Shown here: piece after piece, positions 1 through 64,000 of the stretch
How the letters are laid out: each line of letters starts with the position of its first letter
Position numbering within the stretch: position 1 is the first letter of the stretch
DNA from: Eledone cirrhosa
Taxonomy: Eukaryota
NCBI GenBank assembly: GCA_964016885.1
Contig: OZ024745.1
Span: 39,246,001-39,310,000 of the forward strand
Direction of reading: 5' to 3'
Length of the DNA stretch: 64,000 nt
Notes under the pieces: generated by a model
Database searches by the model: none
The model's input: the letters and a program-made list of their open reading frames with translations, nothing else
Told to the model about the DNA's origin: nothing
Translations under genes and position numbers: made by a program

Positions 1-1815
1 TTTTTCACGGCCCACTATGGCTATGGCGTTGCAGAGATATAGACACTGTAATGTATCATCGCGTTCCAATGTTTGCGAATAATGAAGCAACAGAAATGTA
101 ATAGCAAGGGTATTGCAAAAAGAATAAATATATTTAGCCATAGAAACGATGTGGTTGTCATAGCAACCGTTGCCATTCAACACAAAACGCACACACATGA
201 GATTGGTAATCATGTTTGGAAATATTGTTTTGTTATAAAATGTACAATCAAACTCTGCAACAAGAAGAATCAGGGAAATACTATTTGTCGACTCTATTCA
301 ACTCCAGCCATTTTCATTACAATGGAGAATACGTCTGCAAATGCAGGTACATGTGATTTATCAGGGTACGTTTTAGGAAAAGTGACAACATTTCAGAGAA
401 AAATATGGTCCCTTTCAAACGTTATGAAAAACCATCCTCGAAGGAGTGGGTGTTCTGAGAGCATAATAAGTTTAAGGAAATATTAAAATCTAATTCTAGA
501 TGGAAATGCCTATATACTGTCATTTAACCTCTAGATCAGACTCGTGCTGATATATCCCATGTTACGAATATTGAATGTTTTTAGTAATTGGTAGTATTAT
601 CAAACAACATTCCCCAGAATTTATACTCTACTAGATTTACTTCAAGCTTTATAACCAAAATCTAGGTTTTCGCAATATATATAAATATCGTTCTAAATAT
701 AGTAATTGAAACACATTTCTCCAGGTGAATGTTTTATATCTCTAATTATATAAACGTTCTCTAAGTTGATATACAGTTATTACATTATTATCATGGCAAT
801 GATATTATCAACACAGCTGAATCCAATTGTCTTGTGAATTATTATGCAATACTCATATTTTAGACAAAAATTATGCCAGAATTTTGTTTGCATATCGTAC
901 ATGCTCTCCTATACGTATGAGAGGATTTTCGAAACGTTGCACATTCATTATGTTTTACATTTCCGATGAAATGTCGACATAATTCCCTGGATTCATATAA
1001 GATTTTAAATCTTTTTTTAAATGAAATATAGCAAGCTTGGCGTCATTAGCTTGGCGTCATTACATAATTGTTTCACATAGCGATATTATTCGAAAAGCTT
1101 TTAAGTTATTTTTCCTGAGAAAGTCTAAAGGATATTTGATTCTAATAAACGAAAGTAAAATCAAAACGCTAAAATTAACTTTTCAATTAATACAGAGTTT
1201 CCATATTAGTATTTACGCTGCACACTGGTAAAAGAATTAATGCTTACACAATACATGAATTGGAGTATTTATCCATTTTATGAGGTAAGGATTATGCAGT
1301 GCCCGGGATCAGCTTTATGCAGCATGTGATGTAATGTTTATGCAGTGCAGGATTAATGTTTACAAAGAAGGTATTTGTCATATCTCCTATCCTATGTTTT
1401 CCCGAAAAACACACAGCTGATGATACACAAACACACACTTTAATTATGATATCGCTTGCCTAAATATGGAATACATGTACGAATGGAAGCACCAACAGTT
1501 TTCAATTTTCTTTTTCATGATTTCACATGAAGTATTCCCTCACAAATATACATTAGTGTATGGAATCCCTGATCTGCCTACCTTCTCCATTTTGTCTTTC
1601 CTACATTTGCCGCATGTTGTTTGGGCCATCAGTTGTTTAATTAAACATAGAGAGCTTAAATATCCAGGGACAGCTGTCTGGCATTGTCATCGCAACTGTG
1701 ATAGCTACAACATGATCGCTGCTTAAAACAAATTCTTGCGGGACTCTCGTATTTTCATTATGTATCCACATATCGTAAATGGTTTTTAATATAAAACCAT
1801 ACGATTATTTATTTT

Positions 1816-1925
1816 AATCCCGCCGAGGTTGACTTTGCCTTTCATCCTTACGGGGTCGATAAAATAAAGTACCAGTAATGCACTGGGTAATTGCTGGCCT
1901 TGTGCCTAAAGTAGAAACAATTATT
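1816..1925 (+). mobile_element. MetaSINE (tRNA-derived), 5'-truncated
   Basis: Meta-like core GCCTTTCATCCTTACGGGGTCGATAAAATAAAGTACCAG and the same 3' end (GGCCTTGTGCCTAAAGTAGAAACAATTATT) as the full copies at 19.7-20.9 kb and 40.2 kb. Confidence 0.85.
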
Positions 1926-4433
1926 TATTTTGTCACAATTTATATTCATAAATGTCACAAACCAAATAATTTCTATCTCCGTTAATTATTTAAATACATT
2001 TCGTATGGTATATTATGTAGTCGTTTTAATTCAATATATATCTACAAATCCCTGCAGCTAGTTAAAGTCATAATTCACGTTGACGTGCAAAGGATGTATG
2101 AAGCTCACAAAACAAAACAAAACAACTAAATTCGAAGGAAATTCCTTGTATTAACATAAAATAAGTCACTGCAATAAACCATCAATCGACGATTTTTTAA
2201 ATTATTTGAAATAAAAGGGATAGGTAAATCAATTCCATTAATAATATAAGGGGCAAACACTGAAAATAAGATAAAATAGAATCACAAACACATATAGAAT
2301 TCGTTCCCAATAACAACACCAAAATTAGCAACATACACTTTTAGTATCACGCATACACATAAAACAACACATAAAACTTTGTGCTGTGAATAATTTATAT
2401 AAAACTTTTTCGTAGCTGCTTATTTCCGTCTATTTTCTTAATGAAAGCTAAAATGTGAATGTCATTCCACGCCAAATCTCTACGTCGAAATGGAATAAAT
2501 TGAAGCTGGCAACGATAAGGGTCTCTATAGGATACAACTTGCCAATATATCTATTATTAGGGACATTCTACGCTTTATATTGGCCGTTTTTCCAGTTAGA
2601 GCTGATCTGTTGAATTAATTGCAATCTGCTTGCTTTATAAAAGTAAATGACCTCGGAATAAAAGTATAACATACAAAGAAACGTACTATCCTATCAAAAG
2701 TGTTTTTTTATCTACAGAATTGTAGTGGACGGTCTTAAGGTTTTTTTCTTTCTCATAATTAACAATAGAATGTGATATATAATAAAGATGATAGTATGAT
2801 ATATGGTAGAATTAATCTCATTTCTACCCCCCCCCCCCCCTACATGATATTGCCTTGAATTTAGCAGCCACCATTCCTTTCCAAACAACCCAAATAGTTA
2901 TCCCGATTGAGAATATATTTCTCCTTCCCGCATACTGCCATTCTATTTTTGAATGAAGATATACATACATATGCGTGTATATGTGAGTGTGTTTATATGT
3001 ATGTGCGCATGCGCTTATGTACAGAGGTAAATAGCTACAAATATGAGACAATCATCCGACCAAGATAACTAATCTACTATTTACTAGTTATGTATACCTA
3101 CGTTGAATGCCTCTCTCTCTACATTAAAACATGTTGGACACTACGTTGAAATATGATGTTTACTGTGTCTTCGTTGATATTAAATGTGACTGTACAAAAT
3201 TGTGGGTCAATGGGACAACATGGTAGAGAAATCAATGTTCAGCTGGCTGAGCATTCTGCAGATAAGTCTAAGGAAGATTCAGCTTGATATTCTATGTGAT
3301 ATACTACATTTATAACTGGTGACGTTTGCAACTGAGAAAAACAGAGTAGACTTTATTCCAACACCCAATATGTCTCGGGGAACGCCTAATCAATTTCATT
3401 CTTTTTAGACATCCGAATTGAAGATATTTTCCTCTGGTACCATAAATTTTAATCTAAAATGTATAACTCTTTTCAGATTGCCTGGAGGTCATCAACAATT
3501 CCGAAGCCTCATTTCAGAGTTTCTTATATCTTATATGGTAAATTAGTTCTAGTTGGTAAAAATGCTATGTATTTGACATTTCCCAATAATCGCTGACATT
3601 TTACACACGTCTTTAGTTTATGTAAAGATATATGGATAATTCAGCAATGGAATTTAGACGGTTTACAAGGTGGCTGAATGAGGAGTCTCGTGCTGATTTT
3701 AAGTCTGGATATATAAACTATTTCAATATTTCTATTGATAGAACGATGTTTGAAAAAATAAGATTACTACATATAGTATTGCTTTCTTTGTTTCACCAGA
3801 ATCTCTTATTTTCAAGTAGTCTATCGTAACATTATTCCATTCTAATCAATGATCCATGTAGTTTGTTTTTCATAGAATATAGGGTGCCAATTATTTCCCA
3901 TCTCCAGCTCTACTTTTTAATTATAAGTAATTTAAGCACATGATGGAGTACTTTATCATATATAAGATCACTGTTTGCCTGCAGACCCAGGGGAGATATG
4001 TAAATACGTTGCGTATTTAGATCCAGAATACCATATTACCCAACATTATACAACGTATGTACCACGTTACGGTGTGTGTTGAAACATGCACCCTGACATC
4101 AAAAGATTGACTGGATTTAACAGCATTATTTTATCTCATATGTTAAAATCAGAGAACACAACATTTGACATTTACATTTTAAAATATATCACCGTTTAAT
4201 ATAGAATTAAAACATAAAATACATTTCAATATTAAAAATGATATGTTTGAAAATGTTCAAATATAAAATTATATACTGCCCTGGGTGAAAAACATTATAA
4301 ACATCTATTATTGCTTCTTGATATTAATTCTAAAAAAAAACATATATATATTATATATATCAAAATCTTACAGCCGCTGTATCAGCTAATAAAATCCAAA
4401 ATTTTTACCGTCGTTATATGCAATATGTAATTA

Positions 4434-4546
4434 CACACACACACACACATACACACACGCACACACACACACCCACATACACACACACACACCCACACAC
4501 CCCACATCCACACCCACATACACACACACACACACTTGCACACACA
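4434..4546. repeat. Imperfect (CA)n microsatellite
   Basis: Seen directly. Confidence 0.95.
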
Positions 4547-5409
4547 TATATGATCCACGTCTGTTTATGTGACAGACATTGCCATGAAGTTGAGCTATTG
4601 ATTTGGAACTATGTGTCTTTATGATTAATATTACGGTGTAGTAGCCTAGACAAGCATCATTCCCAACAAATACACATAGCACTATCAGCATTATCAATGA
4701 AATCCACTCAACTTTACATGTATTGAAGCCTGTCAAATGACACGCATACCGACTAGGATGGTAGATTTAAACCCTCTCCTAGTTGAATACCCGCAGATGT
4801 ATTCATGTATTTCAACAAATAATCTAATAGGTACCTTTATCTTGTCTTGGAAGACACAGGAAACATAATTCAAACATGAACTACGCCTCCGTTGTGGGAC
4901 AATTTGGTGAAAGGAAAAAGGTAGGTAATTCTAAATGAGATATTGTGGCAGCGGATATTGTGGCAGCACGAAAACATAACTGAACTGCAGAGTCGGATCT
5001 TTATTAATAATCGATCTTATATTTGATACCAGTGACAGAAATATACACTTGAACACTTTTAAAATTTAAAACCCCAGGATACTTTGCTATAATCATTTTC
5101 TTTTTTTGTAAGGTCATCAACGGTCAGACACATTCACACACGAACATACACACACATACACACACATACCCCCCCCCCCCATATATATATATATGTATTA
5201 AATTATCCACCCTCATGAAACCGTTTATCTCACTATTACCGTATAAGTATGCACTCTGCTTCTGATGTTGATTGCTATCCTAATGATGCTGGCTTAATTA
5301 AAGCATTGATTGAGTGACATAACGGTCGGATATACACCAGTTCTTCCGATGATTTCGTTTCAATATGATTATTATTTTTTTTTTATATATATAATTTTTC
5401 TCACTCAAT

Positions 5410-6470
5410 CATTCCAGTGATGGTGGTGGGCACAGAGACGTTAAGCTTGCCTTCCAGTGGGTCCTGTGAGAAACAACCATTCCCAACTGGTTTGATTGGG
5501 TCCCCAATTGAGACAATCGGTTCTAATATATGTTGTCCATAGGACATAAGGACATCACAATGGAGGCTCCTGCTGGTTGGTTTCATTCCTAAAACATTAT
5601 ATTCATATGTCTGTAATCTCTCAATTCGGGAGAAATAGCAGCTTTTCATAGATTGTCCTTCTGATCTCCTGGCTTTGCTCTTTATCGAATAAAGCTTCTT
5701 CTTCTTTCGGTAGCTCGTATTCAGGATCGTAAAATTTGGCACATTAAACAAGATTCCTGGCCATATCTAAAGTTTGGTACAAACAACAAATTGAAGATAT
5801 TTGATCCGCTCCACCCCCTTCTGTGCATCGTCACATGCTTGTACACTGCAGAAGCTTCCTTGAGTGAAGGAATGAATTCGCTTTACTGCTCTTCATTCCG
5901 GTGCACACGGCGTTAAACCTATGAAATGGATGTTGAAAATAACGTTCTCACGACGTAAGTAATACCATGGCACCTGCTTATTCCAGTCAACCGATCCTAC
6001 AACCATTAGTCCTGATACTACTTCCAATCTGGCTGTACATGCCAATCCCCATCATGAAAATTATAAACAGATGAGACAGTAAGCCACTTTGTCGTAGTCC
6101 GTCTCCCACATTGAATAATTTCGATTTAGCAGCATTAATCCGAACACAAATAATAAGGCACTCCTATAGAGAAATCAATGGCACAAGAAGGTGGCCATCG
6201 GTCACATACTCATGCAGAACCTTCCACATTAGATCCCATGGAACGCAATCATATACCATTTCGTGGTCTACAAAGCAAGCATGGCAGCAATTTCAAGATT
6301 TCTCAACGAATTTCTGCATTGTGAATGGTTGGTAGGACGTGCGGGATCCGTTACAAAATGCACACTGTTTGTCATTATTAATACATCTTCTTTTCAGACA
6401 CTTAACAGAGAATATATCGGCGAGTCTTAAGATATCTCTATATTTGGAGCAATCTATCTTGTCACTAGGT
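5410..6470 (-). mobile_element. Old degenerate RTE-clade (Rex3/Expander-like) LINE, RT to 3' end
   Basis: Manual minus-strand translation: CFVDHEMVYDCVPWDLMWKVLHEY..GHLLVPLISL, CVRINAAKSKLFNVGDGLRQSGLLSHLFIIFM and C-terminal LGTQSNQLGMVVSHRTHWKASLTSLCPP, resembling RTE RT blocks; many stops and frameshifts. Confidence 0.7.
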
Positions 6471-7233
6471 AGTATAGTAGAATACCTTATTTGCTGACCT
6501 GTCGTGGGATTGCAAGCGTTGGTAAGTTCTAGAAGGAAGACCTATTTCCAAACAAATATTAGTAACACTCATTCTTGGTTCGCATGTCATCTTTGATTTC
6601 TTGACCTAGGGGTCCTCCTGCCACCGGGCACAAAATCAAGCCATTTGCTCTCATCATTTAACCTCAGAAGAATAAACTGTCTAACTGGGTAAGCGCCAGT
6701 CATTTTGAAAATCCTCAGTTTGCACAGGGAATTCTCTGAATTTGGTGCAATTGTATCCGTACACGTGACCCTGTCTGCATTATTGCCAACGCTGCGTAAT
6801 TTAACTTGTAGGCTATATATATATACATTTAGCAGAAGCCAAACGGAAATCCCCACGTTGGTGTTGTGCTTCCAGTCATTGGAAAGAAACAAATAACAAC
6901 AAAAGTAGCAATCCAAAAAGAATCGCCAGATTTCATCTATGAATGGGAAACCTTCAGTACGAATATTCTAGAATATACAATCGGGGCTGCATACGGGGCG
7001 TGTGCGGTTAACATTTAAAATGTTTGTCACAAGTAAATGTAATAAATCATATGGATATTAAACACAGACACGTGCCGTGATAGATAAAAAAAGGTATATA
7101 TCTTGAACAAAAATATAACTTAACACATAAAGTAATAAAAACTACGATAGTTAACTTGATTAAATATAATGTAGCATTTGCAATATGTTTATTATTATAC
7201 GTAGTAATATTATTATTATTATTATTGTTATTG

Positions 7234-7367
7234 TTCTTTGAGTCGCTGTCATTGGTGTTATTTAACTGGAAAGTCTGTTGAAATGAATATCATGCCACTA
7301 CCAGCAGCCTCAGGCATTCAGGACGTATAGGAGGGTTCTTGATGTTCCAAGCAAGCATGCCTTTTGA
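7234..7367 (-). mobile_element. R4/Dong family A, 3'-terminal fragment
   Basis: Highly similar to the 3' ends at 10567-10700 and 36795-36926; flanked by (ATT)n. Confidence 0.85.
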
Positions 7368-7380
7368 ATTATAATTATTA

Positions 7381-9360
7381 TCTGGTTACTGGAAGCTGAA
7401 CGCGTCTTTCCCGCCGCTCAAAGCCTACAGAGACCGGATTAGCGTATTAGTTAAGCAGGCGTTGACGGGAGCGGGCGTCAACAACAGGTGGTGGTTCGCC
7501 CTGAAAAGGGCAATTAAAGTAGAGTCGATTAGGTTTAGCAAAGGAGTAGTGATAGAGGAAAATAGAGTAGAGAGAGAGCTAGTCAGAAAGCTAGATGAGG
7601 CGTTTAGGACAGGCATCGCAACCGACGTGCTTGCGGCGAGATTGGCACTCGACCAATTCTTCAACGCAAAACACGAAGGCTGTGTTGTCAGAGCTAGAGC
7701 AGCCCTTCTCTGAAACACGAGGGGACAAAAGCCGTCCAATGGGCCCGGGTGGCCGAGGCGCGACGTGGCAACAAAGCCACAATTCGGTCTTTGTCTGACC
7801 AAAACGGGTGCGTGATGCTCGAACCTGAGCCGATGTGTGAAGCTTTCCAGAGCACTTTGCTGAACTGTTCGGGAGCGTCTGCGGCCCGGATCGGGGCATG
7901 GATTTCAGTGCATACCTCGACGGACTGCCTCGGCTCTCGACGACCGCAGCACATTGTTGCGAAGAGTCAATAAAAGCCGGTGAAATATGGGAAGCGATGG
8001 CTAACTGCACAAGGGGTAAATTGCCAGGTTTAGATGGTCTGCCCTACGAGCTTTATGCATTTATGCCAGACTTGTTCGGTGACCTCTTGGCAGACGTCTA
8101 CTGCAACTGGCAGCAGAACGGGAGCATTCCCAGTTTTGTGAGCCGGGGAGCAGTGGGGCTGCTGAGAAAAGACCCGAACAAGGGGGTTGTTATCGATAAT
8201 TTCATGTCCATAACTCTGCTAACCACAGAGTTCAAGATTTTGGCCAAGGTGTTAGCAACGAGGTTGGCGCTTGTCATCAAGCGTCTGATGGGAGAGGCGC
8301 AGAAATGCGCCATTCCGGACAGATCCATACACGACAACCTCCACCTTATGCGATACTTCATAGAGAGGGTGGTTAAGGAACCTGGCAAGGGTGGGGCCCT
8401 GATCAACTTGGATCAATCCAAAGCATTCGAGAGAGTCGACCATCAGTACCTGGCGGTAGTCCTCGAGGCAGCTGGTTTCCGGCCCGTTTTCAGGGGTTGG
8501 ATCGCAGCAATGTACAGCGACATATGCTCAGTTGTGAGGGTGAACGGTCACCTGTCGCAGCCATTCTGCAGCATGCGCTCAGTCCGCCAGGGTTTTCCTA
8601 TCTCGTCCCTCTTGTACGTATTGGCTCTCGAGCCGTTATTGCACAAACTGTGGGCGATGAGCTGCGTCCCACGCGAACTAGGATGCGTGAAATCCGAGTA
8701 GGCTTACGCTTGTGGAGCTATGTCGAACAGTTGCTGTCGCGTGTGGGTCTGATCCGGTTGTCGACTGAGTCCATTGTGCATATGGTCTCGTCGTCTTCCT
8801 TCGATGAGGAAGGGCTGGCGGTTTTCATCTGCCTGGTGGCCATGGCGAAAGAGATTGTATTAAAAGGATTAAAGACAGACACTTTCCCTCTTCGGTAAAT
8901 CCCTAATTAACTTTTTCAAGTTTCACTTGAAGAGGAAAATCAGGGCGGAGAGGCAAGTGCTGCTTTCTAGCAAGTCTGTTGAAAGGTGGGTGAATGTAGC
9001 GAGAATGGTCCGAGTGAACGGGACTACTCTGAATATACGTCTGTAGTTTGAGTGATGGAAAAATTGAGAGAGGGCGCTTGCCCTGGTGGTCAGGGTGGCC
9101 GTGGTGTTTTGTGTGGTTTTCGCCACGAGTAACCCTCGGAGGTTTCCCCCCTATTGGGGAATTTTTCATTGTTTCAATTTTCATTTTTATTGTTTTTATA
9201 TATATATATGTTTCTATGTCCTATTTTCTTTTCTTATATAAATAATAAAAATATCTACACTTACCAAACCCACATCGCACAGTTCTCTACCGTCCTGTAC
9301 CGTCCTGTGCCCTCTATAATGTTTTTCGTTATGTCAGCCCTTGTGGCCAATAAAGAAATC
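7381..9360 (+). mobile_element. L1/Tx1 LINE, (ATT)n-associated, 5'-truncated with an internal deletion of about 1 kb near 8700
   Basis: Starts at GYWKLN; RT blocks (ITLLTTEFKILAK, LDQSKAFERVDH, SVRQGFPIS); jumps before YADD to LWSYVEQLL; ends GCCCTTGTGGCCAATAAAGAAATC then (ATT)n. Confidence 0.92.
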
Positions 9361-9386
9361 ATTATTATTATTATTATTATTATTAT

Positions 9387-10521
9387 AACAGTTGCATTTA
9401 TCTTCCTTTATGTTCATACGAGTTATCACCAAGTCACAACCAGTGACCTCAAGAGACAACAAGGTCCGCCACGTTCAAGAAAGAACATACATACTCACAC
9501 ATGCATCTTTAGTGTTTAGACTTGTGATGTACTTATATTGACAGAATCTTCCTTAGTATATGGGCAGTTCCCATTAGTACTATCTTTTGTATTTCTCCTA
9601 TACGCGGGTTTCCTGGGATTTGCGATAAGTAATCATTAGACCCCTTAGGTATCATTCCCAGAGTGCCTACAACCACTGGTATTGTTTTAGTTCTCAATTT
9701 CAACATTTTTCCAATTTCTATCTCCAGGTCCTTATACTTGCTCAATTTTTCAAATGTTTTCATAGATACATTCTTGTCTATTGGAACGGATATATCAATT
9801 AGCAGGCATACCCTCATTTTAAAGTCCTTCAATATTATATCAGCTCTATTTGCATCTATTTTTCGGTCTGTTTGGATGCTAAAGTTCCACAAGATTGAGA
9901 TGTGATCTTTTTCAAGTATGGGAGGTGGTTGATGCTCCCACCAATTCTGTTGATGGGGCAGGTCAAAATACTTACACTTTATCCAATGTATGTATTGTGC
10001 AGCTCTGTCATTCCTGTTTAGGTATTCGGTTGGAGCTATAGGACTGCACATTGAAATTATATGGTCAATGGTCTCTGGTTGTATTTTGCATACACGGAAT
10101 AACGGAATAAGACTTTATATCCATGTTTTGTTTCATTGAGCATTTTACTTAATGGTATGAGTACGATGCAGAATAAAAGCGGTGATAAAGAGTCACCCTG
10201 AAAAATTCCACAATTAATAATAACATCTCCATCTTCCAGTGATTTTGTTTCACTATTCAAAAGGAGTGACGTTTTCCATGTCTTCATACTGAATGACAAA
10301 AACCTCCTGACAACGGGGGATATTTTGAAAATCTCTAAACATTTTTCAATCCAACTGTGTGGCAAACTATCGAATGTTTTTTTATAATCTATCCAAGCAA
10401 TCGATAGATTTTTATGTCTATTATGACAATCTTCCAGTATCATTTTGTTAACCAAAAGCTGATCCTTACAGCCATATGAGCCTCGTTTACACCCTTTCTG
10501 CTCAATGGGAAATAGGTCATT
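9387..10521 (-). mobile_element. R4/Dong family B non-LTR element (RT fragment plus RLE endonuclease), internally deleted
   Basis: ORF 10057-10587 has EQKGC, WIDYKKTFDSLPHSWI, GIFQGDSLSPLLF; ORF 9533-10051 has the RHD-like RND, NRADI..D, KLSKYKDL, GTAHILRKIL of the restriction-like endonuclease; (ATT)n on both sides. Confidence 0.9.
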
Positions 10522-10532
10522 TATTATTATTA

Positions 10533-10566
<34 letters not shown>

Positions 10567-10567
<1 letters not shown>

Positions 10568-12209
10568 GTTCTTTGAGTCTCAGTCATTGATGTTATTTAA
10601 CTGGAAAGTTTGGTGAAATGAATATCAAGCCACTACCTGCAGCCCCAGATATTCAGGACGTATCGGAGGGTTCTTGCTGTTTCCAGCAAGCATGCCTTTT
10701 GAGGTGTTCCAAAAAAGCGGGACGGGACCAATTTTCTTTAACCATACTTGGAAACTCTTGAGATAGTACCTAGTGCGCCTATGACAATCGGGACCACTAT
10801 GACCTCATGGCAGTTCCAAATCCTTTTTACCTCCCACTTTAAGTCCTGGTATCGGTTAATTTTCTCCCTCTCCTTCTCTTGCACTCTCGTGTCGAATGGG
10901 CAGGCCACATCCACAATCAGGCACGATCTTTTTCCCTTGTCCAAAACGACCAGGTCAGGTCTATTGTGTTCCAGTTTCTTGTCCACATGTATCCTAAAAT
11001 CCCACAGCACCCTCACCTGATCGTTTTCCATCACCGACTCTGGCTTATGCTCTTACCACTTCTCAGAATGTGGTAAATTGTTTACTTTGCATAGGTGCCA
11101 GTGGATCACACTTCCCATCACATCATCTCCCCAGTCGTTATAGTGAGTCTGGGCTAGGTGTTTACACTCGGATACAACGTGAGCCACAATCTCCTCTCTC
11201 TCTCTCCACAGATCCTACATACTGGGCTAGCCTCCTCCTTGTAAATATGGTGTTTCAGCCATTTCGTTTTGTGGGCCTGCTCTTGCGCAGCCATTAGCAT
11301 TCGTTCTGTAGCCTTTTTAAGGTCTCCTCTCTTCAACTAGGTCCGTGTCTGTGGATATCTAAATTCAGTTTTCTCAAAGAAGGCACTATGAAGGGATGTT
11401 CATGATGGTTGCTCTTTCTCCATGTTGTTATTTCCTCCTTGGACATCCCCTCGTCTATTGTCCTTTCCTTCAGTACAATTCTGAGCATTGGCTCCATACT
11501 ATCAGTCACGTATTTGTGTAGGTTGTTTTTCTCCATCTGAACACAGTCCTCTATGCTGATAAGATCTCTTCCACCTTCAGATATCCTTAAGTAGAGCCTA
11601 TCGACATCACTCCATTTGTGGAACGTGTTGTAATATAGTCAACAGCTTCCTAGTCTTCCTATCCATTTCTTTTTGTTCAGCAACATTCCATCTCAGAATT
11701 CCCGCACTGTACCTAATAATAGACACACCTCGGGAATTTACTGCACTCCTGGCATCCCTACTGTTCAGATGTGACTTTAATACGCACCTTACTCTCCGAA
11801 TGTATTCAGATCTTATCAATTCCTTCATTTTTGTTCTTGATGTCATCAGCCTCCAGAACACTTAAATAAATATATCGCTCTTCAGTATCAATTTATTTTA
11901 TCATCTCATATGTTGGTACCTGGATTCCGTTGCTTCTGCTCAATTTACCCCTCTTCATCACAAGGATTCCACACTTACTAATACCAAATTGCATACATAT
12001 ATCATTGTTGAAAATACGGACAGTGTCAACAAGCACATTCAACTATTTCTCACTCTTCACGACGAGCTTAAGATCGTCGCAGTATAATGGTAAGGGGGAT
12101 CAGGGCAAGGACAAACTACAGAGGGGACAAAGTATCTCCCTGGAAGATACCTCTCTTGATCCTCACGCCTTCCAAGGTTTCTCCGCCCGATGTTATCTCT
12201 GTTTTCCAT
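10567..12209 (-). mobile_element. R4/Dong family A, 5'-truncated, frameshifted
   Basis: Fragments CRICGERE zinc finger, HNRPDLVVLD, DVACPFD, KINRYQDL; (ATT)n on both sides. Confidence 0.92.
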
Positions 12210-12448
12210 GATTATTAGTATTATTATTATTATTGGCGAACTACGTAGGAAATCGTATTATCGTGAAATCCGCAAAGGTTTGTTGTTTTCAGTTGTTTCA
12301 AATTGCCAGTTATGGAAATCTTTTGTTGTTAAGTGTTTATAAGTTCACATATATGGCTTTCTGAAAGGGACACTCAAAAAGATTGGGGCCTTGAGCCCCA
12401 AATTTAAACTTTTATAATTATCAAACAAAAACTTTCTTTGAAAAAATC

Positions 12449-14380
12449 ATGGGCGGCTCTCAGCCACACAAATATGAAAGCCTTCCTCACAAACTAACAC
12501 CTCACACTAATACGTCCATTGTAAATATTACTACGGTTGCCAACACTAAAAATATAAGCAGTGGTAATAATATAAATTTGTCACATACAGACATTCATTC
12601 CCGGCCATTACCAATAACTGCAGGTGTTAAAGACGCCACCACCACAGTGACAACGGAAACAAAAAAAAAATTATTATCTCGTGACATCGAAATGGATTCA
12701 CTTAGAATCGACTATTCCACGCCGAAAACCACTGACACCACCACCACCACCACCACCACCACCACAACTGAAACTAAAAATAATAACAAAACTAACAATA
12801 ATAACGACAGCATCAACAACAACAACAATGAGAATAACAACAACAGCAACACAAACGCAAAACAAAATGTGCCGTTTGCCAAAACAGCCAAGAAAAGCGA
12901 AATAATCGAGGTAAGCCAGGATGAATTAAATGAAGCCAAGCGAATGGTAAACAAAGATGTGTACAGGGTCACCCCCTCCCACAATCTAATAAAATGGAGC
13001 GTAGGCGCGTATGCACCGTGTCATATCGGGCGATACACACAAAATCACGCCGAACGGGCATCCGAGTCCCAGATACAAAAGCTTTGGGACATGTGTGGGC
13101 AAAACAAAACCCATATCAGACGTGGGCAGAAACATGGACCCGTGGACGTGTTCTTTGGAACCCCACAGGAAGCCAGAGAACACTCCATGGCCCCATTAAG
13201 AAGTGACGAATTCACACTCGTCCCAAGCTATTGTGGTCAGAGACTCGTGAAGATCAGGGTGACCAACGTTTCGTGGGCCATCGAAATTCCCTGGATAATG
13301 GCTGCCATCCTCGCGGCCATCGAGGCCAACACGAACATAATTGAGCTAACAATAGAAAAGCAGGAGAACAGGTCCGGATTTGGAATGGAGCTCCTGATCT
13401 AAGCGGACCAAAGAAACATTGAGGAAATTCCAGAAGTGATAGACCTCAATGACGGCAGCCACCTCACCATAATCGTTGAGGGTAAAAGGCCTAGCTGTGT
13501 CGTTTGTGGCGGAGGAACCCACCTAAAGGTTTTCTGCCATCAGGCTAAAAGGTTGAGGCCACCTCTCCTACTCACCCAAGTGACACAACCATCAACACCA
13601 CCAGCAGCAGAAATGGCAGCAACAACAGAAGGAAATGTAGCAGCAACAACCCCAGCAACAGTAGCAAATCCAACACCACCACCACCACCGCGCCAGAATT
13701 AGCACCAGCGCCTCCACCATCCACCATGCTACAACCAAAACCAAACCCTGCGCATGATTTTCCACTCCCGACCTATCCCAACTGCAGAGAGATTGTGACG
13801 ATGAGGTGGAGTGGCAAATGGAATCAGGAAAAAAAGAAAAAGAAAAAAAGAACCCCGAAAAGAAAAAAATCCTCTTCCTTCGCCCTCCAAAAACAAACTG
13901 CAGGGGGAAACAAATAAGCAAACAGAAAATTTAAGACAGCTATGCCACCACCCACCCCAGCATCACCAGCCCCATCACCACAAACACCAACACCATCACC
14001 ATCATTGACCCCACAACCACCATCACCAACACGACAAAAATCACCAAAAAGCGAAACAGAAACAAACCCACAACCAACTAAAACAAAACAAAACGACCTA
14101 AACGATACACACTACACAGCATTAAATGTGAACAACAACCAATTATTACACTACACCCAAAACAACACCAGTACCACAGAAAAAGACTACACAACACCCC
14201 AAACATTCACACCACCTCCACACATAGAAATCACTCGCATCACACAGAAAACGTACACGACACTAAAACAAAAATTACCCAAGGATATCGAAGACTTCCG
14301 ACAAACAGTCTCCAGGAGGATTTATAAGGACATCCTTCCGGAGGAGGCCACAAGCATTGAAAAGAATGGAGAAACCTGCG
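12449..14380 (+). pseudogene. Tx1 ORF1 (CCHC zinc-knuckle nucleic-acid-binding protein), disrupted
   Basis: ORFs 12449-13402, 13436-13702 and 13942-14430 are collinear with ORF1 of the element at 52866-54620. Confidence 0.85.
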
Positions 14381-17300
14381 CGTGGCCTGGGGTCGTCATG
14401 GAAGCAGGGCCAGCTGCTCAGCGACCTTAGGTCACTAAACATAGATGTGGTAGCCATCAGCGAGACAAGAATCTCCGAAGCACGGGCCTTCGCACCGATC
14501 TTCGGCGGCTACGATGTGTACGCATCTCCCAGCCATCCTGGACTGGGTGGAGGAGTTGCTGTACTTTTTCGGAGAGGTTTGGCTCTCGCCCTAGTGGCCA
14601 TCATCCTGGACCTAGAAGGTAAGTTGGTGGTGCTGCACGTGAACAGCGGAGACGGGAAAGCTTTCAGGCAAGTGGCCGTCTATGCGCCAACAGGAGCAGG
14701 GCTGCCTGATTTCTTCCAGCCTCTGGAAACGTTTCTTGGAACGTCCCGCTCTTTAGTGTCAGTGGGTGCCTGGAACGGTATCTTAGATGCACGCTGGGAC
14801 TGTGTGGGATTAGCGGATAAGGGAGGAGGGTGTAAAAGCCTTTCAAACCTGCTCAGAAGGTTTCAACTGTCTGACATGTACCGTCTGGATTTCCCGAATG
14901 TGCCAATGTGGACATCAACAAATCGCATCAGGTCATCCAGATCATATATAGATAGAGTATTTTGTAGCGAAATAGATAGGACTAACATAGGCTGTCCACA
15001 TTTCAAAATAGTCAACTACACAGACGACAATTTTGTGATCTGTGAGGTGGACTTAGATAGGCTTCATAGACAGCGACCAGGCTACTAGAAGCTAAACACG
15101 TCATTAACAGCGCGCAAGGCCTACATAGACCCGATTAGCGAACTAGTTAAGCGGGCATTGGCGGGGGCCATCGTCAACAAGAATGGTGGTTTGCTCTGAA
15201 AAGAGCGATTAGAATAGAGTCCATTAGGTTTAGTAAGGCTTTAGCAATAGAGAAAAATAGAGCAGAGGGAGAATTAGTTAGAAAATTAGACGAGGCGCTT
15301 AGTAAAGGCATCGCGACCGACGTACTTGCGGCGAAATTGGCCCTTGAACAATTCTTCAATGCAAAGCACGAAGGCTGCGTTGTAAGAGCTAGGGTACGTG
15401 CAATCAGACACGAGGGTCAGAAGCCGTTCAATGGGCCCGAGTGGCAGAGGCGCGTCGTTGCAACAAAGCCACGATCCGGTCTTTGGTGGACTAGGACGCG
15501 CGCATGCTACACTATCCCGGGAAAATGTGTGAAGCTTTTAAGCAACACTTTGCCCAGCTGTTCGGGGGCAGCGGCGCACCGGATCGAGGGATGTATATTA
15601 GTGCATACCTCGACGGACTACCGCGGCTCTAGCCGACTGAGGCGGAGTGTTGCAAAAAGCCGAAAACAGCCGCTGAAGAATGGGAGGCAATGGCTGGCTG
15701 CACAAGGGGTAAATCGCCTGGTTTGGATGGTCTGCCCTATGAAATTTATGTACAGATACCAGACTTGTCGGAGGCCTCTTGGCGGACTTCTACTGCAACT
15801 GGCAACAGACCGGGAGAGTTACCAGCTCTGTGAGCCGATGAGTGTTGGTGCTGTTGAGAAAGGGTCGGAACAAGGGGGATAACATAGATAGGTTTAGGCA
15901 CATAACTCTTCTAAACACAGAGTTCAAGATTTCAGCCAAGGTTCTAGCAAAGAGGTTGGGGCTTTTCGTTGGTGGTCTCGTGGGAGAGGCGCAGACATGC
16001 GCCATTCCAAACAGATCCATCCACGAATAATCTCCACCTCATGCGATACATCGTGGAGAGGGTAGCTAGGTAACCTAGCACAGGTGGGTCCTTGATCAAT
16101 TTAGATCAGTCGAAAGTTTTCAATAAGGTCGACCATCGTTATCTGGCGGTAGTGTGAGGCGGCAGGGTTTCGGCCCGTCCTCAGATCAGAGGCTGGATCG
16201 CTACCATGCACAGCGACATCTGCTTTGTTGTGAGAGTGAACAGTCACCTTTCGGAACCGTTCAACATCATGCGCTCGGTCCGCCAAGGAAGTCCACTCTC
16301 GTCCCTCTTGTACGTATTGACTCTTGAGCCATTACTGCACTAATTGGAGACGTTGAGGCGGTCCTGCGCGAACTAGAATGCGGAAGATCCGTGTCAGCAT
16401 ATGCGGACGATGTCACTGTAGTGGTGTCGAACGCCAAACACATCGAGGCGATCGGCACTACACTAAGAGAATACGAAGCGGTGACAGGAGCAATGATCAA
16501 CCAGGAAAAATCGGTGGACCTGCAGCTCAGCACCTGGAGAGGCAGGTCCATGCCGTCCATCAGCGTCGTCGGGCGCTGGTCGGACGTACCTATTAAATTT
16601 CTAGGGGTCTGGTTCGGTCCGGACCTCCAGACGGACAAAAACTGGGAGGGGGTGACGAGTAGGGTGGGTTCGCTCACCTTCAAATGGGCAGAGAGGAAGC
16701 TGAAAGGTCGAGCGGAGGTGGCGAATGCGTACATCGCGTCCGTCATCTACTACCCCCTGCCCGTCGTGCCTTGTCCTAAGCCTCGTCTGCCTGCGTTGGA
16801 GCGTTTCATCCTTCCCTTTTTGTGTAAGGGACACGCTCCGATGGGTAGGGGGTCCATCTGATGTCAACACCCGCTACGTGGAGGGCTGGGCAAGCCGTGG
16901 CTGATGATGCGCAGACACGCGCTCAGGATACGACATCTCCACCATTTCCTCGACGGTGATCAGCTCTAGTCGCCGTTTGCTAGACGCGTCTTTTCCAAGC
17001 TCGTCTCCTTGACGGAGCTGCAGTCCTGGGTCAAGCGAAGACCGAGAGGGAACGCTTGGAGACTGAAATGTCTTCAGGCGCTCACGGCCCTCGACCAGTC
17101 GGGCAATGTGATCGGTGGAAACTCCACCTTGGCGTTCTATAGAGGATTAGTGGAGGGGAAGTGCGACGATGTACTTGGGGAAACTCTAGGCGTCGACGAA
17201 AATCAACTATCGAATCTCTTCGGAAGAACTTTCGGGCCTGGGTCTATGGACAATTTCCAGAAATCCCTGGCCTGACAGTGCTACCGAGGAGCTTTGCCAG

Positions 17301-17723
17301 TTCGGGATAAACACTGCAGGCATGGAGGTGCCGTCAGCCGGCCATGTCCGAGATGCGCGTAGGGAGAAGAAACCGTCCAGTGTCCGTGCATTGCTGACTT
17401 GTGGGTTTATGTCGAAAACCTGCTACCTGCTATCAGCTGAGGCCATCGTGAGGATTGCCCCGCCCTCTTCCTTTAGCCGGGAAGGGCAGGCAGTTTTTTA
17501 TCTGTCTGGTGGCCAATGCAAAAGAGATAGTATGGTAGACGCGTCTGAAAAGGCTGAAGACGGCACATACCTCTTCGGTGATGCCCTGATTAACTTTTTC
17601 AAATTTTATTTGAAAAGGAAAATCGGGGTAGAGAGGGAACTGTTCTCTTCCCGGCATTTTGTTGAAAGATGGGTGAGAGAGGCAAGAATGGCCCGAGTGA
17701 ATGAGTATATGCCTGTAAACTGA
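14380..17723 (+). pseudogene. Tx1 ORF2 (APE endonuclease-reverse transcriptase), disrupted
   Basis: Six or more ORF fragments collinear with the intact 1145-aa ORF2 at 49363-52800. Confidence 0.92.
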
Positions 17724-17953
17724 AGGTGGTCTGGTGTGAGAGGCGCTAACGTGGCTTTTTTAATGGGCTTTCTCCACGATAGCCTATTGCGTAATTTTTC
17801 ATTGTCTTTTTTTGTTACATCCTCTGTTTTTTGTTTCTTTTAAACGCAGAAATGCCCATTTGCGCCTCCTGTATTATCCTGCACTGTCCTTCATGTCTAC
17901 TTTGTTTAAACCCTTGTGGTTAATAAAGAAAGTATTATCATTATTGTTATTAC

Positions 17954-19373
17954 TCTTTGAGTCTCAGTCATTGATGTTAGTTAACTGGAAAGTTTGTTGA
18001 AATGAATAACAAGCCACTACCTGCAGCCTCATATTCAGGACGTATCGGAGGGTTCTCAGAATGTGGTAAATTGTTTACTTTGCATAGGTACCAGTGGATC
18101 ACCTTGCCCATCACATCATGTCTCCAGCCCTTATAGTGAGTCTGGGCTAGGTGTTTACACTCGGATACAGTGTGAGCCACAGTCTCCTCTCTCTCTCCAC
18201 AGATCCTGCACAGTGGGCTAGCCTCCTCCTTGTAAATGTCGTGTTTCAACCACTTCGTTTTGAGGGCCTGCTCCTGCGCAGCCATTAACATTCCTTCTGT
18301 AGCGTTTTTAAGGTCTCCTCTTTTCAAGCAGTTCCATGTCTCTGGATCTCTAAATTCAGTTTTCTCAAAGAAGGTACTATGAAGGGATTTTTCTTGAAGG
18401 CTGCTCTTTCTCCTTGATGTTATTTCTTCCTTGGACATGCCCTGGCCTATTGTCCCCTCCTTCAGTACAGTTCTGAGCATTGGCTCCTTACTATCAGTCA
18501 CGTATTTGTGTAGGTTGTTTTTCTCCATCTGAACACAGTCCTCTATGATGATAAGATCTCTTCCACCTTCAGATATCCTTAAGTAGAGTCTATCGACATC
18601 ACTCCTCTTGTGGAACATATTGTAGATAGTCAATAGCTTCCTAGTCTTCCTATCCATTTCTTTTTTTTCAGCAACATTCCATATCAGAATTCCCGCACTG
18701 TACCTAATAATAGACACACCTCGGGAATTTACTGCACTTATGGCATTACTACTGTTCAGATGTGACTTTAATACGCTCCTTACTCTCCGAAGGTATTCAG
18801 TTCTTATCAATTCCTTCATTTTTTTGTACTTCATGTTATCAGCGTCCAGAACGCCCAAATACTTGTATCCTTCCTCAGAGTCAATTTCCTTTATCATCTC
18901 ACCTATTGGTATCTGGATTCCGTTACTTCTGCTCAACTTACCCCTCCTCATCGCAATGACTCCAGACTTACTAATACCAAATTGCATACATATATCACTG
19001 CTGAAAATACGGACAGTGTCAACAAACACATCCAACTCCTTCTCACTCTTCCCGAAGAGCTTAAGATCGTCCATGAAGAGGAGGTGATTGATGGTAAGCC
19101 CTCCCTTTCCCAACCTGTATCCTGCTCTCACTTTTCGCAGTACACTGGTCAGGGGCATCAGGGCAAGGACAAACAACAGAGGGGACAGACTATCTCCCTG
19201 GAAGATACCTCTCTTGATCTTCACGCTTCCCAAGGATTCTCCAGTTGATGTTAACTCTGTTTCCAGGACTTCATACTTTTGCCCAACAACTGTCTGATGT
19301 TATCTGCCACCTTGAAGATCTCCGGGCTTTTGGTGATCCAAGAATGAGGCACCATGTCAAATGCCATTTTTGT
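17954..19373 (-). mobile_element. R4/Dong family A, 5'-truncated, RLE core deleted
   Basis: 418-aa ORF 17977-19233 with GIFQGDSLSP, LFMDDLK, YKYLG, CRICGEREETVAHTVSEC, RHD; lacks about 388 bp relative to the 35119 copy. Confidence 0.95.
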
Positions 19374-19387
19374 ATTATCATTAAAGT

Positions 19388-19459
19388 ATTATTATTATTA
19401 TTATTATTATTAGTATTAGTATTATTATTATTATTATTATTATTAGTAGTAGTAGTAGC

Positions 19460-19505
<46 letters not shown>

Positions 19506-19580
19506 GCAGCAGAGCAGCATCAGTATTAGTAGTAGTAGTAGTAGTAGTAGTAGTAATAGTTGTAGTAGTAGTAGTAGCAG
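19388..19580. repeat. Compound (ATT)n-(AGT)n microsatellite
   Basis: Seen directly. Confidence 0.95.
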
Positions 19581-19710
19581 GAGCAGCAGTTGTAAAGCCA
19601 CTGTGTGCTTGTGTTGTGATTAAGCTTACTATTTCCATGAGCAAGTTCATATCTAATATGTTGCTATTGGTGATGATGTCGATGCTGATGAGTATCATAT
19701 TACTAATGAT

Positions 19711-19897
19711 AATTGTTTCTACTTTTGGCACAAGGCCAGCAATTAATCCAGTGTATTACTGGTACTTTATTTTATCGACCCCGTAATGATGAAAGGCAAA
19801 GTTAACCTACGCGGGATTTGAACTCAGACCGTAAAGGACCGTAACTCTATGCAAAGCATGGTGTCCGAATCTCTACCGATGCTTCCAATCTACTGCC
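19711..19897 (-). mobile_element. MetaSINE, full length
   Basis: tRNA-like head with B box GAGTTCAAATCC, Meta core and GTAGAAACAATT tail on the minus strand. Confidence 0.9.
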
Positions 19898-19919
19898 ATT
19901 ATTACGCAAATCCGCCATT

Positions 19920-20110
19920 GGTAGTGTATTGGCAGTATCGGTAGAAGATCGTACGCCATGCTTTGACGCATAGAGTTACGGCCCTTGCTATTCTGAGTTC
20001 AAATGCCGCCGAGGTTAACTTTCCATTTCATCCTTACAGGGTCGATAAAATAAAGTACCAGTAATGCACTGGGGGTATTTCTGGCCTTGTGACAAAATTA
20101 GAAACAACTA
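19920..20110 (+). mobile_element. MetaSINE, full length
   Basis: A box TGGCAGTATCGG, B box GAGTTCAAATGC, Meta core, tail. Confidence 0.9.
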
Positions 20111-20120
20111 TTAATATGAT

Positions 20121-20205
20121 CCTTTCATCCTTACGGGGTCGATAAAATAAAGTACCAGTAATGTACTGAGATAATTGTTGGCCTTGTGGCAAAAGTAGAA
20201 ACAAT
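20121..20205 (+). mobile_element. MetaSINE 3' half
   Basis: CCTTTCATCCTTACGGGGTCGATAAA...GTAGAAACAATC. Confidence 0.88.
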
Positions 20206-20221
20206 CATTACTAATGATAAG

Positions 20222-20427
20222 TGTTTCTTAATTAGGCACAAGGCCAGCAATTATCCAGTGCATTACTGGTACTTTATTTTATCGACCCCGTAAGGATGAA
20301 AGGCAAAGTCAACCTCGGCGGGATTTGAACTCAGATCGTAAAGGGATGTAACTATGCTGGAAAGCATTGCGTTCGACCCCTCTACCGTTACTGTCAATCC
20401 ACCGCCCATACTGCCAATCCACCGCCC
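20222..20427 (-). mobile_element. MetaSINE, full length, with duplicated first ~20 nt
   Basis: Reverse complement of the family; TACTG(T/C)CAATCCACCGCCC occurs twice at 20389-20427. Confidence 0.9.
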
Positions 20428-20514
20428 TAATGATAATGCCAGTTCTTATGGTGTTGGGAATGTTGACGCTGTTGAAGACGCTGTTGAGGTTCTATATTAC
20501 GAATTATTTCCCAG

Positions 20515-20662
20515 TTCCAATTTTGAACACAAGCCTAGCAGTTTAGGTCAAATATATAAATCAATTACATAGAACCCAGTATTTGACTGGTGTCTCATAT
20601 TTTTGAAGGATGTACGATCGGAGGCAAAGCACAAATGGATAGGATTTGAAGTTAGAAAGTAG
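20515..20662 (-). mobile_element. Older degenerate MetaSINE-related copy
   Basis: Residual CACAAGCCTAGCA..CCCAGT..ACTGGT..AAGGATG..AGGCAAAG..GGATTTGAA collinear with the family. Confidence 0.55.
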
Positions 20663-20744
20663 ATTTTACCTAAATTTCAATAATACTGCCGGTCAACAGA
20701 CACTAGGAAGAGGTTAATGGAAATAATATTACTTGAACTATCTT

Positions 20745-20933
20745 GGTGGTGGATTGGCAGTATCGGTAGCGGGTCGGACGCCATGCTGCCATGCATAGAG
20801 TTACGGCTCTTGCTATTCTGAGTTCAAATCCCGCCGAGGTTAACTTTGCCTTTCATCCTTACGGAGTCGGTAAACTAAAGGACCAATAATGCACTGGGTA
20901 ATTGTTGGCCTTGTGCCAAAAGTAGAAACAATT
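20745..20933 (+). mobile_element. MetaSINE, full length
   Basis: A box TGGCAGTATCGG, B box GAGTTCAAATCC, Meta core, tail. Confidence 0.9.
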
Positions 20934-21293
20934 AATATTTATTGTGGCTCACTCAGACATGTCTACCGTAATACAGATAGCCTCCTGCATTAGCTAAGCT
21001 GATGACAGGAAACTCGCACAGGCAGTCAAGGAGAACGCTACGCAATTTAATGCCGGAAAATGTCACTCACTCCGCTATCCACTCGCCAAAAAAATGTCAC
21101 TACAGTAAAGCTATACAGGATAATGGGGATTCGAAATCCCCGAGTCGATATCACTATGGGATCTCGGTATCGGCACTAACAATGCTGCATATTTTCATGC
21201 ACACAAAACCAACATGACGGCATTCATTGGAGGAACGACTGGTAGGTTATTCTCAAACTGTGATTACCCCCGACGCCACTCTTGCTCCTACAT

Positions 21294-21328
<35 letters not shown>

Positions 21329-24300
21329 GTGCAGGCATACGCATACCGTTACATATGTTTAATATATTTAACACAGCTGCCTCCAATATCCTTTTTCAGG
21401 AATAACTAATAATTCATTACTTATTTGTTATGTTTTGTCTGAAACCATTTTATTAGCAATATTATCAAAAGTGCTAAACCTGAATTGAACCACGTTACCC
21501 AAATATATAATCATTTGAAGTACTCTACACTGATTGGTTTTCAAAAGAATGTTGTCGAATAGTTCCCATGTGATCAGTCTTTCATGCATCTTTATATTTC
21601 ACATGAAGGCCACGTGATTATCATTTATCTCATAAATACTTTCATCGTCGTCATATCCGATACATCTATATGGTTTATTATTCGTTTCTGGATCATGTGA
21701 TTTCAATCCTTCTCAGGGATCTTTCAATCTGTCACCTACAACATATCCCTTCTGACAGAGATTCAATCTCTAAATATCTGTGACAAGATAGCATGCATGC
21801 GCTGCGTTTACATAAGCTACTTCCTATCGAAATAGATCAATATTTGCTTTAACATTAATCGTCAGATTCAGTATGTGTATATTTATATATATATATATAT
21901 ATAAGTAATGAAGGGGATACTGTAAACCGAATCTTTATATCAATGGATGAAGGAAATATGAGATCCAAAGTAGCAAGCAAACCAGATTATATTAGCGTTT
22001 AAAATCATTCAAATCGTACGACCACACCAATCTCGAGATGTTAAGGAAATGTCAATAAAAAAATAACAATGTTCATCTTCATGGAGACCCCAATTTCTAG
22101 CATTACAAACTGTATTATTTAACAATCAACATCCACAAATGTTTACATAGTTTTACCCATATGGTCTTTCCGTAATTCACCTAAGCACTATTTAAGCACA
22201 CATCCGTAATAAAGAGAAGTTTGACACACATAGGCCTCAAATCACGAACACGCCTGTCACATGCTCAATCTTATATTTTCTCCTCACTCTGTTTGTACTC
22301 ACTTTTCCCAGCTATTTTCCGAAAGGAGAATGTTTTACACTCAGAAGTTCATGTTTTTGTCATTTTCTTTCCACAAGACAATTTGTATGACCGATTTGGC
22401 AATTTAGAATTTGTCTGACATATCATGAAACATTTGGTTGCTATGAATTTCTGTTTGTACTAATATATATTAGGAAGATGAAATCATAAATTTAACTGAA
22501 GTTACATAAAGTTTAGTTGACACTTTTTTGTAATTATTGCACTTCCTAATCACCTGTGTCATCAAGAGTTACAGTTATTTAAAAGGGCTACTAATGTATA
22601 TGTTCTGAAGGAATCCAATTAGATATCCTTGAACTTTTGCTTAAGCATGTATGAATGACATTTAGCAATTTTACCAGCTTAAGTGATGTTTGGGTGAGAT
22701 TGCTTGAGAACTTAAGAGATAGGTGTTCATAGATACATTTTCTTTTTATTGCTATTAAAGGAATCTAAGACATTTAATACAATTTTAACCATCTCCTCTA
22801 TTGATACGATTGTATTAAACACTAATTGAATGTGTTGTCTACGTAATAATCTATTTAATAAATATATATATAATGCATCTAGTTTCATTTCTTAGGCCCC
22901 TTTTCTAATTAACTTTATATATTTATGCATGGAAACATTTTATATATCGAAGAAATAAAAAGAAACTTATGATATATTACATTGTATCACTTTGAATCAC
23001 CCCCAGAAACACTTATTTGGTTTAATCCTCTGAAACAAGCAAGATATCATGAGTGCTTCTTTCGTTATCCATACCATATAGAGATAAATGAAATGCAGTT
23101 TTGTACCTGTGGAAATGTGAATTTAACGCCACGATATCGAGTGGAAATACTGCGATTCTACTTGTCCACGAGTATGTTTTCCATAAACGATGATGCAACA
23201 AATTAATTAAAGCATTCAACGTTATGCAAAGCATCCATCTTATATATATATTCTTATGTACCATATGTTGAGTAAACACACTAATTAGTGAACGAGTATT
23301 CAATTAGTTTTCAGCACTCGACATCATCTGTATGCTTGCAAATACAATTTATCATTCAATGTAGAATTGCGTATGCCGAATACAGATATTCATAATTCAT
23401 TTATTCTTAATCAGTCGTGATATATATTTACATGGCTTTCGCGGTTACCTGATGCGGTGTACACCCAACGATTAGATTTGTGTGTCTAATGCAATAACAA
23501 TTATAGAATGGGGAACAAAGTGTCAGTGCTGACTATATTTCACGCTATTTGGAAACATTATCCAACATTCTAAAGACATCGTCTCTGCTTCACTTTTTCC
23601 TTTCTCTGTTTTACGACAGCTTGTATGTTATTATGATCCCACAAGCAATAGTAATATATATTTGCGTTCTCAGTATTATCAATTTCGCACTATTATCAAT
23701 TTCGCCAGCAACAACCATTCAAGAATAAATACATTTTTCAACCATCTCCCATAACCAAGCAGCTGCATGGAATTACTTCCGCCATGTATAGCGTCAAGTA
23801 CGAATCATTCAGGTTAAAATGCACTACATTGTATATACTAAACATTTTAGGAATACATTATTGGCCACGTCATCACTTTCATATATGTGCTTTTAAAAGA
23901 TGCACTTACGTATGTGCATTTATAAATAAACATGTCGGTAGAAAAATGATTATATACGTCTACGTAGACATATATCACTTCAAATTTCTCGGTATACAAT
24001 TTAGCGATAAACAATTACATAAATGTGTAGTTACATCTCAACTTATTTGGGCTTACTTTTTCAAATAATAAGTGCAGGCGGAGGAGGAAATTTCCTCAAT
24101 CCTCCCCTCCTAATATGTGTTTTGCACAGAGCAAAAATTATCTGAAAAGCAATTTCACATGTGTGCCAAATATAATTAAATATTATATATGTTCCTTCTT
24201 TAAAATATAGATTGTACTAATGGACTCTTATAAACCGATAAAAATATAAGTGCGTGTACAAAAAAACAAATAAAAAATATTTATTTATTTCAACGTTGCC

Positions 24301-27300
24301 GTTGTTTCTTTAACTTGAAAATAAAATCAAATGAACAAAAATATCCGGACTATTGTATAAGTAAATATGTATGAACCCTTTGGGAATTCTATCTCAGCCG
24401 AAGCATTAAGTGATCATAATTTGATTAGATTATGTGAAATACAATTATATATGCTTTTAAAAAGTACATTGTTTTTGTTTATTTTATACACTTGTTTATG
24501 TTTCATGGCAACTTATTCGCCGTTGGACGTTTCTTAAGACGAGAACAACTTACAACAAATCGTACAAATACTCTAGTTAGGGTTTGCAAGCTATTTCAGT
24601 ATTTCTGCTTTATAAGGTGAAAGTGTGTGATTCTATTTTTTTTTTATTTCTGTTCATTGTAAGAAATTGAGATAACACAATATTGGTCTTGGAATAATTA
24701 ATGTAAGTTGGAACGTATTCTGTTACAGCTGGCAGCGAATCTGATTCATTGATTATTGCAACATAGCTGGAGCGAGGAATATAGTTCATACATTGAATGT
24801 CCGTAGTGAGTAGCTGATCTGATTTGATTATAAAATGAAAATGAGTTTGACGTGTCATATATTTAGAATCACTTCTACACAGACTATCAGATATAGAAAC
24901 ATGAGATCAGGTAACATTAATGCAGGATTTTCAGGTGATATCCCGTCGCTTAACAGACATTTTTATCCCTTTCTAGTTTCTGTCATTAGTTTACAGTTGA
25001 GTGGTTCTGTTCAGAATGGTAGAATTTACGAAGCATGAAGAGCATGATGGAATCAATGTTACAATTTATCTGTGTATGTTCAAATCGTTAAACAAAGTTT
25101 TTATATTTTATACGTCGTGTTTCTATACGCTGTATGCTCTCACTTTAGTGAAGTCAATCTTTTAGACGTACATTATAAAGAGATATAACTCTGCATCAGC
25201 ATACCCCTTTAATCAACTTCTTTGTTGGTGTTGATAATGGGATTGAAACATGTGCGGAACTGCTATCATGTTCACTAAACGTCGGAGTTATGTTTCCAAT
25301 CACTTCATGTGTGTTTGCAATTTCAAACTTACAATACGACAAGGAAATACCATTTCCAAATTTTAATCGTTACGCATTTGTCCAGAGTTATTTATTTACT
25401 TATTACGAGTATTGTTTTAAAGTTTCGTGTATAATGGAGTGAACAGCTTGGATTTGGATCCTGTTTGGAAGCTTATTTAATCTTCTGATGGCTAACATAA
25501 AAAAAAAGAAAATGAGTTTGTGTGAGGTTAAACAGTTGTCCAGATTCAGCAACTAATTTCACTTCAAATCACATCCAAAAATTAGGAAAGGAACATATAT
25601 ATTGGATAATATAGTCATAGATGAACAATTACAAAAACATAATGAAAGGATACTATATTTGCTGATGAAAATTCGTGGTTTTATTGCATCTCATTCAATA
25701 CCGACATCTGACTAGGCATGTCCATCGGAATAATAAATAAAATGGCTTCATATTAATACTTTTCTTTGTAAAACATCAGAATGTATACATATATTTCGCC
25801 TCTAAATATCATTCCCATGTATATGCACGTTTATATTGCTATGATTTGATAAACACGTAATAGGTATATATTTATCACACTGAGCTAATATCAATTGTTA
25901 TACTAATTAACATGTAGTATTTCAAAGCTATTCCGTAATTGAAATATTATCAACAAGTGAGAAAAGGGGAAACAAGGAAATGGAGAAGAAAATGTTAATT
26001 AAGAAAAGAGGGAAGGCATGGTGCAAACTCCACACCGTTGCCTGAGAAGTTCAAGACAGCTGCAACAGAACAAACAGTGTTATTTGATTCATACGTCATT
26101 CCTACCTCCTAAAAATCGAATGCGCATTTTTCAATGTTGTGGACGAAAGCAGCAGTCCGGTGATTTTTATCGACTCAGGTCTGCATGACAAAAATGAAAT
26201 GGAAGATCAGTTCGCAGTATTTCGTCATATTCTACTATTGTGTCAAGTGCTTCATTATTATGGCCGACGCTATGAGGTTGGAGGCGAAGACACTATCGTA
26301 ACAAGTATTATCTCTTATTTGTGATTCCTTTTATCTTAAGAAGCACCGTTTGTGACGACAAAGCTGCTACTTATATATGATGATAGAAATAATTTAAAAT
26401 AATGATATTCTTAATAACGTTTATTTATTTCACGTCAACTTTCCTTTCATCTGGTATGTTCCCGATACAGCTACGATAATATTAACGAGTATGTAGGTAA
26501 TGGGGTTGAGTTAATTATCTTTTACTTTATCTGGAATTGACTCTTTAATCAGCTCTTAAAACATGCATTTATATATGCAGTATCAATGTTAATACATATG
26601 TGAAATTAAAAAGTGGGTGAAAGAGTGTATATGTATCACTATTCGCTACACGGCAATTTAGTGTAACATTATAAAAAAATGTGATACTAGTGAGTTAAAA
26701 AATATTTGAATACCAGTTAAATGCTAACCGAAAAAATGCATCATTTTACGTTAGGGATTCCAATATAATCACAGCACATTATACCATTTATTTTACTGAG
26801 CGAAAAAATATCCGAAACTGGGTTGAAAATGTCATAGACTAAATAGGAAGAATTGATGCTAGAGCTTTGACATCTTGCATGCATTAATATAAATTCTCCT
26901 TGTTAATAACGGTCTTCATTTTTTTTTTACCTATTAAAATTAAACCTAATGGCCTATGAAGATTTTAAAAGATTCTCTTATTTAACCATTTAGTAAGGTC
27001 ACCGTTATACAGTGCTATGTGTCACATTGCATGCACTTGAACTCCAGTTTAAATCAATATTATGTTATTTAGACTGTGAGGCTGATAAGTCTAATATGTT
27101 AGACTCATTTTAGAACATGATCTATGTTGAGGTATGTCTGCCATTAAACTTGAAATTTGGAAGAGATTACTAATAAATAGGCACACGTTATCTAATTTAA
27201 CATGTTTTGTTTAATACTATCAGTTACTTGACTGAATATCCAGTCACATATATCCATTTCAAATGAGGAACAGATGTCAGGAATCGTGTTTCTTATTAGT

Positions 27301-30300
27301 TAATAAAATCTGGCTGTTAGCAGTCTGGTCTTTTGAATGCCTCGGCTGCTAGAGAACAATTATGTTAATAGATGTCATTTGAAATGAGTATTGTGGGAAA
27401 CATTGATGTAAGCAGAAAATAATGTGTTGCTGCTCAACTTGTGTCATTGAACCGACAAACCTGTGAAATACATAACACGAGGAATTTGGACTGGAAATGG
27501 AAATGACTTAGGTAAATATATTTCTATGATAGACATGATATTTCAGTTAATTATGCTGGTGATTTGTTTATCATATAATAACCATAGTTCCTAAGTGAAT
27601 TAACAAAATGACGGATTTTACTATGGAGAATTAGCAAATGTAACCACAGACGTCGCAAGGATCGAGCTTCTTAAATTATTATAAGCCATATTACTTGTTC
27701 ATTAATTTTCAACGTAAGAAGAGGATAAACATTATTTACTGCATCTGTCATTGTTTTGCCATAACATTTATATATCTCACCGAAGTGTATTTATATTTGT
27801 TTCCTAAGAAGGCTGATGGAAATACTACATACAATGCACTGCGACTTGTTCAGGCGACTACATGCTTTGTCTTACTAGATGAGATTCATATTAACAAAAA
27901 TCAATAATACCCAACAATATAGGTGGAAGCTGTCTACCTTAATGATTGTTCTACGAATATCCATCTCATATGTGTTAAAGAAAAAGAGACCATTCATTAT
28001 ATGTTTGAAGCTACAATATTCAGATAGCACACGTGGATATTTAAAATTACTTACGTATTGATTTGCAGTTTCTAAAATTTAGCAAATAAATATTAATAAG
28101 AAAATATTTACTGAATATATGTCACGTCTGAATACACTTAATTTTAATACAACATTTTCTAATCTCATTTCTATTTATATATTTATGAGAGGAATGAAAA
28201 AATAAGCAATAGTTGCTAGGATTCGAAATATGGCCATATATCATGACAGATGTAGATCGGAACAATCAACAAGACGCTGTATAGCTTTAAGTGCTTAGAT
28301 AATTAGACATTTAAAAATACAATTTTAGATAAACTCTCAAATATTTATAGTTGCTTAATTAGCCGCCTCTTTTTCTTTAGAATGTACATTCACGTTTTCG
28401 TCAAGAGCGCAAATACATGGTATGAAAATCCGCAGAGCAGCTGAAATACTTCCGGGTGGTAGACTCTCAAAATAATATTATATCTAAACAAGATATATAG
28501 CACTATATTTCAGCTCATTTTACACAATAAACATCACGTTATAATGTTTACTTGTTGCAATCAGCTGTATATACTCCGGGATTCTGGAAATTACGTTTTC
28601 GCGTGTACTTTAGACGTTAATGCATATCGTCAGAAAATAGCCCCGGTGATGAATAGACATCCACGACGTGCATAACTATGTTGTCGGTTCAGAATATATT
28701 GGTGAAAAGATGCCTTATACACATTAAAGAGTTAAGAAGTTGACAAAATAGAACCTTATTCAATATAGTATGTAGCAGAAAAGGGTCCTTGTCAGTAAGA
28801 ACATTAGAATCATGACACTAATTCTAAGTTTGAAACCTGAGAAGTGATAGATAGAAATATAGAAAAGGGTAGAAAAGACGTATGTACGTAGACCTTCAAG
28901 ATGAATATAAATGTTAATAATTATGTAGCGTTTCAGTTATATTATACATATATAGATAGACTAAGTAAATAGCAGTTATTTCTCTTGCTGACCTATCCAT
29001 TATATCATTAATGGTCATGTGATAGAAGCCTTAGACACTTCAGCAGAAGTCTAAGCTTCACCAAATTCAACAATGCCGAGTTCATGAAATACGTAACTAA
29101 TATGTGAAAATCTAGTTAGAAGTTTATATGTCTTCCGTTAAATGTTCTGGAAAATCGATAAAAGCCATAGGTGTTAGAAAAAGGATCAACGAATTTAGAA
29201 TTGAAAGACATTAAACATAATCAGATTTACAGCAAATTTAACGACATCAATGTTAACATCACCCCCTTTCTAAACAGGAAGCAATATAGTTTCATCAATT
29301 TACGCACGAAAACTTTTGTATACATCGGTTCAATTGGGCGACAGAGGAATATTGATATTTGCACAATCAATTGATATATGTGAGCGAGAGCGAGCTAGTG
29401 AGAGAGTAAATGGGAAAGTATATCAGAATATCGTCCTAATTAAGTGAAAGCCTGCATTCTATTACAAGGGCAGGACAACTAAGTAACAAGCACAATAGCT
29501 TTAGACACTACTGGATGACAAGGTATTAATCACATTATAAAATACGAAGAAATGTAAAATATAAATATTAACTGAATATTGAATTGCTAGAGTAATGAAG
29601 CAAGATCATTGAAGAAACTAACATGTAGTACATTTATGTTTGTTTATTCAATATCCAATGTAGACCTCTTAATATTCTTGCCGTTAGAACTGAATATTTT
29701 AAAAGATTTCAATTTAACATTCACGTACATAAATTGTTGTAGCAATTAACTCAGGAGTGTTTACGTATATTAGAGTTTCCAAGAATTCTAGTCAAAAACA
29801 TGAATAATTATGAAATGCAATAAATGCACATGTGTTGACAAAATTAGACATAGGAAGCAATTCATTTTTACTCGTATAATCAATGATTATCAATTAAGCA
29901 ATTATTCGCTGACTGCAATGTGAAACGTATGAAGTTATGATACTCTAGCTGCTGGAAAGTAGTAGTTATCAAATATGAAATCTTTCAATAAGCTTGAGAT
30001 CCAAATAACACGGCCAGTCTCTGTAAGTGTAATAATTAAATGAAGCGAAACGCTAGTAGTCATCCAGCAAGAAGATGTGTGTTAGAGCCATGGGGAGGTA
30101 CTGATAGTGTTCAAACTAAATTTATTGACGTCATTTTGCGTGAATCATTAATTCTAAAGCAACACAATTTCAATATATATATAGCTATGGACCAAATACA
30201 CCTATAGCTATATTATGACCAATGATATTCAACATAACCATTCATATTTATTATGTTGCTCACGTTGACGCTTGCCTCTTACTAATATCAGAAACGGTAA

Positions 30301-30482
30301 AGTTAAGCCTGGATCCATCCATTCTAGTGTTAATTCATTTTGTGTAACTGTACCAGCTTATTACTGCCGTTGAAAAAACTGCGTATATTCCGACATGTTC
30401 ATTTTCATGTTGTTCCTTCTTTCACATTCAGTTACCTTCCTTTTATTGATGGATTGCTGCAGCCTCATCCATATGTTTAGCA

Positions 30483-30774
30483 CAGAAGTTCTCAAACTTG
30501 TTGAGGCCCCTACCCCACGTGGCTACGTTAGTGCCACCAACTCTATTTCTGGAGACAGCTGCCTACACACAACTACTAAATAATATATAATAAATAATAA
30601 ATACTATGTAAACATAAATATGTAATCTTATTTTATTATATTTATATATAATATACATTATTTGACATTCAATATACTATTATGTACTCTTTAGCGCCTC
30701 CTTAAGCCCAAGCGCCACCCTGGATTCTCTCAACACCCTGCAGGGAGCAGTAGCACCCACTTTGAGAACCTCTG
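30483..30774. mobile_element. hAT-type MITE (about 290 bp)
   Basis: Imperfect TIRs CAGAAGTTCTCAAA / TTTGAGAACCTCTG; flanking 8-mers GTTTAGCA and CTTGAGCA (6/8 identical) fit a decayed 8-bp TSD. Confidence 0.7.
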
Positions 30775-31100
30775 CTTGAGCAAAAGATGCACAATAAGAT
30801 TGACAAGAGGCTACCATTTTCCTGTGATGGTCATATGCAAAACTACGAGTTTATTGAAGCTCACAACCTCTGAGAGAGACAGTGTATTCATGCACACCAG
30901 TTAACCATGCCTTATGATTGTTACATTCTGATGGCTCTTTTCCATAAATACATATTTCTACCAGATAGTGGCATTCACTGCAATTAGACATCATACGGCT
31001 TTAGACAGTTGTTTCAGTAAAGAATAGTTGTAATTATGTTGCTATATGTCTGTGCGTTAACGGACGACCGCATCTGAATTTTTAATATGTCCTTTTCTAT

Positions 31101-31159
31101 AATGCGTTAATATACATTATAATGCGTTAATATACATTATAATGCGTTAATATACATTA
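31101..31159. repeat. 20-bp tandem repeat x3
   Basis: AATGCGTTAATATACATTAT repeated three times. Confidence 0.95.
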
Positions 31160-31568
31160 GCATTCTTTTACTTTGGGTATTTAATATGGTGATGACATAT
31201 TTTCTTATTTTAATGGCACAATTCTGATATGCTTTCTTTGCTGCACAATTGTTTTCTTCCACTATCGGTTAATAGGTGCATCTTCGTTCATTTGATATAT
31301 AATAGTTTTAGTTTCCTATGGATATTTTCTCACTGATCAAATTCTTGTGAACTATTGTTAAAACAAACCAGTCTTTTCGAAGAAAATATCAATGCTATGT
31401 TTCTAACGCGAATCTCCTCTCGCCAAATATGTTCTAATCTCACATGTTCAGCATTTTAATATGTCACATGAAAATCATGTTTTAATATATATATTGCTTT
31501 AGGCAACTTAATTTAAATACTTTTAATTTTGTGTTAATTGTGCAATTTCCATTAATGTCGGTTTACTG

Positions 31569-31569
<1 letters not shown>

Positions 31570-31616
<47 letters not shown>

Positions 31617-31729
31617 TGACTACAACGAATACTACTACTACAGCTGTTGTTGCCACTACTACTACTGCTGCTGCTAATACAACTACTACTACTACTACTA
31701 CTACTACTAATAATAATAATAATAATAAT
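31570..31729. repeat. Compound (ACT)n-(AAT)n microsatellite
   Basis: Seen directly. Confidence 0.95.
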
Positions 31730-34700
31730 GCTTTCTTTATTAAACACAAGGGTTTACATAAAGTAGACATTAAGGACAGTACAGGACAATACAGGTCGGT
31801 ACAAATGGGCATTTCTGCGTGTAAAAAAAACAGAGGATGTAATAAAAAAATAACAATGAAAAATTCCCCAATAGGGGGGAGACTTCCGAGAGACATTTGT
31901 GGAGAAAGCCCATTAAAAGCCCACAGTGAACCTGACCACCAAGGCAAGTGCCTTCTCCCAGTTGTCCACCTTTAATTTGCAGACACATACTCAGAGTAGG
32001 CCCATTCACACGGGCCATACTTGCTTCTCTCGCCCATCTTTCAACAAAATGCTGGGAAGAGTGCACATCCCTCTCTACCTTGATTTTCCTTTTCAAATGA
32101 AATTTGAAAAAGTTAATCAGGGCATCACCGAAGAGGTAAGTGCTCGTCTTCAGCCCTTTCAAACGTGTCCACCATACTATCTCTTTCGATCCGTGTAGCT
32201 TAATATCTGGTCCGTATAGCTGACTATCTTGAATTGTCGACAGCCTATGCTAGACCTATCTATTTCTCTACAAAATATTCTATCTAGATATGATCTGGAT
32301 GACCCTATGGAATTTGTCCAAATCCACATTGGCACATTCGGGAAATCTAATCGCTACGTGTCAAACAGTTCAAAACGCCTGAGCAGGTTGATGAGACTCT
32401 TGCACACTCCTCCCCTATCCGCTAATCCCACACAGTTCCAGCGTACATCTAAGATCCCGTTCCAGTCGCCCACTAACACTAAAGAGCGGGTCGTTCCAAG
32501 AAAGGTCTCCAGACGCAGGAAGCAATCAGGCCGCCCTGCTCCTGTCGGGGCATAGACGGCCACTAGCCTGAAAGCTTGCCCGTCTTCGCTGGTCACATCT
32601 AGCACCACCAACTTACCTTCTGGGTCCAGGAAGATGGCCCGTATGGCGAGATCCAAACCTCTCCGAAAAAGAACAGCAACTCCTCCCGCCGATCCCGGAG
32701 GGCTGGGAGAGCGTACACATCGTAGCCGCCGAAGATCGGTGCAAAGGCCCGTGCTTCGGACATTCTGGTCTCGCTGATGGCCACTACATCTATGTTTAGT
32801 GACCTGAGGTCGTTGAGCAGGTGGCCCTGCTTCCATGACGACCCCAAGCCACGCGTATTTATGCTGCCTATTCTGAGTGAGGTCATGTTGAACTGGAGTG
32901 GAAAAGATGGGAACGACTACTTACCTTACTTTTTCGTAGAGGAAGGATGGTTTGTCCATCCTTTTCACTGCTTGTGGCCTCCTCCGGAAGGATGTACTTA
33001 TAAATCCTCCTGGAGAGTGTTTGTCGGAAGTCTCCGATGTCTTTGGGGAATTTTTGCTTTAGTCTTGTGTACGTTTTCTGTGTGATGCGAGTGATTTGTA
33101 TGTGTGGAGGTGGTGTGAACTTTTTGGGTCGTTGTGTAGTCTTTTTCTGTGATGCTGGTGTGGAGAAGCAAGTAGTGTAATAATTGGTTGTTTTTCAAAT
33201 TTAATGCTGTGTAGTGTGTATCGTTTTGGTTGTTTTGTTTTGTTTACGTTTGTTGTGGGTTTGTTTCTGTTACGCTTTTTGGTGACTTTTGTGGTGTTGG
33301 TGATGGTCGTGTTGGGGCTAATGATGGTGATGGTGTTGGTGTTTGTGATGATGGGGTTGGTGATGCTGGTCTGGATGGTGTCATATCTGCCCTGACTTTT
33401 TTGTTTGATAATTTATGTTTCCCTCTGTATTTTGTTTTTGGAGGGGGAAGGAAGATGATTTTTTCTTTTTTGGTTTCTTTTTTGGTTTTTTCTTGATACC
33501 GTTTCCCACTCCTCGTCGTCACAATCTGTCTCCAGTTACGATAAGCCGGGGAGTGGAAAATCCTCCACAGGCGTTGGTTTTGGTTGTGGCGTGGTGGATG
33601 GTGTAGGCGCTGGTGCTAGTTTTGGCGCGTTGGGTGGTGGTGGTGGTGGTTTTTCTACTGTTGCTGGAGTTGTTGATATTACAGTTGTTTCTGTTTTTGC
33701 TGCTACAGATGTTGCTGCCATTTCTGCTGTTGGTGGTGTTGATGGTTAAGTTACTGGGGTGGGTAAGAGAGGTGGTCTCAACCTTTTAGCCTGAGAGCAG
33801 AAAGTCCCTAGGTGGGTTCTTCACCACAAACAACCAACCTAGGCCTTCTCTCCTCGACGATTATGGTGAGGTGGCTGCCGTCAGTGAGGTCTATTACCTC
33901 TGGGATCTTCTCAATTCTTTTATGGTCCGCTTGGATCAGGAGCTCCATCCCCGATCCGGAACAGCTCTCCTGCTTTTCTTTCGCTATTTCAATTATCTTG
34001 GTGTTCGTCTCAATGCCGGCGAGGACGGCAGCAATTAGCCAGGGAATTTCGATGGCCGGTGGAACGTGGGACACCCTGATCTTCACAAGTCTCTGCCCAC
34101 AATAGCTCGGGACGAGTGTGAAGTCGTCACTTCTTAATGGGGCCATGGAGTGTTCTCTGGCCTCCTGTGGTGTTTCAAAGAACATGTCCACGGTTCCATA
34201 TTTCTACCCACGTCTGATGTGGGGTTTCTTTGCCCACATATGTCCCAAAGCTTTTTGGATTTGGGACTCGGATGTGCGTTCCACTCGGCGCGATTTTATG
34301 TTAATTGTCCGATAAGACACAGTGCATAGGCGTCGTTGCTCCATTTTATTCGGTGTGTGTGTGTGGGGGGGGGGACTGACCCTGTACCCATCTTTCTTTA
34401 CCATTCATTTGGCTTCTTCTAATTCCTCCTGAGTTACCTGGATCGCTTCGCACGTTTTTGCTACTCTGGCAAAACTCAGGGTAGTTTTCTTAATTTCATT
34501 GTTGCTGTTGTTGTTATCGTTATTTATGTTATTGTTAATTTTAGTTTCAGTTGTGGTGGTGGTGGCGTCAGTGGTGTTCGGTGTGGAAGAGTTCACTTTG
34601 GTTGAATTCATTTCGATATCACGAGTTAATTTATTTTTTCTTTTGTTTCTGTTGTCGCTGTGGTGGTGGTATGGGTGCAGGCTTTAACACCTGCAGTCAT

Positions 34701-35067
34701 TGGTAATGGCGAGAAATGAACGTCTGCCTGAGACAAATTAAATATATTGCTACTGCTTACATGTCCAGTGTTGGCAAACGTAGCAATATTTACAATGGTG
34801 GTGTCGGTGTGAGGTGTTAGATTGTGAGGAAGGAGTGACTCTGAGTCATCCATGATTTTTCAAAGAAAATTTTTGTTTGATAATTATAAAAAGTTTAAAT
34901 TTTGGGCTCAAGGCCCCGACATTTTTGACTGCCCTTTTCAGAATTTAATGTATGTGCACTTATATACAGTTAACAATAAACATTTTCCATAAATGGCAAT
35001 TTTAAACAATTGAAAATGACAAACTTTTGCGGAGCTCACGATGATACGATTTACTACGTAGGTCGTC
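31730..35067 (-). mobile_element. L1/Tx1 LINE (ATT family) with both termini intact but the RT deleted
   Basis: Same 5' start and 3' end as 12235-17933; ORF1 fragments; ORF2 ATG at 32886 (MTSLRIGSINTRGLG); endonuclease joined directly to the ORF2 C-terminus near 32190; (AAT)n on both sides. Confidence 0.95.
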
Positions 35068-35111
<44 letters not shown>

Positions 35112-35120
35112 TAATAATAA
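35068..35120. repeat. (AAT)n tract separating head-to-head Tx1 and Dong
   Basis: Seen directly. Confidence 0.95.
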
Positions 35121-36926
35121 AAGGCATTTGACATGGTGTCTCATTCTCGGATCGCCAAAAGCCTGGTGATCTTCAAGGTGGCAGATAACGTCAGACAGTT
35201 GTTGGGCAAAAGTATGAGGTCCTGGGAAACAGAGTTGATATCAACTGGAGAATCCTTGGGAAGCGTGAAGATCAAGAGAGGTATCTTCCAGGGAGATAGC
35301 CTGTCCCCTCTGCTGTTTGTCCTTGCCCTGATGCCCCTGACCAGTGTACTGCGAAAAGTGAGAGCAGGATACAGGTTGGGAAATGGAGGGCTTACCATCA
35401 ATTACCTCCTCTTCATGGACGATCTTAAGCTCTTCGGGAAGAGTGAGAAGGAGTTGGATGTGCTTGTTGACACTGTCCGTATTTTCAGCAGTGATATATG
35501 TATGCAGTTTGGTATTAGTAAGTGTGGAGTCATTGTGATGAGGAGGGGTAGGTTGAGCAGAAGTAACGGAATCCAGATACCAACAGGTGAGATGATAAAG
35601 GAAATTGACTCTGAGGAAGGATACAAGTATTTGGGCGTTCTGGAGGCTGATGGCATAAAGAACAAAAAATGAAGGAATTGTTAAGAACTGAATACATTCG
35701 GAGAGTAAGCAGCGTATTGAAGTCACATCTGAACAGCAGAAATGCCATAAGCGCAGTAAATTCCCGAGCTCTGTCTATTATTAGGTATAGTGCGGAAATT
35801 CTGAGATGGAATGTTGCTGAACAAAAAGAAATGGATAGGAAGACTAGGAAGTTATTAACTATCTACAACATGTTTCACAAGAGGAGTGATGTCGATAGAC
35901 TCTACTTAAGGAGATATGAGGGTGGAAGAGGTTTTATCAGCATAGAGGACTGTGTTCAGATGGAGAAAAACAACCTACACAAATACGTGACTGATAGTAA
36001 GGAGCCAATGCTCAGAACTGTACTGAAGGAGGGGACAATAGGCCAGGGGATGTCCAAGGAGGAAATAACATCAAGGAGAAAGAGCAGCCTTCAGGACAAA
36101 TCCCTTCATAGTACCTTCTTTGAGAAAACTGAATTTAGAGATCCACAGACATGGAACTGGTTGAGAACAGAGGAGACCTTAAAAAGGCTACAGAAGGAAT
36201 GTTAATGGCTGCGCAGGAGCAGGCACTCAAAACGAAGTGGCTGAAACACCATATTTACAAGGAGGAGGATAGCCCACTGTGCAGGATATGTGGAGAGAGA
36301 GAGGAGACTGTGGCTCTCATTGTATCCGAGTGTAAACACCTAGCCCAGTCCCACTATAAGGGCTGGATACATGATGTGATGGGCAGGGTGATCCACTGGC
36401 ACCTGTGCAAAGTAAACAATTTACCACATTCTGAGAAATGGTATGAGCATAAGCCAGAGGCGGTGATAGAGAACGATCAGGTGAAGGTGCTGTGAGATTT
36501 TAGGATACAGACGGACAAGAAACTGGAACACAATAGACCTGAGATGGTGGTTGTGGACAAAGAAAAAAGATCGTGTCTGATTGTGGATGTGGCCTGCCCA
36601 TTCGACACGAGAGTGCAAGAGAAGAAGAGGGGGAAAATTAACCGATACCAGGACTTAAAGTGGGAGGTAAAAAGGATTTGGAACTGTCATGAAGTCAAAG
36701 TGATCCCGATTGTCATAGGTGCACTAGGGACTATCTCCAAAAGTTTCCAGGGATGGTTAAAGAAAATCGGCCGCTTCACGCATTTTGGAACGCTTCAAAG
36801 GCATGCTTGCTGGGAACAGCAAGAACCCTCCGATACGTCCTGAATATCTGAGGCTGCAGGTAGTGGCTTGATATTCATTCCAACGGACTTTCCAGTTAAC
36901 TAACATCAATGATTGAGACTCAAGGA
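35119..36926 (+). mobile_element. R4/Dong family A, 5'-truncated (RT, zinc finger, RLE, 3'UTR)
   Basis: ORFs 35133-36843 with KAFDMV, GIFQGDSLSP, FMDD, CRICGEREETV, NRPEM, DVACPFD; a few frameshifts; (AAT)n tail. Confidence 0.95.
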
Positions 36927-36953
36927 ATAACAATAATAATAATAATAATAATA

Positions 36954-37136
36954 ATTGTTTCTACTTTTTGGCACAAGGCCAGCAATTGCTCAGTGCATTA
37001 CTGGTACTTTATTTTATCGAACCCGTAAGGATGAAAGGCAAAGTTAACTCGGCGGGATTTGAACTCAGAATGGCAAGGGCCGCAACTTTATGCGTCAAAG
37101 CACGGTGTCTAACTCTCTACCGATTCTGCCAATCCA
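36954..37136 (-). mobile_element. MetaSINE inside an (AAT)n tract
   Basis: Family sequence on the minus strand with AAT repeats on both sides. Confidence 0.9.
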
Positions 37137-37150
37137 AATAATAATAATAG

Positions 37151-38850
37151 TATGTTCATTGTTGGCCATAAGGACCGAATTATATAGGACGATACAAAAA
37201 ATAGAGGCAATTGGGATTTACGAATCGAGTAAATTAGATGCAATCGAGTAAAATAGAGGCAATTGGGATTTACGAATCGAGTAAATTAGAGGCAATCGAG
37301 TAAAATAGAGGCAATTGCGATTTGCGAATCGAGTAAATTAGAGGCAATCGAGTAAAATAGAGGCAATTGGGATTTACGAATCGAGTAAATTAGAGGCATT
37401 TCGGATTTACAAATCGAGTAAATTAGGATAAAATAGCCAAAAAAGAAAACAATTTTCACAATATAATTTACCAAACATGGATGCGGATCACACATAGAAG
37501 ACATACGCACCTTAGTAATCCGAAACAACCATACTCTCCGAGAGCACCATAGGAGGGTGCCCCTCCGGTGATAAAAATCCATATTTGGTGGGGTTTCTTA
37601 TGAGAACCCCTTTAAATAAGAAAACGGGAGGCTTATACATTAGGAGGTCCACATTATACGGGAAGATCTCCCTAATGATGTTATAAGTCGTTGGGCCCAT
37701 CGGCAATATATTGTGTGTTTGTGGCATTTTGAGGGTACTAGTTGCAAAGATTTTCCCATCTCTCTTAATCTTTTTGGTTCGTGCTATCAAGTCCATCCGT
37801 TCTTACTTGGCTTGTATTATTACCTGGACATCAGGTGTATATATTGTTGATTGTTAATGGTAATGGATGTAATGTTAGGGGATGCCTTATTGTTGCTGCT
37901 GTGGAAGTGTCTGTTTTGCTTTTTTTGTAGATGTGTTAACATGCTGCAGGATCATATTATTTCGGATGTATTATATATTTATTTTATTTTTATTTTTTGA
38001 CCTATTCGTGTATCTCATTCATTTGATTCAGATGGGTTTTGTGGGGTGCGAGTGAAGTTAAGTGTGAGTGTTTTGAAGTGCGCAAGGGGAAGAGCTACGG
38101 TAGATCTTCTTCTGAGAGGGCCTTTAAGTTTCATGCAGATATTGCTGCTTTGGGTAGTGTTGTGTTTGCTGGTGATGGTGTTTCTTTTGCTGCTGTTGGG
38201 TGTATTGTTGGCCTTTTGCCACTTTCGTAGACGTTGCTCTTGTTGGTGTTGGTGGTGTTGTAGCTGCCAATGGAGCTTTTGCTGTTGAAGATGATGTTGC
38301 TACTGTTAGTGCTATTGTTGTTCCTTGCTGTTGCTGTTGCACTTTTTAGGCCCCTTGTGTTGACAGTAAGGAGGTATTTGAGTTCCTTGTCTTGTATTGA
38401 AGGGATAATGCTCTGAAATGACCACTGAGTCCAACTCTCAAATGACTAATTTGCCCCTTAAAGACGACAACTGGAACATCTACCCGCAATAAAAATATGC
38501 AAGTCCACTACTGATGGAAGGGGTATCAGATCTGGTGCATTGTGGATATCATCTGGTTTGTAGTAGGAGTATTGCCTTGATACCAGACGAATCAACTTTT
38601 GACCAATTGGTATTTATTCGCCTCTCACTCTGCCCAACAAAAGCAAAATAAGGATGAACCACTGAATTGTCTGATACACAAATAGTATCATATCCAAAAT
38701 TACATTGAGCTCCGAAATTTTAGAAAATAGGTAAGTATAATATTTTGATATTATTCCTTCCTGATGCGCTTTATCTACAAATAAATTGATGTATCCTCTC
38801 TCGATTTTCGTTATGGGCATTAAAGTGTTCAATCAGCTGAATATCGCAAT
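37151..38850 (-). mobile_element. Degenerate Tx1-related element with ORF1-like sequence only
   Basis: Minus strand: APDLIPLPSVVDLHIFIAGRCSSCRL*GQISHLR (knuckle region), T/Q/P-rich linker, GPTTYNIIREIFPYNV (cf. APQDTYKTLKNNFKEDV), then 3'UTR ending GTCCTTATGGCCAACAATGAACAT plus ATT repeats; 5' limit uncertain. Confidence 0.6.
37200..37425. repeat. Composite minisatellite, 52-bp higher-order unit (33 + 19 bp)
   Basis: AATAGAGGCAATTGGGATTTACGAATCGAGTAA + ATTAGAGGCAATCGAGTAA three times, then two 33-mers. Confidence 0.92.
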
Positions 38851-39764
38851 CATAAATTAACACATAAATGCTAGCATATTCCACATATATGGGTATACAT
38901 TTGAGAATTCTTAGGTGCAATCAAGTCCCGATATATGAAAAAGCACAATCTCTGAATACAATTTGAATACACACCAGTCGTTTCGTGATTGGGGAGTGAT
39001 CTCTCTTACCACACAGCCATGAGTGTTACAACCTAACTAATATGTATCATTATATCACATGAATCGTGTACATGTTAATAGAAAAACAAATTGTTACTTC
39101 TAAATGTTTATGTTTTAAAGGAACATTTCCGTTTCAAATCAAAATTTCCTCGTAATATGAACGCAAATCTTTGAAATGATTCATTTATTTGACATTTTCA
39201 TATTATGCTATATTATCGAGAACATTGCGTAACAGAGAATTTACGATAGAACGACTGTTGAGTTGAATAGATAATATGTGTGATCAGGGAATAAACAAAT
39301 CTATTAAAATGAATAGCTTCACGGAAATGAAAATGCCATCACTACTAAGATTCATATAAACAACAATGTATTCATGAGATAAGCACGTCAATTATTAGGG
39401 AGCTGTCTACGTTTAAAAATGGCTTGGAATCATGCGTTTTCTTCCCACTGAAACAAAAGCCAAAGAGGTGGCTAACAACAGTGTATACATATATGCCCAT
39501 GAACCGCTTGATAAAGCAATGAAATTCTTCCAAATTACATTCCGAGGTCCTAAAAATATGTTCAATAATATCCTAGATATACAAAATGGTGGTCGGTTGA
39601 GAGCCTAAACCCATTTTGCTATTGCTCGACGAAACCGCGCATGAACTGACGCTGAATACAAGCAATATAAGTATATATACTGCGATATTTGTTCCCGTTT
39701 GAAGTAAATACTTAAGCGTATGTCATTGTAAATTCGTAAAAGCCTTGGATCCTAGACCCCCCCC

Positions 39765-39767
<3 letters not shown>

Positions 39768-39808
<41 letters not shown>
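39768..39808. repeat. (TA)n microsatellite
   Basis: Seen directly. Confidence 0.95.
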
Positions 39809-39810
<2 letters not shown>

Positions 39811-39855
39811 CCTTTCTGGCATATTTTGGCAGTGGTATTTTGGTTATCGTGTTGA

Positions 39856-39936
39856 GCTCTACTGATGAACGACTCGAACCGTTACTAATCCCACTGAACA
39901 GTTTCGTGAAATAGTATTTTAAAGACTATATAGAGC
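39856..39936 (+). ncRNA. Type I hammerhead ribozyme motif
   Basis: Stem I GCTCTA/TAGAGC; core CTGATGA (39862-68); stem II ACGA/TCGT; GAA; stem III ATAGT/ACTAT; AUA triplet with predicted cleavage after A39930. Confidence 0.85.
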
Positions 39937-40149
39937 ATTTGTTGTTTTTTCCAAATTGAAGGATGAGTATTTAAACTTTATTTTATTCTGAGTTAAAACT
40001 CGATTGGTTTTTTTCCCTGGATTTCACTAAATCTGTGGATAAAATCTCTGTCTTGATTTTTTTTTTAATTGAGTTTGAATTTTGTTCCCATATCTTGCGT
40101 TAAATATTTTCCATTTTGACGGTATAGTCAATTATATATTATGAAATAC

Positions 40150-40335
40150 TTGTTTCTACTTTAGGCACAAGGCCACCAATTACCCAGTGCATTACTGGTA
40201 CTTTATTTTATCCACCCCGTAAGGATGAAAGGCAAAGTCAACCTCGGCGGGATTTGAACTCAGATCGTAAAGGGACGTAACTATGCTTGAAAGCATGGCG
40301 TCTGACCCTCTACCAATACTGCCAATCCACCGGCC
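40150..40335 (-). mobile_element. MetaSINE, full length, with 18-bp TSD
   Basis: TTATATATTATGAAATAC at 40132-40149 and 40336-40353. Confidence 0.93.
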
Positions 40336-40391
40336 TTATATATTATGAAATACCGTTGGCTTGTTGCTCACATTAATTTCTCTATTTTCAG

Positions 40392-40449
<58 letters not shown>

Positions 40450-40569
40450 TCCTCGCAGCGTTGTAATTAAACTTCTCATTTCAATTTCTATCATGAAAAT
40501 ATCAGAGGGCTGCTCTGTTCTTTGAGCATTTTACTAACTTATTCTGTTAGTCATTTCCTTTTATATAAA

Positions 40570-40930
40570 TGATGAAAGACATGAATGTAACTCAACCAAT
40601 GTGAAGAATAGCGATTTAGAGATTCCTCATATCCTGAAAGTTTTAAGGTCATTGTTGTCAAACTTCGCAAAGAGCTGGAACACGTAGAGGGGATTCTACA
40701 GCAGTAGGCCTAGTTAAACCACGAGTTGACTCTCTTAATACCATCAGAATAACATCATGTATAGGTATACAGAAGGTGCAGATAATTATCGATAAGAACA
40801 CGAGAAACACTATCAGTGCTATTGCTATGGATCTCAAAATCTCAAGGCCCTCTCTCCAAAAGATTTTGCTTGAAGACTTTGATTCATGTCTAATGTCAAT
40901 GTGAAACGGTGCTCCATACAAAGGTTTTCT
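40570..40930 (+). mobile_element. Degenerate Tc1/mariner-superfamily transposase N-terminal fragment
   Basis: Manual translation KNSDLEIPHILKV..VKLRKELE..QKVQIIIDKNTRNTISAIAMDLKISRPSLQKILLEDF resembles the HTH region of maT/DD37D-type transposases (from recall). Confidence 0.55.
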
Positions 40931-41019
40931 TGAGGAGTTGAAAAGTCAAGACCCTGTAATACTCTAACTAATTTATTATACGTTTTCAGCTGTATTGACT
41001 GACTTTAGAATTTCGAGAT

Positions 41020-41525
41020 AAGCGACCTTTGAGCAACATGTGGTAAATATGGACTTAACACAGCAGAACATAACCCCGGGGGCGTTATCGAAAATGATAA
41101 TGCAACGATCCTTTAGGATTTTTTGATAGAGTTTATTTATGAGATTGAGCATATGAGATCAGATATTCTATTAATTGAGAAAGAAAGCTCATAGCCAGCC
41201 AGCTGAAAAAATAGTAATATATATCACAAGTTAGCTGGGGAGGTTAAGCAGTTGTGGTCACTAAAAAAGGCGGTGGTAATACAAATAATAGTTGGAGTTT
41301 TAGGAACAGTGAGTAAAGATCTTGAGAAGTACAATAAACAAATAGAGATTGCAATACGGATGGAACACTTACGAAAAACAACATTTCTTGGAACAGCCCG
41401 AATACTCTGGAGGGTACTGAAAAAAGGGGTGTTACCTCAGTTCAGTGGTAGTGAACAGCTAATACTAACATACTTCTCCAACTTTAGAAGCTGAGTGAAG
41501 AAAACATAATAGTAATTATAATAAT
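41020..41525 (+). mobile_element. Old R4/Dong fragment (third family), RLE and 3' end
   Basis: EHNPGGVIENDNATIL*DF, EVKQLWSLKKAVVIQIIVGVLGTV, FLGTARILWRVL followed by a degenerate TAA-type tail. Confidence 0.82.
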
Positions 41526-43528
41526 AAAAGAAGAATATTTTTGTGAATATTTTCAACGTTTTAAAAACTTTCCTGATGCAAATTAAATATAAACTTGTGT
41601 GTCCTTATTTAGGTATCCTTTTTATGAGGATATATTCATGGGTTTGGGGTTGGTGTTGGACACAAATTTGAATTGTAAATCGCCATGAGACGTTATCCCA
41701 TTCAGGTTGGATGATAGCAAACACATTCTAGGAATTTTACGAGAGTGCGCATTCCTACGTAATGATTCCCACTATAGAGGAAAGCTAACATGTAACTACG
41801 AAATAAAAAGAAAATATTCGTCATTTGCCCTATGCTAGGCAAGTCCATGTCATCTAACAAGTAGTTATTTAGAAAAATTTGCATACGATTCCATATGCAT
41901 TACCCTGATGTATAATACATTCTAATTTGTTCCACGGAAGTATTTATTGTGATCGTATTACAGCCAGTTCGATATCGGTATAGGCTTTCTGAATTTCAGA
42001 GTTAATTCTCATCGCTCCTTGGCGGTTACACATTGCGTGACTACATGTATGCTTGTAATTAGAAAATAATTATATTATACGAGTCCATATATAATTATTT
42101 CAGAATTATTTTATTTAGTAAATTTAATGAATACCTGGGCCTTAGTAATGTTTCTAAGGAAGATGTATAAACTAATTTCTCCTAACGTATACAAATAATT
42201 TCATAGAAATATTAGGCACCGTTTCGAATAATTAGTATGAAATGTTAGTCGATATATATTAAACACTTTATTATGACAAAAACGATACATCATTTCTACA
42301 CACTCTGTCATATAGATATCATCAGTATGTAACATCAGCGTATTCGTCATTAATTCCGTGGACGTTTATATCAATGCTGTATCTAGCATTTTAGGAAAAT
42401 TTAATATATTTTAGATGTTTACACTATTATATGCGCCTTAAAATTATAAGGAAATCTCACGGTACAGGATATATTTATTTAGTATAAAACATATTATGAC
42501 TATATCGCTATCAAATGTAGCGTTCGATCATCGTTTTATATAGAAATAAAGAGATAGCTCCTGCATATAAATATTACGTATCTGAAATTGTCCAGAAGGT
42601 TCTTCATATGAAATTCGATATGTCAAACGATCATAGCAAGTTCCGTATTTGTTCTTGTAAGTAACCAATAAACTCGCTTTATGTTGCAATTGTAATACAA
42701 TATTTCAATTATGCTACTTTTATAAACGTTTGAGGACTGTATATTTCTCGCAAATATATGAGCGATTAAGCTCTTCCTTGAAGCTATCACTCACAACTTC
42801 ACTAAACAGTTAGCAAAAATTTAATTTACATTATTAGAATCTGCTAAGAGACATATTAATATTCAAAGCGTTGAATTAATCGAGCTTAAACTGCATTAAC
42901 GTTTTATTTTTTGCGTTTGATATTTGAAAGAAATCCTACGAAAATATATTTAATCGAAACATTTCGTAATTATTTTAGACGGATTCGCTTGATATTGAAT
43001 GATTTACAGTTTTCCGAACCGATATGTTATCTGCTTCATGGAATATATTGCGACATACGAGCGCACACACATATTTTATTTTTTATTTACCAACATATAT
43101 GTCTAAATCTCCCTTCTCCATACATTTATTACCATCCATGCCTCATTATAGAGTACTTTCACACTTGAAAGAATGTACATTACGAAATGTAAAAAAAGAA
43201 TAACTTCTGAGAAACTGGGATCTGTGTCAGAAAAATTCTGAAATATACAACAAAAGAAAATGTACGTAGGTGAAGCCAGAGTATGATAGATATATTTATA
43301 ACACAATTCGTGTCACGTATTGGATGCTCTCCTAACTTTGGATAAGCTTTCCAGAATTATACTACACACACAAACCTGTACACACCCACGCACATACACA
43401 CATGTGTGGAAATATCTATTGAAACGACAACAGCTCAGCAGTTGGGCCTCGAATTTTTATGTCATACCCCAAGTAAGAAGAACGCTATTGAGTAATTGTC
43501 TAACTGGTTTTACACTGGTTCTATCCTG

Positions 43529-43670
<142 letters not shown>

Positions 43671-43673
43671 AAA

Positions 43674-43724
43674 AGCTTCTACAGGACTAGAACTGTTTCA
43701 TTCGTGAGAAATCATCAGGGAGCT
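43674..43724 (-). ncRNA. Type I hammerhead ribozyme motif within a 93-bp palindrome (43674-43766)
   Basis: Minus strand AGCTCC-CTGATGA-T-TTC-TCAC-GAA-T-GAA-ACAG-TTCTAGTC-CTGT-A-GAAGCT; GUA triplet; one mismatch in stem I; the mirror copy lacks the GAA core. Confidence 0.7.
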
Positions 43725-44040
43725 CCCTGATGATTTCTCACTAACAGTTCTAGACCTGTAGAAGCTCTTCTACATTAAAACTTTCATACTCTGCTATGTA
43801 TTGAGTACCTTACTTACTGTGGTTACCTCCGATTCAACCCGGAATAACTTATCTATATATATAAAGCAGAGGATGTCTGTCTGTGTGTCTGTTTCCCTAA
43901 ACCTCGAGAAGTACCCAACCGTTTTTTTTTCAAACTCTACACATGTAACCCGTATGGCCCCGGAAGTGTTTTGAGCAAAAACAAATTTCAAATTATTCTG
44001 ACCTAGGGATCGAATTAGTGAAGTGGCCAATGTCTGTATA

Positions 44041-45600
<1,560 letters not shown>

Positions 45601-45604
45601 GAGT

Positions 45605-46146
45605 ACCGAGAAGAATTGTTTTACATCAGTCCGATCAGCTCGGGCTAATTGAAGTTGTATGGTAAAAGAAACACAACTGTACGAAAACACATGTGCAGAA
45701 TTAACCTTTTCGTCAATGCATAGCCCACAAGGCAGATCCCATTTGCGGATGGCGTAGACCAAGTAATAGCTTTCCATTGGTTGCAGTAATCTACGCCTGT
45801 GTCCATGAGGGACCATACATGGCTCGCGAGCTTCATAGACGATCGTTTGTCCGGGTATCTGAAGGTCGACTGATGATTCAGGAAACGCTCCTTAAACCGC
45901 CTCTCCGCTATACGTACATGGAATTTAACCTCTTGCTGTAGATTTGGACGGTTAGAAGTGACGGCAGATTCGTAAATTACAGGGGATGTGTTGCAATATT
46001 GTTGAGGAGGACAAGCTTCAGGCTTTCGACAAGAGCATCCTGGTGGGGTGCTGGTGTTACGGCTGTTGGTGATGTAGGGCTCCATATTCTTAGCACAGGT
46101 GTATCCTATTTTCACCCTTAAACTAGGATACTCCTGTGCTAAGAAT
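45605..46146 (-). mobile_element. Penelope-like element fragment (GIY-YIG endonuclease region) with a fold-back 5' end
   Basis: [50 protein letters not shown]; hairpin ATTCTTAGCACAGG..GTATCCTA / TAGGATAC..CCTGTGCTAAGAAT at 46086-46146. Confidence 0.85.
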
Positions 46147-46170
46147 GAATATATATATATATATATATAT

Positions 46171-46590
46171 ATAAACGTTTGTATAAGTCTAATAGAGGCA
46201 AAACAATGCAGGTATGGACATAGAATAAAGAATGCAAATGCAAAGATATTGTTGACAATTAGTCTTTTACCTTAGATTTATTTAAATGTCCTTAATTTTC
46301 GAGATCATATCTCTTCTTCGAAGGGAAGTAAAGCGGTTAAACCAGTGTTCTAAATAGCTTGCCAAGTCAGGCTGACATTTCCTGTCAGCATGACTTCGAA
46401 AGCTATTTAGAACACTGGTTTAACCGCTTTATTTCCCTCCGAAGAAGAGATAGTATCTCGAAAATTAAGGACATTTAAATAAATCTAAGAGAAAAGTTTA
46501 ATTGTCAACAATATCTTTTGCATTTGCATTCTTTATTCTATGTCCATACCTGCATTATTTTGGGTTCATTATACATATACAAACGTTTAT
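46171..46590. repeat. Fold-back element, arms of about 205 bp, between (TA)n tracts
   Basis: Arms are reverse complements around a 5-nt loop at 46378-46382. Confidence 0.93.
46436..46470 (+). ncRNA. Minimal hammerhead-like motif (variant core)
   Basis: CCT-CCGAAGA-A-GAGAT-AGT-ATCTC-GAA-AATT-A-AGG; U4C variant, palindromic AATT in place of stem III, only 3-bp stem I; mirror copy at 46290-46324 (-). Confidence 0.5.
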
Positions 46591-46629
46591 ACCTCATTAC
46601 ACAATGCTTCAAGTGAACTATAAGTTCCT

Positions 46630-46711
<82 letters not shown>

Positions 46712-46837
46712 CATATATACATAATACACATAGGTACGTATGGGTAATATCGAACTTTAATAATAATATTCGTATAGTTTGTAAACAAACGGCCCGATTT
46801 AAAACTATGCCGTGCTGGTGAACGATCGTCATATAAA

Positions 46838-46899
<62 letters not shown>

Positions 46900-48299
46900 T
46901 GATTGTTTACGTGTGCATACTTACGTTCATCAATCAGCTGTGCTAGGGGGAAAATACATTTCTAATGTTATCATTAATATTCGGCAAAGTCTGTCGTAAT
47001 TCCTTCGGTATGCAAATGAGGCTATTCAGCCGATGTATACTTAAGAAATTACTATATATTTTAGTGAGAAATATAGACATTGCTGCAAAGATTGTATAAA
47101 ATAACTTTTAAAGTAGGCTGAAGAAACTTAAAGACCGAAAAAGAAATTCCCATCGACTACTAGGTGTAAGTAAACCCCCATATCTCCCAGATACCCGCTA
47201 GGCACTTTAAACCATTATGTATAACATACCCTCTATTCGATGATGGAAGCATGCAGGTATAAATTGGATGACACTATTTCAATTACTCTTCAAAACGGCG
47301 CATTCATGGCTGGAAAACTATTCGAAATATGTTTATTAAATCAAACTTGACATTTAAATACACATGAGAAAAGCAGCATTAAGAAGACTTCTTTATTCAG
47401 CAAAATATACTCTCCGGTTATAAGAAAAATTCGTCTCAGAAAAGGTCTACAAGTACAATAGTTGATTGTCATACATTGTCCTAATCTCACATTTGACGTC
47501 ACAGCGTTAACCTATGAAAACATCGTTTTTTTGTTTTTTTTACGAAAACTCTTTGAAGTAGATGAACTGAACTATTCTTAATAGGATGAAAGCAGGAATT
47601 GTGTTTCATAAATATAAAAATAGAAAAAGAACAAGACGTAAAATGAAATTCACAGTCTGTAGAACCTAGTAATGATCTGACTTGGCAAAACCAGTTAATA
47701 TGAATAGTAAAGTTCAATAGGTACATGTACTGAGTATAACTTGAATAATTTAAAGAAATTCACACTTCAAAGGAAATACCGGGTGCAATGTGTCGGATGT
47801 TCGAGAATAAGTTTACTTATTGATTTTGTAGAACTAATACGAAATGCTATATCACGAAACCTAAATTAGTTTTGCTACTCGTTTTGTTCCTTGGAATTAT
47901 AATATTCAGAGTACCTATTTAAAACGTTAGTTAGAGGCGTGTTATTGGTTTCCCAATAAGAGGTATTCTGGTTTGATGGCTGTTATCGTTGGTGTTTATA
48001 AGAACAACATTAAGGAGAGGCGACCATTGAGTTTGTTTAATAGCATAGTACATGATAAAAACCTCACATTTCTCCCCTTGATACTTTGACGAATTTCGAA
48101 ACTAATAGTTTATAACCATGTTCGTTCAGAGAGATATCTGAATTTGGATGTAATATCCACAATCCTGTTCCTGGCATTCTCATCTGCCACGCCAGCAAAT
48201 CAGTGCAGCAAAGACTGAAACACTGGTTCACTCACGAAGGCCTGCACTCTGGCCCCTATATATGAGTGGATTTCCACTAAAGTTCTTGGAAAACTTCTA

Positions 48300-48580
48300 G
48301 TGTTTCGAGGCCGTGTTGACGACTGACGGAATCCAGGAGACCGAATTAAGTGCAAGAATTGCAAGAAGTGCTGCAGTAATGCACCGGCTTCAGCTGTCGG
48401 TCAGCAGTTCGGTATTTGTACCAGTTCTTACCTATGTTCATGATCCCTGGTTAAGAACGGAAGAAATAGGATCGTTAATACAAATTGCTTTGAAGAAACA
48501 TTCATCGATAGAAGCGTAGCTCGGTGATCAGTTATATGCTCCACATCGAGCAGCTACTCGAATGGTTGTCGCGCGTGATA
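48300..48580 (+). mobile_element. Old RTE (Rex3/Expander-like) fragment
   Basis: LTTDGIQETELSARIARSAAVMHRL..SVFVPVLTYVHDPWLRTEEIGSLIQ resembles the RTE post-RT region. Confidence 0.65.
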
Positions 48581-49043
48581 CTTTTTCCCTAGAATTATTA
48601 CACATAATACGGGAGATCGCTATTAGATAAAGCACGCATATATGAATCTGTTCATATATACATAAAAGTCACAACACTATTCTGAAAATAAGTTGGAAGA
48701 TGTATGTTTTGTACGAAACTGTGAGACAGACCATCAGAATGCGCTGTTGTGATGTCTGTTCCCAAATGTACAAGTGTACATCAAATACAATTAAGTATAC
48801 ACTCACACGCAAACAGAAACTCTGAACGCGACAAAGTTAGAAAGAGCAACAATATAAAAGTGAAAGTAAGAGAACAAATAACCTTTTTATATATAACATG
48901 TCTCAGAGTCTTTAGTGTATATATATACATATCACAATAAACATTCGGAAATGAAGAAGTGATTCAACAGTTTTAGAAAGGATGCAGTTAAAGTAAAGTG
49001 AACAAGGCAAATACGCGCTGACAGACAATGGATATATATATAT

Positions 49044-49044
<1 letters not shown>

Positions 49045-49098
<54 letters not shown>
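49045..49098. repeat. (TAGA)n flanking the Tx1 3' end
   Basis: Perfect tetranucleotide repeat. Confidence 0.97.
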
Positions 49099-49362
49099 TG
49101 TTTCTTTTATTTGCCACTAGGGCATCAAAAGTGGGACAAGTACAAAGGGGGGAGTTTACACAAAAAGGCGTCCTCAATAAGGAGGAGGCAATAACAAAAT
49201 ATAAAAATAAAATAAGATATAACAAAAAATAAAATTTTTAACAAAATTCTCAATAGAGAGGAGGCGCCTTGGGGGGTCGCACACACCCCCGAAAAAAGTG
49301 TGCAACCCTTCTCCTAAGGAGCACAGAGAAGGGGTGCTCCCTTGGTCTTTCATCTTCCTCAC

Positions 49363-52300
49363 CTATAGTCTGATGTAGAGTGAAGGCCCATTCACACGGG
49401 CCATTCTCGCCACTTTCACCCATCTTTCATAGAAACGGCTGGGGTGCAGCACCTCTCTCTCCATCCTGATCCTTCTTCCGAAATGATATCGGAAGAAACG
49501 GACCAGTTGTTGGCCAGAGAGAAAGGTGGCTGACCTCAGTCCTTTCAGACGCATCCACCATACAACCTCTTTCGCCATGGCTATTACGCACAGAAACACC
49601 GCCTCTGCTTCATCTTTGAAGGGGGGAGGCGGCTTGATCATTACAATAGACTCGGTGGTCAACCGGATCGGTCCCACCCTTGACAGCAGTTGTTCGACAT
49701 AGCCCCACAGATCGGCTACGCCCGAGCAGTGTACCAATGCGTGTGCAACGGTTTCCTCGTCGCACACGCATCTGGGACAGATCTTTTTGGCGGGGTCCCT
49801 ACCCGGGCGCCCGTGTCTGTAGAGCCTTTCTCGAACGGGTAAAGCCACTCGGTAGCACTGCCAGGCCAGGGACTTCTGGAAGTTGTCCATAGGTCCTGGG
49901 CTGAATGTCCTACCGAACAGGCTGGCCAGTTCGTCCTCCTCCATGTCTAGAGCTTCTCCGAGGGCGTCGTCGCACCTGCTGCGTACCAGCCCTCTATAGA
50001 ATGTTGCGGTGGAGTCTCCACTGATAACCGGATCCGCCTGCCAGAGGGCGGTGAGCGCCTGGGCACACTCAGTGTGCCAGGCGCCCAGTTTTCTCGGTCT
50101 TTGCTTGACCCAGGATTGCAGCTCGGTGAGTGAGACGAGTCTGGGAAAGGTTCGTCTCACAAACGAGGCCCACACCGGTTGTCCGGTGAGGAATACGTAG
50201 AGGTGCCGTAGCCTTAATGCGTGTTTACGCATCATTAGCCACGGCATCCCCAGCCCTCCTTTCGAAGGGTGTTGACAGCAGATGTATCTCCTCACCATAG
50301 GAGCCCGCCTCTTCCAAAGGAATTGGAAGAGCGCGCGCTCCATCTTGGTGAGGGTTTCCCTTGGGCAGGGCACTACGGTCAGGCGGTAGTAGATGACGGA
50401 CGCTATGTAGGTGTTCGCCACTTCCGCCCGACCTTTCAGGGATAGTTTGCAACTGGCCCACTTCTGGGTCAGTGCAAACACCCTGTTCGTAACCTCCGCC
50501 CAGTTTTTCTCCACCGGGAGGTCCGGTCCGAACCAGACCCCGAGCAACTTCACCGGGCCCTCCGTCCAGCGTCCGACGACGCTATCGGAGGGCATCGGTC
50601 TGCCCCTCCACGTGCCGAGTTGCAAACCGATCGACTTGTCCCGGTTCAGCTTAGCCCCTGTGAACCTTTCGTACTCCTCCAGTAAGGTGCCGACCGCCTC
50701 GATTTCGGAGGCCGTCGACACCATTACTGTCACGTCATCGGCGTAGGCCGACACCGCTTTCCGCAATCCCGGTTCCAAGGGGATGCCCTGCAACAACTCC
50801 AACTTCCGCAGTAGTGGCTCGAGAGTCAACACATACAGAAGGGAGGAGAGAGGGCACCCTTGTCGGATGGACCGCGCGATTTGGAACGGCTCCGAGAGGT
50901 AGCCGTTCACCTTGACCCTAGAGCAGATGCGGCTGCTGTGCATAGCAGTGATCCAGCCCCTGAAAACGGGTCCGAAGCCTGCCGCCGCTAGCACCGCATC
51001 CAGGTAACCATGGTCGACCCTATCGAACGCCTTAGATTGATCCAAGTTGATCAGAGCCCCACCAAAGCCGGGTTCGTTCCCAACCCTCTCTATGATGTAT
51101 CGCATGAGGTGGAGGTTGTCATGGATGGACCTGGACGGGATAGCGCATGTCTGCGCATCTCCAACCAGGTTGCCCACGACAAGCGCCAACCTCTTTGCTA
51201 GCACCTTGGCCAAAATCTGTAACTCTGTGTTTAGCAGTGTTATGGGCCTGAAGTTACTTATTTCGTCCCCCTTGTTCTCGTCCTTCCTCACTAGCGTGAC
51301 TACGCCCTTGGTCACAGTACAGGGAATTCTCCCGTTCTGTTGCCAGTTGCAGTAGACCGCCTCGAGGAGATCGGGGAACAAGTCCGGCATAGCTAGATAT
51401 AATTCGTAAGGAAGACCATCGAGACCCGGGGATTTGCGTTTGCCGCATTGGCTCAGCACGTCCTCTATCTCAGCGGCCGAAATCGGCTCCTCGCAGGACT
51501 TCGCCTCCCTGTCCGAGAGGCGCGGCAGGCCGTCGAGGTATGGACCGAAGTCCACGTTCCCAACCGGCTCCCCGCCCCTCCCGAACAGTCGGGCAAAGTG
51601 CCTTTGAAAGGCCTCACACATCTGCTTAGGCTCAAGAATCGCCCGTCCATCCAGGTCTCGCAAAGACCGGATGGTGGATTTAGTTCCACTGTTGGCCTCT
51701 GTCACGCGGGCCCAGCTAACAGCTTTGGTCCCCTCGTTCCCTAGAGCACGTATTTTACTTTGGACAACGCAGCCTTCGTGCTTCGCGTCGAAAAACTGGC
51801 TCAAAGCCGTTCTCGACGCTAGCACTCTGGCCACGTCGCCGCTTCTAATTGCCTCTTCTACTCTATCTATTAGCTCCCTTTCCTTCCTATTCCTATCCGC
51901 AGCTAGAACCTTACTAAATTCTATCGAGACTACTCTAATCTCTCTCTTTAGAGATACCCACCACCTGCTGTTGACGATCGCTCCAGTCAACCGTTCCTTA
52001 ACTAACGTACTAATCCGATTCCTGTAGGCTCTACTTGCCGGCAAGGACAAGTTGAGCTTCCAGTAACCGGGGCCCTGTCTATGAGTTCTGTCAAGGTTGA
52101 CCATGCAGGTCACTAATTTGTGGTCTGAATAGCCAACCATGCGCATTTTTGGACAACTTAAAAAGTCCTTATCCTTAATTCTAACTAAGAACCTATCTAG
52201 GTACGACCTAGATGATCCGCTACGATTTGCCCAAGTCCAGGTTGGCGCAGTCGGAAAATCTAGTCGATATCTATCGGCCAGGTCAAATCGACCGATTAAC

Positions 52301-52800
52301 CCTTTGAGGCTATTACACCCCTCTCTATCGGGGCAGGCCCCTACGTAGTCCCAGCGTGCATCTAGGATACCATTCCAGTCCCCCACTAATAGCAAGGAGC
52401 GGGACGTCCCCAGAAAAGTCTCCAGACGATGGAAGAAGTCCGGCCGCATTGACCCGAAAGGGCCGTAGGCGGCTACCAACCTAAACGCTCCGCCTTTACC
52501 ACTGCCAAGGTCCAGAACCACTAGTCGACCCTCCGGGTCCAAATGTACCATCTGTGTTGCGAGACCCAGATGTTTTTGCAGCAGAACGACAACTCCACCC
52601 CCACCTCCGGGCTGACAGAGAGATGCGTGCATCTCAAAGTCATCAAAGGTGGGGGCCAGCTGTCGCACGTTGCTGATCCGGGCCTCGCAAATAACCATCA
52701 CATCTATACGTTGTGACCTGAGGTCATTTAGAAGCATTGCTTGCTTCCAAGTTGAGCCCAGGCCACGCGCATTTAAACAGCCTACTCTTAGCATAGCCAT
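49363..52800 (-). CDS. Tx1 ORF2 protein, 1145 aa: APE endonuclease, reverse transcriptase, C-terminal zinc finger
   Basis: NARGL, ICEAR, VGDWN, SYLDR, YSDH (APE); GYWKLN; FRPITLLN, LDQSKAFDRVDH, IRQGCPLS, AYADD (RT); CPRC..EETVAHALVHC; uninterrupted. Confidence 0.97.
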   Translation of the reverse strand: MAMLRVGCLNARGLGSTWKQAMLLNDLRSQRIDVMVICEARISNVRQLAPTFDDFEMHASLCQPGGGGGVVVLLQKHLGLATQMVHLDPEGRLVVLDLGSGKGGAFRLVAAYGPFGSMRPDFFHRLETFLGTSRSLLLVGDWNGILDARWDYVGACPDREGCNSLKGLIGRFDLADRYRLDFPTAPTWTWANRSGSSRSYLDRFLVRIKDKDFLSCPKMRMVGYSDHKLVTCMVNLDRTHRQGPGYWKLNLSLPASRAYRNRISTLVKERLTGAIVNSRWWVSLKREIRVVSIEFSKVLAADRNRKERELIDRVEEAIRSGDVARVLASRTALSQFFDAKHEGCVVQSKIRALGNEGTKAVSWARVTEANSGTKSTIRSLRDLDGRAILEPKQMCEAFQRHFARLFGRGGEPVGNVDFGPYLDGLPRLSDREAKSCEEPISAAEIEDVLSQCGKRKSPGLDGLPYELYLAMPDLFPDLLEAVYCNWQQNGRIPCTVTKGVVTLVRKDENKGDEISNFRPITLLNTELQILAKVLAKRLALVVGNLVGDAQTCAIPSRSIHDNLHLMRYIIERVGNEPGFGGALINLDQSKAFDRVDHGYLDAVLAAAGFGPVFRGWITAMHSSRICSRVKVNGYLSEPFQIARSIRQGCPLSSLLYVLTLEPLLRKLELLQGIPLEPGLRKAVSAYADDVTVMVSTASEIEAVGTLLEEYERFTGAKLNRDKSIGLQLGTWRGRPMPSDSVVGRWTEGPVKLLGVWFGPDLPVEKNWAEVTNRVFALTQKWASCKLSLKGRAEVANTYIASVIYYRLTVVPCPRETLTKMERALFQFLWKRRAPMVRRYICCQHPSKGGLGMPWLMMRKHALRLRHLYVFLTGQPVWASFVRRTFPRLVSLTELQSWVKQRPRKLGAWHTECAQALTALWQADPVISGDSTATFYRGLVRSRCDDALGEALDMEEDELASLFGRTFSPGPMDNFQKSLAWQCYRVALPVRERLYRHGRPGRDPAKKICPRCVCDEETVAHALVHCSGVADLWGYVEQLLSRVGPIRLTTESIVMIKPPPPFKDEAEAVFLCVIAMAKEVVWWMRLKGLRSATFLSGQQLVRFFRYHFGRRIRMEREVLHPSRFYERWVKVARMARVNGPSLYIRL

Positions 52801-53198
52801 GTTGGTGGTGAAGAGAAAAGGCGCTTACCTCTCTGCGTCCCGGGTATCGGGCTGCACAATTTCCATTAGGGTGGGGGATGGGTTGTTGGTGGGGTGGTGG
52901 TTTGTGGAAGTGTGGGGGCATCAGTGTGTTGTGTGGTTGGGGAGCTTGGGGTTGTATGGGTGTTTGGGGAGGGGGTGGGATAGTTTTTTAGGAGGACGCG
53001 GTTAATGGGCCCGACGCAGGGGGGACCCACGTCCTCTTTAAAATTGTTTTTTAAAGTTTTATAGGTGTCCTGTGGAGCCTTAATCATTTTGAGGTGGGGG
53101 AAATCCCCTGCCTGGGTGAAGTTAGGCCCTTGTGTTTTTATTAGATTGTTGTTGTACACAATGTTTAACAGTTTTTTGTTTCTTGTATTTATGTATGT

Positions 53199-54620
53199 CT
53201 ATGCATGTTTTTGTTTTTGTGTGGTGTTTTTTGTTTGCTGTTGTGAGCTCTTTTGTGTTGGTGTCAGTGTTATGTCTTGGGGAGGGTTTTTTTTCATTTG
53301 TGTGTCTGAGGTGTGTTTTCTTTTTTTTCTTTTGATTGTGTGGAAGTGCTCCTCCTCGTCTGACGACGAACTAGGGTCATCTTCCGCGTTGGAAGGGAGG
53401 GGTATATTTTCGGGTTGTGTTTGCGGTACGGGTGTTTTGGAAATTGTTTTTGTTTTTTGAGTGGAGGGGATGGGTTGGACATTGTTTTGTTTTGGTTTGA
53501 GCTGTGGTGGTTGTTTTTGTAGTGGTAGTTGTGGTGATTGTGTTGGTTGTGCAGTTGTTGGTGGTGTAGGCAGGATTGCGGTTTTCTTATTAAGTTGGGG
53601 ACAGACAGCCCTCAGGTGACCTCTGGTTCCGCAGAGGTAACACGGGGGCCGTCTACCCTCAACGGTAATGTTGATGAAGGTTAGATCATCCAGTATGACG
53701 CGTTCAGGGATCTGGGCGATCCTTTCGGGCCTCATTTGAACTACAAGTTCGAGGCTCGTTCCACTGAACGCGTCACCCGATGCCTTTCCCATGGACACCA
53801 GCATGTCATCCTCCAGGTCCAGAAAACCTGTCAAAACCCACCATATGTCCATAATCGGCAGGATGGTGTGGATTTTTATTTTTTGTGTTCTTCTACCCAT
53901 GTACGTAGGGTAGAAGGTGTATGCGGTGGATGTGATTGGTTTGATGGACAGTTTCACTGCTGTGTCCCTGTCCTTCATGAGAATGGATAGACTCCCGTAG
54001 AGTCTATCCTTCTGAATGAAGGTGATGTCCTTCATGACGTCTTTTAAAACCAGCTCTATCTCGCTCTGTGATGGTTGAGCTGGTTTTTTACTTTTGTTCG
54101 AGATTGTCCTAAACATGACCGTGTTTAGGAGTCTCTGGCTTTTTAGTTCCGGGGGGGAATGGATTGTGAATGAACCATTTTCCCCGTACACTATATATTT
54201 TTTCGCATCCGCCAGTAGCTCCTTCGCTTTTGTTATATCTACTGGCAGATAGTCGAGGGTTTTCCTTGTCGTCTCGGCGAAGGAGAAATTTTGTTTGTTT
54301 GTGTTGTTGTTGTCGTTGGTGGTGTTGTTGTTATCATTGTTGTTGTTGTCACCGTTATTGGTCTTGTTGTTGTTGTTGTTGTTATTGTTATTGTTATTGG
54401 TGTTGTTTTCGTCCGTCGCATTGTTGTTGTTGTTGCTGTTGCTGCTGATTCTTTGGGTCGTTGCCATGGCAACGTCAAGTTGTCGGTTAACAGGTGGAGA
54501 GAATTCTTCCTCTGGCTGACCTTTCTTCTTGACCTCTGCTACTGTGACAGTGGCAGGGGGAAGCTGTAAGTTCATCTTCCCCTTTCCTCCTTCGAATTTT
54601 GGTGAAGAAGCTTCGGCCAT
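53199..54620 (-). CDS. Tx1 ORF1 protein (473 aa to TAG; same frame continues to 52866, giving 584 aa)
   Basis: Poly-N N-terminal region, CYLCGTRGHLRAVC CCHC knuckle, basic KRKKRK; collinear with ATT-family ORF1. Confidence 0.9.
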   Translation of the reverse strand: MAEASSPKFEGGKGKMNLQLPPATVTVAEVKKKGQPEEEFSPPVNRQLDVAMATTQRISSNSNNNNNATDENNTNNNNNNNNNNNKTNNGDNNNNDNNNTTNDNNNTNKQNFSFAETTRKTLDYLPVDITKAKELLADAKKYIVYGENGSFTIHSPPELKSQRLLNTVMFRTISNKSKKPAQPSQSEIELVLKDVMKDITFIQKDRLYGSLSILMKDRDTAVKLSIKPITSTAYTFYPTYMGRRTQKIKIHTILPIMDIWWVLTGFLDLEDDMLVSMGKASGDAFSGTSLELVVQMRPERIAQIPERVILDDLTFINITVEGRRPPCYLCGTRGHLRAVCPQLNKKTAILPTPPTTAQPTQSPQLPLQKQPPQLKPKQNNVQPIPSTQKTKTISKTPVPQTQPENIPLPSNAEDDPSSSSDEEEHFHTIKRKKRKHTSDTQMKKNPPQDITLTPTQKSSQQQTKNTTQKQKHA

Positions 54621-54838
54621 TTAAAAAATATTGACTTTTCAACAAGAAAAAACTTTTTTTTTTTTTGTTTAACTATTTCGCCTAAAGGCGTAGAATATTT
54701 TGAGAGACTGACCAGATCAAAGTTTGACCTGGCAGTCCCTCTACAAAATGGTACAAAAATTAAAGTTATCAGACAAGAATTTCTATAGAAATTTAAACAG
54801 AACTTACTCAGCAAGTTATACGCGTGTGTCCATCCCAG

Positions 54839-54839
<1 letters not shown>

Positions 54840-54919
<80 letters not shown>
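54840..54919. repeat. (GATA)n flanking the Tx1 5' end
   Basis: Perfect tetranucleotide repeat. Confidence 0.97.
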
Positions 54920-54952
54920 TACACGGGTGTGTATGATTGTGTATAGAATATT

Positions 54953-55236
54953 ATATTAATAAAAGGAATTCCAACTTTGTCTGATTTATTCGTTTTATTT
55001 ACAATCAGGTTCATATTGTGTGGTGACAGTCAAGTTTGCAATGTTCAACTGTTGACATTTGCAAACTTGACTGTCACCATACAATATGAACCTGAAGATT
55101 GCGAAAGCATGAAAGTACTTGTTCAATTAACAGTTAACATTAATATTCTACCATACTATTTCATTCTAATAGCATTATAAATTTTAAAGGATTGTAAATA
55201 AAACGAGTAAATCAGACAAAGTTGGAATTCCTTATA

Positions 55237-55243
<7 letters not shown>
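54953..55243. mobile_element. Fold-back Penelope-type terminal-repeat element
   Basis: Left arm 54953-55048 is the reverse complement of the right arm 55050-55243 minus an internal segment of about 95 bp; right arm carries a hammerhead motif; abuts (TA)n. Confidence 0.75.
55087..55125 (+). ncRNA. Minimal type I hammerhead ribozyme motif
   Basis: TGAAC-CTGAAGA-T-TGC-GAAA-GCA-T-GAA-AGTACT-T-GTTCA; 5-bp stem I, GNRA-capped stem II, palindromic AGTACT stem III. Confidence 0.78.
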
Positions 55244-55276
<33 letters not shown>

Positions 55277-55279
55277 CAC

Positions 55280-56172
55280 ATCAAATCCTCTGCCTCCTTC
55301 ACTGTATTTGTCACCAAAACTATGTCATCGGCAAATTCAGCATCCGATATCTTTTTCGCCTTAAAACTCCTGCTCTGAGCCTGTGCTTCAGTAAATCCAG
55401 AGTCGTAGGTTTTTCTCCAGTACAAGGCGCATACAATAGTTCACTACGATGACAACAAGGTAAGGAGCCAATGTAGGTTGAGACTGCGTCGATGAGTGTG
55501 ATGCTGAGAATGAATGAGACTAAAACAAAATATCTGGTAGAGAATGTTGAGTAGCCTGAGGGGATCACTAATGTAGGCGGGAAGTCGCTTCAATTAGATG
55601 AGGACTTCCTGTATTTGGGAGCAAAGATTGGGAATACGGAAGATGATGTGAGTGAGAGGAAGAGCAAAGACTGGGCGGCCTGCCACAGCTTGAGATCAGT
55701 GTGGAAGTCAGAACTTTGTAAAGAACTAAAAATCCGCCTCTTCATTGCTGTGGTGGAGTCTGTGCTGCTGTACGGGTCTGAGACTTGGACACTGACCAAG
55801 AAACTCACTCAGATGGTGGATGAGTGCTACACGAGAATGCTGAGTATACCTCTGAACTTTAATCAGTATACATTGAGGATGAAAAACTCAGAAATGTATG
55901 GGAGCCTCCCAAAGGTCAGCTCAAAAGTGACACGGAGGAGACTGAGGTTAGCTGGACATGCTCACTGACATCCAGAGTTGACATTGCACTCAGTGCACCT
56001 GTGGGAGCCCCTACATGGACACACTGGAAGGGGAATACCAACGTTAAAGTATGTTGATGCCTAAGGACATACACAGGTCTGTTGGAGAAACAGGACATGA
56101 CACCGATAATGAGGGACAGACACCTCTGGAGAGAACTCGTCCATGGATCTCGGGAATTTTACCCGCCCTAGG
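55280..56172 (+). mobile_element. RTE-type LINE, 5'-truncated with inverted 5' segment
   Basis: Plus part ESVLLYGSETWTLTK..RRLRLAGH; inverted part (about 55280-55430) EFADDIVLV..EAEDL; TSD ATACATACAC at 55270-55279 and 56173-56182. Confidence 0.9.
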
Positions 56173-56303
56173 ATACATACACTCACACACACACACACAC
56201 ACATACACACACACACATACATATATATACATATATATATACAGTGAGTGTGTTCTGTTATTAATTCTGGCAATATTACACAGATATGACCCTCCCCAAG
56301 TAT

Positions 56304-56345
<42 letters not shown>

Positions 56346-56378
56346 ACATGGCGTACTGCGTGGTTGCAATTGGGTTAC

Positions 56379-57142
56379 ATATGAATACATTTAGTCCTTC
56401 ATCAATGATCTTCCAACCTTCATTTGTATTTCATCTCTTTAAATACCATATACCTCTGGTTGGTACGAGCAACGGCTAAAGAAAGTCGTTGGGACACGTA
56501 AATAGGGGGAACGAGCGAGACAGTAAACAAACAAAAATGTTAATGCAACAAAAAGTGAGGAAGTAGAGGTCAAGTCCTTGAAATCGATGAACATAAGTTC
56601 TGTGAAATCGTGGACTAGAGAGAATAAAGACCATCAAACCTGTTCGAAATGTGAGTAAGAAAAGAATTTCGCACAGGTCAAACGGGAGGTAGAAGGAGTC
56701 AAGTCCCTGAAATCGACGAACATAAGTTCTGTGAAATCGTAGACGAGAGAGAATAAAGACCATCCGACCACTCTGTTAGTCTCTTCCTCACACTTTCACT
56801 CACTCACTCACTCACTCTCTGCTACTCCCTCTCCTTCTCCTCCCGTTTGGCCTGTGCGAAATTCTTTCCTTTCTCACATTTCGACCAGGTTTGATGGTCT
56901 CTATTCTCTCTCGTCTACGATTTCACAGAACTTATGTTCATCGTTTTCAGGGACTTGACTCCTTCTTCCTCACTTTTCCTTGCATTACCATCTTTGATTG
57001 TTTACTGTCTCGCTCGTTCCTCCTATTTACGTGTCCCAACGACATTCTTTAGCCGTTGCTCGTACCAACCACAGGTATATGGTCTTTAAAGCGATGAAAT
57101 ACCAATGAAGGTTGGAAGATCACTGATGAAGGACCAAACTTA

Positions 57143-57149
<7 letters not shown>
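56379..57149. repeat. Fold-back element, arms of about 320 bp (56379-56698 / 56830-57149), between (TA)n tracts
   Basis: Arms are diverged reverse complements; internal direct duplication of about 78 bp; arm ends carry (C/T)TGATGAAGGAC. Confidence 0.9.
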
Positions 57150-57195
<46 letters not shown>

Positions 57196-57270
57196 CAAAG
57201 AAGGTGTGGTAAAATACCAGGTTGACCATAATGCTCCAGTATACACGATACTTGGGGTAGTAGAGTGGAT

Positions 57271-57397
57271 GATATGAAAATAATCAGGACCCCAATGACT
57301 GAGCTTTGGCAGTCTCGACAGCTATATCCGAAGAGTTCGGATCGAGCTGTCGAAACGGCCGGAGTTCAGTCATCGTGGTCCTGAGTATTTTCATATA
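57271..57397. repeat. Imperfect 127-bp palindrome
   Basis: ATATGAAAATAATCAGGACC..GACAGCT..TCCGAA/TTCGGA..AGCTGTC..GGTCCTGAGTATTTTCATAT. Confidence 0.85.
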
Positions 57398-57789
57398 TAT
57401 ATATATATAATACCCTTCGTTTTGGGAAGAGTTTATAAATGTGAGAGAGCATGTTAAAACAAATATTGTTATACATTAAGAGGGTCAAGCTGTCACTGTT
57501 GAAATTCACTTCAATGTATTATAATTTCCCGTGGGTTAGCTTAACTGGAATGTGCTTAGTTGCTAATTGTCAAAGCTCTTTCCTCGTAGATTCTGTCTTC
57601 TTTTCAGTAATTTCATATCACTATCTTGTCTTTATGAGCTGTGTACCTGAATTGCGATTGCGTAACATCCGTATTTGTTTGTATGTGCTATGTCAACTTT
57701 ATTTCCTACTTGTCACTAGTTCGTTGTAATCCTGATTTGTGATTCTATGTTTGTGTGTGTAGTGGGTTTTGTCTCTTTATGCATCTTAT

Positions 57790-58264
57790 ACGTTAACCTT
57801 CGTCTTCCGCTTCCAGTGTGTCCATGCAGGGCCTCTCACAGGAGCACTGAGTGCAATGTCAACTCTGGATGTCGTTGAGCATGTCCAGCTAACCTCAGTC
57901 TCTTCTGGGTCACTTTTGAGCTGACTTTTAGGAGGCACCCATACAGCTCTGAGTTTTTCATCCTCAGTGTATACTGATTAATGTGCAGAGCCATCCTCAG
58001 CATTCTGGTATAGCACCCATCCAACATCTGAGTGAGTTTCTTGGTCAGTGTCCAAGTATCAGACCAGTACAGCTGCACAGACTCAACTACAGCAATGAAA
58101 AGGCGGATTTTCAGGTCTTTACGAAGGGTAACGTAAGTTGATGCCCTAAGGACAGATACTGTGCTGTTGGAGACGCAGGACATGACAGCGATAATGAGGA
58201 ACAGAGACCGCTTGAGAGAACTCGTCCATGCATCTCGGGAATTTGACCCGCCCTAGATAGATAG
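57790..58264 (+). mobile_element. RTE-type LINE (same family as 55280) with inverted 5' segment
   Basis: Inverted part 57790-58120 (KIRLFIAVVES..RLRLAGHAQRH), forward 3' part about 58121-58254, TAGA tail; TSD ATGCATCTTAT at 57779-57789 and 58265-58275. Confidence 0.92.
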
Positions 58265-58275
58265 ATGCATCTTAT

Positions 58276-59520
58276 TAGATCTGTTATTGTGTGTCTTTGT
58301 ATTGTCTTTAGTCACTATGTCATGAGTTTCTTATTATTCACTTCATGCTTTCTACATAATTTTGGTTGAGGTTCATTTATATTTGTGGCTGCTGTAATTA
58401 GTCGGAGCATTGCGTCTGTACATATAATTTATATTTCGATGTCCTCTAGGGAGCCCACATATTCCTTTCCTGCATTTTTGTAGAGCACCGATGAATGTTT
58501 CTTGTCTTGGAGTTCTCGGCAATCTTCTTTCATCCTTCCTCCTATACTAAGGGCCGTATCACATTTATATGTTTTATTTTTTCTCAGACTTTCATCTTCT
58601 GTGCATCTTATGCTGTAAACTACGTTTCCAGTTTTACAGTTAATCTGTTTGTTTAAGCTGCAAACTATATATTTTTCATCGGTGCGATTTTACTTTTTAA
58701 AGAACACGTTCTGTAACCAGAGCTGATATAGGAATACCTGCTTGTTCTAACTAAATATGTATTCCTAGTTCATCTAACGCCCTTCTCAAGCTGTATGCTT
58801 TGACGAACATTACACTCTGGTATTTGTTTTCTGACATACCACGAGTTGAACATATTTCTCTTCTTCGTGACTCTCTCTACACCATTCCAGAATTTGCTCC
58901 TATACATTGGGAAAGTCACATTTACATCACTTGTTATGATATTACTCCACTTAGTCCTGGCTCCTTTGTATACCCTGATAATGTCTGTTTGAGTGTAACC
59001 AGATAATTGCATACAGTGGTTGAAGTGTTATATGTTTCTATCTAATTGTTTAGGATAGCACATGTGGGACACGTTCTTCATCACACATACTATGTGCACA
59101 ATCTCTCTATTGAATTCTACATTATCCGAAACAGCTTACCTCGTGTATCAGGGACTTGGATGCCATGAGTTAGGCATACATTGAATGAAGGATTTGTGAT
59201 CTATTATCAAAAACTTCTCAGCAGAGTTCTGTGTGTAGTACTGTTAGTCTATGGTTCGGCTGTTTGGTTGGGTAGTCTACGGTAACTTTAACACTCTGGT
59301 GGATGAAGGTAGCTATGTGCTGGATGGTTTTTAAAGTGTTATTTTCTAATTTCTCCACTTGTAGGAGAGTTTTAATTACAATATTGAGGTTATCTACATA
59401 GCAGGAGTTCATAATCAGGACTATAAAGGTACGTAAGTCTTCTGTCCTACCATACCATAATGTGGTAGGCTACATCACGATCAATGTTGACACAAATGGC
59501 TGCCCACTCATGCTGGGCAT
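58276..59520 (-). mobile_element. Degenerate Penelope-like (Neptune-type) element, RT through linker
   Basis: CYVDNLNI, IHQSVKVTVDYPT, MQLSGY, PMYRSKFW resemble Neptune-type PLE proteins (from recall); probably continues to about 57430 beyond the nested RTE. Confidence 0.75.
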
Positions 59521-60177
59521 ATATTCAACGTAAACGTGAGAGTGTAACAAGGGAGGGGAGACGTCTACGTAGACTTACGTGACATAAACAATATACAGGT
59601 ACACAGAACATTAGCAGCCATCAAGCAAGTTACAAGTAAATCACAAACCTGTTGAACCCGACTTTCACCTTCTTCACCGTCCATACGAATGTACGAGAAG
59701 AAATTGTAACAGACAAGTATATATATACAGTATTTGAGAAAATAATGTTTTCAACATTTCATAAGATTGACATATCAATCGAAAGCGGTAATATATGAGA
59801 AAATCTAACTCCGTTTCACGTAATCATTATGAAGTTAGTTGTTATTTTGGATTAAAGAAAACATCTTTAAATATAGCATTATACAACTAACACAAACGCA
59901 CACACCCGCTCACAGTCGTGTGTTACAAGCATACACGCACGCTCCTCCTTCACATTTCATATATACACACATATCAGCTCCGCTTCGTACGGACAGATAA
60001 CACTTCATAGGGTAGACATATGCCTTGGTCGGGCAAATCAATATCCTAAATTAACAAACTGAATTATTAGTTAAACCCTCAACTTAAAGGCTGTTTTGCT
60101 TACTCATTTTTATTCTGTTATATGTAGAAAATGTATACATCGATCGTCAACATTAAGAAATGCATAGATAAACTTAC

Positions 60178-60225
60178 CCGAAATTCCTTCATACGTCCAC
60201 CAATCAGACCACAATGATGTCTTCC
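60178..60225 (-). CDS. CA10: 48-bp internal coding exon of a carbonic anhydrase-related protein (CARP, CA10/CA11-like)
   Basis: Branch-like CTAAT plus TTTTTTTCCATTCTTTCAG acceptor, GTAAGT donor, phase 1-1; encodes KTSLWSDWWTYEGISG, matching the WWTY(D/E)GISG N-terminal motif of invertebrate CARPs; orthology rests on this one short exon. Confidence 0.8.
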
Positions 60226-60699
60226 CTGAAAGAATGGAAAAAAATATTAGTTCAACATTTATTTACAAAGTAATCACAAGTAGAAAAAGTAACAGAGAAA
60301 AAATCACTATGCAATTAATATTAAATGAAAGTATGTTGACAAACCGCACAATATGATGCACTAATATTTATTTTTATCATATTTAATGAAGAATTGCCTA
60401 AATATTATCAAAATTTGAACGCGTATATTCAATAATACACGAAACATTAGTTTCTATATGAAGCTGTCCGATCCAAGATACATTACTGAAATACAAAATA
60501 TAATAACAAATATTGTTGTATTTAATATATTATGAATAGGTATGGTTAATACATCCTCATATTTGCTTAGAATATTACTAGTTATAATATAAACTCTACT
60601 AATGTATTCTCATCACAAAACCTTGTCAGTAACAAATACAAACATATATAAATAGTCCTCTCATGAAATACTATATATATATACTATATATATATATAT

Positions 60700-61663
60700 A
60701 ATAAGGTATGTCCATAGAATCATTTATCTATTATTTCTTCATAGGTGTCTTTTAATCTTATAGCCTGGTTTAATTGTTTTTTTGTGTGGTTGATTATGCT
60801 GATTGGGAGTGGAAATGGTGTATTTATTTATCAAATGATTCTATGGACATACCTTATTGTATATTTCTCTGATTGTTGACTATTTAATTAATTAATTCGT
60901 CATTGAGCCACATCGTGAATGGTTGACAAAAACATATATATATCTATGACTTTGTCTAGTTTGTGTATATGTAAATCTTTATATTTGATAATCTCCCATA
61001 TCGTTGAGATGCAATTTAGGCAATGTTAGGCTGCGCTTTCTAGCAACCAGTCCACTCGCCGTAAGGTACCAATCACATTCTTTCTAACTTGACCACTGCC
61101 ACGTCATAGTTCTTAGGCACTTTGAGTTCGTTTCTGGCGGGGATCATTTAAGAAGAATCTTCGTCCAAGTGAGTCCGTTTCCTGATGGCTTCGAAGCTCG
61201 TGAATTTATCCTTCATCGGATATTTCCAAAACCGAATGAAACTCCATGGGGTAGAAACGTAACTTTGGTCTGTTTATATTCATTTTTTCTTCTAACTTTG
61301 ATTTTATACCTAATTGTGTATGGTTGACGACATATTTAATTGATTTCCACGTGCTATTAGAAATGGTGGATACATATGCTATAGCTGTTGATCGCGAATA
61401 GATAGCTGTCGTTTATTTATCTATTATTTCTTCATAGGTGTCTTTTAATCTTATAGCCTGGTTTAATTGGTTTTTCGTGTGGTTGATTATGGTGATTGTG
61501 AGAGGAAATGGTGTATATATTTTATCAAATGATTCTATGAACATACCTTATTGTACATTGCTTTGATTGTTGATTATTTAATTAATTAATTCGTCTTTGA
61601 GCCACATGGTTGCCCAAAACATATATATATATGTATGACTTTGTCTAGTGTGTGTATATGTAA

Positions 61664-61670
<7 letters not shown>
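60700..61670. mobile_element. Penelope-like terminal-repeat structure (direct repeats plus short inverted copy)
   Basis: Direct repeats about 60722-60984 and 61415-61670; 60700-60725 is the inverse of 60833-60858; (TA)n on both sides. Confidence 0.65.
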
Positions 61671-61732
<62 letters not shown>

Positions 61733-61851
61733 ATATATATATATACACTAAATATACAATATATATATATATATATATATATTATACTATACTAAATACA
61801 CTATATATACTATACATACATATACATATATACACACATATATATATATAT

Positions 61852-61945
<94 letters not shown>

Positions 61946-62003
61946 TATTTATATATACATGCATATATAGAGATACATACATATATTGTCTATATATATA
62001 TGT

Positions 62004-62094
<91 letters not shown>

Positions 62095-62142
62095 TATTTA
62101 TTATTTATATATACACGCATATATAGAGATACATACATACAT

Positions 62143-62181
<39 letters not shown>

Positions 62182-62190
62182 GTGTGTGTG
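61671..62190. repeat. (TA)n-rich array with an internal duplicated unit
   Basis: TTTATTATTTATATATAC..GAGATACATAC..ATTGTC block near 61941 and 62097. Confidence 0.92.
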
Positions 62191-62727
62191 AATAGTCTCA
62201 TGCATATATAGAGCAACATATACATCACACTTGTGTTGATATACACGATATATGAACAAATAACTCCTAGTTTTATGTATTTAATTATTTCCGTTTAATC
62301 AAAATTATTTCCGAATAATTCTTGATATTTTACAGTGTTTATATATGTTTCTAAAATTCCCGAAGACAAATCTATTTCCCGATGAAAATAACACTGAAAT
62401 AAACATATACATATTCACCACCATCATAAAAAAAAGTTTAATGCAAGACATATTTACCTGATACAATATTTCTATAAAGAATAAATTGCAATGAATAAAA
62501 GTTAAGTATGGTATAAATACACGCTTAACTCTTCATCGGAAGTGAAATTCTTTTTCACAAATTAAATTGTACAAAAGATTAGCACGTGTGCATATATATC
62601 TGTTTATGTTGTTAGAGAATAATTCTGGTACTGTTCTGAAACTGTGAGAGTGCATGTCAAAAGGCAGTGTTCTCTACATAATAACATTATTCTTTCTCAC
62701 ATTCTCTAACCTTCACAGAGTAAGAGA

Positions 62728-63780
62728 AGGTTTTCTACAATGTAGACAAAGAGAGACACTGTGGAAGATACTGATGCACTACGGAGTGGCCGGGAAGAAT
62801 GTCTTCCTGATCCGGTGTACTTGAGCTGTTAAATTGCCTAAGACCTCCAAGAGTCTCGAGTTGAAAACCAAAAGGGAAGTCACTGCGGGTTGTTGCTGAC
62901 ACGATTCCTCTTCCTGCCGTTCATTTACTGGATAATATAACTGACAGAACTAATGGTATACATTGGACATCCTGGACACAAATGGATGACCTCGAATTTG
63001 CTAATTACCTGACACACAATTACAACCAGATACAGGACCAGATCACTATCTTATATATCACGTCAAGAAGGACTGGGCTCAAGATAAACAAGAAAACATC
63101 GGAGCTGATGAATATCAACAACACTGCCACCACAGTAGTCACAGTTGGTGGAGAGTCCATCAGAGATGTGGAGTCATTTGTCTACCTGGGAAGCGTGGTT
63201 GTTTGACGTGGGGGTACCGACTGAGACGTCACAACCAGGATTGACAATAGAAGAGCAGCTTTTATCATACTCAATAACGACTGGTCATCCAAAGTGATCT
63301 GCCCAAGAACCAAACTTCCCATCTTCAACTCCAGCGTAAAGTTGTGAAACTTGGAGGACAATAAAGAACATACAGCAGCAGATCCAGACAATACCTGTCT
63401 TTAATACCTGTATGAGGTGTATCTACAGCATGAAATTCCAGGAGAATATCAGAAACTATGATCTGTCGAAGTGAGCGAGACAGGAACCAGTGGCAAACCA
63501 AATTATGTGGGAAAAGTGGAGCAGGATTGGACATAGTCTCAGGAAACCAACATCTGACACCGAACGTCAATCCCTGACCTGTAATCCGCAGGATAAGAGG
63601 AAGTGAAGTGGGGCCCGCGGCATTTGGATACGTGACACTGAGGCTGAATTATGAAAAATTGCAGACAACTGGAGTGAGCGGCGTGAACAGCCCAGGGCGG
63701 TGTACGATGATGGCGCCTCATCAACGGTCTATGCTTCACAGTGAGTGATGGGGCTGAATGAATATACGAATGAATGAAAT
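62728..63780 (+). mobile_element. Degenerate RTE-BovB-like LINE, 5'-truncated
   Basis: ETLWKILMHYGV, GIHWT..DDLEFAN, GLKINKK, VESFVYLGSVV, TKLPIFNSSVK; (TGAA)n tail. Confidence 0.85.
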
Positions 63781-64000
63781 ATGATAGTCCAAAGGTTGAA
63801 TTCCAGAGTATCGTACAGGTTTCAATACTTCATGGATTTAACTAGTATAAATTATAATTTTTTTAGAAAAAGCAAGCAAGGATTGGGTAGAAGTATTTAT
63901 AGAGATCTAATATATAATGTAGTACGTGTGTCACCGACGAACGTGTTTTTTGTCTACGAGAGCTAAATAGAGATATGTTTTCTATTCATTCACTCGCATT

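Follow-up and report, generated by a model that had tools for sequence, protein, structure and literature searches.

An APE-type Tx1 family and two Dong-like families share the ATT microsatellites of an octopod genome in near-fixed opposite orientation

Why do retroelements of two unrelated kinds lie one behind the other in a single (ATT)n tract of the Eledone cirrhosa genome, each kind keeping to its own strand? The window analysed here is a 64,000-nucleotide stretch of contig OZ024745.1, and its first group of elements (train 1) comprises six copies between 7234 and 19374, in exactly the order and on exactly the strands that a sequence-only reading of this DNA had claimed. All six copies are truncated, internally deleted or stop-bearing, and the train is composed as follows.

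7190..7233, plus strand: (ATT)n tract, the left edge of train 1
7234..7368, minus strand: DongA 3' stub of 135 nt, 87% identical to the 3' end of the full-length DongA L172
7369..7380, plus strand: imperfect ATT spacer
7381..9360, plus strand: Tx1-ATT, 5'-truncated, with a ~1 kb internal deletion, an intact 3' end and an RVT_1 match
9361..9386, plus strand: (ATT)8 spacer between the tail-to-tail Tx1 and DongB
9387..10520, minus strand: DongB, 5'-truncated, with a ~1 kb internal deletion, RLE region kept
10521..10567, plus strand: (ATT)15 spacer
10568..12211, minus strand: DongA, 5'-truncated
12212..12234, plus strand: ATT spacer that runs in register into the 5' end of Tx1 (ATT|GGCG junction)
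12235..17932, plus strand: full-length Tx1-ATT, whose ORF1 and ORF2 (APE, RT, zinc finger) are broken by stops and frameshifts
17933..17952, plus strand: imperfect ATT spacer, with a 12-bp direct repeat shared with ~19371-19382
17953..19374, minus strand: DongA, 5'-truncated, with a ~390-nt deletion spanning the RLE region
19375..19577, plus strand: (ATT)n up to 19445, then (TAG)n up to 19577, the right edge of train 1

That only short ATT runs separate the elements, as was also proposed, held for all five spacers insofar as each reads ATT on the plus strand, though a perfect (ATT)3 is missing from the two imperfect ones (7369-7380 and 17933-17952). The 12-bp direct repeat flanking the last DongA (17953-19374) was considered as proof of insertion order and downgraded to a possible, weak duplication, because three of its bases also match the element, another DongA of the window is similarly flanked, and DongB lacks long duplications.

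A second group at 31730-37136 lies in AAT runs and has every polarity flipped, again as claimed: Tx1(-), DongA(+), SINE(-). Its features are given here together with a sister Tx1 of the same window, included as a comparison element.

31571..31729, plus strand: (ACT)n, then (AAT)7, the left edge of train 2
31730..35067, minus strand: Tx1-ATT, both ends gone, with a ~2.5 kb internal deletion
35068..35120, plus strand: (AAT)17 spacer
35121..36930, plus strand: DongA, 5'-truncated
36931..36955, plus strand: (AAT)8 spacer
36956..37136, minus strand: SINE of 181 nt with a 3' stem-loop similar to the Tx1 3' end, in Tx1 polarity
37137..37148, plus strand: (AAT)4, the right edge of train 2
49099..54838, minus strand: intact sister Tx1 (ORF1 473 aa; ORF2 frame 1153 aa)

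When orientation relative to the ATT/AAT strand was counted genome-wide, the check proposed for this pattern, it proved strongly non-random. Tx1 3' ends ran into ATT in 8,318 of 9,671 cases and met AAT at 22 sites, DongA 3' ends ran into AAT in 8,461 of 10,090 cases and into ATT in 6, and all 44 DongB 3' ends ran into AAT. On the 5' side, (ATT)3 preceded 453 of 482 full-length Tx1 copies, the runs there being 0-21 units long, and truncated Tx1 5' ends followed ATT in 26 of 53 cases, AAT in one and neither repeat in 26, many of these last being internal breaks. Truncated DongA 5' ends followed AAT in 56 of 76 cases, ATT in one and both in one, and those of DongB followed AAT in 38 of 55 cases and ATT in three; within these truncated-end counts and the DongB 3' count L064, L070, L071 and L072, and likewise L042 and L043, are not independent, since they belong to paralogous trains that are segmental or tandem duplicates. 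The background, measured in 21-nt windows off elements, was about 3% for each repeat (two ATT units in 146 of 4,753 windows, two AAT units in 144).

Junctions between elements obey the same rule. Genome-wide, Tx1-3'/DongA-3' tail-to-tail junctions numbered 461 and same-strand DongA-3'/Tx1-5' junctions numbered zero, and a second pair of junction types gave 49 allowed sites against 9 forbidden ones (Tx1 tail to tail). Not every one of the nine counts as an exception: sister families lying in TA tracts account for four, and among the five that were inspected several proved to be short inverted copies or hairpins. Of four same-strand Dong/Tx1 pairs, two probably reflect false matches to a part of the DongB reference that resembles a SINE. 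The earlier wording that the two kinds lie "always" on opposite strands thus softens to about 99%, with rare exceptions. Truly reversed short Tx1 pieces were seen at 2 of 16 sites inspected; by name, L233 and L234 are reversed, and L189 and L283 are Dong 5' ends following ATT. In a tract-centred sample wrong-polarity ends amounted to 2 of 69, both in one mixed tract, and elsewhere in the genome a single polarity is maintained over a 113-kb stretch. The opposite-strand pattern is far beyond chance, and the 12-kb train 1 is typical of this genome, not exceptional.

Tx1-ATT, the Tx1 family of both trains, has two ORFs, the second encoding an APE domain, an RT and a C-terminal zinc finger. The N-terminal APE was matched by PF03372 (E 1e-13 in P0004), its N, E, Y, DxN, D and H motifs line up with L1 ORF2p, and intact ORF2 frames of 1152 aa are present elsewhere in the genome (L155, L157 and L169). 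The closest named protein came from Argonauta, and among characterised proteins the top score was that of Xenopus Tx1 ORF2 (325 bits; human L1 scored 182 bits, in a different database). In an RT tree without L1, Kibi or Koshi rows the elements from octopods fall on a branch of their own, with no firm link to Xenopus Tx1. Tx1-ATT further shows the Tx1-clade trait of sequence-specific insertion with target-site duplication: direct repeats of at least 11 bp (mostly 14-19), starting from the first ATT, flank 10 of 18 Tx1 copies chosen for their short tracts, compared to 8 of 306 mismatched control pairs. In the other 8 of these 18 short-tract copies no duplication of at least 11 bp was seen, and one of the ten positive copies, L354, looks like an inversion. 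Tx1 targets not the microsatellite itself but a short motif consisting of a pyrimidine and then ATTATT, which long ATT tracts present at each third base. ATT at Tx1 junctions is therefore target and not just tail, and the suggestion that each insertion leaves target for the next is borne out for Tx1, which keeps target on both sides because it duplicates ATT as a 14-19 bp target-site duplication. A 5' ATT was more frequent in full-length copies (94%) than in truncated ones (49%), a contrast that could stem from an AUU leader at the RNA 5' end.

The Dong families carry an RT, a C-terminal CCHC and a PD-(D/E)xK endonuclease, and have no APE; their PD..D..K (RLE) stretch aligns weakly to R2 (per-domain E 0.042). 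DongA and DongB are only 40% identical in protein, and have in common their target and a ~400-nt 5' UTR. Bombyx Dong has a 5' HDV-like ribozyme; an Rfam search of L157, L175, L181 and L091 gave no 5' ribozyme match. No named Dong or R4 protein was found among the 120 matches listed in each of two homolog searches. At the N-terminus an alignment showed a conserved W..W helical block without a zinc finger and Pfam gave no Myb match; for the R4/Dong clade a diverged Myb/SANT without zinc fingers is described (PMC7998251). Both families read (TAA)n on the sense strand, as the clade does. Published work (PMC7998251, PMC3774820, PMC3812793) reports that Dong targets (TAA)n in most insects, molluscs and cnidarians, and TAA|G is given as the 5' junction of Bombyx Dong (PMC3774820). 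In RT plus C-terminal restriction-like endonuclease, sense-strand (TAA)n and the TAA|G 5' junction they resemble Bombyx Dong, DongAg and DongBg, and no essential difference was seen. None of eight DongB copies had a long duplication, and so the case for Dong rests on 5' junctions and the literature.

To summarize, we consider it highly probable that an APE-type Tx1 and two RLE-type Dong-like families occupy the same (ATT/AAT)n in near-fixed opposite orientation, each likely kept to its own by the strand that it nicks and primes on, AAT for Tx1 and ATT for Dong. That the two types use one microsatellite from opposite strands had been proposed from the window, and the junction polarity, from which strand use is deduced, supports it. 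Assuming target-primed reverse transcription, the nicked strand would be the complement of the element's sense strand; its AAT end would anneal to the 3'-terminal AUU of the Tx1 RNA, and a second nick would fall 14-19 nt downstream, so that five or six ATT units would be copied and target left on both sides. Dong divides the tract and terminates in (TAA/CAA)n, with no long duplication. Since each insertion would add target, polarised trains would grow, and some are also extended by tandem duplication.

The same insertions would also arise if the specificity were placed elsewhere, with a Tx1 endonuclease that nicks either strand of AT-rich DNA loosely, extension being confined to primers that pair with the RNA 3' AUU; we regard this as a serious possibility, albeit one we lean against. 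A role in target choice belongs to the endonuclease hairpin loop, and in this loop the ATT and TATC families, despite their different targets, hardly differ (TNRIGSSRS and ANRSGSSRS), as expected if the RNA set the target. In the same direction point the base preceding the duplication, which equals the element's last C in L343, L344 and L347, and the looser SINE sites, which start with ATTA or GTTA. Published work on SART1 bears on both sides: its priming is described as helped by annealing, yet a swap of endonuclease domains between SART1 and TRAS1 is described as swapping the target (PMC7265360). Also against it, in 453 of the 482 full-length copies the duplication has ATT at its other end as well, 14-19 bp off the primer.

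It is very unlikely that the trains arose mainly through recombination or tandem duplication of few founders, or through assembly error. Such events do occur, as a 3.4-kb DongA+DongB unit, repeated in tandem, distinguishes paralogous trains on C18, and C1 and C2 show Tx1 ends at 6.07-kb intervals whose junctions are identical; moreover, the 5' truncation points of two DongA copies in the window almost coincide, and no public contig spans train 1. However, window copies of the same family are 78-94% identical and differ in length and deletions, separate insertions are marked by individual duplications, and an unlinked third DongA (L267) has the same 5' stop, which suggests a truncation hot spot. 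No empty allele came to light, a point against the main reading: public contigs (one sample) and RAD reads (three others), compared with train 1 and the TATC element, break at the repeats and yielded no joint that was informative, and no allelic copy emerged when flanks were searched starting from an unplaced contig. A joint of 6831 to 19709 considered as an empty allele was a 20-nt SINE-tail match, and paralogous trains on C18 and C2 considered as filled/empty pairs were segmental or tandem duplicates.

Least likely, and largely refuted by the duplication data, is that ATT represents element-made tails, with 5' ATT a co-transcribed leader or microhomology and the clustering a matter of insertion-tolerant, TE-rich DNA: 43% of (ATT)5+ tracts (28,602 of 67,123) do begin at a Tx1/SINE-type 3' end and a CR1-like LINE does make ATT tails without targeting, but duplications include unique bases beside ATT, 5' truncations at many positions follow the right-strand repeat, the CR1-like family (17 ATT tails), a tail-only control, has ATT in none of 11 5' flanks, and tolerance leaves the 461 versus zero junctions unexplained. 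The proposed check on whether ATT is a mere 3' tail lacking at 5' junctions was accordingly answered in favour of opposite-strand targeting, with ATT present there and duplicated by Tx1.

The SINE likely rides on Tx1 proteins. Its 3' end has the CUUGU loop of Tx1 on a covarying 3-4 bp stem, followed by GAAA-NN-ATT and lacking a long identical tail, and its insertion signature matches that of Tx1, with about ten clean duplications of 10-19 bp among 22 flagged in 75 copies. Neighbouring elements agree: it lies on the Tx1 strand in 24 of 24 pairs and on the other strand from Dong in 18 of 18. By eye its head is tRNA-like, with what we take to be A and B boxes. A crocodilian SINEU is described as likely mobilised by Tx1-Mar, with the same target preference (PMC4494074); the two cases are alike in this and differ in that the SINE here has a tRNA-like head and a 3' stem-loop resembling that of Tx1. 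New ATT tracts would likely be seeded by the tails of this SINE, probably Tx1-driven, and of the CR1-like LINE.

The sister Tx1 of the window, whose ORF2 is 67% identical to that of Tx1-ATT, is (TATC)n-targeting: (TATC)n lies on either flank (49031-49098 and 54839-54919), and its target duplications measure 14-20 bp. Since the two families have open ORF2 copies and different targets, whether the endonuclease or the RNA end decides is directly testable. More sister families sit in TA/TATC-rich tracts. A broader proposal, which we hold tentatively and think rather doubtful as a whole, is a self-feeding niche in which Tx1, the SINE and the CR1-like LINE make most of the genome's ATT microsatellites, which Tx1 and Dong occupy from opposite strands to build polarised arrays of at least 100 kb, and sister Tx1 families switch target (ATT, TATC, TA) mainly via the RNA 3' end and not the endonuclease loop; if true, it would constitute a natural, re-targetable insertion system.

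An ATT target appears to be new for Tx1, while the general pattern has precedents. With R1 and R2, too, an APE and an RLE element have come to share one multicopy target, the 28S rDNA, at separate sites in a gene and without target renewal; here insertion renews the target. Tx1-type APE elements inside microsatellites are reported for Kibi in (TC)n, Koshi in (TTC)n and crocodilian Tx1 in (TTCC)n/(TTTC)n (PMC4494074). ATT and TATC now join these known targets, in place of the TC or TTC of the Kibi/Koshi lineage, and ATT is common to an RLE clade. TRAS1 and SART1 of Bombyx, two families described as inserting into (TTAGG)n in opposite directions (PMC7265360), are both APE-type and telomeric, whereas here unrelated endonuclease classes converge on one repeat from opposite strands, in interstitial arrays genome-wide. 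A published annotation describes active Dong-R4 and L1-Tx1 families and TE hotspots (PMC13282606), and the present pattern is a possible explanation for such hotspots in a 3-Gb octopod genome, in which ATT microsatellite markers would often lie at element ends.

Comparing the window with itself and with full-length copies confirmed the train at 7234-19374 as the sequence-only reading had described it, with six elements in the order Dong(-), Tx1(+), DongB(-), DongA(-), Tx1(+), DongA(-) and with spacers that all read ATT on the + strand, two of them imperfectly. The claimed reversal of polarity further along was found as well: between 31730 and 37136 the repeat is AAT on the + strand, with the order Tx1(-), DongA(+), SINE(-). 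All copies in both trains are damaged. A sister Tx1 family is represented in the window by a copy with open ORFs:

49031-49098: (TATC)n flank
49099-54838, minus strand: sister Tx1, open ORFs
54839-54919: (TATC)n flank

Beyond the 3' end of Tx1, ATT tracts often change to (AGT)n (window 19446-19577 and 31571-31709; loci L011, L026, L030, L168 and L351). The truncations of three DongA copies fall at almost one point of the RT region (window 19374 and 35121; L267:3385), a possible hot spot. The window further holds five SINE copies clustered in both orientations, which form inverted repeats (19691-20939), long MITE-like palindromic or inverted-repeat elements (56309-57194, 46170-46591 and 44037-45329) and a 52-bp tandem repeat (37198-37426).

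The ORF2 of the Tx1 family in (ATT)n, Tx1-ATT (protein P0004, from L155), carries APE, RT and zinc-finger domains; its top characterised match is Xenopus Tx1 ORF2 (325 bits; human L1, in another database, 182 bits), and the nearest named relative is from Argonauta hians (69% identity), which makes an octopod the probable host. An RT tree built from 26 proteins picked among the matches (21 Tx1-like and 5 Dong-like, with L1 left out) clusters the ATT and TATC families with the Argonauta protein (support 100/99). The sister Tx1 has nearly identical copies at other places (3'-end identity up to 99-100%), and TATC stands at 20/32 of its 3' ends and 16/32 of its truncated 5' ends. At least three further Tx1 subfamilies (L196-L225), matching the TATC family at 75-85%, end in TA- or TATC-rich tracts, and one such copy (L223) has a 17-bp duplication; in variant Tx1 copies (L297, L301, L303, L304, L308) ORF2 is unchanged and the 5' UTR and ORF1 differ.

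DongA (P0005) and DongB (P0006), 40% identical, both have an RT, a CCHC knuckle and a C-terminal PD..D..K motif aligning with R2; named Dong or R4 proteins were absent from the homologue matches listed, so the two families are named from their domain order, target and junction. DongA (L172, L174, L175) and DongB (L178, L181, L185) have a 5' UTR of ~400 nt in common (79-92%), with ORFs unmatched as DNA, and it is possible that these co-targeting families exchanged it.

Exact-pattern searches of the 3.0-Gb genome that holds the window (C5:39,246,001-39,310,000) showed that orientation is non-random: ATTATT in register follows 8,318 of 9,671 Tx1 3' ends, and AAY repeats follow 8,461 of 10,090 DongA 3' ends, with ATTATT after 6. 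AATAAT after a Tx1 3' end gave 27 matches at 22 sites; among the 16 checked, 13 returned to ATT, one was unclear and two were truly reversed. These two pieces (L233, 225 nt, 1297-1521; L234, 43 nt, 1481-1523) have AAT on both sides and Dong polarity, and were possibly brought by Dong proteins or by a template jump. Among junctions of element ends at most 32 nt apart, 461 were tail-to-tail Tx1-3'/DongA-3', 49 joined a Tx1 3' end to a Tx1 5' end, and none genome-wide joined a DongA 3' end to a Tx1 5' end on one strand; Tx1 3' ends met tail-to-tail at 9 sites, including 4 where sister families lie in TA tracts. The claim that Tx1 and Dong always lie on opposite strands holds almost without exception genome-wide (461 junctions against 0); "always" fails at the rare reversed copies. 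Fold-back structures were also seen, in which short inverted Tx1 3'-end copies face the element across its tail (L192, L193, L195).

Across 190 loci and the window (best matches, some of them duplicated segments), ATT followed 82/87 Tx1 3' ends and AAT none, and AAT followed 70/72 DongA and 44/44 DongB 3' ends, against a background of 3% each. Neighbouring Dong and Tx1 were opposite in 55 pairs and on the same strand in 4; Dong pairs shared a strand in 53/53 cases and Tx1 pairs in 21, with 1 opposite, and SINEs lay on the strand of a Tx1 neighbour in 24/24 cases and opposite a Dong neighbour in 18/18. In a sample centred on tracts (40 stretches at the first listed C1 tracts, 65 tracts), a library element adjoined 46/65 tracts, and 67/69 element ends kept the rule that, on the element strand, Tx1 adjoins ATT and Dong AAT, both exceptions lying beside one mixed tract (L283).

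A rival reading, in which ATT is a 3' tail made by the element, is very unlikely. A natural control is offered by a LINE with an RT match that we take, from its motifs, to be CR1-like: ATT follows 16/17 of its 3' ends among the matches listed, and stands at none of 11 distinct 5' junctions. (It lies at L273:1-1535 and 16 other places, and in L051 a Tx1 5' end follows its (ATT)n tail.) At Tx1, (ATT)3 in register stands just before 453 of 482 full-length 5' ends. Truncated 5' ends, a class that includes internal breaks, followed ATT in 26, AAT in 1 and neither in 26 of 53 Tx1 cases, and AAT in 56/76 DongA and 38/55 DongB cases. Tx1 copies whose 3' tract ends after two units number 349; among the first 30, 18 had their 5' end in the locus, and 10 of these showed a direct repeat of at least 11 bp (mismatched control pairs, 8/306). 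Nine of the ten repeats measure 14-19 bp and start at the first ATT past the element's last base, and one (L354) is doubtful; 1-3 bases counted in the lengths are shared with the element. In these duplication-bearing copies ATT is duplicated target, without added tail. Since the duplication copies five or six units and target persists on both sides, the claim that each insertion leaves target for the next is supported for Tx1. The TATC family also has duplications, of 14-20 bp (L095, L106, L117). No duplication of at least 11 bp was found in 8 DongB copies (two being one duplicated locus), 6 of which have pure AAT on the 5' side. No empty allele was recovered from public contigs and RAD reads, which break at repeats and gave no informative joint, or by a flank search from an unplaced contig.

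The finding is real and holds across the genome, and junction polarity and duplications together support the reading that Tx1 and Dong occupy one microsatellite, probably from opposite strands. Target-primed reverse transcription starts cDNA synthesis from the nicked strand, which is the complement of the element's sense strand; combined with junction polarity, this would place priming on the AAT strand for Tx1, which reads ATT, and on the ATT strand for Dong, which reads AAT. The RNA end and target have bases in common, so the exact nick within the unit is unreadable. An AUU leader may aid 5' joining, which would give more 5' ATT in full-length Tx1. Specificity may be set either by RNA-primer pairing or by the endonuclease; in favour of pairing, the ATT and TATC families have a nearly identical endonuclease hairpin loop yet distinct targets.

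The system is a variant of already known target-specific retrotransposition. Dong has an RLE and a TAA target (PMC7998251, PMC3774820, PMC3812793, PMC3636483), Tx1 elements target TC, TTC and TTCC/TTTC, and SINEU is described (PMC4494074, PMC4640811); TRAS and SART lie opposite in TTAGG, with endonuclease swap and annealing also treated (PMC7265360). Octopus Dong-R4 and L1-Tx1 are known, with no target analysis in the available parts of those papers (PMC13282606, PMC9115989), and the corresponding parts on mollusc SINEs name no Tx1 partner for an octopus SINE (PMC4824008, PMC5786205, PMC4758252). The literature covered describes no ATT-specific Tx1 or Tx1/Dong co-targeting; such a family may already be on record in Repbase, in Kojima and Fujiwara 2004 or in the PMC4494074 supplement, which lie outside that scope.

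The 3' end of the 181-nt SINE, like that of Tx1, has a 3-4 bp stem and a CUUGU loop, then GAAA-NN-ATT. A search that fixed the loop and left pairing free found covarying stems: 57 Tx1 ends have AACC/GGUU, SINE ends have UGGC/GCCA (33 ends) or UGGC/GCCU (23 ends), and 21 TATC-family ends have UGCC/GGCA. SINE duplications are 10-19 bp, at looser sites, and the SINE is likely mobilised with Tx1 proteins. A GAAA-N-V end marks the start of 28,602 of 67,123 (ATT)5+ tracts (backward control, 100), which places elements of this kind beside a large part of the target pool.

At 12 kb, the train is typical of this genome. In C1:37.10-37.215 Mb, picked for its clustered Tx1 ends, every one of the roughly twelve Tx1 spread over 113 kb lies on the - strand and every one of the roughly fifteen Dong on the + strand, with a single 10-kb gap; the gap (L298:3553-7820) contains other RT-like ORFs, with one weak RVT_1 match. 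What distinguishes paralogous trains on C18 is a tandem DongA+DongB unit, so trains lengthen by duplication as well. At C1:441,098,534-441,134,912 and C2:188,056,358-188,074,641, Tx1 3' ends with one junction recur every 6.07-6.08 kb, which suggests tandem arrays of full-length elements.

Follow-up and report, generated by a model that had tools for sequence, protein, structure and literature searches.

An abundant octopod SINE whose tail resembles the 3' end of Tx1-like LINEs: a candidate for Tx1 mobilisation

Background

Which LINE moves the SINE that is found at several places in this stretch of the Eledone cirrhosa genome? The principle that SINEs share 3' tails with LINEs is already known. 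As its textbook exceptions, L1-clade LINEs account for three of 58 listed pairs, none of them in animals, as far as the available part of PMC3747384 goes. About 12% of the Octopus vulgaris genome consists of SINEs (PMC13282606); no named LINE partner for octopus SINEs was found in the literature searched.

An initial annotation of the locus proposed that the SINE is a MetaSINE and that the ORF2 protein of a Tx1 element may mobilise it. The window in which this is followed up is a stretch of 64,000 nt of contig OZ024745.1, and the LINE ends compared are those within it.

Elements in the window

The SINE is about 185 nt long, non-coding and dispersed, with eight copies in the 64 kb:

1816 to 1919, plus strand: S1, SINE copy, 5'-truncated; TSD of 12 bp starting with ATT (1804-1815, 1920-1931)
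19714 to 19902, minus strand: S2, SINE copy, head-to-head with S3 opposite; member of a four-copy cluster
19918 to 20106, plus strand: S3, SINE copy; tail hairpin with broken upper stem
20121 to 20203, plus strand: S4, SINE fragment consisting of central segment and tail; broken upper stem
20222 to 20426, minus strand: S5, SINE copy with duplicated head; TSD of 10 bp (20211-20220, 20427-20436)
20745 to 20930, plus strand: S6, SINE copy; exact flanking repeat of only 7 bp, possibly a longer TSD that has decayed
36956 to 37136, minus strand: S7, SINE copy within (ATT)n; a Dong/R4-like LINE adjoins it tail-to-tail
40151 to 40335, minus strand: S8, SINE copy; TSD of 18 bp (40132-40149, 40336-40353)

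The eight copies count as one evolutionary event, and four of them lie in one cluster. TSD lengths (10, 12 and 18 bp) are for SINE copies only, as the LINEs sit inside microsatellites. Over the central segment and tail, the copies diverge from the majority by 1-11%. The S8 stretch recruits 213,260 of the 12,467,656 reads in read set X4, which means a high copy number. The window's SINE form is itself abundant: 35,868 X4 molecules span it without a break.

The SINE head is tRNA-like. In the alignment of the copies it holds motifs that we take to be A- and B-box-like; ARAGORN reports no tRNA within the window, and Rfam has no match on S8. The octopus OK, OR1 and OR2 SINEs, reportedly described by Ohshima and Okada in 1994, may already cover the present family.

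Membership of the MetaSINEs is unsupported. The 66-bp Meta domain was sought directly after the tRNA-derived promoter, using bivalve members rather than cuttlefish SepiaSINE2, and the central segment is unlike the Meta domain of two bivalve consensus sequences. By eye, the SINE resembles neither BivaMeta-SINE1 nor BivaMD-SINE1 in the accessible part of the PMC4824008 supplement. A 14-nt Meta motif, with up to three mismatches allowed, matches four times in the window where 9.04 matches are expected, and never inside a SINE. Likeness to CORE SINEs is limited, again by eye, to the final twelve or so letters of the central segment, which recall how the CORE domain ends in BivaCORE-SINE2 and others.

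The central motif has no match in viral and prokaryote collections. In metagenomes it occurs at 121 loci, which share the central segment only (query positions 86-141 at most). Because none of the 121 has a LINE ORF match or a terminal motif, whether of the SINE tail or of the LINE end, these loci are uninformative on the partner. A 12-letter central motif matched only four papers, all unrelated. No published sequence with the SINE or LINE tail motifs appeared in the supplements searched (one PMC4758252 file and the SINEBase supplements lay outside the search).

Two kinds of LINE are present in the window. Four elements are Tx1-like:

7384 to 9360, plus strand: T1, 5'-truncated, with an internal deletion; terminal hairpin loop at 9340-9344, then (ATT)n
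12235 to 17933, plus strand: T2, a frameshifted full-length copy, flanked on either side by (ATT)n; terminal loop spanning 17913-17917
31730 to 35067, minus strand: T3, both ends present, deleted internally; flanked on either side by (ATT)n; terminal hairpin register-shifted
49099 to 54838, minus strand: T4, located in (TATC)n, with ORF1 and ORF2 open; terminal loop at 49116-49120

The sole other kind, which we take to be Dong/R4-like, serves as a control:

35121 to 36925, plus strand: Dong/R4-like LINE fragment whose sense strand ends in (AAT)n
7189 to 7367, 9387 to 10520, 10541 to 12211 and 17954 to 19360, all minus strand: relatives of this fragment

The (AAT)n around the SINE copy at 36954 is also the 3' tail of the Dong/R4-like fragment. 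For further LINE clades, no reverse transcriptase or endonuclease match was found in 163 of the 186 open frames outside annotated elements; the remaining 23 were left out for their overlap with microsatellites, SINEs or LINE edges.

T1 to T4 belong to the L1 superfamily, having two ORFs, an apurinic-type endonuclease, a reverse transcriptase and a C-terminal zinc motif. In T4, ORF2 (49363-52824) is open and contains endonuclease, reverse transcriptase and zf-RVT by Pfam. The nearest solved relative of the Tx1-like ORF2 is human L1 ORF2p, at an E-value of 1e-46 versus 1e-19 for R2. The reverse transcriptases of T1, T2 and T4 cluster with an Argonauta protein (support 99/99, in a tree that holds no Tx1 reference).

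The open ORF1 of T4 (53199-54620) has one CCHC knuckle, CX2CX4HX4C. The whole ORF1 has no Pfam match, and its atlas neighbours carry zf-CCHC. Such a knuckle, rather than Transposase_22, is the mark of a Tx1-clade ORF1, and CCHC-knuckle ORF1s have been linked to Tx1 (PMC5203782). The targets also fit the microsatellite preference of Tx1-type elements: T2 and T3 have (ATT)n and T4 has (TATC)n on both sides, while T1 ends in (ATT)n. No protein labelled Tx1 was among the protein-search matches, and atlas and cluster look-ups of ORF2 returned no clade name.

The shared 3' end

Three LINE ends that had been quoted as resembling the SINE tail were located as described, at 9337-9360 (plus), 17911-17932 (plus) and 49100-49123 (minus). 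A fourth, at 31730-31752 (minus), had been overlooked. The pattern given for the SINE end is exact in three of eight copies (1896, 20907 and 19711); the other five are one to four letters off.

The eight SINE ends and four LINE ends are co-terminal and in register over about 25 nt, almost without gaps. Identical columns number 14-18 of 25 between SINE and LINE and 16-23 of 25 among the LINEs, against 2-6 of 9-10 in the columns upstream. The SINE tail matches T4 best, at about 23-25 of 30 positions when gaps are allowed. The terminal 3' sequence shared by a stringent SINE/LINE pair is present, short and 56-72% identical. Bivalve SINE/LINE pairs share 35-61 bp at 72-95% (PMC11481361), and the octopod match falls below that.

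A profile made from the four LINE ends alone places all eight SINE ends in the top 15 of roughly 128,000 window positions. For each SINE end, only 0-3 of the 127,942 other positions score equally high. In pairwise local scores against 500 shuffles, all eight copies reach p<0.05 against T4. Against T1, eight do so in one run and six in another, and against T2 and T3 just one copy each.

Could such a likeness be accidental or convergent, given the AT-rich genome? The mostly non-significant matches to T2 and T3 speak for this, as does the score of a typical SINE tail, which recurs about twice per shuffled 64-kb window. Since similar scores are that frequent, the evidence is the location at the very end of the SINE and not the score alone. 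At any one position the probability is about 2e-5, and the match sits precisely on the SINE end, aligned in register with the end of the LINE. On a profile of the SINE, the Tx1-like ends score +3 to +14, while five Dong-like ends score -12 to -20.

A similar hairpin in the 5' UTR of the LINEs also bears on chance:

12383 to 12401, plus strand: hairpin in the T2 5' UTR, 7-bp stem and loop CUUGA; resembles the SINE tail
34904 to 34916, minus strand: hairpin in the T3 5' UTR, 4-bp stem and loop CUUGA; the window's best non-SINE match to the SINE tail

This hairpin is not terminal, and it outscores every LINE 3' end in the profile comparison. It may be a second binding site, or else a caution that the likeness could be accidental. 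Taken together, chance seems very improbable.

The 5' 155 nt of T2 and T3 were also considered as a captured SINE, and this was rejected (p of 0.08-0.995 over 24 comparisons). If the 5' hairpin is a binding site, the (ATT)n-targeting Tx1-like LINEs would bear two copies of a C-UUG(U/A)-G pentaloop hairpin, one at the 3' terminus and the other in the 5' UTR some 155 nt from its start, and ORF2p would grip both RNA ends. The SINE, one of this octopod genome's most abundant, would then hijack this code with a tail whose stem is that of the 5' copy and whose position is that of the 3' copy. This is distinctly unlikely; if true, it would mean that an animal L1-superfamily element recognises its RNA stringently at two ends.

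Predicted tail hairpin

SINE and LINE ends can pair into a common hairpin with loop CUUGU or CUAGU. A two-helix model, derived after inspection from these same ends, has pairing in 82% of 96 cells, versus 42-54% when the register is slid. SINE and LINE differ on both sides of three pairs (GC in 6 versus CG in 3; UA in 7 versus AU in 3; GU in 6 versus UA in 3), and there is one both-sided difference among the LINEs (GC in 10 versus AU in 2). A scan for the hairpin plus AGAAA, a motif likewise taken from these ends after inspection, gives nine matches, every one at a SINE or LINE end, where the null mean is 0.07.

The upper stem is intact in six of eight SINE copies, broken in S3 and S4, and shifted in one of the four LINEs, T3. 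When whole SINEs are folded, the hairpin has a probability of at most 0.09 in all eight copies, and forcing it costs 1.3-6.1 kcal/mol in the six copies tested. Folding z-scores are unremarkable in seven of eight ends tested. AATAAA lies inside the LINE hairpin and is lacking from that of the SINE, as would be expected if the LINE RNA alone is polyadenylated.

Target sites

The SINE copy at 36954 had been said to sit in (AAT)n with Tx1 polarity. It does: S7 has sense-strand (ATT)n on both sides, like T2 and T3. The 18-bp TSD attributed to the copy at 40150 is also exact.

The SINE 3' flanks match (ATT)n in the polarity of three Tx1-like LINEs. An in-frame (ATT)4 at 9 or more of 12 letters follows seven of eight SINE copies and three of four LINE ends, while only 0.34% of window positions have one; S8 is the exception among the SINEs, at 5 of 12. 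ATT-type letters also stand 5' of S1, S5 and S7, and so they represent the target. Of 4,111 plus-strand X4 reads, 3,268 carry an ATT-type letter directly after the SINE end, and in the reads T1-like ends mostly continue into ATT repeats.

A pure (ATT)n tract occurs at one of eight SINE copies versus three of three for T1 to T3. T4, the closest tail match, is located in (TATC)n rather than (ATT)n. The looser SINE targets would suit a relic: a tail once taken from a Tx1-like LINE, on a SINE that now relies on relaxed recognition and primes on ATT-rich DNA with any LINE enzyme at hand. The SINE form is moreover abundant although its predicted equilibrium fold conceals the hairpin. Against this, the tail is well kept, with low divergence and a mostly intact upper stem, and we consider a relic quite improbable.

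Likely partner

Over its final 25-30 nt the SINE matches the 3' end of Tx1-like LINEs; this stretch probably derives from one and is predicted to form the same hairpin. A Tx1-like ORF2 protein probably binds the SINE RNA through it and would copy this RNA into ATT-rich DNA. The proposed mobilisation by Tx1 gains from the structure-preserving differences, from target polarity and TSDs, and from exclusion of the window's other LINE kind; its MetaSINE part is unsupported. The partner need not be any of T1 to T4.

Transcription of the SINE would be by RNA polymerase III, from the A- and B-box-like motifs visible in its head. ORF2p may then recognise the terminal hairpin by a CUUGU loop closed by C-G, an upper stem of 3-4 bp, a lower stem and an A-rich bulge on the 3' side, for which the pairing potential exists. 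A nick by its endonuclease would place ATT after the element on the sense strand, as the flanks have it, and target-primed reverse transcription would leave the 10-18 bp duplications that are seen.

The comparison of partners covers the LINE kinds within the window, Tx1-like and Dong/R4-like. The latter were rejected as partner: none of 32 tail comparisons reaches p<0.05, and their polarity is opposite. The true partner might also be a LINE of another clade (CR1, RTE, L2 or I/Nimb) outside the window with a better 3' match, the Tx1 likeness being secondary. CR1 and RTE dominate the published pairs, with L1-clade tails in only three of 58 (PMC3747384, in the part available). PMC13282606 names RTE, CR1 and Dong-R4 among the recently active elements of Octopus vulgaris, and of these only Dong-like ends are compared here. 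Such a partner would render the co-terminal alignment, the structure-preserving differences and the common ATT polarity coincidental, and is unlikely.

Among the 24 of 249 loose-end read rows listed, none joins the SINE central motif to a T1 end, nor does any belong to a SINE subfamily whose T1-like tail is longer; these are RAD reads cut near the tail, and the search used the T1 end only.

Comparison with known systems

If the pairing is right, stringent 3' recognition would extend to the animal branch of the L1 superfamily, through a Tx1-type tail carried by a high-copy animal SINE. This would also bear on the question whether poly(A) recognition in mammals is derived. The element is compact enough to test: a hairpin of 25-30 nt together with the open ORF2 of T4.

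The pairing was called uncommon, which is fair, yet a Tx1-mobilised SINE has already been proposed. In the part of PMC4494074 at hand, crocodilian SINEU is proposed to be mobilised by Tx1-clade LINEs (Tx1-Mar) via shared targets. SINEU has snRNA-derived heads, and no LINE with the 3' end of SINEU-1 was found; the octopod SINE has a tRNA-like head, a predicted shared 3' hairpin and ATT target polarity. A Tx1-like/SINE pairing by shared tail was not found in the literature searched. Kibi, Koshi and the crocodilian microsatellite-targeting Tx1 families are inserted in microsatellites, as T1-T3 are in (ATT)n and T4 is in (TATC)n; they have other repeat units and are given no SINE partner in that same portion of PMC4494074.

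The MetaSINE superfamily, as far as the accessible part of PMC4824008 describes it, is alike in its tRNA-derived head, its cross-phylum central segment and its exchangeable tails; the difference lies in the central segment, as set out above.

L1-clade LINEs with a SINE of common 3' end are represented by LINE1-1_ZM with ZmSINE2 and ZmSINE3 in maize, and by L1-1_CR with SINEX-3_CR in Chlamydomonas (PMC3472496 and PMC3747384, each in the part available). These plant and alga pairs end in poly(A) or poly(T), and the alga match is about 80 nt; the octopod pair is animal, matches over about 25-30 nt and has ATT-rich targets. The maize hairpin has a conserved loop and a variable stem with compensatory changes; the predicted octopod hairpin is comparable.

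A model of recognition is found in UnaSINE with UnaL2, and in ZfL2-1 and ZfL2-2 (PMC4176376, in the part available). These belong to the L2 clade and were shown by experiment, while the octopod pair is known from sequence alone. There, ORF2p recognises a 3' stem-loop with an exchangeable stem and a loop that sets the specificity, which is the pattern predicted for the octopod SINE.

Retrotransposons of the window

The window is AT-rich animal DNA, dense in microsatellites and retrotransposons. Self-comparison and alignment give a SINE of about 185 nt in eight copies or fragments (S1 to S8), and four LINEs (T1 to T4) whose aligned parts are 66-87% alike. That T1 to T4 belong to the L1 superfamily is shown. 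Their suggested place in the Tx1 clade rests on a CCHC-type ORF1 and on microsatellite targets. In the RT tree, whose rows include no named Tx1 reference, one T2 row crosses a frameshift and sits on a long branch. The intact ORF2 has as its best named relative a protein of Argonauta hians, at 67% over the RT region, which points to a probable octopod host. T1 (7384-9360) and T3 (31730-35067) miss a large internal part of ORF2 and retain the 3' end; T3 retains both ends.

A second kind of LINE is present as five fragments with the sense strand ending in (AAT)n. These we take to be Dong/R4-like, from their C-terminal motif and tail. A Pfam search of 163 of the 186 open frames outside the SINE and LINE elements of the window gave no further RT or endonuclease.

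Selected features of the window
49099-54838, minus strand: T4, both ORFs open, within (TATC)n, with a long hairpin of ~18 bp in the 5' UTR; a candidate active element
37198-37426: minisatellite of 52/33 bp, beside S7
46170-46591: long inverted repeat of about 420 bp, MITE- or fold-back-like in look
56309-57194: long inverted repeat of about 890 bp, of similar look

The (ATT)n/(AAT)n tracts at 7189-19423 and 31700-37136 form hubs, with insertions often tail to tail: the Dong-like LINEs run one way, and the Tx1-like LINEs and one SINE the other. At 19691-20436, four SINE pieces form a nested inverted arrangement, in which the 14 letters after S2 and those after S5 are almost identical. It looks as if one site received two copies, with inverted pieces between them.

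A common 3' terminus

The initial annotation proposed that the SINE tail resembles the Tx1 3' end. All the strings and coordinates it quoted proved correct, the 18-bp TSD is exact, and S7 does lie within (ATT)n with the polarity of T1 to T3. It had missed one additional LINE end, that of T3 at 31730.

The final 25 columns of the SINE and LINE ends align nearly without gaps up to a common terminus. SINE and LINE share 14-18 of these 25 columns, and LINE and LINE 16-23; immediately upstream there are only 2-6 identities per 9-10 columns. In pairwise local comparisons against 500 shuffles, all eight SINE copies score significantly against T4. Against T1 this holds for 8/8 and 6/8 copies in two such runs, and against T2 or T3 mostly not (1/8 each). 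The Dong-like ends, as a non-Tx1 control, gave 0 of 32 comparisons with the SINE tail at p<0.05.

A profile made from the four LINE ends alone places all eight SINE ends among the 15 best-scoring positions in the window. Scores at this level occur about twice per shuffled window (~2e-5 per position), so the evidence is that the matches fall exactly at the SINE end. The likeness is real, short and structured.

Insertion targets

Seven of the eight SINE copies have a 3' flank that agrees with in-frame (ATT)4 at no fewer than 9 of 12 letters, a level reached at 0.34% of window positions; S8 agrees at 5/12. Since a single cluster holds four of these copies, this counts as 4/5 separate loci. S1, S5 and S7 have ATT-type letters on both sides, which makes these a target and not a tail. 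T1 to T3 adjoin (ATT)n and T4 adjoins (TATC)n, and the Dong-like ends run the other way from the SINE and T1 to T3 and show no tail match.

It is fairly probable that the SINE has a Tx1-like partner. This partner may belong to a family other than those of T1 to T4, because the SINE is less selective about its target than T1 to T3 are, and its best tail match, T4, sits on another repeat.

A predicted hairpin in the tail

Folding of the last 185 nt predicts a loop CUUGU or CUAGU in T1, T2 and T4, closed by 3-4 pairs with probability 0.72-0.90; for T3 the predicted fold is in a shifted register. The same loop can be closed in 6/8 SINE copies, with the middle pair reversed (G-C versus C-G). A model with an added 5-bp lower stem pairs in 82% of 96 cells, versus 42-54% in slid controls. 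Pairs differ on both sides three times between SINE and LINE, and once among the LINEs. A common hairpin with structure-preserving differences is suggestive but not decisive, as the structure was derived from the very sequences that it describes, and the SINE copies count as a single event.

Folding of the whole SINE counts against a terminal hairpin. The 5' strand of the stem is predicted to pair with an upstream segment instead, which leaves the hairpin a probability of 0.09 or less; in six copies, imposing the hairpin would cost 1.3-6.1 kcal/mol. Of eight ends tested, seven have unremarkable folding z-scores.

The SINE-tail profile scores 14.1 on the 3' end of T4 and 12.9 on that of T1. Its best non-SINE score in the window, 18.2, is in the 5' UTR of T3, a score met in 1% of 200 shuffled windows; the 5' UTR of T2 scores 13.4.

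Predicted hairpins in LINE 5' UTRs
12383-12401, plus strand: T2, loop CUUGA, matching the SINE tail
34904-34916, minus strand: T3, loop CUUGA, matching the SINE tail

Both lie some 155 nt in from the 5' end and about 60 nt ahead of the ORF1 start, have the stem polarity of the SINE, and are predicted with probability 0.93-1.0. They match the SINE tail as well as the 3' ends do, or better. The two copies are one event, and T4 does not have this hairpin. A SINE origin of the UTR upstream of it was rejected by comparison with the SINE. R2 binds both ends of its RNA. The 5' UTR hairpin may be a second putative binding site, or a sign that such short likenesses can arise away from the 3' end.

Sequencing reads

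Of six sequencing runs, three contain the S8 stretch; they come from a single sample, possibly that of the assembly. From RAD run X4, 213,260 of 12,467,656 reads map to the S8 stretch; of 4,111 plus-strand reads, 3,268 carry an ATT-type letter right after the SINE end. Read ends here probably mark a restriction site. S8 lies inside another repeated element, and its flanks at 40090-40135 and 40350-40380 both gather reads from other copies.

Loose ends (reads at 40183-40194) reveal a second, longer SINE form, with an extra hairpin and a C-rich linker ahead of the tail position. It accounts for 17,572 and 7,666 reads, versus 35,868 molecules that run straight through the short form, to which all eight window copies belong. 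The linker may leave the terminal hairpin free to form.

The T1 end gathers 8,900 reads, concentrated on its last 40 nt. Among the 24 of 249 loose ends examined there, none has the SINE central motif; upstream are other LINE-like UTRs, and downstream ATT repeats or a Dong-like tail. Reads from other places, 307 of them in run X6, likewise join a T1-like end to a Dong-like tail. Upstream of T1-like ends (9330), a mixed contig consensus begins with ten letters common to the linker of the long SINE form. It hints weakly at a SINE subfamily whose Tx1-like tail is longer: agreement is 0.67, and the RAD consensus is LINE-UTR-like.

Identity of the SINE

The label MetaSINE, given initially, is not supported by Meta-domain comparisons of the central segment. 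This segment is unlike the Meta domain of two bivalve consensus sequences (PMC4824008), and the Meta motif has no match inside the SINE. The segment is widespread, at 121 metagenome loci with other heads and tails, none of which has the SINE tail. At these loci it belongs to SINEs of a different animal, combined with various heads and tails; some of the heads are presumably 5S-like.

At its end the central segment resembles the last part of the CORE domain. For octopus SINEs, the published annotation is tRNA-Core and tRNA-Deu (PMC8967140). By its sequence, the SINE appears tRNA-like, with a domain that is possibly CORE-related.

Comparison with known systems

A literature search, with Repbase, Dfam, the SINEBase alignments and Ohshima and Okada 1994 outside its scope, gave no Tx1-tailed SINE and no partner of an octopus SINE. 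Of 58 tabulated tail-sharing SINEs, three carry L1-clade tails, from maize and Chlamydomonas (PMC3747384, PMC3472496); no Tx1 row was seen in the table (PMC3747384). The partners of bivalve SINEs are CR1, CR1-Zenon, L2 and Nimb (PMC11481361).

For crocodilian SINEU, Tx1 mobilisation was proposed from shared targets, and no LINE with the same 3' end was found for SINEU-1 (PMC4494074). The link there is shared targets, whereas in the window SINE it is tail likeness and ATT polarity. In zebrafish L2, recognition was shown to be loop-specific and stem-tolerant (PMC4176376).

Follow-up and report, generated by a model that had tools for sequence, protein, structure and literature searches.

A recent L1/Tx1-type LINE in a GATA microsatellite of an octopod, with relatives in ATT repeats

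Within a 64-kb window (the whole stretch of DNA analysed), we found a full-length LINE of the L1/Tx1 type, here called G, lying precisely in a GATA microsatellite. Three older relatives, designated A, B and C, lie just as precisely in ATT repeats, an arrangement that makes targeting of short repeats likely in this lineage. The observed junctions give good support to such microsatellite targeting. We consider it probable, on balance, that G is a recent insertion whose family enters pre-existing (GATA)n by target-primed reverse transcription, with octopod kin that target (ATT)n. The lineage likely switched its aim between GATA and ATT, while strict GATA specificity of the G family, for which there is one copy, may apply.

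Structure, coding capacity and age of element G

The features of G are as follows (coordinates of the window).

49099..54838, minus strand: element G, full-length L1/Tx1-type LINE, 5,740 bp, delimited from the sequence
54840..54919, minus strand: (TATC)20 when read in element sense, abutting the 5′ end of G (TRF and perfect-run count)
49047..49098, minus strand: (TATC)13 when read in element sense, abutting the 3′ end of G, then a short (TA)n (TRF and perfect-run count)
54621..54838, minus strand: 5′ untranslated region, from the sequence
53199..54620, minus strand: ORF1, 473 aa up to a copy-specific stop, with a stretch rich in Asn and a single CCHC knuckle (aa 326-342)
52866..53198, minus strand: ORF1 frame resumed behind the premature stop, 110 codons (tblastn homology)
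49363..52800, minus strand: ORF2, 1,145 aa from ATG, with APE endonuclease, reverse transcriptase and C-terminal Cys/His motif
52090..52800, minus strand: APE endonuclease domain, ORF2 aa 1-237 (residues, model and fold search)
50536..51267, minus strand: reverse transcriptase domain, ORF2 aa 512-755, with YADD at aa 686
49099..49362, minus strand: 3′ untranslated region, with AATAAA at 49111-49106 and its end 7 bases later, without poly(A)

On the forward strand, TRF and a perfect-run count gave perfect (GATA)13 at 49047-49098 and (GATA)20 at 54840-54919, the only runs of at least three perfect GATA units in the whole window. In element sense, (TATC)20 precedes the 5′ end without a gap, and at the 3′ end AATAAA-AGAAACA runs straight into (TATC)13 and then (TA)n, with poly(A) absent. 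A sequence-only reading had already described both ends as joined directly to perfect (TATC)n and lacking poly(A), which our analysis confirms; it had located the element at 49045..54919, a span that includes both arrays around the body. The 3′ boundary was fixed by homology with A, B and C; for the 5′ boundary the sole guide was where the repeat array stops. Base 54839, between G and its 5′ array, is also compatible with a TATC repeat. A target-site duplication outside the repeat was looked for and not found. Folding of the 3′ untranslated region gave a z of -2.15 and a largely open centroid.

ORF2 is open throughout, as the sequence-only reading had stated, and keeps all APE and reverse transcriptase catalytic residues. 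Pfam matches to Exo_endo_phos (E 5.9e-8) and RVT_1 (E 1.1e-25) were above their cut-offs and zf-RVT was below its own; the C-terminal Cys/His motif reads CPRC...H...C at aa 1008-1025. The APE residues are N10, E39, Y112, D141, N143, D202, D226 and H227, and a hairpin of 9 residues lies between T189 and S199. A model of the domain (pLDDT 96.2) had human L1-EN as its best fold matches (TM 0.84-0.85), while a model of full-length ORF2 (pLDDT 53) was set aside. Judged by its residues and predicted fold, the endonuclease looks functional, in line with what had been proposed for it.

In ORF1, the one visible CCHC knuckle gave a zf-CCHC match with E 0.027, below the Pfam cut-off, and no RRM match; domains of the zf-CCHC/RRM type are on record for ORF1 of the Tx1 clade (PMC5203782). 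The premature stop is absent from 98% of the depth of sequencing run X1, and in tblastn the frame behind it is homologous to the end of ORF1 in A (E 2.7e-7) and in C (E 3.4e-5), so this copy of G is not wholly intact. ORF2 residues 347, 762, 839 and 985 disagree with at least 99.9% of the X1 depth, and two of these residues fall in columns that hardly vary; the four come from 17 positions picked among the 40 listed of 966 rows. Together, the ORF1 stop and these residues rule out a wholly intact copy.

G is young and recently inserted, as had been supposed: run X6 shows 18 differences from it over about 3,130 letters (eight listed contig pieces) and run X5 shows 12 in 1,554 letters (one contig piece). 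Contigs of four runs were compared, in which repeats are masked and none crosses either element end. Among 24 loose contig ends inspected of 1,940, none carried a GATA repeat, a count that is uninformative on junctions, and the three examined closely are diverged continuations of the element rather than junctions.

Junctions of G and its relatives with microsatellites

Three relatives of G lie in the same window, at 55-64% ORF2 identity to it.

12235..17932, plus strand: relative A, degenerate but full-length, flanked on both sides by (ATT)n; ORF2 identity to G 55.5%
7382..9360, plus strand: relative B, 5′-truncated at about ORF2 codon 245 and internally deleted, with an ATT-type repeat on either side
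31730..35067, minus strand: relative C, retaining both ends, each in (ATT)n, with a large deletion in ORF2

Relative B is 63.5% identical to G over 551 aa, and the endonuclease of C is 57.4% identical to that of G. The 3′ ends of all four elements align through AATAAA(A)GAAA and then diverge into different repeat units; because the alignment stops before the switch of unit, the unit is no fixed part of the lineage's tail.

All 8 junctions of the four elements adjoin the element's own repeat unit in one orientation: GATA at both ends of G (the single copy with readable flanks) and ATT at 6/6 junctions of A, B and C (3/3 copies, one window). Every junction 12-mer shows 0-1 mismatch to the unit of its own element, against 6-7 mismatches to the other. 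As background, 0.15% of strand positions fall no more than 3 nt from a TATC-type 12-mer when the arrays are counted in, and 0.28% for ATT-type 12-mers, while TATC-type 12-mers start at 0.019% of positions outside the G locus. The 5′ break of B also carries an ATT-type 12-mer, in a short repeat of 14 nt with one mismatch; as this copy is 5′-truncated, an element-encoded repeat cannot explain it, and the 5′ repeat as a mere part of the element was ruled out. A published criterion for a target-specific LINE family is more than 20% of flanks in one target type (PMC4494074), a level exceeded for ATT by A, B and C (3/3 copies, one window). The earlier proposal of a GATA-repeat-specific element is partly supported: microsatellite targeting by the lineage has all eight junctions, including those of truncated B, in its favour, and strict GATA specificity of the G family has one copy.

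The ATT arrays also hold four copies of an unrelated R4/Dong-like LINE, in the opposite orientation to the A/B/C-type elements and with truncated 5′ ends in ATT arrays in 4/4 cases, so the arrays act as shared landing sites. Since an R4/Dong-like end lies in the same array at three of the four 5′ junctions, the 5′ arrays are not fully independent. In the window, 9/9 ATT/AAT arrays of at least 20 nt touch a LINE end, as do both GATA arrays. Such a restriction of long arrays to LINE ends is also compatible with elements that lengthen their own arrays. TRF returned 55 rows for the window; TA arrays are far commoner than ATT arrays, yet none of the four elements lies in one.

Proposed mechanism and alternative explanations

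We propose that the APE domain nicks the purine-rich, GATA-reading strand and that the element RNA stops a few bases past AATAAA, probably running shortly into UAUC units. These units would anneal to GATA on the nicked strand and thereby prime reverse transcription, with the result that poly(A) is not copied, and a second nick within the same array would leave any target-site duplication hidden in the repeat. We suggest that the endonuclease reads an ATA core plus a neighbouring base, because GATA and ATT arrays share this core, on the same strand relative to the element; RNA-DNA pairing could then sharpen the choice of unit. One observation against the main reading is the 9-residue hairpin, the length in promiscuous human L1, which is the same in G, A and C.

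As a tentative extension, octopods may hold a radiation of closely related APE-type LINEs, with one microsatellite to each family (GATA, ATT and perhaps others). A change of target would then come chiefly from a read-through RNA tail, a few bases of which pair with the nicked strand, while the endonuclease reads only the shared ATA core. If true, an APE LINE would choose its target under RNA guidance and would also be the first retrotransposon specific for GATA, its ORF2 still open and nearly current.

The family might instead be a generalist for ATA-containing microsatellites (ATT, GATA, TA), with an endonuclease that accepts any of them and so let G land in GATA, the apparent GATA/ATT split reflecting a sample of four. 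We regard this as unlikely: the common ATA core, the equal hairpins, the (TA)n run adjoining the 3′ GATA array and the single GATA case agree with it, but A, B and C all chose ATT despite far commoner TA arrays, 0/4 elements are in TA, and the tree separates G from A and B, both sides of the split including an Argonauta member (see below).

It seems improbable that the elements largely made their own arrays, with a short UAUC tail annealing to a seed of a few bases at a loose nick and slippage during or after insertion lengthening both sides. Repeat tails are carried by L2, CR1 and RTE elements, and the absence of poly(A) on G, the perfect long GATA runs found only at its ends and the nine ATT arrays that all touch a LINE end would fit. 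Against this, a tail cannot account for a perfect 20-unit array 5′ of G, the truncated 5′ ends of B and of the R4/Dong-like copies are also in arrays, and more distant relatives, at about 40% identity, have no repeat tail.

That G landed by chance in a genome full of repeats and was then retained, or that identical repeats caused a false join in the assembly, is very improbable: the window is rich in microsatellites and no read spans the junctions, repeats being masked in the read contigs, but 8/8 ends are base-precise and matched in unit and orientation against the 0.15-0.28% backgrounds, in a window with 0 N bases.

Classification and comparison with known systems

G belongs to the L1 group of APE-type non-LTR retrotransposons: its ORF2 has the group's architecture of N-terminal APE endonuclease, reverse transcriptase and C-terminal Cys/His motif. 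Among the 10 solved sequences matched, all of them L1 or R2 proteins, human L1 ORF2p was best (E 1e-46, aa 8-857), with R2 proteins at E 1e-19 or weaker. Membership in the Tx1 clade is likely; none of Tx1L, Keno, Dewa, Kibi or Koshi was named among the matches listed for G. In a quick FastTree phylogeny, where the Argonauta hians row fills 42% of columns and no row is labelled Tx1, G and the A. hians protein fragment form their own branch (SH-like 97) beside an A + B branch (98), and one Argonauta member falls on each side of the split between G and A/B. This separation fits two old families with different targets.

A genome-contig search returned 42 loci, none a near relative of G; 39 are relatives of 40-43% identity in one record. 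They also stop just after AATAAA without poly(A), which rules out the missing poly(A) as special to G, and a microsatellite adjoins the 3′ end in 0/37 distinct 3′ contexts (39 overlapping loci, one record set). Rfam gave no match on five of these loci. A metagenome search, with 42/64 parts covered, kept 80 of at least 181 confirmed loci, at 21-36% best-segment identity, and of 30 pattern matches in viral contigs 0 were confirmed.

The human LINE-1 endonuclease matches that of G in fold (TM 0.85) and in its 9-residue hairpin. A poly(A) tail and a loose TTTT/AA target set human L1 apart from G, which lacks poly(A). The hairpin of the Tx1L and TRAS1 endonucleases has 11 residues, compared with 9 in G, and nicking by the Tx1L enzyme is almost wholly confined to the target of that element (PMC1950540).

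Within the Tx1 clade, elements with specificity for TC, TTC, TTCC and TTTC repeats have been described (PMC4494074). Kibi in (TC)n and Koshi in (TTC)n, from teleost fish, are, like G, APE-type L1-group LINEs in microsatellites with T-rich units (PMC4494074, PMC3812793); compared by description only, they differ in target, (TC)n/(TTC)n against (TATC)n and (ATT)n, and in host, fish against an octopod mollusc. Crocodilian Tx1-1_Crp, Tx1-5_Crp and others prefer (TTCC)n or (TTTC)n, a tetranucleotide target like that of G, and likewise comprise kin families with different units (PMC4494074); their units are pure pyrimidine and their copies old, whereas TATC and ATT contain A and G is about 1% from its nearest copies. 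Dong, of the R4 clade, is (TAA)n-specific (PMC3812793), the repeat of A, B and C, whose arrays the Dong-like copies share here; its clade uses a restriction-like endonuclease (PMC4640811), whereas G encodes an APE domain, the Dong-like copies lie in the opposite orientation in the array, and the Dong repeat is not GATA.

Octopus repeat annotation is reported to comprise 80 L1-Tx1 families, 13 of them recently active with 421 insertions in O. vulgaris (PMC13282606). They are of the same class and likely the same host group, and the G family may be among their consensus sequences; the word 'target' is absent from the main text of that paper. Our search of the literature, with Repbase/Dfam outside it, found no description of a Tx1-type LINE targeting GATA or ATT or of a microsatellite-specific Tx1 element in cephalopods, and the terminal motifs of G had 0 matches in published papers. 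Microsatellite targeting is a known habit of LINEs, so the system is not new in kind; the GATA/ATT target is the part for which we found no description.

The way in which APE-type LINEs locate microsatellites has been called not well understood (PMC3812793). GATA-associated G and its ATT-associated relatives, with endonucleases 55-57% identical, form a natural pair for swaps of domain, hairpin and RNA tail, useful for testing how APE endonucleases choose a microsatellite. The finding would extend L1/Tx1-type microsatellite targeting to molluscs and to units that contain A, would supply, for an abundant non-coding repeat, a candidate sequence-directed writer, and would help explain the entanglement of cephalopod microsatellites with LINE ends.

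Element G and its GATA arrays

Element G, a full-length L1/Tx1-type LINE of 5,740 bp and a likely, putative member of the Tx1 clade, is bordered by GATA microsatellites. In element sense, (TATC)20 directly adjoins its 5' side, and its 3' terminus, AATAAA-AGAAACA, runs straight into (TATC)13 and then a short (TA)n, with poly(A) absent from the 3' end; the sequence-only reading, that G joins perfect (TATC)n at both ends and lacks poly(A), is borne out. The two bordering arrays are the only perfect GATA runs of at least three units in the window, and no duplication was found beyond them. The GATA-seated G is real, and it belongs to a small cluster of microsatellite-seated LINEs.

Features of the window, by coordinates and strand
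49099-54838, minus: element G, from the sequence
52800-49363, minus: ORF2 of G, an open frame of 1,145 aa
12235-17932, plus: relative A, full-length, degenerate
7382-9360, plus: relative B, 5'-truncated
35067-31730, minus: relative C, internally deleted
7233-7367, minus: R4/Dong-like copy, flanked on both sides by (AAT)n, read in the sense of the copy
10571-12210, minus: R4/Dong-like copy, same ends
17953-19384, minus: R4/Dong-like copy, same ends
35123-36925, plus: R4/Dong-like copy, same ends

A 293-bp MITE-like element (54952-55244) lies 32 bases from the GATA array upstream of G; its terminal inverted repeats are 55 nt long (96%) and enclose a 45-nt hairpin. Pieces of another LINE reverse transcriptase, which we take from familiar motifs to be RTE-like, occur at 55555-55968 (plus) and about 55290-55400 (minus), beside a (TA)n run.

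Relatives of G and known targets

Three further members of the lineage, A, B and C, share 66-72% nucleotide identity, and their 3' ends can be aligned with G through AATAAA(A)GAAA, after which (ATT)n replaces (TATC)n. The array behind C (31571-31729) is compound, passing from a few ATT units into a long (AGT)n.

The second LINE is represented by four copies, 88-94% alike and unrelated to the G lineage, with R2 proteins as its top solved-structure matches; we presume it to be R4/Dong-like from motifs rather than a tree. Its copies are oriented against A, B and C within common arrays, and two unrelated LINE clades are therefore stacked in one microsatellite from opposite strands. The copies at 19384 and 35123 start at an almost identical internal point; either a truncated master copy behind both or duplication in place could account for this. 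According to the available text of PMC13282606, the main active LINEs of octopus include L1-Tx1 and Dong-R4.

In the accessible portions of the literature, Tx1-clade targets comprise TC, TTC, TTCC, TTTC, U2, U5, 5S and transposons (PMC4494074), recorded repeat targets comprise ACAY, AC, TC, TTC and TAA (PMC3812793), and Togen has TG as its target (PMC4640811); those portions name neither a GATA target nor ATT for an APE element. In the octopus Tx1 literature, the passages covered do not discuss insertion targets, and the accessible parts of PMC5753468, PMC7599744 and PMC13708176 hold nothing bearing on GATA/ATT targeting. The earlier suggestion that no GATA-targeting LINE has been described holds for the literature searched, where no such Tx1 or other non-LTR retrotransposon was found; Repbase, Dfam, the PMC13282606 library, the PMC4494074 supplements or Kojima and Fujiwara 2004 might already include this family or its target. 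As a microsatellite-seated LINE, G works like Kibi and Koshi.

Endonuclease, junctions and choice of the repeat unit

APE LINEs nick their target with an endonuclease, and the released 3' end primes reverse transcription. The ORF2 of G, uninterrupted as first read, carries endonuclease and RT domains over the Pfam cut-off, and its alignment with human L1 ORF2p (E 1e-46) places every catalytic residue (N10, E39, Y112, D141, N143, D202, D226 and H227; YADD at 686). The predicted structure of aa 1-237, built from a 92-row alignment, reached a pLDDT of 96.2, with L1 endonuclease structures as top fold matches (TM 0.84-0.85). In G, the nick would fall on the GATA-reading strand, while the RNA would end shortly after AATAAA, having probably run through a few UAUC units of the array, and would pair with the nicked strand.

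In G, A and C, the minor-groove-probing hairpin is 9 residues long, the length found in L1, whereas the accessible text of PMC1950540 gives 11 for Tx1L, whose endonuclease alone is described as highly specific. Hairpin tip residues differ among the relatives of G, and the GATA and AAT strands have ATA in common; on these features, the choice of unit may lie with the protein or with RNA pairing, or may not be strict at all.

We consider it probable that G belongs to a GATA-targeting family. That it is instead a generalist for the shared ATA core appears unlikely. Long arrays in the window are found only at LINE ends, as expected if the element made them, but targeting predicts the same, and we rate such an origin as slightly less likely again. 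All eight junction 12-mers show 0-1 mismatch to their own unit and 6-7 to the other, against a background within 3 nt of 0.28% for ATT and 0.15% for TATC, and chance or artefact is very improbable. With 3' repeats set aside as possible tails, the four 5' junctions alone give about 3e-11 if independent, which overstates the case because three arrays are common to another LINE end and the array defines the 5' boundary of G. Relative B matters most here: it is cut within ORF2, yet carries an ATT-type repeat, of only 14 nt, at the cut. Microsatellite targeting by the lineage of G, A, B and C is thus well supported, while GATA targeting by the G family is read from one GATA-seated copy with readable flanks.

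Age of the copy and the wider family

Up to 72% of sampled 31-mers of G are present in public sequencing runs, equivalent to about 1% divergence if caused by substitutions. The comparison skipped repeats and covers the element body rather than the junctions; G differs from run X6 at 18 of ~3,130 letters (eight contig pieces among those listed) and from X5 at 12 of 1,554 (one contig piece). Run X1 yielded 26,674 records at at least 85% likeness. Their summed depth, which is not copy number, is ~9,000-14,000 in most 5' bins and reaches 320,000-760,000 across the greater part of the 3' half, a slope that fits a large, mostly 5'-truncated family. Pieces of G at 99-100% identity and depth 2-14 also occur in X5, X6 and X7, labelled with three other organisms; contamination, prey or host DNA, or a close species are possible sources.

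In ORF1 of G, codon 474 is a stop; a sense codon stands at this position in 98% of the X1 depth, and the frame beyond is homologous to ORF1 of A and C. Four ORF2 residues are unlike nearly all X1 depth (17 positions checked, from 40 of 966 rows listed). The copy is therefore young, as proposed, yet already drifting rather than intact, and the active unit is likely the G family rather than this copy.

Among named proteins, those of Argonauta hians come closest to G, at 63%, 61% and 58% identity, followed by groups at about 40% and 27%; the host is accordingly likely to be an octopod. A FastTree phylogeny of 29 rows, with C excluded for want of RT, united the eight close rows (100) and paired G with an Argonauta fragment (97), next to a group (98) made up of A, B and a second Argonauta protein; B and the fragment cover less than half of the columns. 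In Patella caerulea, eleven near-identical Tx1-like ORF2 proteins (cluster P0313) lie on one contig at close, mostly alternate locus numbers, which suggests a further tandem stack.

A genome-collection scan recovered 39 loci at 40-43% identity to G in one record, the uncultured Arenicella MAG CAXXMW01, which is probably animal sequence assigned to a bacterial bin. In its contigs (L081-L120), Tx1-like LINEs of 6.5-6.9 kb are arrayed head to tail and form several diverged subfamilies with a common conserved 3' block; five loci gave no Rfam match. These elements terminate a few bases past AATAAA without poly(A), and a microsatellite was found at none of 37 distinct 3' contexts, which come from overlapping loci and are not independent insertions. 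The poly(A)-less end is therefore old in the lineage, whereas seating in microsatellites is peculiar to its octopod branch.
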